A DNA stretch of 64,000 nt from assembly GCA_973895155.1 (NCBI GenBank), contig OZ316892.1:2855223-2919222 (forward strand). The letters are read 5' to 3'. Positions 1-64,000 of the stretch are shown here, piece by piece. How positions within the stretch are numbered: the stretch's first letter is position 1; every line of letters begins with the position of its first letter. Below the pieces are notes generated by a model. The model saw only the letters and a program-made list of their open reading frames with translations, did not search any database and was not told the origin of the DNA. The DNA is from Marsupella aquatica. Taxonomy: Eukaryota > Plantae > Marchantiophyta. Position numbers and translations under genes: made by a program.

Positions 1-19
1 CACTTCCATCATAGTGACC

Positions 20-280
20 ATGATTGTTTGGTCATTTTGGTTGAATTATTCATCATGGAATGTGGAGGGGTAAATTTTATTAGATTCATTTTCATTGCAT
101 TATATAAAATATTAGAGCTTGTGTTTTTTGTGTCTCCTCCTTCTCTAGTTGCCTTGTCAGTGAAAACCTAAAAATTATTATAAGACTCATAATCATCAAA
201 CTATAAGCCCAGACCTCCCATGGACCACCAAAATGTGATCCACAGGAGCATTGTGTCCAACGTGGTGGCTTCACTTTCCA
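20..280. repeat. Dispersed AT-rich repeat, inverted relative to the copy at ~42475-42720
   Basis: ggttgaattattcatcatggaatg and ataagactcataatcatcaaa(c)tataagccca are reverse complements of cattccatgatgaataattcaacc and tgggcttata(a)tttgatgattatgagtcttat near 42.5-42.7 kb. Boundaries approximate. Confidence 0.8.
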
Positions 281-2189
281 TGTGATACCAAAACTTATTT
301 GATTGCAAACCTCATATGGACTGAGTGGTTTGTCCCGCCCATATCCATGGACTATGTAAAGTCATCAATCAGTTTACATGAGAAAGAAAAATGAACAATT
401 ATTTTGGAAAGTCATTTCACTTTTGAGAAGGGCGCCTTGAGTAAGTTTTCTGTGCGCCTAGCCAGACGGTCAACTATTGGGTTTAGGTTCTGTGCATTTA
501 GTTGGATAACTTTTACTTTTGATCAACATTTTTTGTTTGTTTGAGATTTTTGTTCCATTTACAATGAATACAAAAGTGGTCAAATATTATAAACTATTTA
601 CCACCAGCTAAACTAATTGAAATCGGCTGCATTAGGAGCCCAGTTACAGGTCACCTTACAGTCAAAATTGTACAAGTTACTACACAAGTCTTTTTAATGT
701 TCTGCACGAGTCCACGTGAGTTTTGGAAATCCATCTGAGCTTCATGAGCTTCACAGGCAAACCCCTCAACCCATCCAGGTGCTTTATATTCATATTATTC
801 TCTTGTTTCTTTTTTTAATATAAAAAAGAATGTATACATTGAAAATCATTTGACATCAAGATGCTTAGAACATTTCTAAAATTCACAAATTATAAATATG
901 TTGAGTTTTAACAAGCACTATAAAATATTTTGTTGATCTAAAACGATGCTCCCATGGACTGTAGAGAAAAATTACACAATAGGAATGGTTCTTGTGACAT
1001 TATTGAGAGTAAAATCCAGTCATCTGAGTTTCAAAAATACATGGGAGCATTTTGACACACCTAGAAACCCGGGCTTCATTTTCTTGTCGATCAGGTTACT
1101 TATTTATTCTGCGAAATAGGATAGCACGACAGTATAGCTAAGATACCAAACAGCTGAAATATTGCTAGCAAGGGACAACGTCATCTAATCTGCCCCAACC
1201 AAAGTCTTCATTGGGACTTAATTCGTAGTAGGCCTTACTATAGGAGTCGGTTTGGATAGTTAAGATAGAATAAAATCATGTCAAAAAGTGAGTAGATTTG
1301 GAGTTATCCACAACACGTTGCACACTGATCCATAAGTTTCACTGGTGTGGTCGTAATTCTTAAGGTTTATCCTTTTTCGCTAGGGTGGCTAATGTCACCT
1401 TGTGTGGAGAAGAAGATGATAGGGATAGTCTTTATCTAATTTTCCTAGAATGGTCAGATCTCCCTAGATTTAAGGATAATATTTCGATTCTGGCTAACTG
1501 CATATGTGGCTAGGTAAACTGTCTAGTGTAAGACAAAAAACCTAACAAGTTTTGGCCAAAAGTGGCAAAGATTTGTCAAAGAAGTGGAATCTAGCTAAAT
1601 TTTGCCACTAAGCAACATTCCTTTGTTGCTAAAAGCCTTGCTATGTGCCTGGGCCATATGAGCTTGGAAATGCTGGGGCGATCCCAAGCTGTGCTGGATT
1701 GCAGGGACTGGCCCCTTACACTTCAACACTCCTTATCTTATGCTCAGTTGGGTGAGGATGGAGTATAAGTCTCTAAAGGTTGTCCTTGGTCACTCACAGT
1801 ACCCACGTACATTGCAAGTGGCAAAAATCGCTCGCCCACATTGGTCAATAAACCCTCCAAATATCAGAGAACTTTACAGAGTCTAGTTTGGAAGATTTCA
1901 GGATTTATTGTCTTTAATATAGGGGCACTCTAATTCCATCATGACAATTACATGGATATATGGTTCACTAAAGTTTACTTGTCTCCATGCTCAAGTGGCA
2001 TGAGTGAGAGATGTTGAAAGGAGTGCAAGACCTTTGACAATGGACAAAAAGTGCCTACAAGTTGTGTGAGTGAGAGAGATACTTCTGGTTGAGCATGGCC
2101 TAATAAGACTATAGCACGAAAGTTGTGAAAACGCAAGTTGGCTTTATATCATGCTTTTGCCGTGACTAATTTTGTTGGAAAAATGCTGC

Positions 2190-2786
2190 TCACAGGATGA
2201 CGTGTGTGCACAACGAAGGAGGCCAAATATGTTGCACGAGCTTCATCCGACAGCTTCCTCCCCCTTGCTCTGGAGCTATTTGGGTGTCTTCATCCTCTGT
2301 CAGTTTGATGGGCTTCTTCGGCAAGCTGCCCGGGATGTTCATGGCCGAATGGGTCCCAACGGACCCCCGCTTTCTATTTTGACCACGCACTTTTGCCAAC
2401 GCATTTCAGTCACCTTACAGCGTGCTCAAGCTCGGGCCATCTATCGTCGATCTCTTACAGTGGGTGCTAGTGTGCTTCCGCAGCGGCTAGCTCCCCTAGA
2501 GGATGTTCCAATCCCACTTGCCGATCTAGTTTTGACCCTTGATGTGGACCATTAGCTTTTTGTCACATTCGCTAGGAATGATGAGGACCTCGGTCCGCTT
2601 GGGTTAGTTTTAGTCTCTCTTTCTTGGTTTTTAGGGGTTCCCTATTGCTCATTTTTTACTTTTAGTTCCTTTTTCTTGGTGTTTAGTGGTTCCCTTTTGC
2701 TCATTTCTTTTTCGATTGGTTTTGTCTATTTGGGCCCTCTTTTGTTTGTTCATTTGTACTCTGTTTGGTCCCTTTGTATATAAAAA
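2190..2786 (+). mobile_element. 5'-truncated CRE-like non-LTR retrotransposon 3' end (restriction-like endonuclease C-terminus and 3' tail)
   Basis: Frameshifted reading KEAKYVARASSDSFLPLALELFGCLHP / QFDGLLRQAAR...HFCQRISVTLQRAQARAI matches the K..KY...F.P.A.E.FG...R.S..LQR pattern of REL-endonuclease LINEs. It is followed by a T-rich UTR ending tgtatataaaaaa. Confidence 0.7.
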
Positions 2787-4373
2787 ATGTGTATATTCCA
2801 ATTCTTTCTGCACACAAGATATGGATGTTTCAATACGCAAACCTGAGATGGCTTGTCCTAAGTAGCCCTGAATAGCCGCATTTCTGACAATAGCATTTGT
2901 ACTTACAATGAGGAAAACGCCACCTAATAATCAAGGCCATGCAATCCACCCCAAAGCCCGAGTAGGGGAAAAAACCCGCCAGTTTTTATTAAAATGGGAA
3001 AGTATGCGGTGATAGAAGAATCTAACCAAACAGGGGGGCCCACATTTCTCCTCTTTTCATTTTGGTAACAGCCCACTTGAAGGTTTACTTGAATGCTCTG
3101 CTAGCTTGTACCAACTTCGTGGACCGAAAGAGAGGTACAATGTTGAAATAACGGAGTGGAAATTGATGAACAAAAGCATATTTGATTTCAGAAAAAGAAA
3201 CGAATAAGCAATGCAAGAAGGACGAAATGAAATGATAGAAGAAGGGGAAATCATCACTTGGTTACTCCTTGACTTATTGGGTCTCTTTGGTCGTCTTGGG
3301 GTCTTTTGCTTCCCCATTTTATTGGGTTTTTTTGCCATTGGGACCATGTCTCCAGGTTTGGTGTTTGGTGTTCCTGTTTGTTTGGCAGTGTGATATATAC
3401 TTGGAAGGAGAAGAGAAAAATATGTCTTCCAGAACCATGTGCATAATATTTGTTTTTGCTACCAACGTCCCTCAAAAGAAAGGGCATGGGCCTTGTAGTC
3501 AAGTTCCTAATATTCATGTAATTTTTAATTATTATTATTATTTGGTTTCTTTTTTTTTCTCTGCCTCCTTCCTTCAGGCAGTTTTTATTTGGGTTTCCCC
3601 GGTTTTTCTTGTTTTGTGCCCTCAGGCCCATTGTGGAATAAAGTTTCTGGGCTCTGCCCCCTTCCCCCCAAAAAATATTCATGTAATATTCATGAGATAT
3701 TCACAGGTTACTCTATTTGGAAACGGGCTTTTTAGTTGAAAGGCCACATTTTTCGGTTCTCTAATGATTCTCATTTAAGGATTCAGTATATGGACTACCT
3801 CACAAACTGTAGATCTCAATCGCCAAGTATAGTATATATTCGACCTATGCTTGTTGCAGCTTCACTTGCTTGCCTAATCCTTGCCTAATCCTTGCCTCGT
3901 GGTCATGAGATGTGTGTTCTCATTGATGGGCGACACATTTACTGCTTTGAATACAAAGCTCTCTTTTCAAATACATTACCAAGGTTGTCGTATTCAAATT
4001 GAAATCACTTGTTTCTCTAGACTTGCATTTTTTTGGCATTTTTGAATTGAAACAGGCCTTCTTTTCCAGTAGAAGATGGTTAGCTAGTCTGTAGGGGGAT
4101 CATTTCTACACATGACTAAGAGGTAGAAAATAAAATGACCTTCTTAGGGTATCTTTTCAAGTCCTTACATAGTTAGATGTCCTCTGGAAAGGAGCATTTA
4201 CAAGCTCCCATCTCTCTCAAGTATGACCTAGACGAGGTGGTCTGAGGCCATTTAAAAATCAAGCCATGCAATAATTCTTTAGTCCAAGATACACTTTTCA
4301 TACTGAGAATTAGAACTAGAATTACTTGGAGTCCATGTGTGAAGCAAAACACTTCTTCTCCCTATCTGTGCCT

Positions 4374-7300
4374 TCAACGGGGCTTTTGTTGGCTTCGATG
4401 GCTTGCATCACCACGTTGCCAACGACGAAGCTCCATTTCAATATCATGTGCATTGGTCTCATGCACAAACCATATTTCTTGGATGCGCTCCCGATTTCGC
4501 TTGATGGACTCAAACTTGGCATCCTCTGTAAGTTTCTTTCTCACGCTTTCCTCATTCTTCATTTTCTCATCCTCCTGCAATCCATACGGAAATGCATGAA
4601 CAGAATCAGAAACTGGTTTGAGCTTTACAGTGCTCTCACCAAAGTTGAATAATCAACTCCACAAGAGCCACATGGCACCCCTTCTATTGAAGCTATTTGG
4701 AAGAAAAAAGGCAACACCGTTCCTAATGGCCCAATAATCAAGATGAGATTGATATGGTATGTTATTTCCTTTTATTTCACTTCAATACGTTACTTTGGTG
4801 TTGGACATAATTATAGGCCAGAACAGTAACACACACACACCCACTCATGCATGATTTGAAATGGCATTGGGGACTTGGTGGCAATTGCAAGTTTTAGTCG
4901 AGGGATTTGCTTGGTGGGACCCCAAATGAAAATGTTTTACTTGATAGGACCCCTGAGTGATCCACACCGTTGATTTACCTTGAATAGACGGACCTAAACT
5001 TTCAAGGGTCCAATTAAGTAAAACATTTTCATTTGGGGTCCCACCAAGCAAATCTCTCAGTTTTAGTCACTTGGCTATACAATTTACCTGCAATAAGTTA
5101 CATTTTCAAAAATACCTGCTCAAATAACTGTGAGCAGGTTCACAAGCCCTCAGCACCCCTGATTGGAATCAACTATTCTTTGGCGTCATATGATTATGCT
5201 GTTGAACTAGCCCCAAACAGATGTGTTATGCACCCTAAAGCCTAAACTGAATTCATTATTTATTATATAGATGGTGACTTACAAATCCTTCTTAGAAAGC
5301 ACTTCAAAATTGAAAACCTTCAATGGTGGGATCAATCCTTGTTTTAGTGAGGTGGTAAGCTCCTTGCTTTGCTTGAAGATTTCTTAATATTTCAGTTCAA
5401 ACTTGGGAAGTAAGGAAGGAGTTGGTGTTGAGTCTTGGTTAGATCTTAATTTTCTCCATGTGGACGTAAATGGGTCCTTTCATCTAAGCACTTGAGCTAG
5501 GTCGTAACCTTATATAACCTTGTATATGCTGGACACGTGATACTGCAGAATCATAGCCTCACCTCTTTATTTTAGAGCCACTCAAAGGGTTTGGGAGCAG
5601 AATTATATGAGACTTGAGCTAGGTCTTATCCCATGGCACCCCTCCAAAACCCCCGCCAAAACTCCCAACAAAACTCCCTACTGTAGCACCCATCCAAAAC
5701 AAAATATAAACCAGAGGTTTTCTCTGCCTTCAAGCCAGTTGCATAGTGTGCTCAAAGGCAACTTCCCCTTATGAATTGTTTTTAAACCAAGCAAACAAAC
5801 AACACAAAAGCCAGCCAATGTCCTGCTCATTGCAGGCCTCCTGAAAGCCATCTTATATTTTTGGGACTTCAGAAAATCTTAAAGTACCTGAAATACATGC
5901 ATAGGAAAGGAGAAGACTTTGAGCGAGCTAAAGGAAAAAGCCACCTCTCCTCAGACCAAGGGAAAATGCTAAAACCTGAAAAGTGAGAGCCTTTGGAAAC
6001 AACGAGCAGAGAACGAAAGAACGAGACCAATTTATTATAAGGGGCAAAACAAAGTACAATAGAGTAAAAGCAAAAGATGTCCAGAGAGGGCAAATGCAAA
6101 CTCCAAACTAAGCAAGGGAGAGGGAGTCTAAGCGAAGCATTTTGTTTGGTGTACTCCTGGAGACGAAGTCGGTCAGTTATCCTTTCTTAAACCACTTTGA
6201 GCATTTTTTTTCTTTGTATATGCTGGACACGTTACACTGCAGAATCATAGCCTCACCTCTTTATTTTAGAGCCACTCAAAGGGTTTGGGAGCAGAATTAA
6301 TCAGCTAAAGTCGGCTGCAAGATTAATTTGGAATATGGATGAAGAATGTGACAAAAACCCTCACCAAGTGAATATTGTAGATGAATGAAAGAGGCCCACT
6401 TAAGATCCTTCTTTTGGTCGTTCTTGTTTCTTGTGAAAACATACTGGTATCTGAGGAGCATTGTAATGAGAGGAAAACTACAGAAGCAGACTATATTAAA
6501 ACCAAATGAAGCAAAAAGAATCAAGAGAAGCAAACAAAGATTCAGGTATGGAGCCCCCCCCCAAAAAAAAAAAAAAAACCAAGAATAAAAATTAAATTAA
6601 AAAAATGAAACAAAAACGAAGGTCGAGTTATTTGAAAGATTTCCTTCATGTCAATGCGCTTCATGGAGGGAAAGAGAAGCCTAAGTCAATTCCTACTCTC
6701 TCCCTACCTGATGGAAGTGCTTGCTTACTGTACTGGTAACTTGGGTTTTGATTGCTAAAAGTTGGGGTACTTGGGTTGGTTACTGGGTACGTGGTATTTA
6801 GCAATCACCTTGGGTTTTGATTGCTAAAAGACCTAATTTCTCTAGTAACAGAAAATGTTGATATTCAGATTATTCTTGTGAGTGGTGGGGGGTACAGGGA
6901 GCTTAGCTCTTTCCTGTACACAACGTTGGTTCTTGGGCTGTTCAGAATGCTGTAGTATACTAAAATGGGCCAAAGTAAAAGAGGTGCAGAGAGGACAAAC
7001 ACTGAACTCAAAGACACCAAACTCAATTAACAAGTCAGTAAATACAGAGAACGAATAAAAGGAAGACGTGAGAAACGCACGCATGAAGTTAGGACAGAAG
7101 TAGCTCAAAAGCGATGCATTGGATACCACGAAGTTAAGTGCACTCCTTTGAATGCCACAACAAGACACATCATCGTATAATGGTTTTGGTCGGCAATGCA
7201 TGCTCTAAAGCAGGTTGGTCAGCTGACCAAGGTGCAGCAGGCCTTTGCTTTCATTCTATTCGAGAGGGGTGACCAAGAAGATGCAGCAGGCCTTTGCTTT

Positions 7301-8016
7301 TATTCTATTCGAGAAGGTGACCAAGATGTAGCAGACCTTTGCTTTCATTCTATTCGAGAAGGGGACCAAGATGCTGCAGGCCTTTGCTTTTATTCTATTC
7401 GAGAAGGTGAACAAGATGCAGCAGGCCCTTGCTTCCATTGTATCCTAGAAGTGTGGTCTCTCTCCAGTGTGGTCGGCCTGGCTGCCTGCTACAGTTTTGG
7501 GCTTGCGGCACAAAGCTGCCAAATTGAGCTTCTCGCTCAGTCACTCACTGAGAGAATCAAATGTATGACAGATTCTGGAACAGAGCTGCTCGCACTCACT
7601 CGGACAGGATCTTAGCTGGAAGGAGCTCGGATACTAAAACCACTTTGACATGATGAGGCAAAAAGAAAAATGCTTACACTCACTGGGACAGGATCTTAGC
7701 TGCAAAGGAGCTCCGATACTAAAACCACTTTGACAATATCAGGCAAAGGGAAAAAAGCAGCCGGCAAGTTCTGTAAGCCAGAACACCTGAAAGAAGAATC
7801 ATGTGAGAAAGTAGATACGCTCGTCAGCAGACTCCCCGGTCAAATGAGAGAAGCTACCCAGATGCCATTCCAGTCCCTATTCCCTAAGCAACGCAACTGT
7901 GGACCTATTTTGAATTGACATCAGAAAAAGTGCATACAAGTACCACGCAGAGAAGACCTAATATAATTGGATGCAAATTGCTCTAGCAGGGTGTTCAGAA
8001 AAAAAACAAGTAGAAC

Positions 8017-8064
<48 letters not shown>

Positions 8065-11000
8065 AAATAATTCTATCGACTAAACCTCAAACTGACAATT
8101 GGTTTAAGAGACTAAGGTCAACTGAAGCCTCTCTGTCACTGCAATTTCAGGTATTTGAGTTCAACAATTTTCGAGATGTTTGAAATCTGAATCTCATTTG
8201 TTGCGTTGCACATTGTTACCTTTTGCAAGAGTAGTGAAACCATTTCTGTCGTCATTGTGCTGTAGACTAGTTTCAGAGACACCCAGCAAGATTTCGGCGC
8301 CTACTTGCATCTAAACGAGCTCTTCTTTTTTCGAACTCTTAGCACATTTTCAACCCGTACGAGCTGTATGGCGAGGTGCTCTTTTACCAATGCAGCTACC
8401 GTATCTGTATCCCAGCATCAACCAATGGCCTTTCCGTCCAGCTTTCAGTGCAGGGCACCCGAAGAGAAGAGCCAGAGAGAGAAAGAATGCACGGAACAAT
8501 ATCCGGGGTGCAATTGGTTTAGGGACTAGCATCGGACACAGACCATGAAGCGTTTACAGCAAAGAGATTGATCCGTGGCCAACGTGCTCCGGCAGAGTCA
8601 GTCTAGTCGGGTCACTTTTCTACCCACAAACTCACAAAGACAGTGGTGAGAGAGTTGAATTGAGTCAGTCTGACGGATTAACAAGCCTCCGAGTTGTAAG
8701 AGTACCATAGCAGATTAGTAGTGCATTTATAACTGAGTTTCCCATCAGCTGAAAGAACAATAATGATGAAGACTCGATCAATCACTCTCGACGCCTCTCT
8801 CGTCCACTTCTCTCGGGGAATGTGAGTCAGTATCCTGTAAATCAGTAAATGAATGTGGAGTGTGGCTGTCGGTGCAATGTGCTGCATGCACACATGCACG
8901 ATTCCTGAAAGCAACGACGACTTGTCAGAACGATGCACTGCAGGGACAGGGGCTCAGCGCAAACGAGCTCGAAGCTCATTAATGTCTGCTTGAATCTTTC
9001 AGAGATCCACTCGTCTAGAGAAGATTACAACGTCTGCTCTGCTCCAGAGGTAGATCCACTCGTCCAGAAAAGATTTTCTAGAGAAGATTGCTACGGATGT
9101 CTCCAGAAACATTGGAGATCCACTCGGCTAGAAGCCTAGAAAAGATTACCCTTCGATGGAGAATATTATTTAATCCCAAGATTTGACAAGGTGCTCTGAA
9201 AGACTACCAAAACTTGAGTAGTGTTGGAAATCCGTACTTGTTATTGAAAGAGCACCTTGCTGGACCTGTTGGTCTTTTTGGGGCCTTTTCCCTTTCCTTT
9301 TCGCTCCTTTATTACGATGTCATTGGGATCTTGTCTCCCAGTTCCACGTTTTTGCTCTTTGGCACTCTGATAGAAGAGCACCTTCCTTGGTATGGATATT
9401 CACGTTTTTGCATTAAACAATGTTAAGCCTATGGGAATTCTTAGAATGCATTCATTGATGCACTTTTGAGTTGGTGAAAAAGAGTGTATGTGTGTGTGTG
9501 TTTGTTTTGTTGGGGAAGGAGGAGTGCAAAACATGGTGGTCCATCCTAGCATCAACTTCATTGTTAGCAGTTGTGATAGGGTGAATGAAAAAGGAGGGGG
9601 GCCTGGTGTTGGCAGCAGAGGTTACTTGGAGAAAGCTAGAAATGGAACACAACTCTTAGCTTCCTCAAAAAATAGAGCCATACGTTAAAGAAGGAGGTGA
9701 AATGAAGGACAATCACTGTTGGTAAGCCCCAAAAATGAGTTAGGGAGGCAACTTTGACCAATTATGCTACGATGAGGGCCAACCCATAGAGAGTCAGGCC
9801 AGGGCATTTATGGGGCAGCGGGAAACACATATGTGCAAGGAGTGCACATTTATTTCATCAATGGTCAGGGAAAACAGCTAATTGAATCCAACGGCTGCGA
9901 ATTTTTTACGCCAATGCGTTTTTTTGGTATTGGGACGAAGGACAAAAAGAGGCATGATCTCTTATTATAATTGTAGATAGTGCTGGTGACACTCTGAAAG
10001 GCTTTTTTGTGCAGTTAACATTTATAGATGCTGGCAGATTCTGTGCATGGAGTCAATCTATATTCTCTCATGTGCGTTTGGGGTAATAGCGTTACCCTTG
10101 TAAGGTAAGGCAATTACAAAAGAATAAACAAAATTCACATGAAAAGTATCGAGATTTTTTTTTTTTGGGCATCTGTGCTAGCCTCCCTCAATGCGTCACT
10201 GCCAGTATCCATGCAAAACAAAAACTATTTGCAACATGCAGCACAAAAAGGAGGTGATTTTTTGCATTATGATAGGTGTCACCCAGAACTATGGTAGTCA
10301 AATGATTTTTTTTTGTCTTTAAAAGCGCAGGCTGTAGTCAATGAGCTTTGCAAAGTGGCCAGTGGGGGCATGTTAGTTAGTCAGACTACCTTGAAAGCCA
10401 GGCTAGAAGGAGTAAGCCTTTATTTTTGCTGCACATGAAACTGAGCAATTAGGAGCTTGGCAAAGTGCTGTACATTAATACCACTGAAGGCAAATTGGCA
10501 GGTCCCTTGATTGGCATGACCTAGTGCACAAAGACCCTATACTGCTGGCTCCTGTAGCGAGGAGTTGGGCCAACAAAGTGGTCAATATGCCGCTTTAGAC
10601 AGGACTCTTCACTTCTCCACAAAAGAATTGATGTCGAAGCTCATAAAATGGGCCCACTAGGCTGACACTCCTTGACAATGTAGATTACAGTGACACCTTA
10701 GGTTACCGGTTTGATCAACCTCTCCTTAGAAGGATCCTATTTTACTTGCTGTGAAAAAAAAAAAAAAAAACTTCCTACAGAAAAAGGATAATAGGGTTCA
10801 TCTCCATTACTTGCCAAACCTGGAGCACCCACCTTCTTACCATTGGCCAAAAAACTGTTTAGAATTCATGTCAAGTGTTTTCTAGGTACATTGATTCATG
10901 AGTGTACCCGGATAAATTACTTCGCCAGAATTAACATGAGTAACGCTAATTGAGGTGAACAGTGTAGTTTCCACATTTCACTTCCAGAATGTCTATGCGA

Positions 11001-14000
11001 GCCCTCGAGAACGTTTGGGTGGAAGTAGACATATGAGTCAAATTCTCCAGACCGTTTAGTATCCTTATGATCTTAGATGCTCCTTGAAATTATCAAAAAG
11101 TCGGAACTACTCTAGGACGAGTCACTTTACAATGGAGAGCATGCACAGCATCTTTGGTTGTAGAGTTGGTGGGGCTTGAATATCATCTGGGATTGTCTTA
11201 TATCTTTTTAACAAAGCTGGATTGTCTTGTATCTCTTTAGCCAAGCTGGATTGTCAAACAACTAATAAATAAACAATGAGATATAAAGAAGATATCTCAG
11301 TTGGCTCCCCCTAGTTACTGTCGACACTACAAGACAAGCTTGACATATCCATGGCCTGGTCTCGTCCCATTGCTGCCGGCAATTGGAATGACTGGGTGGG
11401 AACTAAAATTCTCCTTACGGGCCCTAACACCGGAGCATGGAAGTGCTCCCCATACCGAGACTCCTCATGCAGATCTAAATATCGAAATATCGAAATATCT
11501 AAATATTCTAGTTACCAGAGAAATTTCAGTCTAAGCCTACAAATATGGAGTAGGTCAGGAACTATAGACTTTAATCACAAATTATATTATAAACTAATTT
11601 CATGAACAATAGGCTTTAATCACCAGTTGTATTATATTATAAACTAATCTCATGAACAATAGGCTTTAATCACCACTTGTATTATAAACTAGTCTGGATG
11701 TAGTACCTATATGCACTATAGACATTCCCTTATCCTCATCCTGAGTCTTGCATAAGTAGATGGCTTCTTCTTCGTACAACACTGAATTTTCTATCTCAAA
11801 ATCTACTTTGATTGCGCAAGGAAGATGAGGTTCTTATCACCTGGAGGCTGCTTAGCTTAGGGTGACCTCCAGGGGCCACTGAAGTGACTCTTGATGAGGG
11901 CATTGTTGTGATGTACAGGGATTATTCTAAGAAAAAATCATGACGTTGTCTATTGCACATGTGGCCACACCCTACATGCAAATGATGGTCTTCGTAGAAA
12001 ATAGGAAGAGGCCTGTCGAGGCTATTGAGTGTCCTATCCTATAGCCATAGAGGTGACCCTGTGGGCATTATCCACAGAGAATGTACTTCGAAGTATGCTT
12101 ACAAGAAACAGGGGTAGTACCAGATAAGTCCTCAAATGTAGGTGTCTCTTCGACAGGAAAAAAGGGGCAGTCCAGGTTCAATTCCAGAGAACGTACCTGG
12201 GGGTATTTCGTGGAAAAAGTTTAGAGATGAGAATAATTTCTAGAGATTCAGTGGACTCTCACAGATTGGACCTGGAAATGCTGATTGACCAGTGAGAACT
12301 GAAGACGAAAGTTGTGCGGATTTTTGTATTGTCTCGAACAGTAAACTTTACAAAGATTGTGAAGATTTGGGAATGTAGTCCAGACGAAGGTCAGTTTACA
12401 AAGATTGCATCAGAGTGCGTCCAGTCCAGTCCAGTCCATTCCAGTCCAGTCAGTAGAAGCGGGCTAGAAAATAGCTACAAAGTGGTGTCCATACTACACT
12501 ACAAGCTAAGGTGGCAATCCTGCGAAAAGAGCATCGATGAGATGCAGAGAATGGGGATTTGACCTGAGCTGAGGGGGACGTAGATTGTGAAATTTTGTGA
12601 CAAAACAGACAAAGGCAGACTCGTCACCAAATGTTCTGAGATTGCATCAGAGCGCACGCATGCTTCCATGCGCAAATAGTCCAACACAGTCCAGTCTAGT
12701 TTGTTCTAGTTAGTAGAGAGTGGGCTAGAATTCTAGCAAGTAAAGTAGATAGAGAGACAACTATGCATGTCAAAGTGTCACACCCAGGCTCATCAGATAG
12801 CCCCAAAAGTCTCGACTGGGCCCCCAAAACAAAACAGAGTCTAATTGAGTTGTGGCAGACTTCTATGATCATCACCACCGTCCTTAATGAGAGAACACTC
12901 CATTACGACGAGAGAGATCTAGTGTCACACCCAGGCTCATCAGACAGCCCCAAAAGTCTTGACTGGGCCCCCAAAACAAAACAGAGTCTAATTGAGTTGT
13001 GGCAGACTTCTATGATCATCACCACCATCCCTAATGAGAGAACACTCCATTAGGACGAGAGAGATCTAGCTAAATAGAGACTGTGCGTCCTCAGGATTTC
13101 TCTCCAGCAGTCTCAGGTGCAATCTGGGTGTCATGTCTATATTTTAACTGATTGCTAGATGACCGTTCACATGCAGGGTGGTACCTTAGCAGGCCACAGT
13201 ACTGACTGACTTGTGCGCCTTGAGCCAGAATCCTGACTGACTTGTGCCGCTTGAGCCAGAATTCTGACTGAACAGTAGAGTAACACGGAGCTTCGGCGGT
13301 CATTGGCAGGACATTGGTCCTTGGGACCTGAAGTAAAGCAAATCAAGCAAGAAGCAAGAAGCAAGAAGGAAAGTGATAGAGAGATGTACCGTAAAGCGAT
13401 TGTGCAAAGTGTCCTGCCATTGAAGACAAACTGTGAGCTACTGAGCTTCTCGATATTTGGTGGGCGGCGCTTTGTTTCACTCACCGCCGTCTGACGTGAG
13501 AGAAAGTACAAATGAAATAAGGAAATCAAAGGAAAGGAAAGAACGAACCGAGACGAAACGAAACGAAAGAGGAGGAGAAGCAGCTTGTACTGTATATCAT
13601 CTTTCTGGGTAATGGATTCCCAGTGTATACCTTTCTGGGATGCAATGGATTCCCAGCAGGAATGCATGGTTTGCTTGAAGCCTGGAATGCTTTGCACATG
13701 GAAAGACTGCCTCTACCAGGTCCTGTTTCCTCGCCAGTGTTTCCATGTGCAAAGCATTCCATGGAAAGACTGGCCATGTCCTGAACCACGGTATGTACGA
13801 TGATCACACTACAGTAATCAACAGACAAGCTTGGTGTTTGGTGAAGAAGTGGTAGAGGCAGGACTGTGGCTCGTGCTCCAACTCAAACAAGTCTTGTTCT
13901 TTGCAAAGTGAGGCAAGAGAAAAATATACATCCCATTGCCAAAGAACAAAATCACCAAACATGGAGATAGGAAACCCAAAACACATCCACCTTTGCAAAT

Positions 14001-17000
14001 ATGCATCACATTGCCAAAGAACGAAATCACTAAACCTGGAGGTAGGAACCCAAAAGACACCCAAAACACTGCCAAAGAACCAAAATGAGGATACTAAATG
14101 CAAAAAACCCAATAAAAGGGGCAAAGAGGCAGAACTCCAAGGAGACCAAAGAGGCCCCGCAACCAAGAGAATAGGAGGAATGAATCTAATTTTACAAAGT
14201 TGCTAGGATTTTACACTTGAGCCCAATCTATATCTATACTATAATTTTCTATGGAAATCTACAAGTTGAACCCAATCTATACTAGAATTCAATCTAAGTG
14301 TAACATTCATGACCTACTCCAGAGAGAGTGAAGTCATAGGTTTAAATTCCCAGGTAACAGAGTTTTTTTAGTATCTAAAGTAGAGAAGAGGAGGATGCCT
14401 TATAACACCATCTAGATGGAATTCCTGAAATATAATGTAATTATACAAAGTTGCTAAGATTTTATACTTTGAACCCATTGCATATTATGATTAAGTCTTG
14501 AATTCCACAATATTGTAATTTTACTATTTTAGTAAAAAGCAGAGGTGAAGTTTCCTAATGTCCCTATCCAAATATAAACTGTGGTTTCTTCTCCATAAAG
14601 AACCAAAACTTACAAAGAGGCAAATCACTAGAAGGGCTTTAAGTTCCTGTCATTTCCTCCCAGCAACTTCTTTTCATGGTTTGACCCGTTACAGGAGGAA
14701 AAGTGGAACGAGAAAGTTGCTTTATTTTTGACCTATCCCTAGTTTCCATGTTGACTTTAACAGTGACATTTCTTTATTTTCAGGAAAATGTACTCTTTCA
14801 AAGGGAGAACTCAGGGTTTTGTTTAGTGTTTTATTTGGTGTACGAGGTGGAATCTGGACCTAATTTAAATACCTCTATTTTAGAAAGAAAATACTACATG
14901 AATATTCCTAGGAAATTTGTTAATTACCCATTCTAGTTTATATATGATATACATTACAGAACATGCTCTATGTTTGTATCTAGAAACACGATTTTGATTC
15001 TTACCTTTATAACACGTACATACCTATTTCCAATGGCAGGTGGATACTACTTTTTCAGTAGTTGACTCCCTTAGAGGAGAATCCCACAAGTAGTCTAGTT
15101 GGTGGATGTCTAGGGGTTCCAAACTTAGCTATTCACCTCCTTCATATCAATCTCATATTGTCTCCTCTCTTAAATGTCCATGTTAGCTTTCCCCACTTCC
15201 TCACCAAGGTTTAAATCATGGGAAAATGAACTGAAGTGCTGGTCATCACAGAAGTAACCAGTCCACAGAACCAAGGTTTTAATCATGATAAAATGCACTG
15301 AGGTTTTTAGTAGTTGGTCCCCCAAGCTTTCATATTGCACATTCCAACTGGATAAGTGCAGTGATGTAGGTTATATAGATGTTTGCTGCACTTGTCAATA
15401 AATGTTTCTTTTGTATACATTGCAGTAACTGATAAGTCAATTTGTATGTTTTGACAAATACATGTGCATTTCTGTGACTTCCAACAAGTGTATTTGTATG
15501 GTCAGAAACAATGTATTTGACAATAGCCATATCAAAGATGAAGTGTCCAATACTTCTCTCTTTTCAAATTCCATTAATTCTTCTCCCTACCATGCCATAT
15601 TACTCCACAACTTCAGGAAAAGTGTACTATTTATGATGAAACCTGGTGGATCAAGGTTATGATGAAACCTGATGGATCAAGGTTTTGTCATGGCTAGTGG
15701 TGGTTTAAAAAGAGAATTCCATAATATTATGGAGCTATATGGTTGCCCTGCACTTATCCAAGGAATGCCCTTATCCAGAGAATGCACTTATACACAGTTT
15801 AGTTTAGTGTATATGGGGGAAAAGAAAGTACCAATTTGAACGAAACTACTGTATTTGATCCCCCAAATGACGAGACTGCAAATGATATTCCTTGAGTTGA
15901 GAGATTGTTGACACTTGTGCATTGTAAAAGGCATTGTTGACACTTGTGCTCTGTAAAAGGGATTCTTTGCCTTTTGTGGGGTGCATGATTGGGATGAGAA
16001 AGCCTGGAGACGGGAGAGTCCTGCTGGACAAAGCTATGGGCGCTGGTTTCTAAGAGAGAGAAAAAGGCTACACAGGAATATATGCATTTCAACGGAACTA
16101 CAGTAGCTGGGAGGTTGAATCAATGTTCAGCTGAAGGGCTTTGGCATCAGACAACTCACAAGGTATGTCACTACAGAAAGTAAGAGTACTGCAGCATTAG
16201 AAAAGCAGCCTGCCCACACTTGACTTTCGGCAGAGCGAAAAGCGAGCACTTGAGGCTCAAAGGTATTGGCTGGTGAAGGTGTTCAACGAGAAAGGAAATG
16301 TCTACTCAGAAAGTCCGCTCTAAGTGGACCGAAAACGGACAAGATGGCATGATGGCAGCGAATCTCAAAAGCATTCTCTGGCTAGAAATGATGGGCAGCG
16401 AAAAATGTGGACGGGAGAATGGGTCCAGTTGCGCAAACCCTACTGTAGATTGGAGCAACTATCGTATTGTAGCCTCTTCCATCGCCGTTTGCCCCAAGAG
16501 TTGAAATTTGAGTGATTTTTTCCAAGTTTCTTGCACTCAAAATTGCCAAGGGATAAAGCTCCCCAGAGCTGTTATGAATGCAAGTTGATTTTTGCCTTTC
16601 CAAACTAAGAATATAAAAGGTAAACTCCCCAGAGCCCAGCTGTCTCGAGTACAATAGAGACTTTGTGCATCACTAGGTACTAGGCATCTCAATTCCTCTT
16701 CAACCTTCCTCTCAAATATGTTTAGGCATGGTATTGTAGTGTGTCAGGAATGAGAGAACATGGTGTTGTAGGAGACTTACCGTGGAGTCTAACTTGAGGG
16801 TGTGCGCATCCTTGGACGCTGCGATGGCATTGATCAAAGCTTCTTTGTCTTTCAGCAGCTGCATGGATGCCACAGACGCAATAAATCAAAACTGGAGGTT
16901 TGAGATCCATGGTAATCATGCAACTCTTACTGTCTGAGCAAGCTCCATCACAGTAGCAAGAAAGACGTCGACAAGCTAAGATGCTGCACATTATTGAAGC

Positions 17001-20000
17001 CAGTACGCAAGATAGCATATTTTGCTCTTTCCTTGAGCATGATCAGGCCAAGCTCTGTTGTTGACAATAGACTGTAGGAGCTATTATATTAAGGCATTTC
17101 TAGAATTTCTGAATGCAGTGCGCCACTAGACCTACCTACCTATCCAGCCCAGCTGAATATATCTCACTTTGCACTCAAATCCCACTTGACATCAAATGTG
17201 ATTCAGATAAGGACATTGACAACTACAGTACATCAGTCAATTAAAAGCAAGATATAGTTGTGCAGACACATCCAGGTGCTGACAACTTGTTTTGCCAAAC
17301 CTTTAAAAAAATGTAAGATGGATGCCCAAAGCACCCTTTTACTCTTATTTAGACGGCAAGAGAAGGCTTTCTTTGCACAGCTCGCTCGTCATGAAAGAAC
17401 ATGTACTACCAACCCATATTGCATGGCAGTGCCGGTAAAACAATTTCAAGACCCGTTCTGCAAATAGCTAAATTAGTGTGATGGAATCGGCTTCCAACAA
17501 TCATATGTGAGTTTAAGTATTCAATGCAGTTGGCCTGACTGATTTCTCCTGCACAAGACAGTGGGAGAGCAGGGGACGGGGAGTTCGGGCGAGAACTTAC
17601 ATCACGAGCTATGTCAGACTCCACTTCTTCCTCCATGTCCTGAAGCACATACTTCTCCACGAGTGATGATGCTTGCATAGCGATGGTCTCCGCAGACTTG
17701 AGCTCTGCCATTCGAAGAACTCCAAAGGTTTTCTAGAGTCAAGGCAACATATCGCTTTTGCATTGGAGAGAATTGATTCCTCTTGATGGACTCTATGCCG
17801 AGATAAACTAGGCACATCGATGGCTACAATTCAAAATTATAGCGTAGGTTCGGGTTGAATCTGACGAGAGAGAAAGAGGATATTAGTTGGCAAAGTGCTG
17901 CTTATTGACATCAATCATCGAATAAAAAGCTTGCTCGAACTGTGCCCATAAATTCTGCAGAATACGAAAAAACAAATTACAGTCGGTCAGTTAGGCTGAA
18001 TTGTCTGTCCAACATGAAATACAGCTCATTTGGAATGCACAGGGAGAATGCACACCCTAAACTCGACACTAAATACACAATCTTATGTTGATTGATCTGA
18101 AGATTGAAAATTCGAGACCCCGTTGTGAACGACTTGGTCAGCGAGCTGCACAGAAGGACTCCTTGCCTTAAACCACATCCCTAAGCCTTCTATATAGTAG
18201 CTTCTAAGCTTGATACTATTGCTAGTATCTCAACAAGGAAGGGACGCTCATCAGCAGTGTAAGCACAAAAACCTACCTGAACCTCATCAAAACAGACAAC
18301 TTCAAGCTCCATGAGTGCCTCTTTGACTTTATCATTCTCTGTTACAAGGTTTTTAAGTTTTGCCTCGCCGGTGGCCCGTTCTTCATGTACCTCTTGAAAT
18401 ACCTGCACAAAGGTAGAGGTCAATGACAGGAGATTATCATTAGGACCTTTCCATTTGAGGGAGATTGCAAATGACAGTTTCCTCGGAAAGACTGAACTTC
18501 GTCGTGACAAGCATTTGAGTAAGAAGTGGGACATGAAAATCTGGGAACTTTGGGGCGAAGAGGAGCGAATGCGGGGAAGAATATCCAGATGAACTTGTGC
18601 CCTTTTGAAGTCCTTCTATAAACTTTCCAAGTCGATATTTATTCAGGAAAGTTTCAGGGATCAACCAAAACACAATATAGTCCAAGAATTTCTCCAAGAT
18701 GCCATAAAGTGAGGATTGTAGTTCCGCTCTTGCTAGTTGTTTAGAAGACGTCCACATTCAGCTTGAAGATTCCGAACCACATTGTTAAGTTGGGGAGGAG
18801 ATGTTGCCAACCTCTGTCATTAAATTTGGATTCTTTACCTGCCTATTTCAGAGAAGTAGCCACATGAATTGCTTATACCTTCTTCTTCAATTTTGCCAAG
18901 TCCTTTACAAGTGCACGGCTCTCCTCGTCCTTTTTAGTCACATCTTCGTCTAGTGCATCCTTCCAATCTTTGATTTCTTGCTCTTGTTTGGAGTGTAAAT
19001 CAATCATTAATACCTTCAGATCAGCTGTCGCAGCTTTGAATTTCTCCTTGTACCTGTGGATGCAACCATACACACACCGGATTTGAGGAGGAAGACAAGC
19101 AATTGACAGAGGCATCGGGAATCGAAACTGACAAGGGTGGAGAAGGAAACGCATAGCCATGTTCTCAATATCCCGGTGTGGGCATAATTCATTATACGAT
19201 ATGTACTGTTTCTAGATCTGATAAAATTCTGAGTTTTGTGACGACTTTTGGTGGAGCATTGGTAGAGCAAGCTGGCTGATGAGTGTTTTAGGTACTCTTC
19301 ATGCGCTTCAAGAAGTGTTGGAACTTCCGCAAGTTTGGGGTACTCAGGATCGTCAGCCAGCATTCCATCAAACAGTTCGTCCAGCCCGTCCAGGTTTGCT
19401 CTCTGTTCAAAGTACGATGCAATGATCACGAAGTCGCCTTATTTTTATGGTGAGATTCATAATCGGTATTCAAGAGAAAACTGCTAGGAGATATCAGGCA
19501 TTAGGTGTGTACCCAAAACCTTCCCTCTTGAACAGTAAAAGATTTTCTGACGCTGATCGCCTCATCTTACTGAATTGCGGCGAACACAACGTTTGAATAA
19601 GCATTGACAATTAAGCCGCTATGTCTCACGATGTAAGTCAAAGAATTTGGTTCCCGGAGCTTATTTAGTCGAACAATTCTTGTCAAGCTTCAGTTGAAAA
19701 CTATGATTGAAAATAGTAGAGTCTCATCCGATATATCTATGCACCTTTAGTAGCTCCTTCTCAGCTTTCTTTTCAGTCCTTTCTTTGATGCTTATGTCCT
19801 CTTTAAGATCATCGGATTTAAGTTCTGTTAAATCATCTTGGAATTGCTCTCTGGCCGCAGTGATCTACATCAAACAACAGTCTTTAGACAAATTTCATCA
19901 AAATATACGGCAAATGGTTACGTAGCCCACTAAAAGTGGAAATTAAGATTCCGCCGTAAGACTGTTTCATGAGTTGTATCATAACCAAAGCTAGATTGAA

Positions 20001-22698
20001 ATCCAAATTTTGTTGGTTCTATCAGTGGTCAATCAATGCTGTGTTTCACGAGTTTAGAACGTTGTAGGGACAGCGGAGGTTTCTCGGGTTGAGAAGCATG
20101 CCCAAAACAGCAATATACGTTCCAGAACGTTGGAACAAACTGTCTAAATTGTCGGAGGACATGGCAAGAGCTTTTGATCATAAAGGGACTGATTCTTGAA
20201 CAGAATGTAATGCTCCGCTGCAAGTTCGTCCTTTTCTCTTAGTACCCTAAAATCTTAAGAGTCTTAGACAGGGGTCCTTATCTGCTATTCTGCTTGGTTT
20301 ATAGATTATGGTGTGTAGGTATACGGAGTATGTACCTGCTTCAGGTTGCAAAGCTTGTGGTCGAGATAAAGCAGATTTCGTACGAATGCAATCACATAAT
20401 ATCTGTAGTCCTGATTCTGAACGAGAGCAAAGATACCTTGTGGTTGGTTGAGCTTGAAACTGTCTTAGCACAAGAAATCCTGCGACAGAGTTTCCGCTTA
20501 TTGAAAACATCAGAGTACTGGTTTAGCAACTAGCTTTCGCAAATGATCCTTAGCAGGGTATCATCCAAAATTCTGAAAACAGTGACTGGCTCCTTCCTTA
20601 GGCCAGCTGTGCCTCCTGGAAGAGAATAGCTGATTTCCTAGCGCTGCTTAAGTTCGGACAGAGTTCTATACCGTTCTGGAAGCGCTATTTAGGGGAATGT
20701 CCGGAAGAGAAACACTCACCTTGGAGATGGGATTCCCATCCAGACACAATAGACGGAGTCTACGAAATTTTCTTAGGTAAATCACCTGTCATAAAAGGGA
20801 AGGCACACCATTGAGTTTCAATAGTATTGCTCTCATCATGACCGAATCCCACAGAACCTCTCGACACTCACTGCAAATCGCTCCAGGCTTGTCTATCTTG
20901 CCTTTACAGTAGCTCCGGGGTCACAGTTTCAGATCTGTCCTGGAGTTACTATCACTCTATCACTGTGACCCCAGAGCCGGATGATTGGAAATGATTGTAA
21001 GTGAGATTGTAGTAGCACTTGTTTACAATCGAGTTGAGACAAACACATTCATTTCAATTTAAGATTTCATGAAGAAACTGGAATTATTATTTAGCAGCTT
21101 TGGCATTGGTTTTCTCAGAAACCAATGCCATATGGGAAGCTCATCCAACTCACATTTCTCAGAAGGACATTAGAGGCTTGGAAATAAGACTTAAGTATGT
21201 GCCCTAGACGGAGATGAAGCTGATGCAACACATAAAGCACGAGCAAGGTTGGACGGCGAATGTCCTACTTCTTCTAATTCTTTGAGAAGATTGTTGCCAA
21301 CAGATAGTGATATGAGATTTTCCAACGTCTCCATGCCTTCTAGCTTCTCAATTTTGTTGTTGTAGAAAGACAAATCTACCAGTTCTGTGAGAGTCTCCAG
21401 CCCTTCAATCTTCTCTATTTCATTGAAAGATAGGTCTGGAAGACATTTGCCAAGACGGACTTTGATCACTTTTGCAATTTGTGCCCAAGGGACCTCGCAG
21501 ATAAAATACTATGAATCCTACTCTAGTACAGGTTACACAAGTCCAGTGCTCTCTTGGAGAGCTGCAGAAGTTTTGGTCGGTACTTTTAACCACCCCTGAT
21601 TGCAGGCAAGGTCTGTGACGCACCAAGCTGTGTAAGCGTTGTTAGATGTCCAATGTTGTTTATCTTTGAAAGGTGGTTATTGTCTAGAAGCAGTTTTGTG
21701 AGGCACCCAAATCCACTCAGATAATCAACCTCTTTGATACCTGCAGAACAGGTGGTACTCAGTTTCGTATGACGTCCTTTTAAGTAATAGTAAATAGATG
21801 CATAAGTACTACCATCATCGGTGTGACGAAGTGAATGTAAAACAGAAGTGTTGTAAATTATTGTGAGCTAGATGCCTGATTTCTCGATACTCGACCTGAG
21901 TATGCTCTCCTCAATGCAGCATGGCTACAATCTTCGGCAAAGTAAGGACGAGTGGATCATCAACCGTGCTTTTGGTGAATTGAAATGTGCATCACAGCCC
22001 CAACTAGATTCTCAGCTGAAGAGGTACAAGTGAAGGTGAGATTCATCGACCAAGCAGAACAGATTGCTGAAGGGAGGGAGCCACTCTTACTTCGGAATGA
22101 AAGTTCCATGCAAGTCACCTCCTTCAAGGGAATGTCCTTTTTCCGAAGTTCTGCAGCCTCTGGAACCAATCCTTCCACCTACTTAACATTTGGTGTCAGA
22201 AACCTGAGTCTAAACCCCATCGTGCGCTCTTGATGTCTACTATAGCCTCTAGGGTGCCGGCCTCTGGTGTCCTGCAGTTATACAATTTTTAAAGCTTTCT
22301 GTAACTTAGTGTTCTTTCTTACATCCCTGGTTATCTATAATTGGAACTGAAGTTTGAGTCGACTCATAGTTAGGGTATGAAATCAATCTGTCGCTACATC
22401 AATTTCTGTTTTATATCCGAAACTGATCGGCCAGATCAATTCATTACACATCTTCGTCAGCTCTGTTCTCAGTCTGCTGTGTTTGCCAACCTATTCGTGC
22501 GGTTGGGGACTATCAACTTTGGGAAGGCTTTGTAACATGGTCAAGTTTGGCGGATTATGAAGTCTTTCTCTTCTCTCGTAGTTTCCCATATAGATTTTCT
22601 AGATTAGATCGGGGAAAGGATAGATGTTGTGAGGATCGGCTCGGGTGGACCTTGATTGCATTGCGGATGATCTCGGTTGTAATAGCTCTGCCTTCCAT
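4374..22698 (-). CDS. DRC3: Dynein regulatory complex subunit 3 (LRRC48), 14 exons, 523 aa
   Basis: Exons: 22698-22651, 22178-22091, 21740-21624, 21435-21269, 20785-20720, 20416-20336, 19864-19745, 19402-19296, 19053-18879, 18402-18277, 17954-17884, 17727-17601, 16858-16781, 4574-4374. Total 1572 nt with all phases consistent. SDS22-like LRRs ([35 protein letters not shown]), LRR cap ([27 protein letters not shown]), coiled coil, and C-terminal [18 protein letters not shown]...[10 protein letters not shown]. Confidence 0.93.
4900..5058. mobile_element. 159-bp Mutator-like MITE with 10-bp TSD
   Basis: Near-perfect TIRs gag(g/a)gatttgcttggtgggaccccaaatgaaaatgttttactt. Identical direct repeat agttttagtc at 4890-4899 and 5059-5068. 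Confidence 0.93.
5520..6299. repeat. Pair of ~86-bp direct repeats (5520-5605 and 6214-6299) around ~610 bp of other sequence
   Basis: ttgtatatgctggacacgt...gggtttgggagcagaatta occurs twice with 2 mismatches. Confidence 0.9.
7225..7441. repeat. ~45-bp minisatellite, ~4.7 copies
   Basis: Unit approximately gaccaagatgcagcaggcctttgctttYattctattcgagaaggt; produces the [15 protein letters not shown] repeat in the ORF track. Confidence 0.9.
7593..7735. repeat. Two-copy direct repeat, ~84-bp period
   Basis: cactcactNggacaggatcttagctg..aaggagctcNgatactaaaaccactttgaca occurs twice. Confidence 0.85.
8022..8063. repeat. (GA)n microsatellite
   Basis: About 21 AG units read directly. Confidence 0.97.
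10200..10540 (-). mobile_element. Highly decayed LINE (RTE-like) reverse transcriptase fragment
   Basis: Minus-strand remnants [12 protein letters not shown] ... *PGFQ ... H...KLID ... LLLCC resemble the YRGI....FAKL / QAGFR / LFCCFVDF order of LINE RT N-termini. Many stops and frameshifts. Confidence 0.3.
12774..13069. repeat. 147-bp tandem duplication whose units contain TGTCACACCC (LTR-start-like); possible solo-LTR relic to ~13808
   Basis: Units start at 12774 and 12921 and are nearly identical. tgtcacaccc is a common LTR terminus and tgatcaca occurs at 13801-13808, but no matching 5-bp TSD was found, so only the duplication is certain. Confidence 0.75.
17728..17883 (-). other. U12-type (minor spliceosome) AT-AC intron of DRC3, 156 nt
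   Basis: 5' splice site ATATCCTC; branch point TGCCTTGAC with the A 11 nt upstream of the terminal AC. Removal joins TA|C (Tyr), giving KQHFANYFGVLR and avoiding an in-frame TAA. Confidence 0.93.
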
Positions 22699-24733
22699 TT
22701 CTCACAGCTTCTTGGACCCTTCTCGATAGGACAGCGGGAAGGCGAGCTCGTAGGTCAATTAATTCCACTCTTTAGTCTGCACACACACCAATCCTCATAA
22801 ATCTAATCGATTTACGTGTCAGCCATATATAGTACCAAACGATGCATGCTTGTGCTCATTCATTGAATCGCTCGTATCTGGTGTTATCTGACTCGATTCT
22901 AGAATATTTCGTTCCTTTCTGCTTTCCCATGAGAATGTCATGTCCTGTCGGAGACTCTCCTCTCCTAAGCAATGCAAATTTGATTAGCCAGAGAGATCAT
23001 ATTACCGCCAAGACGGGAAGTCTGTATGGTGTTGTTGGGCTTGAATTATACACCAGTGAGGTTTCATTCAACGGCTGCATTGCAGCAGTGACGTTCACAT
23101 TCACTTTTATTGTTTCTGGGGGACGATTTCTTTGGCTAGATGCCTGATCCTTTCTTTTTCACAATTCACGTCAGGGTTTGCGCGAGAGCATTTTGAGCTT
23201 GAATGAAGCCGAATTGCTGCCCTGTCCAGTGTTCAGAAGGATTCCACAATGGCTTCCACTTTGAAAGAGAGAAAAGCTGTTTATGCGATGGATGCTAAGA
23301 TGCAGTTACCATTCATTCGTCAAATAAAATCACATTCGCATTTTCCTTTGCCCCGGCATTGGCGACAGGAACAAAACATTGGAGTTTGTCTGACTCTTAA
23401 CTTCAGTACCGGAGCCGCTGGATGGCAAACTCAGGCGTGTTGCTATGCTCTGAGATGCATGTATTACTCACTGGGCTCATATTCTGAAATGCTGCCGCAA
23501 CAGCCGACGAGAAAGTGGAACCATGCAAATCTTGGTGTGCTGGGTTTGGCATCAAGGATTGGGTTACTTTACGATTCCCCTGTTAACTAGAAATTGAGCA
23601 ACGCCAGGACTCTTTTCAGATTCAAAGGAGTCAAGAGGGGATTTGATCAAGTGGGAATTGGGTTTGGACTGAACATGGACTCCTTTCCTTCTGGGATTGA
23701 AGGAAAGATTTCGATGTAGTTCGAGGTAGACTCCAGAAAATCGAATTGCACATATGACGCGAAGAAAAACACGCGTTCAAGGTCGTCTGCAATAGGGTTC
23801 AGCTTTCCAATGATGAGTCCCTTCTTGTCAACGAGTATGTTGGGCGTATGGTAGCTTTTCGCGTGGGGAAAGTGCAGCTAAGAGACGATTGTAAAAACGA
23901 TCAGGAAGAATTCGCCTTGAAACTGTGAACGCGTCATAATTGGGATCGCATCACATTTGTTAAAGCACGACCGTCTCACAATGGAATATTCCCATTTGCG
24001 TTTACTGTCTTTCAACATATTCAGACATAAGCAGAATGGCAATTTAGCGAATTTAATTCAAGCTCGTTCCCAAGTGTACAAAGAGATCTGATCCCCATAT
24101 GCAATCCATTCAGTCTTCGCATTCAAGGTCGGGACCGGAGTCTGATTTGGAAAGCGAAACATTTCTGAATGGATCAAAATACCTCATTGCTCTGTCATCC
24201 CCATGTGGGAGGTTCCCCTGATCATCCCCTCGACTCAGAGCACTTACCGTCCTACGAATACTTCTCGAGAGAGGCAGCTGTGTATCCAGTTGTGGTAATT
24301 GAAGAGTGAATGAGGCCCACTGGCACGGGGGCAAGCTTGGGCCGTCGTAGACACAAGTGAAGGAAGATGCAAGACTAAGAAATTCTAGCAATGTCATACC
24401 ATGCAGCAGCCTTTCGTAAGATGGAATAGTAGTGCAAGCACAGAGACGGAAAACTTACGGTTCCCCTAAAATGAAGAGGAGACATCCAAAATGTTTCACC
24501 CAGCTATCATCACGATTTGAAATTTGTTCTTGTCATCAATAGCAGATGAGCAGCAATACAGGCACAGGTAGTCGTTATCACGAATGGACTTAGCCTCAAC
24601 AAACGCTGGCTTGAACTTTCTTGGTAACTATGAACGAAGATATTTTAAGGGGTATCACCATTAAGAGCAACATGAGACAACGGACCAAGAATCGCCTTCA
24701 CACTTCGTTTTCTTCTACAATTTCAATGCTTTT

Positions 24734-27700
24734 TCATGTATCTTTACTTCTATCCGAGTCAGAAGGACTCCGAGTATTTTCTTCGGAATCTAGTCCGCTA
24801 ATACATGTACAGTTGTTTGCTGGTCTTACGCAGAGTACACAATTTTCCTTCGAGGGTGACAAAGTTTCTTTCTCAACCTCGGGGCCAAACACTACCTCCG
24901 GGACTTCCAAGGCTGTAGCTGTCTCTTCTATATGTCCATCATGTGCTGAAGTTGTACATGCTCTTCTGGCTAATTCAGACTCTAGAGCAGAAAAAACTTC
25001 GTTAGCTGATGGGCGCTTTGATGGGCTCGGCTCCGTGCAAGAATAGAAAAGCCGCACCATGGTACTCAAGATCTCCATCTCATCTGCACTATAGGTAGCC
25101 GTATCACTCACCCCGGATGCTGGGGACCTAAGTTTCTCTAATTCAGCCGGAAGCTGTGGTCGTTGTCCTATCTGCAATACCAAAGAAATTGTGTCAATGG
25201 TAACGGGACCCTCGAACATTTTCAAACCTGAAAAAGTGCCTAACATTATTGAACCTTTCACAAAATGCAAAAACTCTGCCTACCAATAATGGGAGAAACT
25301 GAAGTGTCGGGAGAAGCCTACTAGATAAGTGCACGAGTTTTCTGTTATTTGACACTGGTAAAAAAGGTCTGTATCAATACCTGAATGCGGGAATGAACTT
25401 CAGTCTCTGTAAGACCATCGTATGGGACTTTGAGCGTGAGCAACTCGACCAACAAACAGCCAAATGACCATAAATCTGCTTCCTGAACCAGCAGAAAATA
25501 TTTATAAAATACAGGGTAAGTTAAAGGCTAAAAAGAACTGTAAAGCCGAGATGACGAGCTACAATCTCCTGAGAAATACAGTATCAGCATTGATACCTAA
25601 GTTCATCCAGGGTTTCGCGGGCTATTATTGATGCCCACCACCAATACCACCAAACTACCCATGATTAAAAGAAGCGAACTTTACATAAAGGACTAAATGC
25701 TTGAGAAGGTTGAGGACTTACAACGCCATATGAATGGCGGCCATACATAGCCCTGAGTACCTCGGGCGCTATCCAACGGGGCGTACCCACACAGACATCT
25801 GCAGATGGTACTCCTCTGTGCGCCAAGTAGCATGTGTGGGCTGAAGACGACTGCAGGGGAACTGCACTGTCAAAGTCGCAAAGCTTCACAGTTGGTGTAC
25901 TGGAATATGATTCTTCTGTTGCTTCCAAGTCAATCAGCACGTTGCTGCTTTTTATGTCTCGATGGATAATCTGCTTTGAGTGCAGCGCGGAGAGTGCACA
26001 TGCTACATTTCGAGCGACATGCAGGGCTAGCTTTGGAGGCATGTGTGCATGACCCTTCTTCAGCAATCCCTGAAGGAACGCCTGTTGAAAACAAACAAGA
26101 AAATATGCTCAATTAGAGTCGATCCCCATCAACTGGTAGCTCACAAGCCCGTCAATCTGCACAGATGTTACCAAGACAATGAGAATATTACCTCGAGAGA
26201 TCCACCCTGGATGTACTCCATGAACATGACCAATCTTGGCGGTAGAGGTGGCACTTCAGCTGAATCTGCTCCCAGTGGAACTCCAGATGACAACTGATGA
26301 CCATAGAAACTAACTATACAAGGATGGTGCTGAAGACTGCAGAGAATGCGAAGTTCACTTAAGCAACTGTTCTCCAAAGTCTTACCCATACCTACAGGGC
26401 CTTCTGCAATAGCTTCTAGCTGCCTGACCTGTACCGACAAACAGAAACCTTTAGTCCTCATTGAAAGATCATGTGCTGCCTCTGCCTGCTAAATATTTGA
26501 GGAAAAGCACAACCATGACGACCCAAAAATTCTTCGGGAAACCGAAGTCAACTGTTCGCCATGCGACAAAGGATTGGCAGAGGCAATCTGAAATAATTTA
26601 GAAAATTGAACTTCGTCGACTCAAGATGTACACACCATCTACTTATCCATTGCAACATTCATCCAGAGATCAAACACCTCGGGCCAATGCTTTTTCAGTT
26701 GACCACAAAGACACGACAGACATTAAAGACGGGGAGAGGCCCATACCTTTGCTGCGGCAGTAAAAGTTCCAAAAGTGCATCTCTGAACAGTGGCACCAGA
26801 AGCACCGTGACCAATGTCTTCGTGTAAAATTGGGGTAGGGATTTCACTGCTGAATGCTTTTTGAACTAGATTAGCTGCCACCGGCAGTTTAATACGTTTG
26901 AAAGGAATGTATCTGCAAAGAAAAAAGTCCAGTTAACTTTCCCAATGGCTCCAACGCACATCATAGGGCGACTAAAATATTCGACAAAGTGCATCATGGT
27001 AAAAAAAACGTAACATGTTTGAGGAAGCAAGTTGACCTGTACATCACTACCACCTAGATGAGTCAACAACAGCCCGCTAGTCAATCCCATACTACAAGGT
27101 CCTTCAAGTACTGATACCCGAATGGTAGGACCTAAAGTACTATAATTGGTTATGTTGAAATGAAACCAGATTTCTGGCTAAGGTTCAAATGGTGATGATG
27201 TAAAGAAAATCCTATAAAGCAACAAGGATGTGTCACCCATTGGTAACCTAGCCAGAATTGTCTTTACCTGCAGAAATACTCGGGATCTTGTTCTAGTCGA
27301 ATATCGAGAGGCCTACACGCATCCACCAGCATCCTGGCACTTTCATTCGAGTCCTTGACCAACACCACATTCCATGCATGTGGCATATAATCAAGGTATC
27401 CACGTACCAATTCACAAGGTATGACTGGCTCCGCCCTGTCACACAAGTACTGCAAAGCTCTCATGTCAGTAAGCTGTGTAGGAATGACAATTAGACGACA
27501 TATGGCCGGCTTCACACCATTGGGCACAAATTCGTACAGGATTTCTGACCAAGAATTTCGGACTGGATTGATCAACATACCTTAAAAAGAATAGCTCGAT
27601 GTCGACAAACACCATAAGGAAATGATCCTATGGGGAGTATATTTGATCCTTCTTGAGCTTTGAGAAATCGAACTGCACCTTCACAAAGCATGTGTACACT

Positions 27701-30700
27701 GGGCAGTACAGTTCCTGAACTTGACTTCTCACTCAACTTGTTTATGTGGATCCCATTACGACTAGAACTACACGAGCAAACAAAAGGCAGTCCGGCGGTG
27801 CCACCAAGTGCAGATCGGCGCATGTTTGAAATGCTGTGTGTCTTATCACTCCCACCAAAACAGTCTGAAACAAAGAGAGCAAGTGTTGCTATCCTTTGAT
27901 ACACACTCAATTTCTGATCTCCCTTTTGAGACGTTTCGAGACGAGCAAGCAGTTGCTGAGCTGAGAGGGCCATGACATCGAGCTCTTCATCCTTCTCTCT
28001 GCAACCACAGCACAGCTTGTTTCAGGCTTCCAGTGGACAAATTTATAGTTCTCACACCAACCAAACAAGAAGTCAGACATACAAATCTCATAGACTGCAG
28101 GACCATACATATTTGTGATGCGCACCAAGATAATCTCCCAAAATAGAAGGCCAATCGACTCATACTGGATAGATAGTGTAGTCTTCAACTTCTGATGGTA
28201 ACTACGATTTCTTAGCCTTGAAGGCATGTCCACTACTTGGAAAAAAGTTGTCCCACTGGTAAATACCTGTCGACAAGGATGACCTCTCGTGAATCAAAGC
28301 ACAACTGCTCTTTCTCCAACACCTCGAGAGGTAAAAATGGACGATCGCGTCCAGCGTCATAGAAGCCATCATGAAGACGATCATCGAATCCAACAAAAGA
28401 CTCAATGCAATACTTAAAGGAGACTTCCGAGAACCCCTGCACGGACCTCCTCCTTTTAGTAGGTTTCGGGTTCCTATCCCTGTCGCTATCTTGTCTTCTA
28501 GGGGTTTTGGTGCCTGCCACTGAGATGCAACTATTCAAACTTTCACTGGTTTCCTCATTCGCATTATCCCCTTGGTCCTCCTCCAGGCTCGCTTCCTGTA
28601 CATCCAGCTTAGATCTGTCTCCACTGATGGCCTTTCTACAGCAATTTTGCTCATCTAAAGAACCTGCATTAGTTTCAATTTGGAATGCCTCCAATTCGAC
28701 TATAGAAGATTGTTTGTGGTGATGAGTCCTCACACTTTTCTTCACCGTATCAGTAACATTGCCTGCTTGATGAGGATCATCTGCCTGCAAATCAGTTGAT
28801 GGGATGACAACATCAGGCTGCTCGATATTCTCTCCACCGGTCAAGTCAACTACTCTCGGATGTGGCTCAAATGATTCCATCAACTTGTTAGCAACGTTCG
28901 AAGGCTCAGACTCCCTCTCTGCCTTGGCCTGTGAGATATTCTCTGATGATCTATCCTTTCCACTTATCTCAAAGCTGCTTCCTCGATCAGAGCTACTTCC
29001 AGTCACAGTCACATCAGCCGCGTCTCCATTCTCTTCAAACCTGTGCTTTCTGCTGCTGTTGAGTCTATCTTGTCTAGCCTTTTGTTGCTGATTATCCTGC
29101 TTTTTCCAGCCTCGCCTTCCCTTCACTGTCACATGAACTTTCGAGCTTCCCGGAGTTCCTTTTGCAGCTGGAGCAGGCGGGGTACGATCCCCATTGCCTG
29201 CTTCAACCACGAAGGCAACCGTCAAAACATGGAATACAACAGGAATAACCACAAAATGTACTTTTGTCATACGAAGACAGTTACATCTTTCGTTGGTCAT
29301 CTTACAGAACTAATTAAAGCTCACCATCGATGCCATCTGCACTTTTCGGGTCCTCAGAAGGTTCCCAGTCCAGAAGATAATCCTCCATCCCAATTCCGGG
29401 TTGATCCTCGCATTTATTCTCTTTTAACTGGAGCTTCTCATTACCATCTAGCTTGCAGACAATCCAATCAGGAACTTCTCCAATTTGCTGTAACTTGTTA
29501 AACTACAACAAACAAGAGAAAAATGTCAGTAAAAACCTAACTTGAGTAAAAACTATGAAATTCAGAAAAACGCACATCGGGAATTTCTAAGACCCAATTC
29601 TCTATAACAGAACAAATCTCACTATGCCGTGAATCGTACAAGAAGACCACATCTTTTAGAACAGACCACATGCATAAAACTAAGAATTACCTGCGCATTC
29701 AATATTCTTAGAGAGGTCATCGAGGGAAGTCGAAGCGAACTCAAGGACACAAGTCGGTTATGGGACACATCAATACTTGTCACCCTCGGAAGATCTGTCA
29801 GCTCAGGTGGAAGGTCCACCAACTTGTTACTTGCGACTCTGAGAGTTTTCAGTGATACAAGGCCGGCAAGTTCTTTCGGCAGTGTTTTCAGCTTGTTGAA
29901 GGAGAGATCCAGCTCTTCCAAATTCTCCAACATGCCAAGTTCAACAGGGACCCACCTGCATTGCACAACACCCAGATTATTCGGTGCTACTCGGAATTGT
30001 GGCATCCTCAGAAGACTTTTAAATTGTGAAACAGCAAAAGTTCTCACGGAGCATTGCTACGGTGGGTGACGCTTTCTGACAAACTCCTTCTCTCGAAGAT
30101 GTATGCATTGTCAAAGGAACATGATCCTCAATGCGTTTTGCATACGTTGCGGCATTTGATGCCATCGAATGAGACTGTTTTGGAAGAGTTTTGATGACAT
30201 CGAAGTTAGATTGGAATGGCTCTTTGGAATGAGTCCAAAATACGATTGGAAGAGGCCTTTCCATGTGAGGAGATGTGAGATATTCACATGGTCTCTAGGA
30301 CACCGTGTGGATGAAAAGTATTGCTAAAAACATTCTTCGCATGGAACACAGGATTTACTGTTCGCACAGTATGGTTTTAGGGATAGACTTATCCGTGAAA
30401 AGATATGTTCATGAAGTTGTTCATAAACCACTTCGTTACAATCCGAACACGTTATTGGAACAGGGAGTAGCTAACGCACATGCACCCAACGCAACCGGTA
30501 GCACGGAAAGGCTCAAGGGACAAAGCTGTAGGGAAATCAGGACCTTGGATACAACGAGGTAACTGCAATTCGTAGAGATACTCTACTAGCGCGCTGAGGC
30601 AGACTATTGAGTAGAAAATCAGGTCACTTCTGCAGCTGAGCAGCAAACAAGGTTGGCGGCTATCCTGTGGGGAGAACAAACCCCGTTTATGTTCCTGCTA

Positions 30701-31710
30701 CTACAGTTTCAGGATCCCATGTACCTTAAGACTTCCCAAAAAACAGTGAATGCTCCAGGTTACAGACATAATGCAATTCCAGGATCAACTCTGATACTTT
30801 GGCTCAAGTAAATGTTAAAACCTTTTATTTTACAGACATCATGAAATGCACCAAGTCGAGCACTAACCATAACACATAAAGCCGGTAAAAGATCTTCCAC
30901 ACCGGGCTGTGTAAGCAATGCTTGATCTGTTCTGATTCAAGAGAAAAACCCTCAGGGTTTCTTAAATTCAAGAGTAGATACGAAATGCACATGAACTTAC
31001 ACTTCTACTCAGAAAAAAAGGCATAAGTCGGGCAACCAAATTCAAGCGTGTGGTGGGGTTTGAATTTTAAAAACTTACGAGATGGCGAAATGACAAATAG
31101 AAAGGCGCGTGAGAGAATGAAGTTGTGCAATCTCACGGGAGAGAGACGAAGCTGATGGGCGGACTGGAACTTGATGGAGTTCCAACGCCTTTAAAGACCT
31201 AAGCTTGTCAAGGGGCGGCAAACTTCCAAGGCCCGCAGGCGACACTTTCAAGAATAAATGCTCGAGCTGAGTAAGTTCAGCCAACTCCTCAGGCAGTGTC
31301 CTGACCTCATTGGAGAAAAATTTCAGCTTTCTCAAATTCTTATACTTTTGTATTGACGCAGGCAAGACTGTGAAGGTGTTGTCAAACACAAACATATTCT
31401 TCACTTTCGCAGCCTGCTCCTTCTTCGCATATCCCAGCGAAGACACTGAGGACCCACTTGGAGAGACGTCCACAATTTCCTCTTCATCCGACCGTTCAGG
31501 GTTTCTCACTTCCTCGTCTAGGGTTCTCTCTGCGTTTACAACATTGGATTCTTCCTTCGCCTCTGAAGCACCTGTGTGAACCAGACTGCTCTCCATGAGC
31601 TCCTGCTCATCTACCATTTTTGTCCCCTTTTCCCCATTCCGGCGAGCGTCCTGCGAAACGATTTCCGCTCCAGTGGTGTACGACTCAGCCTCCGACACTG
31701 ACAGATCCAT
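24734..31710 (-). CDS. Cytoplasmic LRR + EDR1/CTR1-like domain + Ser/Thr protein kinase (resembles the Arabidopsis AT1G04210 family), 11 exons, 1302 aa
   Basis: Exons: 31710-31079, 29955-29691, 29502-29325, 29197-28267, 27998-27581, 27449-27268, 26912-26747, 26428-26192, 26081-25722, 25482-25381, 25171-24734 (3909 nt, GT-AG, phases consistent). LRRs (LEELDLSFNKLKTLP), DGFYDAGRDRPF, GVCRHRAILFKYLCD, PCELVRGYLDYMPHAWN; kinase motifs GHGASG, AAK, HRDIKSSN, DFD, GTPRWIAPE, DLWSFG. Confidence 0.93.
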
Positions 31711-32989
31711 ACGAATACACTCCAAATTCGCATGAAAATGGTCGCCAGAGCAATCAGTGACTAAAATAGCCAAAGAGCCGATAAGAACATGCCCCGGGCA
31801 CAACAGCTCTCATTTCACGTGCCCTATTCTGAAACATTGCGCCAGTCTCCAAAGCAGCATGACGGAGGAGTCACTGGTCCCCGAGGCATGCCAACTTAGG
31901 CGCACGACGAGTTCCAAAATAATCAGTTAGCAACGAGAGTTGAGGGCTCTTGCTGAGGAGAGTTTCTCGAACAACTGTATGAATGGACGCATGTTCCACC
32001 CTACCTCATTGAATTGCTTACTTGCAGGGCACGCCAACCGTATCAATTCCGCTTCGGTGAGAAGCAGAGAAAGAACGTGGGCCGTTGGCTCTCATCAAGA
32101 TTGGTGCCGAGGACCAAGAGTCAAACGAATGGCTCACGTGTACATCATCCCTGCACCTGCCCACCTATCCAAATGCTCCATGACGAGAATGTCGTCTGGT
32201 GATGCACGAGTCGTCCCCAGTCCAGTGAAGAACGGCGTGCACTCCTCTCCAACATCGACACCATGGAAGAGGCAGAATAACAAAATTTCTCAGGACACAT
32301 AACAGAGGACCGATTCCGCACCAACGTCTGCCACCTCTCGGACTAGCTCATTCGCACTCTCACCCCCGCCCTGCAAATAATGACCAGGGAATCATCCGAT
32401 TTCAATCGTCGACAAGAGCAGAGTACGTCACCCCACATATAAAAATAAATTATAATGCTCCAATACCGTGGGCCCTGCCAAGCCTATAGCCGTAAGCTCC
32501 GGTTCCTCCTCTTCTTCTTCCACTTCCTGCGCCGCAAACCTGTTCCCTCCGTCCCTTCTCACAACGGCTTTGCAAAAGCAAACCCGCTCGAATTTAAACC
32601 AAACGCACTCTCCTCTGCCCCTTTGATCGTAGTATCGAGCACTGTTCCTCCCCTTCCTCCTCGCGTTCAGTCCGTACTCAGTAGTAATAAATAAGTAGTA
32701 ATCTGGTCCGTCCTAGCACCAGTCTAGTATGCACCCTCTCCTCTCCATTGTAGTTCACTCGTATGCTGTCTCTGCACTCTCCCCTCGTCTCCGCTCCTCA
32801 CTGCTTTCCTCATCCCTTCTTTCACTCCGGCCGCTCGTGCGCCAACATGCAATGCAGGCAGACGGAGCGCCAGAAGAGCAACAACCAAAACCACATCAGC
32901 ACTTCAGCAGCAGTAGCAGCAGCAAAGAAAATGCCTCCGCGCACGAGAAGTTGAAGCAGAAAAAGGACCAAAATCGAGGCTGCGAAGAT

Positions 32990-33600
32990 TTCGGCGGAGC
33001 AACGAGAAGAGCTTGGTTTCTCTCCTCAACAACCACAACCACAGCACCAAAGGAGGTGCGGTGCCTCCGCAGCAGAGGGTTCTTTATTTCGCACGACAAA
33101 CTGAAGCACGAAAAGTTGTTCCAAAGAACAAGATTACTTCGGAAGAGGAACGAGAAGAGCTTGTTTTCTCCCTTCCACAGCAATAACAACAACAGAAGCA
33201 GAAGCAGAAGCGACGAAAGTGCCTCCGTAAAAGAGGATTTCTATTCCCCACCAGAAATTGAAAGCAGGAAAAGTTCTTCCAAAGAAGAAGATTACTTCGG
33301 AGGAGGAACGAGAAGAAGAGCTTGTTTTCTCCCTTCCACAACAATATAACGACAGCAGAAGCAGAAGCAACAAAGGTGCCTCCGCAAAAGAGGATTTCTA
33401 ATCCCCACCAGAAATTGAAAGCAGGAAAAGTTCTTCTGGAGAAGAAGATTTCTTCGGAGGAGGAACGAAAAGAAGAGCTCGTGGTTCTAGAGAAGAAGAT
33501 TTCTTCAGAGGAGGAACGAAAAGAAGAGCTCCTTTGTCTCCCTTAAACAGCAACAATAGCAGCAGAAGCAACGAAAGGGCCTCCGTAGAAAGCGGATTTC
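32990..33600. repeat. Degenerate ~150-165-bp purine-rich tandem repeat (~4 copies) upstream of the kinase
   Basis: Recurring gaagagcttgttttctcccttccaca...gcagaagc...gtgcctccg.aaaagaggatttcta.tccccaccagaaattgaaagcaggaaaagttctt...aagatt.cttcggaggaggaacga. Confidence 0.85.
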
Positions 33601-34444
33601 TGAGACGCACGAGAAGGTGGAGCAGGAGAAGAACACGAAGGAAATGTAATCGGAGGAGGATGGAGAAGAGCTTGCTCCAGAAGCTGCCCAACTCCCTTCT
33701 CGGGCGAATGAGTACGCCAAATGCTCCCTTTTGTTCGTTCGTCTTCGCCCTTTTCTTTTTGCCACCGTGTCCGAAGCTCTTGTCTGGCGACGGTATCGTA
33801 CCCGGACGGCGTCTGCGCCCGTCGGCAGCACCGTCCAACACACATCTTCTCGCCCGCATAGGGTAACCCATGGGCGCCCGAATAGGGTAACCCAAGGAGG
33901 TTAGGGATTACAGCCTTGGCTTCCAAATGACAAAAGTATCCAGGCGTCCTGGTTAGAAAGCATTGTGAGATATAATGCCCTGGAAAAATGAGGGAATTAT
34001 TGCCTGTAATTCTCATAATGTACTTGAGTGGTTTTTGGGAAAGCGACAAGGGAAAATGAATCTCTGAAATAGAAAAAACAAGTTAAACGGTCATGCAAGA
34101 AGTGGTTGCTATGCAATTGGCCAAAGATGTGAAAGAAGTTAAAAGCAAATCTTGTGATCTTTGATATAATTGATTATGTTGTCTTAAGTAACACTATATT
34201 TGGGTTTTACCTTTCTTCCATTTATGGTGTTTCACATAATCCCCTCCTCAAATAAGGGAGGCTGTATGAACTCAAAAATACAAATAGAAAACTCACAAAA
34301 GTCTTTAACTATCTAAAATGCTGAATCACATATTAGCCATTTCATTGCAAGTTTTGTTTCCTGAATCACATAAAAGGCATTTCATTGCCAGTTTTGTTTC
34401 AGAGAGTTCCTTACAAATTTAAACAATAAGATTTCCACCAAAGT

Positions 34445-34720
34445 TTATAAACCAGGAACAAGACACAGTACAATGAAAGGAAACAAAAAAAGTGGTCCAA
34501 AGAACAAAGAGAACCAAAAAGTTTTCTTTCAAAGACTTCCTTACAAATTTGAGTTAGCCAAGCAAGGTATTTGACGCCGCTGTGCAAACAGTCATTGTTG
34601 AAACTCTACCAGCGCGACTCCCTCACTAAGAACACTCACCAAGCTGACCTCCTGCTGCACCCTCGATTAAGCACACTCGCGAGCTACTCTGCACATTTGC
34701 TGTTGTGTGTCCAGTGGGTC
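34445..34720 (-). mobile_element. Second decayed CRE-like LINE 3' end
   Basis: Minus-strand tail ttggaccacttttttgtttcctttcattgtactgtgtcttgttcctggtttataaa resembles the tail at 2730-2786. Upstream peptide remnants (ASVLNR..SLVSVLSEGVALVE) are weak. Confidence 0.4.
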
Positions 34721-35279
34721 CGTCACACTAAACCCCTAAGCTCAAACTGAACCCCATGTTAACCTGGGTTACACGCAATTGGGCACTCTATATCGGTGAC
34801 AAAACCTGGGCGTGACTGGTCGGGCCTCACATTTGGTGCCTGACCAATTATGATCGTTGCCCTGACTGGCTCGAGTCCCAGGCGCAATCATTCATGAAAA
34901 AAATGCATATTTAGTTGAGATGCATGATTAATTCACAAATAGAAGCTAAAGTTGGGGTCTAGATTTCTAGAGTGAAGCATTTAAACCATAACTCTAGGGC
35001 CCCACCAAATGTATGTCAATGGAGAGCAGAATGGGATGTATGGTATATCAAAATGATGATCATGCATGGTACTTTTTGTTATCACTCTATTGTGATTCAA
35101 AGAATGGGCATTCAGGCTTATGCATATGTAAGGGAACATGTTCAAGATAGTCCCTGGCCATATATAAGGGAAAAGTGTCCAAAACTTCTCTCTTTCCCCA
35201 TTCTATTAACTCAGTTCCTCTAGTGTGCCAACCTGCTCTGTGAATTCAGGAAAAAGCTAGTGGATCTAGGTTTTGTTAT

Positions 35280-35850
35280 GGCTATTGGTGGTTTAAGAAG
35301 TGGGGGTTACGGCCATGGCTTCCGAGTGGTCATGGGTTAACAATTGGGGGTTTAAGCCATTGCTTCCGAGTGGTCATGGGTTAACATGGATTAAGAAGCG
35401 TATTTAAGCCATGAGTGTAATTCTAATGTCTCCATTTATGACCTGAGAATTATGCTGAAATTAAATACCCCTCAGGGTGGGCTATCCAAGGGGCCCAATA
35501 TCTCATAAGCCCCAGGCCAAGCTGGTAGGGGGGTAATGTCTCCTAACTACCCACAGAAATACAGACAAAAAAATACTCAAGAGGTTTACGTGTACAGTAA
35601 CCCATGGACCCAACAGGGTTCTGGACTGTAATCCCTGAGGGGTTAGAACCATGGCTTCCAAAGGGCCATGGATTAACAAGTGTAAGCCTTGAGTTGTACT
35701 CTATTCATGACCTGAAAATTGTGCCTAAAATTGGATAACCCTTTAGGCATGCTTCCAACGGGAGTCAAAATCTCATAACCCTAAACCAGGCTGGTAATGG
35801 CTCATAACCACCCATAGAAATACAAAGAAAATAACACACAAGGGTTTAAG
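35280..35850. repeat. Nested tandem/direct repeats
   Basis: gccat(g/t)gcttccgagtggtcatgggttaaca x2, and a ~200-bp block (atgacctga.aatt.tgc...tctcataa.cc...gctggta...acccaYagaaataca) x2. Confidence 0.75.
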
Positions 35851-36070
35851 GGCCCCACAATGGGTGGATAACGGAGAGATGGGTTTTTTTGTAAGACCTC
35901 CCAAACAGGCCCAGTCCACAGATAGTCCCTACTGTGGGGGCTTTTTAAATTGTCAACTTTAAAATTTGCATAATCATAATCACTCTTGTTGCTGGCCTCC
36001 TCCTAGCCTCTGCCCAGTCTGTAACAAGTGACAATGCGGCAAATCAAAAGTAACTTGTACTCATTGTCAC

Positions 36071-36620
36071 CTACGTCAAGTGTTCATTGCTGCAGAAAAT
36101 TTCACAATAGCCGCATTTGAATACTTGATGCCGGCCAAACTCGTAGAATCCAACCAATTCAATATTCACCCTGTGCCCATCAACTCTATTAGGAGCCCTC
36201 CACTGTGCACCTATTGCAGTGAACTGATGTTGTAGCCATATCTCAGTTTGAGAGTGGGACCTTAAAGATTTATAATTTGCGCCACTAAAACTAGTCACCT
36301 GAGCCTTTGCCTCTTCCCAAGTGCAGTAAATCCCAGGACTCCTACCCTTTGCAATGGCATACACATATCTCCTCCGCCCTTCTGGTCCGGACGCATTGAC
36401 AGCCACACATCAAAACGGGCTAGTCACATCATGAAAACCCCATGCAGAAACTTGTGTGAAAGTGAATCCAATAAAAACTGCAATACGGTAAAAATCAATT
36501 GGAACATGAACCATATTGTCTTCATGTAATCGCAAAATTTGGGTGGTGGGGGCCATAATTCCATGGAAATTCCTGAACCATGTCTTTCGGCCATCCAAGG
36601 TTGGGCCATAAACTTCACAC
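36071..36620 (-). pseudogene. Interrupted ORF containing an RNase H1 N-terminal hybrid-binding (Cauli_VI / viroplasmin) domain
   Basis: YVYAIAKGRSPGIYCTWEEAKAQVTSFSGANYKSL matches the HBD consensus YAV..GR.PGIY.TW.E...QV..F.GA.YK.F. ORFs 36410-36598 and 36071-36406 are in one frame separated by a TGA. No catalytic RNase H seen. Confidence 0.8.
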
Positions 36621-38919
36621 TAGATGTTGTTGGTCACAATATCAAGCAAATACTGGTTATAGGAACTACTACAATAACTTCTTAAAGAAAAGTGTCAGAG
36701 AGGTCCTATTTGGTAAGAGAAGTTTAGTAGGGTCCTAGCTATCAGGTAAAAAGTTCTGACTAGGGTCCCATCATGCATATACCTCTTCAACTAGCCCTAA
36801 TATCTTTACATATGCATAGGAAGGGCTCCCCTAAGCAGACTCCCCAAGCTTGTCCCTACTCAAAAGCATAGTCTAAATATCAAAGAATTATGTCACTCAA
36901 GAAATTATAGCCTATGGCTTCAGTCAACAAAATAGGTCATGAAACATAGATTTTGATCACTAGTTATAGTGCGATATGAAGATACACAAGATTTTCCCGG
37001 GGGTTTTCCACTATTCTAGCTGCAAAATGGATGTTGGGGCTAAAAACTACAGCCCATGCCCTTGGTTCTTGGGATCATCAACCCTGCATTCACATTATGA
37101 TCCACACTAGTTTAGCCTTAGTAAACTAAGCTAATTTATCTTCTTCTGTGAATGACCTGGCGTCCCCCTGCACTAGGGGTTGTGTTATCAAGCAGACTTT
37201 ATACTTGAGTGAAGGTTTACTTTCAAGGGAAAGTACAGCCCATGGAAGTGTTAGACCCTCATTTGAATCTCCAAATTTAGGGAATGTGGAAACCTCACTC
37301 TCGTATTGCATCTTATGGAATGTGGTCTCCTGGCAGTTCTTGGAGGTTATCCTATAACATGAGCTTGACTCTACAGTCAGTTGCAATTTGCCATTATTTG
37401 AGTGATTTTACACCAGCCAAAACTTTGTAAAATGTGGATTAAGAGTTGATTTAATAGACTTGGCCCTCTACGCCTTTCGCCCCTCCTTGCTGCCCCCTAA
37501 ACTAATTTATATTAGTACACATTTCACTGAAATTGTGGGGATCACAATGTGTCAATTTTTGCTTATAGCAGTAGTAGGATTGTTTAGGGTTTAAGGCTGC
37601 AAGGTGATACTCTTGGGGATCACTTGTATAGTCATTACTTGATATGCTGAAAGGCAACCGTAGAGCAAAATTGCAAGCTCGAACTTCCGGACTCATCAGG
37701 CATCTCAAGAGGCATCAGTCTCCTATAAATTGTCTGGCTACCTAAGATTTCTAATGCTTCCGTACCTGGCTTGATTCATGAGTAATTTAACCATGACACT
37801 TAGAATAGCTTGAACTGTGGTTAAGATATTCGGTTTGAGGGAGAAGTAGCACTTATTGATGTACAAGGGCTAGCAGACTTGTCTACAACATTCTGAAGTC
37901 AGTTCAATGCCAAAAAATGAGAGAAGAGTACGGTAGGCCCCGGGTAAGGTCCAATTTATTAATGGAGCCAAATAGCTTCACATTACCGCTGCAGCAATCT
38001 CTTGCACACAGGCTTTGAGCAAATAGTTTCAATTTTTGAGATTGATAATTTCTGAAACACTCTTCAAATCTTACCTGCTGAATAAGTGGTGCGTGGGGTC
38101 CCTAACTGCAATTCGTGATTGAACTTGAATTCAAGAAGGCCGATGGACCAGGATTCTCTTATTTGTGTTCTCAGGAGATTAGTCCCCTTCCAGTTAGATT
38201 GACTCACTAAGGTCAGTGCCTTTCACTCTCGCTTTTGCTTGTGCTATCTCTCAGAGTACTACTTGTGATACCATTACTTCAACTGTCATTTCTCCACCAA
38301 ATTGTTCGGACAAATTGTGGATCTTGGGTGCCGAATGAGGCCCAACAGATAGCCCAAGCCGACCATACTCAAAGTTACAGCACTCAAGATGCCATACGCT
38401 CCGTTTCTATCTGAGGTTTTGGTCTCTTCTATCTACATACACATTAAACAATTCTGCCTCAAAGATTTGAGATCACTTAAATTGAACTGTCTACAATCAT
38501 TATTGGAGAAACAAATTTCTGTAGAACTTAGCCTGGAGGGCTTTTACCCAAGTGCAATCCAATGAATGAAAAAGTTCATAAGAAAGATTACCAGATACGA
38601 GGTTACTTCTTTCACAACATTGACCTCTTTGAAGTCAACTTGGATTGATACTATTCATGGTATGGACCATCAAATATCTTCTCCATCTCAGATTTTCCCC
38701 TGCTGCCGATGCCCATCCATGAAATCCAATTCCATAATGTCGTCAAAGAGCTGAATTGAGTTGGCCAGCTAAGATTTTGCCACTGGTCCTGAGTGCACAA
38801 GTTATGGGTCCGATGGGTCCGTAGTTGAAGGTACCGCCTTCTTGCCGTTGCATTAAACTGTCCTTCTCTAGTGAGTTTCCAACTATCTTTGTTGCCAATT
38901 TTTTCCCTCGTCTTGTCCA

Positions 38920-39660
38920 CTCTTCTTTCCGAAGATCATTTTTCAAAATTTCCTCAAGTCCCATTCTGATTTCTTGGAAAACAAAAATTAAACAGCTATT
39001 TAACCAAGTCTGGAATCTCTAGGATGTGAACCCGAGCTGAGTAACTATTTTGCCGTCCACTTTCAAAGCGCATATTCATCTTGAGTTATCTCCACCGATT
39101 AGTATGCAAGTAGGCCCAAATGATGATATTATGGCTGTGATTATCTTCATTTGGTTGCCTCATATTATACTGACAAAATTCCGCCCATGTTGAATTTGGC
39201 TCTTCAACCCAATAAATATCACAAGATTTTAGAGAATGCAACATGTCAATTTGGATCTTGAAAGCCAATACATATATTGGTGCAACATTGCACAACAGAT
39301 GGTTTAACATTTTCAATATAATATAGATTTTAGGGTCTAGATTGACATGCTTTATTCTCTAAACTCTTTTGATGTTTATTGGTTTGAAGAGCCAGATACA
39401 TTGATGAACTATTGCCAGTATAGTATGGGGCAGCCAAATGAAGATAATCACAACTATGACATAGTCATTGAGCTTACCTGGATACCAGTCGATAAAGATA
39501 ACTCAAGACAAATATAGGCTTTGAAAGTGGACAGCAAATAGTTACTTAGCTTGGGTTCACATCAGAAATCCTAGACTTGGCTAAATAGTTGTCTCATTAC
39601 TATTTTTCGAGAAATCAAAATGGGACCCGAGAAATCTGAAAGATGATCTTCGGAGAGAAG
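38920..39660. repeat. Long imperfect inverted repeat (arms ~38920-39265 and ~39328-39660), with a third partial copy at ~40040-40180
   Basis: Colinear reverse-complement blocks: gtccactttcaaagc/gctttgaaagtggac, gtgattatcttcatttgg/ccaaatgaagataatcac, gatgtgaaccc/gggttcacatc, ccgaagatcat/atgatcttcgg. Confidence 0.88.
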
Positions 39661-40260
39661 AAGGGACCAAAGGAGGAGAACATGAACAAGGCAAAGGTGG
39701 ATGGGGAAATGGAGGAGATTTATATGCAAGAAGAACATTGGACCTCTTCCAAACTATTCCATTCATTAATGTCAAACTTTATGAATTTAACACAATTACC
39801 TCAGATAAGCAAACCTAAAACAACTGAAAAACAATTCTTTTGGCTTTTTTTTAAGGAAAACAAAAACAAAAAAACAACAACTGAAAAACAATTCATAAAG
39901 TATTATGAGTCCTTTCACCATAGCACAATTATTTTTCATAACCTTCATAGATACTATCATTGTTTGAATGTATGTTGGTTTGACGACCCAGACTCAACAG
40001 GGGCTAAATTTTAACTGTATAAAATGAGGTCATCAATCAAAATCAACCACAATTATGACATTATTACTGAGCCTACCTGCATACCAGTCAGTGGAACTCA
40101 AACTGAATAGTTATCTTGTTTCTGGTTTTAGGGAAATCAAAATGGAACCAGGAGAAAGGTGATGATCGGAGAGAAGAGCCTCACTAGCACACAATGCCAA
40201 AGTTAATTGGAGCAGAGAAGATCAAAAGAGAAAAGAGGGGACCAATGGAGCGTCTCCTTT

Positions 40261-41190
40261 CCATCTAGCTTGTAAACAATCCAATTAGGAACTTCTCCAA
40301 TTTGCTGTAACTTGTTAAACCACACCTGCCCCTATAAAGGGCTACGGTAACCTGTAGCTCTCATTCTAAAGAGTACAAGTTTAGAAATGGGTTTTGAGTT
40401 CCATAAAAGATGCTGACTGTAAAACGTTTTTTGGTAAGTATTCCACAAAAGATGCTAGGTTTCCACCTTTTATGGTGAGTATATTTTTTGGCAAGTACTC
40501 CACAAAGATGCTAGGTTTCCACCTTTTTATGGTGAGTAATGAGACATGGAATGAGACTTTTATAGTGGCAGGTGTGATTTAAGATAGAACAAAAAACAGA
40601 AAAATGTCATTAAATCTAATTTGAGTAAACACTACGAAATTTAGTAAGATACACATCTGGAATTTCCCAAACCCAATTTTCTAAACGAGTGAACATCTCA
40701 CTCTGCCTTGAATCGTACATGAAGATCGCATCTTTTAGAGCAGACCACATGCATGAAACTAAGAACTACCTGCGCATTCAGTATTCTCAGAGAGGTCATC
40801 GAGGGAAGTCGAAGAGAACGCAAGGACAAAGTGGGTTATGCGACACATCAATACTTGTCATCCTCGGAAGAATTGTCAGCTTTCAGAGATACAGGTTCGG
40901 CAAGTTCTTTCGACGCTAATTGAAAGAGAGATCCAGCTCTTCCAAAATTCTCCAACATGCCAAGTTCCACAGGGACCACCTGCATTGCACAACAAACAGG
41001 ATTATTCCGTGCTACTCAAAATTGTGGCATCTTCAGAAGATTTTAATTGTTAGACAGCTAAAGTTCTCATGGAGCATTACCGCCGTGGGTGACACTTTCT
41101 GTAAACTCTTGCTCTCGATGATGTATCCGTTGTCGAAGGTAAATGATCCGCAATGCGTTTTGGATAAGTTGCCGCATTTGATGCCATTGA
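40261..41190 (-). pseudogene. Partial genomic duplicate of the LRR kinase (part of exon 3, intron 2, exon 2, part of intron 1)
   Basis: Colinear with ~29444-30170 including intron sequence, with small deletions and frameshifts, so DNA-mediated rather than a retrocopy. Confidence 0.92.
40319..40578. mobile_element. 260-bp MITE with TTAA target-site duplication
   Basis: TIRs a(c/t)cacacctgcc(c/a)ctataaa; TTAA at 40315-40318 and 40579-40582. The parental kinase locus (~29500, cttgttaaactacaacaaac) is the empty site with one TTAA. Confidence 0.88.
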
Positions 41191-41322
41191 AATCTCTTCA
41201 ACCTCTACAGTAAAGTTCCCCTCTCTCCCGTTGTAGCATCGAGCTGCGCCCTGTTGTGCCGGTCGAGGAACGACAGACTGTGTGCGACTTGAAGTGAGTG
41301 GTTCGGAGACTCCCTCTGAACA

Positions 41323-41684
41323 ATGGACTACGGACGTCTGAATCGGAAAGAATTGTAAGCGCTGTGCAAGGAGCACGGTGTACTCGCGAACAAGACAAAT
41401 GTATTCATGGCGGAGGCCCTCGGTGATTGCTTAACGGAACTAAGGGAAGTGAGGAGGCCATGGAGCCCTTCCAAGGAAGGTCGCCAAATCGAGAGCAGAT
41501 TCAAATCGGGCTACAAGGTCGAAGAAGGCCGCTGAGCCTGGGTTGGAATGTGTTGGAAGCAAGTGAAGTGGATGATCTCTCATCCGAATTTGCGAAGAGC
41601 ACCCTTGATGTAGTTCGTCTGAACGACAAGATTAGGAGTGCCATCCTAGAAGCTGCTGCCGTAGATGTCAATGAGGCAATTTAA
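41323..41684 (+). pseudogene. 5' fragment of a plant gene with an N-terminal SAP/HeH-like motif
   Basis: MDYGRLNRKEL*ALCKEHGVLANKTNVFMAEAL resembles the plant motif MDF..L.RRELQALCK..KIPAN.TNVAMADAL; the Q codon is a TAA. Confidence 0.7.
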
Positions 41685-41733
41685 GATGGTGATGGATCCG
41701 CCAGAGCTTAACGAGATTTAGAGACCACGTCTA

Positions 41734-41975
41734 ACCTGCATTCCGCAACTAACCTGGAATGCAATGAAACAACATTTGTTGAAAGAAAGATCAATGAGAC
41801 ACATCAATTGTCATCCTCGGAAGAATTGTCAGCTTTCAGAGATACAAGCTCGGCAAGTTCTTTCGACGCTTGTTGAAAAGAGAGATCCAGCTCTGCCAAA
41901 ATTCTCCAACATGCCAAGTTCAACAGGGACCACCTGCATTCCTCAACTAACCTGGAATGCAATGAAACAACATTT
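41734..41975. repeat. 44-bp direct repeats bracketing a ~155-bp copy of the neighbouring kinase pseudogene exon
   Basis: acctgcattcc(g/t)caactaacctggaatgcaatgaaacaacattt at 41734-41777 and 41932-41975. The filler matches ~40840-40987. Confidence 0.88.
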
Positions 41976-42474
41976 TCGTAGTCGTCGTCGTCTTTTGAAG
42001 CTTCCCATTTTCCACTTTACACTGGCGCTCTGCTCTGGTCTGCTCTGTCGCGAAGGGCTCAGAGATAGGAGCAAGAGAATAGGTACAAGACAGTATGACT
42101 GTTGTCCAAGTACAGTACAGTACAGTATTGTAGTTTTGGAAACAGTAGCCCGACGTACCACAGTAACTGCGAAGAACAACCCGTCAATACGGGCCTCGAC
42201 TGCAGTTGGTGAGCCTTTGCCATCAGAGACGCAGCTGGTACAGTAGGTGGGCTGGACCGCTCCTCTGTCCCTTCTCTTGCCCTTACATGTTGGACACTAT
42301 TACCAGATTTTTTTAATTTTTTGCAATTAATGCGGCACTGTCCCCAAACCAAAACCTGGTGGATCCACGATAGTAAAATAAACCAAAAATGTACTCAAAA
42401 CAGTTAGAAAGTGTTATGCTTTGTCCTTCTCAAACGTGCTTGACAATGGTGATTTAAAGGGCCATTTCTAATGG

Positions 42475-42720
42475 TGGAAAGTGAAGCCCCATGGACCTCC
42501 ATGTTGGAGACAGTGCACCCATGTGAGTGTTGGGCTTATAATTTGATGATTATGAGTCTTATGATAATTTTTAGTCTGGAAAGCAAGTAGAGAAAGATGA
42601 GACATAAAACAAGCCCTACTATTTCATATTAACACCTTGAAAATTAAATTTAATAGAATTTAGCCCTTTGCATTCCATGATGAATAATTCAACCCAAATG
42701 GCCAAAATTTCACTGTCACT
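42475..42720. repeat. Dispersed repeat, inverted copy of ~20-280
   Basis: Reverse-complement blocks listed for the feature at 20-280. Confidence 0.8.
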
Positions 42721-44629
42721 TTAATATAAGTTCACCTACTTCTCTAGCACATACTCAAGACTAAAAAATATTTGAATTTATGAGCATCAAGCCATTAAAA
42801 TAAAACTCAAATTTGGGGAGATGTGGTCCATGGGAGTTTCAAAAGACCAACATTGTGGTCCATCGGAGCATCAGCTTCCCAACGGTGACACCATATAATG
42901 ACCAACATTTGTTTTAATTTCTTTAAGAACAAAAGAATTGATGATGAGAAATAAGTTTTCCAAAGGATTCGGAGCTTGTACTGTACTATAATTCCAAGCT
43001 GGCGTGACTATCCGCAACTTACAGCACTGCTGATCATGCAGGAGTCCTTTCTATCACTTGCAATTGTGTTTATCTAACAGGGCGTCCTAAAGCTTTGTTG
43101 CTACTATGATGGATTTTGGTTAAAATTATGGCCCTAACATATTTCATTGCATTGCATAAAATCTTGTTTTTAGATTTTCTCACTAGCATCTACAGTGACT
43201 TACATTCATGGCATATGTTGTTGTTCACGGCGAAAGGGTATGAATCATGAATTTGGCAATCAATAACTTTCCTTGTTCCTAACATTAATCAAGTAGTTAA
43301 TGCACATCAAGTGTTGGGGTTTGAGACCCCTTTATACAACAACTTTGATCACCTTGAGGGGATACAGGTCAGGACCAGATATGACCTCAGAGTTCAAGAC
43401 AAGGGCAACATACAGCAGGGTCTATTATAATCAGTTAAGTGAGACTGAGAGAATGATTGCAAATGGTTCCAGTCTTACTTATAAATCTTCAACTACAAGC
43501 TAGAGTTGGGGCCTAGGCTACTAGAGTGAAGCCTTTAGACCATAACTCCATGGCTCATCATGTGGATGAAAAAACTGATGTTTATGATGTATGTCATGTC
43601 AAATGATAATCATGACTGCTTTTTGTTATGATTTCTATTTATATTAAGAATTGATCTCTATGGCCCCACCATATTATATGTGCATAAGTGGGATGTGGGA
43701 TAGAAAAACTGAAAGTGGGATGTGCATAGAAAAGAGTATTATGATATGTTATGTATGATTATTAAAATGATGATATGCATGATAATTTTTTTATCATTTC
43801 ATTAACCTTCAAAACATGTGAATAAGGAATATATTTTGGTAATATTTTTATTGTCCTCCCCGCTATTCACGTTCAAAGAACGGGTATTCGGGGCTAGTTG
43901 CCTTTATTATAAACACTGGGTGACATTGAAAAACATGTGCTCCTGTATTATTATTTGTAAGTTTAAGTAAAGCATTCTATTCAGGTTGAAAAAGAAAGAC
44001 ACCATGGTATAGGGCCTGGTGCTAGTAGGTCCGATGTTTAATCCCCATTTACATGGTGTCGTCGTGCATAACACCATTTAAACCGACCTGGGCAGTTTTA
44101 GCACAACCCATGCTGCATGTAAAACACAGCTGACTTGGAGAAAAACATGCACCACAACCACATGGGAGAGTGTTGGGATTTAAATGAAAAAACAGAGGGT
44201 CCAATTATAAAACTACAACTTTTAATTACTTTGCCACTAAGGAGCTCTTTGCTACCTCAAGTGCAAAGTCCAAATGCACCACAACAACAGAAACAAAAAT
44301 GGTGTTTTCTCGAAAGGTTTTTAAACGGCATGAGGCTTGAGATACAAACCTACAAAGGAAAAAGGAATTTATGTTTTCATGTACATGACAAGACCATTAT
44401 TCCATCATCCTACTTGCAAGACAGATCTAGTGTCCTGTTTCTACAACACTCTCACCATTCATTGGAAAGGCATGGTCGGGGATGACCTGTTCACTGGAAA
44501 TGCGTGGTCGGGGATGACCTGTTCCCTGTAAATGCGTGGTCAGGGATGACCTTAATGTGACTCACTCGGGAAACCAGTTTTTCAATCCCTTTCAAGCCCT
44601 GTAAAATTACAACCATGGAACCTGGCTAA

Positions 44630-45022
44630 GAGCATCCCCAAAGCTGCACTATTTGCAACTCAATGTTGCCTCAATGGTGAGGTGTCCCCATTCTTCTGCG
44701 CCCTTGCACATTCTTCGTTGTTGTGAGTACATTCTGCCAGTTTCTGCCACGTGCCCAACTCCAGGTTGCTTGGGATTGGACTATCGCTGGCGTCCACATA
44801 GTGACTAGGGTGGGCAAGCAACACTACTGCACACCCAACCTAGCCCGTTCTGGAGCACAGGAGACAATTTCTGTTGGGCCGGGCTCCAGGGTTTTAATTT
44901 TACAAGATTTGGTAGGGATCAAAAACCTGGTTTCCCGCTCCGGTCACACTAGTGTTGTCCCAGGCCAAGCCTTCCCAGTGTTGTCCTGGGCCAAGCCTTC
45001 CCAGTGACCGCTGGGAATGCTC
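44630..45022. mobile_element. PIF/Harbinger-like non-autonomous element, 393 bp
   Basis: TIRs gagcat(c/t)ccca in context ggctaa|...|ttagcc, similar to plant GAGCATCTCCA-type Harbinger MITEs. The TSD is ambiguous (TA, or TAA versus TTA). Confidence 0.6.
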
Positions 45023-45963
45023 TTAGCCCAAAATGCTCTTAGCCCAAGCACAGGATGGACCCTTGAGATTGTGGGACACATGTTAGGAATGCCCAAAAGC
45101 AGAACAATACTCTAAAATACTGTGTACAGAAATCTTAATTGTCGAGTCTTCCTAGCAAATCACTTCGCACTCCTGGATCAGTGTCACACAACGGTAGTAA
45201 CAGCAGCAGGGCGTCAGGAAACGAATCTCTGTATACTAGCAGACATGATTCGAGTCATACAAAATCTAGTCACCTATAAGTCAATACACAATGAAAGTCA
45301 CCATGATCATAGACAAACGAGCGCCCTGATAATTTTATAGGCAATGAGAAAATTATCGTGTCACGCAACTCCCATCCACAAAACATCTCCTCCCTCTACC
45401 TGATGGCATTGTGGGTACTGCATCTTGAAGACTAATCTGGTATAAAGTGCCCACAATTTCTCCAGCGGGAAAATCAAAGTCATTGGGAGAGATAAGGTGA
45501 CTGAGAACATTTACATATACTGATGCTGCCCAATCTGTCCTCAACATTACCGCTCTTGCCAACTGGTCAGCAACGCCCAAGTGACACATGGAGGATCCGA
45601 ATTGGGTAGGAACTCAAAGTAAATATTCACCTTTAAGAGCTCGGCTCTTCTTCCCACTGAATGCTCAGTGACAACAGAGTGACAAGACTAAAAGTGCAAT
45701 AATATTCTTCCCACGCGGACTTCAGAAGATTGAGCCATTCAAGCTCTCCTAGTTACAGAGCTGTGCTCTAATAGCTTTAAAGTATCATACGTGGATCTCC
45801 ACAATACCAAGGTCTTGGAGGCTTTTTTCTCGTTTGACGAATCAGCCACATAAGAACATCTGTACACTACAAGACATATATCTACACACTGTATTGATAC
45901 GAAGAGCGCTACTGTAGAGGCAAAATCTGTGAGCTCAGTGTCAACAAGTGTTGCTTTACAGCT

Positions 45964-46562
45964 TCATATGACATGAAGAAAAGATCGTCTCAAGCTAGAT
46001 GATACTATACCGAGTAAAAGCCAAGTTATCCGACTGTACAAACCCATCCAAAAGGAAAACCAAGCCATGGGAAGGAAAAAGAGACCCTTCTTGAGAAGAT
46101 ACTCCAGGTTGTCCAACCCTTCCTGTTGAACAATTGACAACAATATCCTCAAAAGACTAGTCTTGCCAAATGGATCTGGTCCCATAGGTATGTCATTTCG
46201 TTCGCCAAAGGCACCTTCAGCATCAACATTGACTTTATCAAATTCCCGAGATGCCAAGGCTTCATGGGACATTGAAGGTTCTGAGCTGCATCTCGTTACC
46301 ACCCCAGCTGCTGCGAGCCAGGCCGACCACCTCCTTTCGAAATCCTCACCAGGTTCAAGACCTTGCTCAACAATTTCCTTCTTGATTCAGTCCCATAATT
46401 CCCAAGGTCCAGCCTCGATGATCAACTTGAGTAGGGCTCGCTTCTCACTACGAAGTTGTTCAACTTCTGCTTCTTTTTGAGCTAACTGGCGTTTCGCTTG
46501 CTTCGCTGCCTGCCTGCTTTGAGCCAATGCTTTCCCCATTTCGTCCAAATCCCTGGCAAAAC
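45964..46562 (-). pseudogene. Unknown coiled-coil protein relic, divergent from the MULE transposase
   Basis: ORFs 46387-46701 and 45964-46302 share a frame across one stop; heptad-like stretch ALAQSRQAAKQAKRQLAQKEAEVEQLRSEKRALLKL. Confidence 0.5.
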
Positions 46563-47546
46563 AATCCAACAACATTAGGACAGAGGAAGCTTGACCACTA
46601 TTTTTGAAGGTTATTTGAAAGCTAGCAATGTGTACTTCCCATGTGCTATATTGGAGAAGCCAACATTTCTCAGAAATTTCCATATTATTAAACATTGACA
46701 ATGTACTTGAAATGACCGACTTTAAGTCGCCAATACTATGACTTCAGAAACTGACCAATCCCCACTCAAACTGTTATGGAAACCTTCGATCCAGATCGTT
46801 ACCACCAGCCACGGCACACATTCGCATGAGAAATAGAACGGTCACTTCCCAAATCATAATTAGCACTTCCCAAATCATAAATAGCACCATTGCTGGGAAT
46901 CCAGCCGACACACTGAAGCTCTCTTTGAAGGATCGATGATGCCGTGGTGACTCAGATTCACGGTGATTACCAGTATCGATGCACATTAATGCATCGATCT
47001 GGAGGGCTTACAGTAAGGCATCGCGTTTACGTACAGGATTGCAGTCATCGGTGACCGTCTGCCAAGGGATTCGGGCAGCGTGACCCTTGTGCTGCGTGGG
47101 TTTGGGGAGGGAGTCCCCTTTGGCACCACCGGGCTGTCCCTATTCTATTTCCCTGCCACCGGACCCGGGCCCACTATCGCCTTACCGGCCAAGCTGCCAA
47201 GCCGGCCATTGTCGGGCCGCTACCTTGGACCCCGTCCCCCGTCCGCATTTGTATACACATACAATGCTACTTTACTTATGGAGACATGACATTGCTATGT
47301 ATATACGGATTCAAATGTGAATACCTTTTTGACCGGGATGGAATGATGGAATGGGCAGAGATAAACGCGTGTGTTCTACACAATTCTATGAAGGGAATGT
47401 TCGTCCTGTTCATTCCATTCCCTGGCACACCGTGTGAATGACGAATGGAATGGAATGGAATGTTGTCATTTAGGAGTTCGTCATTCATGTGTGCCACAAT
47501 TTGCGTGCTGTGAGGCAGTCCTAATCTTTGGTGTAATCTTGGTGTC

Positions 47547-50500
47547 ATGTCTACAAAATGTGTGTTTGAACTTGCACACTTGGAATCCGCCTGCAATGCT
47601 GCGAGTTCTCCCCACACTCAACCTGTGCCCATGTCCAACGCTTTTTTGCAACAGAGCTTTCCCACATTCAAGAATGGATCAATGTTTTCGCGAGTGGACG
47701 CTCTGGATGAAGCAGTAACTGAACCACGTGAATTGTTGGCGACTCTAGCGACAGATGATGTAGCACATGCATTGGATGGCATTCAGCGCCATGTGCTTGA
47801 CCTGACTTTCGATGATGATCGAGTGGTTGAGAATGAGGACAGGCCACTCCAAACTCCATCGATACGTAGAAGCCATAGTGACTATTCTAGATGCGACAAA
47901 GTTCAGATACCTCCTCTTGGAAAATTTGAATACACGGCTTTGGAGTGGTTTGGATCAAAAAAGGATTATGCTTGGATTCCAGAGGGTAGGCTGCAGGATT
48001 TCATATGGGGAGAGAATATGCGCGAGAATTTCCATACTGATTGCACCACTCGACACATGGTGCAAAATCAAATCCACAAGACTGGTCCGTTGGTAAAGAC
48101 CACAACCTTATACTGCTGTTGCTTCGGCCCAGAAGATTACAGAGGGTGGAAATCCAACAGAGTGCCTAAGAATCTGAAATCTAAAGATGCAGGTGTCTTT
48201 TTGAAGAGAAAAACCATAACAGGTGACTGTCAGTTTTGCATTTCACTGTACCTCTTTTGCGTGAATTTTTGTAGTTCAATGCCTCGATTCATGCTTGGCT
48301 TCTTTAGCATGTTCTCCAATCTGAATTGTATGTGCACCACCATGCCTTCCCTGTAGGAATGTGTGTACGTTGCGGTTGCAGATGTTTTTTTATTCCACAA
48401 AATATGAGGACCGGCCAGGGGCTATACTCATAAAGTGGATCCGCAAAGATCATTTGGACAGGCAAAATCAACTTTGTCACGGCCTCCATGATTCGAGTGC
48501 CTTTGAAGCTAATGCACACATTGCCCCCAGGATTTCCCTAAAGCTACGCACCAAAATTGAGCGATCTCTAAGGGCAGGGTTGACAGCTCGAGCAATTGTT
48601 GATGCCCACTTTGAAGAGATTTTGACAAGATGGCTAAAGACCACCCAGATGAGGATGCAAATGTAATCATGTCTAGGGACACGCAGCTTACTCCGCAAGA
48701 TGTGCAGACTATGAGGGATTCAATGCGAAGGCGACAACCAGACTATTGTTGTGACAAAGCGCAAGCTACCAAATTGTGGGTGCTTCAAAATGCAGACCAA
48801 GTCCTCTTATATCAACCGCAAATAACATGTTCAAACCAGCCTTTCATTCTATGTTGGTCATCTCCTTGGCAGCAAAAGAAGCTATCGCTTCTTGGTCATG
48901 ATGGACCTATAGCATTTGATGCAACTTTTGGTACCAACCACTTTGGAGTAAGCTATGCATTCACCATATCTTATTTGCAATTCCTTGCCATTTAGAATTT
49001 TTGTTCACTATTGTAGACATTTTTTACTCGCTTTTGTATTGTATATACCACGACTTTTGGTCATTGTTGCCGACATTTTTTACTCACTTTTGTATTGTAT
49101 ATACCACGACACTTATAAGTTTTGTTTTGTTTTTCATTGGCAGTTCCCTTTCTACACAGTTATTGTGTATGACAAATTTCAAAATGCCATTCCCGTAGCA
49201 TTTGCTCTTTTGCAAATGTACAAAGCCCTACAAGTTAGCCAAGTCCTCACAGCTGTGAAAGATAGCGTGAATGCCAAGAGGACAGAATTGAATTTGCAAG
49301 TTCCGTGGACACACCTACCTGTTGGATTATTGATGTAGCGGACGAGGAACAAGCAGCAATCAGGTATACTGTCGGTAAATCAGATCACTTTTCATCACTG
49401 CTGCAGTCTTTCTTATGAAATGCGGGCCATCAAATATATTCTCATGCAAATGTGTTATCTTTGCAGACAGGTTTTCCCCAAAGTTCCTATAACATTTTGC
49501 ACTTGGCACGTTCGAAGAGCCTGGACCAAAAACATAATCTCCAAGGTTTCTGCCCCTTTGCCAAAGGCCAGATCAATGCAGATCTGGGCGCTCTCATGTA
49601 TTGTCATGCAAGCCCGGATGGAAGTGGTGAGAACTCTGTCATTGCTTCTAATCTATTGGTTGTGTGCTTGTATTATGTTGGACCTGTGCTTGTAATGTGT
49701 TGGTTGTACAACAGTAGTTCGGCAATGTGGATTTATTTGGAATTCCAAATGCTAATATTGTGTACATTACTTGACAGACATGACTGAAGAGTCCCAAGCT
49801 TTTATAGATCGATGACAACTTACCCAACCGGTATTTGTAGCATATTACAAATGGGAGTGGCATAACAAGGTTGCCAATTGGCACTAGTAGAAACCGGGGG
49901 GTATTTAGACCCCATTAAACGACTATTCAGTACCGTATAGGACTTGGAAACGACTGGGAAGGACTCTAGTCCTTTATAGGACTGCGAGTCGTATGTTTTG
50001 TTACTATAATCAACTGAGTCCTTTATAGAACTGGTTTATAAGTCGTTTAATAGACTGGATTTTCAGTCTATTTTAGTCTTTGTGTGGGTAGCTTTGGTGA
50101 GTCGTTTTCAGTCTTTTATGGGCTGCGATGATGAGTCGTTGGGAACGACTAAAAAGGTTATGGAGGGTAGTCTTTAAATATACTTTGTGGGGTATGTATA
50201 AGTCTTTCATGTCAATTGGATATGAGTGATGAAGACCCCACTATACTACTTGGAATGAACCCACTCTTGTGCACAAATAACATATTGCATTCATGTTTTA
50301 TTGTGTACTTGGAATGAACTCACTCTATAAGTTCACCATTCATCATGTTAACATTAGAATACATAGTTTCAGAAAGCCATCTTCTATACCATGTACACTA
50401 ATATGAATTCACAGATTCAAACTTCATAGACTACAAAGAAGGTCACAAAGTATTCCTCTATACCATACACACTAATACTGAAATGATAAAATAGATTCAA

Positions 50501-52567
50501 GTATCATAGACAATCACCATAGAGCCATAGTTTGACATCAATCACTTGTTTCATACATACAGAATTCAGAAATATCAATGTCACACACAGCGTCTCCTTC
50601 ATCCTCTTTACCAAATGGAAAAATTGGTACAGATATTTCTTGGATCTTTCCAAGGCAATGTCAAAATGTGACACAATTCACATGATTCTATCTACACTTG
50701 CATTCAGTCACTGCAGACTAACACACTCTGATGGCCAGAGCACAAGAGATCCTACTGCATCTGCAATTATTTCCTGAGGTGGATCATCGTCTCTATTCGG
50801 AAATGGCAAATTACAATCAGATACAATCACTGTAGTCAACAACACTACTACATGGTCATCCGGGACCACTTTGCCATGGAATTTTGCATGATCCGGTCGC
50901 AAAATGCCTGTACCCACACATACCTGCGAGTCATCCTCCCATGATAGAAGATTATGGACTGGCTCTGCTGTGGCTATCACCTCCACCTTACCCTGGCTGT
51001 TTTTCTTGGCTTTCCTGGGTGGGTACAGTTCAGAGGGTACAATCATGCAAACCATAATACAAATGGGGGCATCGAACGCTGGCACCACACCCTCAAGATG
51101 GAGTTGAAGGCGGGTAGGTACAGCATTATGGGACGGTCCATTCCTTGGCTACTTGGTCGCTTGAGAGTTATCAAGAATCACTATTGGTGTATTGTTGCTG
51201 ACAAGTTCCATGGGCAAATTAGAAACAAAACAATAGAAGGCCTTGTGCATAAGTCCCTCACAAGAGCCAAGACAATCCCAGATGATTACGTGCAAACATT
51301 TCAGTGTGGGCTGGCCAAGTGTGCATCTGTTAGAAGCACTTCCTCAAACAATCCCAGCACCAAGGAACATCTTGTCACCGACTGGGACAAAGACAGTTGT
51401 CAATGCACATGTGGGTATTCACTTCAAGGGAATGCATGCAAACATCAGGTATTTCCATTTACTTTCTACTTCTTCCAAACTGCTTCCGTCTGGTCCTGAA
51501 TGACTTGCTCCTACAAATTTTTGACGCCTCTAGCTTAACCTTCACTTTCCATGATTGACATGCAGATAAAAGTTCTGCTGGTTACAAAGAAAATGACGGA
51601 GTTGGAGGTCTTGCATCAACTCGGAACAAAGATGGGATCATTTTCGGGGGGCCTCGACCACCATTTCAAACGGATGCATGGGGAATGCTCAAAGTTGGCT
51701 TCTGAGGTTGGGAATATTAGTATCACATATCAGGATGAGGATTGTGGGAACAACCAACAGATCACGCAAGCCAGGTACCACTGCCTTCTCCACCCGTGGA
51801 GGAATTTCAAGCAATTGTTACCACATGTTACAATCAAATTGCGTATCACCCGACTCTTGCCAAACAAGGTCTGATTGAGCTCAAGAATTGGATGGAGTCT
51901 CTCTTCACCAGAGAGGCACAACAAAATGTTGCAAGGCTGGAGGTACAATCAGCACAAGAACCAATCACTCCTGTTGAAGGGAGTGACAGGACGACAGTTG
52001 CCAAACGCGGCTGGGTAGATAAATTGATGGGTGCAAAAGGCAGACGCAAGCGCAAGGGGAAAGTTCCGGTAGAGTCCAACAAAGAAAATGTCAATCCGTA
52101 TCCTCCGGGTGACCCACGGAATTTGGTGAGCGGGCCAAACGCACCTGAGAAGCTGCGCGTAAAAAAAAGGAAAAGGCGTTATCATTCCAAGGCAAATTTG
52201 ACAAGGAATCTGTAGACGCCCTTGCCGACATGTGCCTTGCCATCACAGACCAGGCTGCTACCAGGGCAAAGGGAGAATGTATGAAGCCCTTGGCGTCAAA
52301 GGCAACACGGAGGACCAAAATTGGGTAGCCCCTCCGTTTCCGCTTACGAACGTAATTAACCAGGCATCCAAATCCGCTGTACTGAAATTGCCTCTGAGCC
52401 AGGCCAGTATGGATGTCATTGGAAATATCCAAATTGGCTCCAGCCAAACATGGGCTATGTCGCCCAACTTTCCAGATGTTTTACGTGCCTTCTCCACAGG
52501 ATGCGCAAGTGACACCAATGCAACACCGACTATAGATAGAAGAGCATATAGTCTCCATTGTGGATGA
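47547..52567 (+). mobile_element. Decayed Mutator-like (MULE) transposase with N-terminal Zn-binding region, DDE core and SWIM finger; interrupted at 49882-51019
   Basis: YCCCFGPED, CGC..F, H.....CHG, APRIS, FDATFGTN, VYDKFQNAIPVAF, CTWHVRRAW, YYKWEWHNKVANW|VQFR...TNGGIERWHHTLK, CQCTCGYSLQGNACKHQ (SWIM). Several frameshifts and GT-AG introns. TIRs not located. Confidence 0.88.
49882..51019 (-). mobile_element. One-ended CACTA fragment (3' terminus plus C-terminal domain of a TnpA-like gene)
   Basis: Starts CACTAGTAGAAA with gact/agtc subterminal repeats. Encodes CVGTGIL...FHGKVVPDDHVVVLLTTV...LPFPNRDDDPPQEIIADAVGSLVLWP, paralogous to 55978-56200. Flanked by TGG at 49879-49881 and 51020-51022. 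Confidence 0.88.
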
Positions 52568-52879
52568 ATAGTTCATACTTCACATGTCTCAGTTCGCCAA
52601 GGTCTCCTGTACTGAAACATTATTCCAAACATTTGTAGTACATTGAATATATTAACAAAGTGGTCCAAATGTTTGCCCCAGTACTATGATGCCAGTATTT
52701 GGACTTCAATGGAGAACAATCCCAGATTGGTGCTTCTTATATTGTTTATGTCCACAAGGTGTAACAAATAAATGGCAACAACACAACAACGACACACATG
52801 CATGTACTTTAAGAATGTTATTAAAGAGGTTGGAACAAATGAATAGAGTGTCCAGTAGTACTTGTACTCAGATGACAAT

Positions 52880-55480
52880 ATAAAGTGAGCGTTGGAACAT
52901 ACATTGGCCCGATAAGGTGAATGTATCATACTACACATTCCATTCCCCGAACGGCCTTCATTCCATGTGCGTAGAACCACAGACAAATTCATAGAGCGTT
53001 GAAACAGAAAACCTTCATTTATTTATCCAAGATTGCTTTCACAAATTGCCCTTCCAAACTACAGATGGTCGACTTCAAAATGGCAGGCCCTAAACAACAT
53101 CAAGGACCACATATATGTAGTCCTTCAGCAACTAAATCAAAACAGGCCCGACCCAAAACAAAATTTGGTCCATCCGGTCACCCAGTCTTTCATGTGTCTC
53201 GTAAAGTTGTGTACCCACTGTGAATATTCTAACAGCCTACAGTAGATCATCGTCATCCAAACCAAATGGAGCATCACTGATAGACGCGGTTGGGCTATTC
53301 AATCGGGCAACAACTTTTTGCAGCTCTGCGGTTTGAGAAGACAAGAAAGTATTTCGTTCCATTATGTCCGTCAATGGTGTGGACCTCCTTTACGCCTGTG
53401 AGAATTGTTGGGATGCAAGGATTGCTTCCGTTTGGTTGGGGGAAAAAGCACCTCGGCTTGGAACATCGTCATCTTCCACAACATCTGCAATGGGGGTCCA
53501 TTGTTTTCGGTCGGAAATAACAGAGGTGTTGTATTCACTTTGGGTTCCGTCATGGTAGGTGGAACATGTACATTGGCATGGCGTGACGGACTTGGCACAT
53601 TGGATGTGGAGGCCTGTAGCAATGGATCCGCAATATTTTTTACTGGGGGGGCCTCCGGGATTGCACCATGTGATAGAGGATCATCGTTTGTGGCCCACCC
53701 TACCTCGTTGGCAAACATCTGGCGTGCCAAATCTGGGAACATTTCAGTGGCCTCCTCATCTAGACAACGTTCTTCATCCTTCCGTGAAGCATCAAACTCG
53801 TCAATGGGCTCATCATCTGAGGTGTCAGTCCACTCTGCCTCCGCTTGAACCTGCACAATAATGGCCAATTCCACACATGAAGGTTTGATTCATTGAAACT
53901 GAACAGGTTTGTGTTTCAACACATTACAATACAATGATCATCGCGGTAATGCATGACCAACTGATTTTAGTAGTGGTTGTTCATCAAATTACCTTCTTCA
54001 ATGCGATATCATCACTACAAGAGTTAGACTTCTTATACATGGCCACGATGTTAGGTATGTAAGCCTGAACCGCCTTGGGCTTACGATCTGCCTTCCAAAT
54101 TGCATACTCCTTGCCCTGAGTCTGAAAACGTGGCCACCCATGCTCCTCTTCCCATAGTAGACTGTCGCGCTTGGTACGCATCCAGTTCAGAGCATCGTTA
54201 CACAGGTCTGCCCGATGCAGTGCCATGGCATCATGGATTTCAACAGACTCAATTGATGCATCAACTGGTTCAAAGAAATTCCTCACTACTGTAGCACTTC
54301 GGATCAGTCTTCCACTTTGAAACTCATCTAATTCTGCAAATGCACTATCTTTAATATCAAATAAAGCTCTGCTGGTCCATGACAATACATGGTGAATTTG
54401 GGCTTTGCAAAACCAGGGCCTGCAAGCGAGCCCAATCACGATCATTGGTCAGACTGTCCCACACGTGGAAGTCGAGTTTGGGCATCATAAACTGAAAGAA
54501 AATTAAGAACATGTTTTGAGATGGAACTGTTGGTGGGGGGTTCTGTAAACGGTTTTGTTCAAACCGGGTGACAAACTTGCTTTGCGTCGTTGCCCTGCAA
54601 CACAGACATACAATAAGCCACGGTGCATGGTCAGATGCTAGATGGGACAGATCAATTGCTTCTGAAAAACACAGTGACCGTGGGGAGTGAAGCGTTCAAC
54701 GTAGAAAGGCACATACTTCACCCTTCTTTTGGCCATGCTCCAACGTTGTCTCAATGTCCCTCTCACATTGTAGTAATTGGGCGAGCATTCAGCCCCTGGC
54801 TGCTTCCGCCGTGCAACATTCCTTGCCTCATGTTGTTGCTGTGCAACAACGTCTCTAGTATACAGTGACCGAGGGGTCCCTTCACTAATCAGACCATGCT
54901 TCTTGAAAACATGGTAATCGTATGTGCGAAGGTTTTTGAAAGGCACATTCTTACAAGGCAACGTCTTGCACACAGAGCCATTAAAGTATCAAGAGAAATG
55001 AACTCCCTCTTTAGCCTAGCTTGGATGTGACTGTTGATTCCTGTTCACAAGTGTAAGAAATGGTGAATACCACTACACAATTGCAATTGTACAAGAAACA
55101 CACGTAAATAACTCATAAATTAAATCACGTACAAACATGAAGACAGTGTGGATCCCTTCTTACAAATTTGCACATAGCACATGGTTCAGGCAATGCTGCA
55201 CATTCACACACATGTGCAGGCTTCTGGTCCAAAGTCCCCGCTGGAGATAGTAGGTCTGGAGATACGCGGTAGGGAGTGCGGGCCCCTGTCTTGGGGGTTG
55301 GATCAGACTCCTCTGCATCATTGTTGGATGCATCTATGTCTACATATTTCACCTGTGCCTTGCCTTTTGTTTCGGTAAATCGGGGCTGTTCATTATACTG
55401 AACCCCAACCTTAGCTTGTCGTGGAGTGAACCTGCTGGATGGAACAGGGTTCGGCAGTTTCCTTTTCTTCCCACTTCTAC
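52880..55480 (-). pseudogene. Decayed multi-exon gene of unknown function convergent with the MULE transposase, cut at its 5' side by the CACTA insertion
   Basis: Long ORFs 55125-55352, 54638-54973, 53984-54445 and 53371-53874 with splice-like borders (tgtgcag|gttcaagcg; aag|gtaatt). Cys/His cluster CECAALPEPCAMC and CKTLPCK...H...KH. Confidence 0.55.
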
Positions 55481-55977
55481 CACTAGTAGAAATACCCCCT
55501 ATTTTTGACCATAAAATACGACTGACTATGACTAAAACCGGTCATCTATGACATTAAATCACTGACGTCGTTCTTGCAACTAGTAGTCGTAAAAGTGGTG
55601 ACTTGGATTGACTTAGTCATATTATTGACTAGTGTCAATAGTCTTTTTAGTGACTAGAGGGTCAAGTATTTAGATCTATACATCAGTCAAACATAAGTGT
55701 TTAGAATGACTTAGTTCAAGTCATATAGGGTTTTCCATGAGTGATTGGTAACACTGATTTGACCGCACTAGTTTCCGTAGACAATGATGTCATTCATATT
55801 CGAGACTGAGTCATTCATGCCACAAAAGCACCAATCCAACTAACAATGGCATAATAACAGAGTAAAAATATGAGCAATCCATCAAAAAACAGAGTATTAC
55901 CCAACATCATGTACTCAAAATTGTGGCCATATATTGAAACAATCCTTCACATTTGAGTCTCAAATTGTACTTGGTAC

Positions 55978-58852
55978 CTAACACTCTACAAATTTCTTTG
56001 GCCACATCACAAATAATTCCACAGCATCCACAAGATGGATGTGTGGCGGATCATCTCCCTTGTTTGGAAAGGGTAGAAGATATTTTGGCTTACTGACAAC
56101 AGTCAGTAACAACACAACATGATCGATCAGCAAGTACCTTCTTTCCATGGAAAGTACTTGCTTCAATTTGAAGTATGCCGGTCCCAACACAAACACCAGA
56201 ATTATCAGTTGCCATTAGCCTAGAAGACTGTGCTACAGTGGTCACTGCTGTCCCTTTTGGAGAATTAATATTCCTCTTCTTCTTTGGTGCCTTGTAAAGC
56301 AAAGTTTCCTTCCACTGTTTCTGGTCCTCATCTTTCCCATGTTCACCAGTGGTGGGGATTGAGAAAACTCATCTCCAATACCTGGGGGAGGCTGAGAGTC
56401 TATGAAAACCACATCATTCTCATCACTTTGCTTCTCTTGTGAATCTGAAAATTTGGTAGCCTCTAAGTTTTGTCTCCTCTTCCTGCCTGCTAGATTTGGC
56501 ATGCGTACCTCCTCCTGTGTTGGCTCTGTACCTCAATAGCAGCCACAAATTCCTTCATTAACAACTAAGCATATTTGCACTAAAGCTCTCAACAACCATC
56601 AAGTTTGCACTAATTGAACATACATCGCATAGATACTCAACCACATTAATAGGCCAGACAGAGGATTCAAACCAACATTTACTTACTCTCAATGATAGTT
56701 GTACCAGGTTCGATGATCTTTGGATCTGCTACAGCCACTGCAATTTGATCACCTGATGCACAATGTAACAAACCTTGAGGATCTAGAACCTGAACCTGAA
56801 CCATCCTGCACCCATGAACCTCAAATTCCCAGGTAAAGTCACGGTACACTAAACATGATTTCAGATGACACATACCACTCTTCTTTGTAGGCACAACTTC
56901 CTCAATATTTGCAGGCTCATGTAATGGATGTGCAATTGGGTGCTCAACCCTGCCAGCAATGTGCATCGCCCGCAACTCACGTAATTCAGTTTGTACTTCC
57001 CTTAAGGTTGATCCTTGGCTTTGAAGAAGACTGGCTATGTCCTTGAATTGACTCTTCATCTCAGTCTCGACTGATGGCCAAGCATTCTCCACAGTCTTCA
57101 ACCGGTCTGATATCTATGTAAGGGTAGACACTGCTCCCTGCTATATATGACATACACCAACCAAACGGCTCTTCTCAGCAATTTTACAATTGCATAAGGG
57201 CTGACAGTAATGTGCATCTAAAGAAAGATTGTACAACAGATTGTCCATCAATAATGCTCCTAAATTACCTGTTTAGATCCAACGCTGCCTCATCACACTT
57301 TAACCTTTTGATTTCTACCACAACCTCCTCTTTTGTGGGTTTCTCTCCAGTAAGCTTTTTCTGGAGCACATAAACATTGCAAGACACGTTTCTCAATGTC
57401 AATCTTGCCTAAACGTACCATGCTGCTACAACTACATACAGTCAACTCCAATATTGAAATGTAAATACAGATTTGTATGGCATGGGAACCCAACCAATTT
57501 GGCTACTACTGGTGCATGTCCTCCCCTCCCTGTAAGCGTAGGATTCTTCACTACATTTCTAGCATCAATCATTTGTGCAAAATTCTCCTGTCCTGCCCTA
57601 GACAAGAATGTCCCTCCCAGTCGAGCCCATTGTTCTACATGAACACTTGGGGGTGCTTCAGCATGTGGTTTACTGCCATCAACAATCCATGCTTTGTGCA
57701 ATCGATGCCTCTCTGTTTTCATGATAGTCCATACTCTGCAAGACAATCAGCTGACCCCTTTCCCAGAATTCCCCAAATATTCCCATTTATCTCGCATATA
57801 TTTGCAAACCAGTTCCCAGTCAGATGGATGTTGACAATTAAAGTTAGTACAGCTAATGTCCAACCATCGTAGACACTCCATTCGCAGGTCATTGTGCCAT
57901 CTATTCTTTCCAGCACTCATCGTTGTGATCCGGCCTTCATCATCAACTTCGACAGTACCCAACTTCACATTCTCACCTCTCCCAATGCTCCCTGATGCAC
58001 TACTTGGTGTTGCAAATCTAGGAGTTCCTCCCCCATGGCCTGCGCAGGGTGTGATAGGGTTATTTGAAAAGAGAAACGCAATTAACACCATTAATATCAT
58101 ATGGTCTCTGTGAATTACCTGATTTAAATACTTTACTTACAATTGCCGTAGAAAATACCTCCTCCCCTCCGCAGAGTCTCTGTCGGTTGGATTGAAGGTG
58201 CTGGTGCTGGTGCTGGTGCTGGTGCTGGTGCTGGTGCTGGGTTCCCACCATACCCACCATAACCTTGCCATCCTATCCCCATTGGATGAGGACCTCCCAT
58301 GAATTGCCCCGATGGCCCCATTGACCCTCCTTCATACATATTTGTGGGCTGTATACGGTCCCACATTGGACTTACATCAAACCAGGCAAATTGTCATACT
58401 CAGACCCACATCTATTGAGGAACACAAGTAGCCAATTGCAGCTCAAAATACACTTGTCCACATTCATGAAACAAATTCAAATGTTCACACTTACTTGGCC
58501 AAGTAGGACCCATATAGCTGGCAGAAGGGCCTACACCCATAGACCCGCCATAGTTATTGCCCCCCTATCGTGCTTGCGGCCAATTATAGTTGGGGGCATT
58601 AAATTGCGGGTTATTGCAATTGTTGTTGCTCGGGGCTTGGGCTGAGTATACAGAGGGCGTTGGTCGAGATCTCATAGAAGTTCCCCCAGTTGCCTTACTG
58701 CAAGCAGGCTTTGGTGGAGGGGTAGGATTTGGCATGTCATCATCCGATGACATGCTAGCACTTGCATTCGGATCTTGGTCAGGATCATATTCTGTATCAC
58801 CACCATTAGGCATGCAATCCTCTACCTCATTCTTATCAGGAGATTCAGCCAT
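55978..58852 (-). pseudogene. CACTA TnpA-like accessory gene (Ptta/En/Spm type), multi-exon, decayed
   Basis: Pro/Gly-rich N-terminus, WELVCKYMRDKWEY, MKTERHRL...PPSVHVEQWARL...ARNVVKNPTLTGRGGH, coiled coil, C-terminal LPFPNKGDDPP...DAVELFVMWP. Confidence 0.75.
58196..58240. repeat. (TGCTGG)n hexamer encoding (PA)n in the TnpA-like gene
   Basis: About 7 units read directly. Confidence 0.92.
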
Positions 58853-59086
58853 TGAAATAGGGGTCTTTGAAGTCAACCTCTCACTGCATCGCCTAGGTCT
58901 GTCAGGATTACAAAAGGTCTTCTGTCTACAATGACTCCGCTTCGACAGTGTTGGGATACTTTTGTTACCGCAACACCCACATGAAATTCGACACAAGTTA
59001 TGAATGTAGTAGTCCATTACAAAAGCTACACAATGAACAGACGCACACAACGACATACGCATACAACTCATACTATGCACAGTCCC

Positions 59087-62000
59087 TTACATATCCAAAA
59101 TAGCCTCTTGCACATCACCCAACAGGGCTGCGGCACATTGCTGAACCCATGCTCGGTGTTTGACAGCTTGCTTCTCATACTCACACATGCCATTTTTGTC
59201 TGGCATCCTACTCACCAAGTTATTGCGGTTGCACAAACAAGTCATCCATTTATTGCTCATATTTGCTACTCATTGCACTTCAAAGAGTCACCTACTCACA
59301 ACAAAACATATCCATCTACTCATCATCTTCGTCCATCTCAACTTCAACCTCTCCCTCATAAGTCTGTCTCACTGTCAAGGGGATGTACTCCCTGGTCCCC
59401 TGGCCCCGATGTACAATGCCTACTGCCGGCTGTTCAAAGGCCCCATGTGCATCCAAACTGAACTCTATTTTAGTACCCTCCATCCTTCGAACTCTAGGTG
59501 AGCTATGGCAGACTACACGCCAACCACGAGACTCCTCCACATCTTAAAAAAAAACTTGCTCAACTTGACTTGGGAACACAAAAGGCTCCATCCATTCTGC
59601 CAGTCTTTGGTTAAAATTGACCTTTAGAAAGCCATCCATATCCCGTTTCATGGTCGCTCTTGGCCCATGCCAATCTGGCTTCACCCATGAACCTTTCATT
59701 AGCATGATTTGTTGTGATGTGTTCCCATAATTCAGTGCCCAGATGTCTGCCAACTCCCCGACATATCCCATCTCCATGCAGCCCCTGTTGTTCTAAGCAT
59801 CTATATGCTCAAACACACATATTACCCCCGAATTATATGTCACTAAATGCTTGTCCTCGTCATCATGCACACGGTACTGATTCCCATATGCTTTCATCCA
59901 TTTATACCGCTGTACAATATGTCTGGGAGGCACAGACAAGAGGAGAACATCTCTATCCATGTTTGGGTTCCGCCTGCTATGCTCTCAAATTGTTGTCCTG
60001 ATCCACTCAGGAAAAGTAGGGAATGCCTGGTGATTTAACCCTAATTGGGGGGCCTTCTGCACATTATATTCCCTGCATACAATGATGACAATGAGAACAA
60101 TTTCTCAATACAATGTACATATCCTACCAAAATGGATATGAATAAAGAAGGAATGCAGGGAGGGTGCGGAAACATGAGTACTCACTGCCACCAAGGTTGC
60201 ATCATGATTGTATTGTGTAACACATATAAGTGTGCTACATCACAAACTTCTGCAGACAATTGCAAGGAAGTAAAAGTGCCTTGAAGAACCTCTCCAGCCA
60301 CCCCCTCTTCTTCCTCAACATCCCACACCCTGCTCGTAACACTGTCTACACCAGCCATGTATTCTGTTAGGAACCCCAAGGTCTCTTCTTGAATGTAACC
60401 GAGAGCCATGGTTGCTTCAGGCCTGTAATAAGTACGTACATGGCCTTTTAGCAACTTCATGTACCGTTCCATTGGATACATCCACCTTGTACTCACTGGG
60501 CCATAGTGGCCCAGATCTTCAACCGCATGGATGATCAAATGAGTCATGACATCAAAAAATACTGGCGGGAAATAGATCTCCAAGTCACAAAGCACACGCA
60601 CAGTATCTGCCTTTAATTGAGGAAATGTTGTAGGGTCCCACACCTTCACACAAATACGGCGAAAGATCTGACACAATCTCAAAATGACATTGCGAACTGG
60701 TTTTTGCATCAATCCCCTCAAACATACTGGTAGAATGTCTTGCATCATAACATGGAAGTCATGAGTTTTCATGCTTCCCAACTTCTTCTTCCTTATATGC
60801 TTTGCAAAGGCTCCAGCATACCCAAAGGGTACTCTGAACGAACTCAGCCTAGACAAAACTATGTTCCACTCATTCTGGGTGCAAACATATGGAGCTTGGT
60901 ACTTGAATACCACACCCGGCCTATTTTGGGATTCTTGCAGCCAAAGTTGAGGACGAATGCCCTTCTCCTGAAGGTCCTTTCGTACTGCTGCAGTATCGTT
61001 GTCCCCTGACAAAAACTTCAAAAGACTTTCGCATACATTTTTCTCAATGTGCATTACATCAATGTTATGTTTGCTTGGTTCAAAATCCTGCACCCATGAA
61101 GTACGTATGATTGCCACAATTAGGTTCACTAGACATAATAACTAAAAACTATTGTGAATAGGTTCACTGAGTACAAGTGAATATGCAAATGTTACCTTCC
61201 AATACTCCAATGATGTGTCCATGATTGTCTGCCTTTTGATGCCATGCATGAGTCTTTGCTGGGTTGTTTGGCACGTCTCTAGAAGCACCATATTCATCAT
61301 AAGACACCTTGTTCAGTCCCCACTGCAGAAGTTGATCTCTACTAACCAACAGAGGAGACTCTCAAAGCTCCCTCTGGTTGTTGAAGCGGGCTATGTGCGA
61401 TGGCCTGTGCCTGAAAGGGTGGTCGGCAGGAAGATATCGCCTGTGGCCCATGAATTTGATACTGCCCAAGGAAGCGGACCGTTCAGATGTAACATCTGGG
61501 CCACATCGTGTGCAACCCAGATATCCCTTCCCTACCTGCCCAGATATCATGCTATGTCCAGGGTAGTCTGCTATCGAATTAACACACATTGCACGTAGGT
61601 TGAATGTCCTCGGTCTACCAGGTCCACAAAGTGCATCAACTATCATAACTCCATGTGTCCATAGAATAACCCATTCCTCCACAGCAGGGGCCAACCAAAC
61701 ATCTATGTTTGCACTTATAGCAGAGTTTCGGCCGGGAATCATAAGATACAAGATCACAAAAAAACGCTTGGTGGATATCCAAGGCGGGAGATTATAATTT
61801 ATCAAAGTCACTGGCTAGCAAGAATACACGTTGTTCTTGTCTCCAAATGGATTAGCACCGTCGAGGCTTAGACCAAACCTCACATTTCTGCTCTCTGTTG
61901 CAAAGTCCGGCCACTTCTCATCTATGTGTTCCAATGGTTGGAATCTCCAACATGACGTTGCAAACCATCTGTACTCTTGTGATCAGAGGTCCAAGTCATC

Positions 62001-63027
62001 ATCTTAGAAATGGATGGACACCTATAGAGGCGCTGCAATCTTGGAATGAGAGGGAAATGCCGTAGGACCTTAGCAGGTTGAGTTGACTTCCCCACGTTCT
62101 TATATCTGTGCTTTCCACAGATAGGGCAGGATAGGCAATCAGCATATTCTTTTCTGAAAAGTACATGGCCATTTGGGCATGCATGGATGGACACATAATT
62201 CAAACCAAGTTTGCTCATCACCTTCTTTGCCTCATACATGTTCTTAGGAGCAATGTTTCCAGCGGGTAGTACTGTCCTCTGTAGGAACATCAACAACTCT
62301 GTTACACATATGTTGGGCAGACGGTGACATCCACATATATTGAGGAACATCACTATGAACCCTAGTTTGGAGCAATTTGCACCACCATACAATGGGGACG
62401 TAGCTTCCTCCAAGTAGGCCCCAGCTCCCAAGAATTGACCATCATCTCCAACTCCTTCTCCAATGTCAAACTCTTCTTGGTCCGACGGGCCTGCACCATG
62501 CATGTTTGCTTCTTTGTCCCCCTATGCCTCTGCATCTTCATAAAGTGCATCCAGGTCTTCAAAAATGTCCGAAACCATCCTAGGAACATCTGCCCCGTCC
62601 TCATTAGAAGTCTCGGGACCTCCCTGTGGAACATACTCATCTTCGGCATTGTTACCTGCATGACCAGTGACGTTATGAAAGAATGCAGAGCGTCTTGCTG
62701 TATTCACATTTTCAAAATCTGCCCTCCATTCATCATCCGATGAATCCTCTTCCTCTGGCACATTCCACACCCTGCGGACTGGATGTCTTCCATGCCTTTG
62801 AAGATGAGAATGCACTTGGTTCAGGGTCATCGAGTGGTATCCTCGACATTGCATGCAGGGGCATCTCATCCGGGCATTTCTGCCCGGCTTGCTCTAAGCA
62901 CCTCTCTATTCCACAACTTGGAGTCATGACGTGCAATCCTCAGTGGGTGATGCAAAGGGAGTCGCAGTTCATTGGTATGTGTCTGATTCCTTTGCCCCAA
63001 CTGTCCATCCTCATTTGCCTGATCCAT
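59087..63027 (-). pseudogene. CACTA TnpD transposase, with stops and frameshifts
   Basis: RCPCMQC..HL.RHG, IHACPNGHVLF...CPICG, KVLRHFPLIPRLQRLY, RNVRFGLSLDGANPF, YNLPPW, IDVMHIEKNVCESL, KTHDFHVMMQ, FFDVMTHL, GPVSTRWMYPMERYM, EPFVFPSQVEQVFF. Confidence 0.95.
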
Positions 63028-63438
63028 ACCTTCAATTGTCGTAGGCACACCTTGGCTATGTACCCTTTGCACTAGACAGGCTTATACAATTGCATATTCT
63101 AAGTACATGGAGGGACACATGCAAGTTTCATGAAGGAAATATCACAGACACGGTGTACACTCACTATCAAGTCCGCTCTGTGCTGGCGCTTGACCTGCTC
63201 ACGTATCATCTGCTCACTGCAGGCAGCAACATCATAACAAACTTGCTATAATCAGTGAGGTGCTTGGTCGTTGACCAATCAATGGTACAACGTACATCAT
63301 ACACTGCCATACATCTCCAAATGCAAAACCCAGACATTTGGAGGATGAAAAGGAGTAATGTCTTATAGACCAAAAATAACACACAAAACTTTATTTCAAA
63401 AATGTAATCGTCTAGCATACAGACAGTTGAGACCTTAC

Positions 63439-63993
63439 TTCTTCATAATCATTAGGGCTAACAGAATCATACGCACTATCAGAAAACTCTTCATCCGTGG
63501 TCTGGAACTCAGAAGTAACATATTCTGGGTCGTCATAGGGAATGAATGGCTTTGCTGGCCATACTTCATTTAAATCAAATTTATGCTCATCCAATCGCAT
63601 ATTTTCCGAAAGTGACTGCCTGACCCATTCAGGGCAGACCACACGCAGCCCATGTGCGATGAGCCATCATACCACAGACTTTCCATACTCTCGGCATGCC
63701 TTAGAATATGAATGAGCAATGACATGGGTGGTCTCATTAGTGAGCTTCTCAATCACTGTACCACCTCTTCTACTGATCTCCCTCTTGAAACGACAGACCC
63801 TATATGGCTTGATAGACTTGTCAAGTATAACAGCCCTCACACCTCTGAACATTGTACAGTCTGGGATGGGTTCTGTCTCATATGGGATAATGTTGTTGTA
63901 TACTTTTGTGATCTGGTCAATAGACGGAACCCTACTCCCACCTCTCCCTGCAATTCTACGAGCCTTGTGCCAATCTCGACTATCTTTCATCAT
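63439..63993 (-). pseudogene. BRCT-domain exon (DNA polymerase lambda-like) upstream of TnpD, one in-frame TGA
   Basis: MFRGVRAVIL...FKREISRRGGTVIEKLTNETTHVIA...*WLIAHGLRVVCPEWVRQSLSENMRLDEHKFDL has the F.G / GG / THV / W...S hallmarks of BRCT. ORFs 63667-63993 and 63412-63642 are co-frame. GTAAGG donor at 63438. Confidence 0.82.
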
Positions 63994-64000
63994 TTGGACG

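What the first reader, a model, noticed from the sequence alone, without database searches (positions are those of the whole stretch)
63439..63993. CACTA transposon with a Pol-lambda-like BRCT module directly upstream of TnpD
Seen: a complete BRCT-like sequence (63852-63571), co-oriented ~0.55 kb upstream of the first TnpD ATG (63027). It is broken only by one TGA, plausibly a CGA deamination like other lesions in this element. It ends in a GTAAGG donor, and a decayed exon-like stretch (~63330-63165, GTGAGT donor) follows. Known: canonical CACTA elements encode TnpD and TnpA only, and the BRCT of X-family polymerases engages Ku/XRCC4-LigIV in NHEJ. From recall, the spacing MF.G...R....K..I...G......THV.A resembles the plant Pol lambda N-terminus. 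Inference: this lineage captured a BRCT, either spliced onto TnpD or as a separate gene, to recruit or compete with end-joining machinery at its own breaks. I know of no description of this architecture.
Basis: partly seen in the sequence, partly recalled or inferred. Interest (0 to 1): 0.85.

Follow-up and report, generated by a model that had tools for sequence, protein, structure and literature searches.

The report
Plant transposon carries tandem BRCT gene
A multicopy plant cut-and-paste transposon carries, just ahead of its transposase, an extra gene for a DNA-repair docking module (a BRCT domain, likely doubled and likely related to that of repair polymerase lambda), which may let the element interfere with how the host mends the breaks it makes.

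Summary
The BRCT is real: Pfam BRCT and BRCT_2 both pass their cut-offs. It belongs to the repeat unit of a multicopy CACTA family. In public runs it sits at 0.8-0.9 times the depth of TnpD, contigs bridge it to TnpD, and the TGA reads CGA in 4 of 4 runs. It is probably not a TnpD exon. The ORF runs off the window edge and matches, gap-free (42% over 186 aa), the last two-thirds of an unnamed family of stand-alone 264-321 aa proteins with two BRCT repeats. The proposed linking exon has stops in all three frames in sister copies, and one sister family lacks the donor. A Pol-lambda origin is moderately supported but not by PDB ranking. The Ku-contact pair is half kept. Likely role, inferred: a polymerase-less docking decoy acting on end joining at the element's own breaks. 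The 5' TIR, expression and the relatives' context are untested. I found no paper on it, and the scan had not noted it on other DNA.

The parts
63412..63999 (-). C-terminal two-thirds of an accessory gene (ORF0): linker helix, BRCT repeat, acidic tail, stop. The frame is open at the window edge; by alignment the start would lie near 64374 and a first BRCT repeat would lie beyond the window
63853..63999 (-). Linker between the two BRCT repeats (long helix in the model of the relative P0022)
   Evidence: gap-free match to P0002 residues 126-174; model
63571..63852 (-). BRCT domain (repeat 2 of the family)
   Evidence: Pfam PF00533 and PF16589 above cut-off; PDB hits
63667..63669 (-). Premature TGA, private to this copy (CGA in sister copies)
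63415..63570 (-). Acidic Ser/Thr-rich tail, conserved in P0002, P0003, P0006 and P0022
   Evidence: alignment A1
63028..63411 (-). Non-coding spacer between ORF0 and TnpD. It holds a GTGAGT donor at 63164 and candidate acceptors at 63099 and 63072, possibly a 5' untranslated intron of TnpD. No TIR or subterminal repeats were found
59316..63027 (-). TnpD transposase gene, decayed in this copy (stops and frameshifts); catalytic motifs at 61865, 61571, 61060 and 60484
   Evidence: Pfam; motifs; sister-copy differences
55978..58852 (-). Second, spliced ORF in the usual TnpA/ORF2 position; no Pfam family found; its C-terminus matches that of a second CACTA end in the window
55481..55725 (.). 3' terminus CACTAGTAGAAA with short subterminal direct and inverted repeats; flank ends in TAC
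   Evidence: depth step at this point

Best explanation
The window ends inside a multicopy CACTA transposon that carries a third gene upstream of TnpD, and this gene likely encodes a stand-alone protein of two BRCT repeats and an acidic tail that is predicted to act as a polymerase-less docking decoy on the host's end-joining machinery. Shown: one BRCT, its linker and tail are in the repeat unit, open in sister copies, and broken only in this old copy. Inferred (about 0.85): the full protein has about 310 aa and two BRCT repeats, like its relatives, and is not fused to TnpD. Inferred (about 0.55): both repeats come from duplication of a Pol-lambda-type BRCT. Inferred (about 0.4): when TnpD excises the element, the protein occupies the Pol-X site on Ku or binds XRCC4-Lig4 without filling gaps. 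This would delay end joining at the donor site and favour templated repair that restores the element, so copy number rises.
For: In the element: depth of the main contigs over BRCT is 0.81, 0.91 and 0.91 of that over TnpD in runs X1, X2 and X4, and 9 to 70 times that of flank contigs (X3 left out of the ratio because its contigs are short and many). Overlapping contigs at family depth run from TnpD across the spacer into the BRCT and 484 bp (X2) and 146 bp (X4) past the window edge. No TIR lies in between. Frame kept: TGA is CGA in 4 of 4 runs; 6 of 6 listed indels fall in 63082-63441 and 0 in the 559 bp of ORF above it (rough p 0.004). Stand-alone tandem form: 6 distinct full-length relatives of 264-321 aa have two repeats; P0002 matches at 42% over 186 aa with no gaps and ends at the same place; the model shows two BRCT folds joined by helices. 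Pol-lambda type: among 8 non-family BRCT proteins, P0017 (Pol lambda) scores 47.4 bits with the repeat-2 profile against at most 29.6 for TopBP1/Rad4-like repeats, and 30.1 against at most 14.0 with the repeat-1 profile. A 99/98 branch puts the family and 2 of 2 Pol-lambda-type rows apart from 14 TopBP1/Rad4/MCPH1-like rows. 0 of 15 repeats have both phosphopeptide-pocket motifs. Literature (passages read): Arabidopsis Pol lambda binds XRCC4 and Lig4 through its BRCT and is implicated in repair of transposon excision sites (PMC4444747). Catalytically dead human Pol lambda that still docks on Ku lowers gap filling below the knockout level (PMC12056208).
Against: The 5' TIR, the start codon and repeat 1 of this element's own protein lie beyond the window and were not seen. 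No transcript data bear on it. The Ku-contact pair of human Pol lambda (R57, L60) is complete in only 2 of 16 family repeats; in the window's repeat the L60 position is Arg, which impairs recruitment in human cells. PDB searches do not single out Pol lambda: Rad4 and BRCA1 rank above it, and Z is 11.0 for Pol lambda against 14.3 for PARP4 and 11.4 for REV1. The tree holds only two Pol-lambda-type rows, neither shown to be from a plant, both on long branches, and two other long-branch rows fall in the same group. The outgroup proteins were picked by similarity to the query. The one relative with DNA (L001) shows no transposase in the 464 bp after its stop. Of the A-versus-B differences visible in the ORF, 3 bases are silent and 4 change a residue, with 31 rows unseen, so no dN/dS could be computed. 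The four runs come from 2 studies of organisms very close to the window's own.
Confidence: 0.45

Rival explanations
1. Same architecture, different job: the tandem-BRCT protein is a transposon helper that scaffolds something other than Ku, such as TnpD or ORF2 at the element's ends, DNA ends directly, or a chromatin or silencing factor.
For: The Ku-contact pair is complete in only 2 of 16 repeats. Both repeats have family-specific conserved Trp/Tyr positions. Accessory genes of DNA transposons described so far mostly counter silencing (VANDAL, SET, TET/JBP; PMC12730594 passages).
Against: Both repeats score best or near-best with a Pol-lambda BRCT. The R57 position is basic in 7 of the 15 repeats that have a residue there, the window's included. 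No partner was tested.
Confidence: 0.3
2. The BRCT gene is a captured host gene or fragment that rides along without a function for the element, as other CACTA-captured fragments do.
For: CACTA elements carry captured gene fragments in their 5' region (PMC8978399 passages). dN/dS could not be measured here. The genomic context of 8 of the 9 family clusters is unknown.
Against: The ORF is intronless, keeps its frame while the spacer collects indels, and has no close host gene among 1.84 billion representatives: the best hits are 27-42% identical stand-alone relatives, apart from one 67-aa fragment at 67%. One relative exists as both an intact and a stop-broken copy, 98% identical, in CpG-poor DNA (o/e 0.32), as transposon copies do.
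Confidence: 0.13
3. The BRCT part is an N-terminal exon spliced onto TnpD, giving a BRCT-transposase fusion.
For: GTAAGG at 63438 is present in the window and in the organism-B family, and AG acceptors lie at 63099 and 63072. CACTA transcripts are alternatively spliced (recalled for maize En/Spm).
Against: The organism-A family lacks the GT and stops at TAA. The donor is phase 0, while the acceptor at 63072 would need phase 1. The intervening stretch has stops in all frames. Relatives end at the same place with a stop, and L001 has no GT there. A search for longer relatives found 0 of 229 candidates, which is weak evidence.
Confidence: 0.08
4. The BRCT gene belongs to a different repeat that lies next to or around the CACTA, not inside it.
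For: The 5' TIR was not seen, and the region is a nest of transposons.
Against: Contigs bridge BRCT, spacer and TnpD at full family depth in two organisms, and no TIR or subterminal repeat array lies between them.
Confidence: 0.04

Closest known systems
Plant CACTA (En/Spm) transposons with ORF1 (TAD, Transposase_21, DUF4218, DUF4216) and ORF2
   Same: Same four-domain TnpD, DDE-type motifs, a terminus whose first 12 bases match the quinoa TIR quoted in PMC8978399, subterminal repeats and a second ORF downstream.
   Different: The survey in PMC8978399 (section 7 read) found only Transposase_24 and Peptidase_C48 as added domains, both in ORF2. Here a third gene lies upstream of TnpD and encodes BRCT.
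CACTA/EnSpm elements with accessory genes (TET/JBP-bearing fungal EnSpm and Plavaka; 4-5-ORF En/Spm of Chondrus crispus)
   Same: Extra genes carried inside the element (PMC12730594 and PMC6431247 passages).
   Different: Those accessory genes are enzymes or of other kinds. BRCT occurs 0 times in both papers.
DNA polymerase lambda N-terminal BRCT (X family)
   Same: Full-length BRCT match (2JW5 at 30.7 bits with the family profile; rmsd 2.0 over 92 residues, 23% identity to 9G9L), no phosphopeptide pocket, and R57 and F61 equivalents kept in the window's repeat.
   Different: The domain is doubled in the relatives, has no polymerase domain behind it, ends in an acidic tail, and has Arg at the L60 position here.
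Tandem phosphopeptide-binding BRCT scaffolds (BRCA1, MDC1, TopBP1/Rad4, Rtt107)
   Same: Two BRCT folds in one chain; best whole-protein PDB hits.
   Different: The repeats are about 50-70 residues apart across a helical linker (their relative position in the model is uncertain, pTM 0.41). 0 of 15 repeats have both pocket motifs, and the tree separates the family from TopBP1/Rad4-like rows.

Membership tests
CACTA (En/Spm) DNA transposon | TnpD with Transposase_21, DUF4218, DUF4216 and the transposase-associated domain | tested here: met
   three above cut-off, PF13963 0.2 bit under it
CACTA (En/Spm) DNA transposon | DDE triad and His motif | tested here: met
   motifs found at 61865, 61571, 61060 and 60484; their assignment to the triad is recalled
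CACTA (En/Spm) DNA transposon | Terminus starting CACTA with subterminal repeats | tested here: met
   3' end at 55481; depth step there
CACTA (En/Spm) DNA transposon | Second TIR and 3-bp target-site duplication | not testable with these tools
   lies beyond the window; no genome is held
BRCT domain | Profile match above curated cut-off | tested here: met
BRCT domain | BRCT fold | tested here: met
   model of the relative P0022: both repeats match BRCT structures, best Z 14.3 and 11.4; the window's own protein was in the alignment but not folded itself
DNA polymerase lambda (X family) | 8-kDa lyase and polymerase domains after the BRCT | tested here: not met
   the ORF stops 52 codons after the BRCT; relatives have no polymerase Pfam hit
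DNA polymerase lambda (X family) | BRCT descends from the Pol-lambda BRCT | tested here: inconclusive
   for; not discriminating; no plant Pol lambda was in hand
DNA polymerase lambda (X family) | Ku-bridge contact residues R57 and L60 | tested here: inconclusive
   R57 kept and L60 is Arg in the window's repeat; both kept in 2 of 16 family repeats; mapped from human through P0017; the element's own repeat 1 is unseen
Phosphopeptide-binding tandem BRCT (BRCA1/MDC1 type) | S/T-G after strand 1 and T/S-x-K at helix 2 | tested here: not met
   0 of 15 repeats have both (motif definition from PMC10386641 passage)
BRCT-TnpD fusion transposase | Conserved in-frame splice path from BRCT to TnpD | tested here: not met
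   donor lost in the organism-A family; stops in all frames of the spacer; no RNA data

The most novel reading that the evidence does not exclude
A widespread, undescribed family of transposon-borne tandem-BRCT proteins arose by duplicating the Ku-docking domain of polymerase lambda. CACTA elements express it to take the Pol-X seat on Ku at their own excision breaks and so steer host repair toward outcomes that multiply the element: a cut-and-paste transposon with its own anti-end-joining factor.
Probability: 0.3. Interest if true: 0.85.

Novelty: new variant of a known kind. Interest (0 to 1): 0.63.

Why it matters
Cut-and-paste transposons depend on how the host repairs the break they leave, but the accessory genes known from the papers read here act on silencing. 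A transposon gene built from a DNA-repair docking domain would be a direct handle on that step. It is small, intronless and intact in apparently young multicopy families, so it can be tested by pull-down and excision-footprint assays. If it dampens end joining it could also be useful for favouring templated repair in plant genome editing. Even without that role it defines an unnamed protein family and a three-gene CACTA architecture.

Tried and rejected
No whole genome is held, so the 5' end could not be read. Word-based homolog searches with the read-through protein found 0 of 229 longer and 0 of 46 near-length candidates; with the family alignment only 3 already known members among 4108 candidates, and no plant Pol lambda came back. 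Locus scans: 0 of 178 candidates in metagenomes with P0001, 1 of 116 with alignment A2, 0 of 37 in viral contigs, 0 of 27 in prokaryote genomes; with TnpD 0 of 9 and no match. L001's downstream frame shows no similarity to the TnpD N-terminus (E 3.3); a Pfam scan of it failed on a coordinate error and was not repeated. ESM Atlas gave only generic BRCT clusters under 0.9 for two relatives; the window's own protein was not searched there. No RNA holder was listed, which says nothing about expression. The weak KH_1 hit on the linker (E 0.02-0.16, below cut-off) was set aside because the linker aligns to P0002's inter-BRCT helix. No complex prediction was run: no plant Ku was available and the element's own repeat 1 is missing. 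Paper searches for a BRCT-CACTA link found nothing relevant: 0 papers; 7 listed, all unrelated; 0; 1, unrelated by its abstract; 25 of 32 listed; 1; 25 of 218 listed; 30 of 356 listed; all judged from listings. Repbase and most subscription journals were not searched.

Full report
Observation. Reading the minus strand from the window edge gives one frame, 63999-63412, broken only by a TGA at 63669-63667. With X at that codon, residues 50-143 pass the Pfam cut-offs for BRCT (24.9 bits against 21.3) and BRCT_2 (27.7 against 27.3). The domain ends 544 bp, and the ORF 385 bp, before the TnpD ATG at 63027. Downstream lie a four-domain TnpD, a second spliced ORF and a CACTA terminus with subterminal repeats at 55481. 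A gene with LRR, EDR1-type and kinase domains at 25.6-31.8 kb points to a plant host (inference).

The BRCT gene is part of the repeat unit. No genome is held, so I laid contigs of 4 of the 8 listed public runs on the element; they come from 2 studies and two coded organisms, A and B. Depth steps up at the terminus and stays up to the window edge. For the long main contigs, BRCT depth is 0.81, 0.91 and 0.91 of TnpD depth in X1, X2 and X4, and 9, 13 and 70 times the depth of flank contigs (X3 was left out because its contigs are short and many). Contig depth is not a copy number, but the ratios suggest tens of near-identical copies. Overlapping contigs at that depth lead from TnpD through the spacer into the BRCT, and one goes 484 bp beyond the window, past the place where the start codon is expected. 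No TIR-like sequence lies between the genes (best 11 of 16 bases). The 5' TIR itself was not seen. The flank is identical over about 400 bp in runs of both organisms, so A and B are close kin of the window's organism and do not give deep independent support.

The window's copy is an old, damaged one. The TGA reads CGA at full depth in 4 of 4 runs. All 6 listed indels in 63000-64000 fall in 63082-63441 and none in the 559 bp of ORF above that (rough binomial p 0.004; two of the six may be one event). This suggests the frame is maintained. dN/dS could not be computed: 31 of 71 substitution rows were not shown, and the visible A-versus-B differences are 3 silent and 4 replacement bases.

It is probably not an exon of TnpD. 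In the organism-A family a 4-nt deletion removes the G of the GTAAGG donor and leaves a TAA stop; organism B keeps the donor. The proposed exon at 63330-63165 has stops in all three frames in the window and in both sister families (for B with the listed differences only). A 27-codon piece that is open in the window and in A is frameshifted in B. The GTGAGT at 63164 has no listed change in the sisters and may belong to an untranslated intron of the TnpD gene (inference).

It is the second half of a tandem-BRCT protein. A search of 1.84 billion representatives gave 18 hits at E up to 0.001. The best 9, plus P0012, form an unnamed family. Six distinct full-length members have 264-321 aa with two BRCT repeats, and some end in the same acidic tail. 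P0002 aligns to the window's ORF from its first residue, 42% identical over 186 aa with no gaps, through linker, BRCT and tail, and ends where the window's ORF ends. A model of P0022 (mean pLDDT 66.8, pTM 0.41) shows two BRCT folds joined by helices. The two repeats resemble each other (cross-profile scores 23-62 bits, 14 of 15 at 39.8 or more) more than most outside BRCTs, which suggests an internal duplication. DNA was obtained for one relative only, L001 (1404 bp). It is intronless, CpG-poor (o/e 0.32) and broken by a stop, while a 98% identical copy is intact. That looks like a transposon family, but no transposase shows in the 464 bp after its stop. Whether the relatives lie in CACTA elements is therefore open.

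Pol-lambda affinity is moderate. P0017 is a Pol lambda. Among the 8 non-family proteins from the search, it ranks first with the repeat-2 profile (47.4 bits; a probable Pol-lambda fragment 46.8; an unassigned repeat 38.7; an MCPH1-like repeat 32.7; TopBP1/Rad4-like repeats at most 29.6). It ranks second with the repeat-1 profile (30.1; the unassigned repeat 30.8; the probable fragment 20.0; all others at most 14.0), and repeat 1 was not part of the original query. In a 34-row tree a 99/98 branch separates the family, P0012, both Pol-lambda-type rows and two long-branch rows from 14 TopBP1/Rad4/MCPH1-like rows. Against this, PDB searches put Rad4 and BRCA1 above Pol lambda, put it level with BRCA1 under the full profile, and tie it structurally with several BRCTs (Z 11.0, rmsd 2.0, 92 aligned; PARP4 Z 14.3). 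No plant Pol lambda was in hand.

Binding surfaces. None of 15 repeats has both motifs of the phosphoserine pocket (definition from PMC10386641, passages), so a BRCA1/MDC1-type reader is unlikely. Human Pol lambda docks on the Ku bridge mainly through R57 and L60 (PMC12056208, passages). Mapped through P0017, the window's repeat keeps R57 and F61 but has Arg at 60, and L60R impairs recruitment in human cells. Both positions are kept in 2 of 16 family repeats, and a basic residue at 57 in 7 of 15. The element's own repeat 1 is unseen, and the plant Ku surface may differ.

Mechanism. Shown: a three-part order of BRCT gene, TnpD and ORF2 in a multicopy unit with an open BRCT frame in sisters. Inferred: the product is a two-BRCT protein with no polymerase. 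From the literature: Arabidopsis Pol lambda binds XRCC4 and Lig4 through its BRCT and has been implicated in repair of transposon excision sites (PMC4444747, passages citing Roy 2013 and Huefner 2011, which I did not read). A dead Pol lambda that still docks on Ku lowers gap filling below the knockout level. My best guess (0.45 overall) is a decoy that occupies this site at the element's own breaks and shifts repair toward sister-templated restoration. A helper role with another partner is the main rival (0.3).

Comparison and novelty. A survey of angiosperm CACTA domain architectures lists only Transposase_24 and Peptidase_C48 as additions, plus short captured fragments (PMC8978399, passages and section 7). 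Accessory genes in EnSpm-type elements are known in fungi and a red alga (PMC12730594 and PMC6431247, passages). Eight paper searches found no BRCT-CACTA link (listings only; Repbase and most subscription journals not covered; supplements not opened). The scan's notes hold no look-alike, but they list three other unchecked cases of an extra gene upstream of a CACTA-type transposase. Verdict: a real, apparently undescribed CACTA variant with a new accessory protein family; function inferred only. Interest 0.63.

Noticed in passing
window 49882-51148: A second CACTA 3' end (same first 12 TIR bases, richer subterminal repeats) with its own ORF2 C-terminus, 36-51% identical to that of the main element; it is cut off near 51000.
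   Followed up: partly
window 50948-52567 (+): Mutator-like transposase fragment with a weak SWIM zinc finger hit (E 0.006, below cut-off), abutting the second CACTA end.
   Followed up: no
window 52600-55480 (-): Spliced gene of no Pfam family into which the main CACTA inserted at 55480; several diverged copies of 55000-55416 occur in each run, so it may itself be transposon cargo.
   Followed up: no
window 25668-31809 (-): Host gene with LRR, EDR1/CTR1 peptidase-like and protein kinase domains.
   Followed up: no
window 63415-63520: The acidic tail carries a conserved Ser/Thr-Asp-Glu-rich motif shared with P0002, P0003 and P0022; it recalls casein kinase 2 docking sites of XRCC1/XRCC4 (recalled, not tested).
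   Followed up: no
P0012 (protein only): A 146-aa single-BRCT relative that scores 68 and 82 bits with the two repeat profiles and keeps both Pol-lambda Ku-contact positions; a candidate for the pre-duplication form.
   Followed up: partly
window 60999-62442: One 1451-bp contig at about 70 times flank depth in run X4 indicates a very homogeneous, probably recent expansion of this family in organism B.
   Followed up: partly
window 36074-36409 (-): Isolated RNase H1 N-terminal (Cauli_VI) domain, E 1e-13.
   Followed up: no
window 58189-58246: Short tandem repeat encoding a Pro-Ala run inside ORF2.
   Followed up: no
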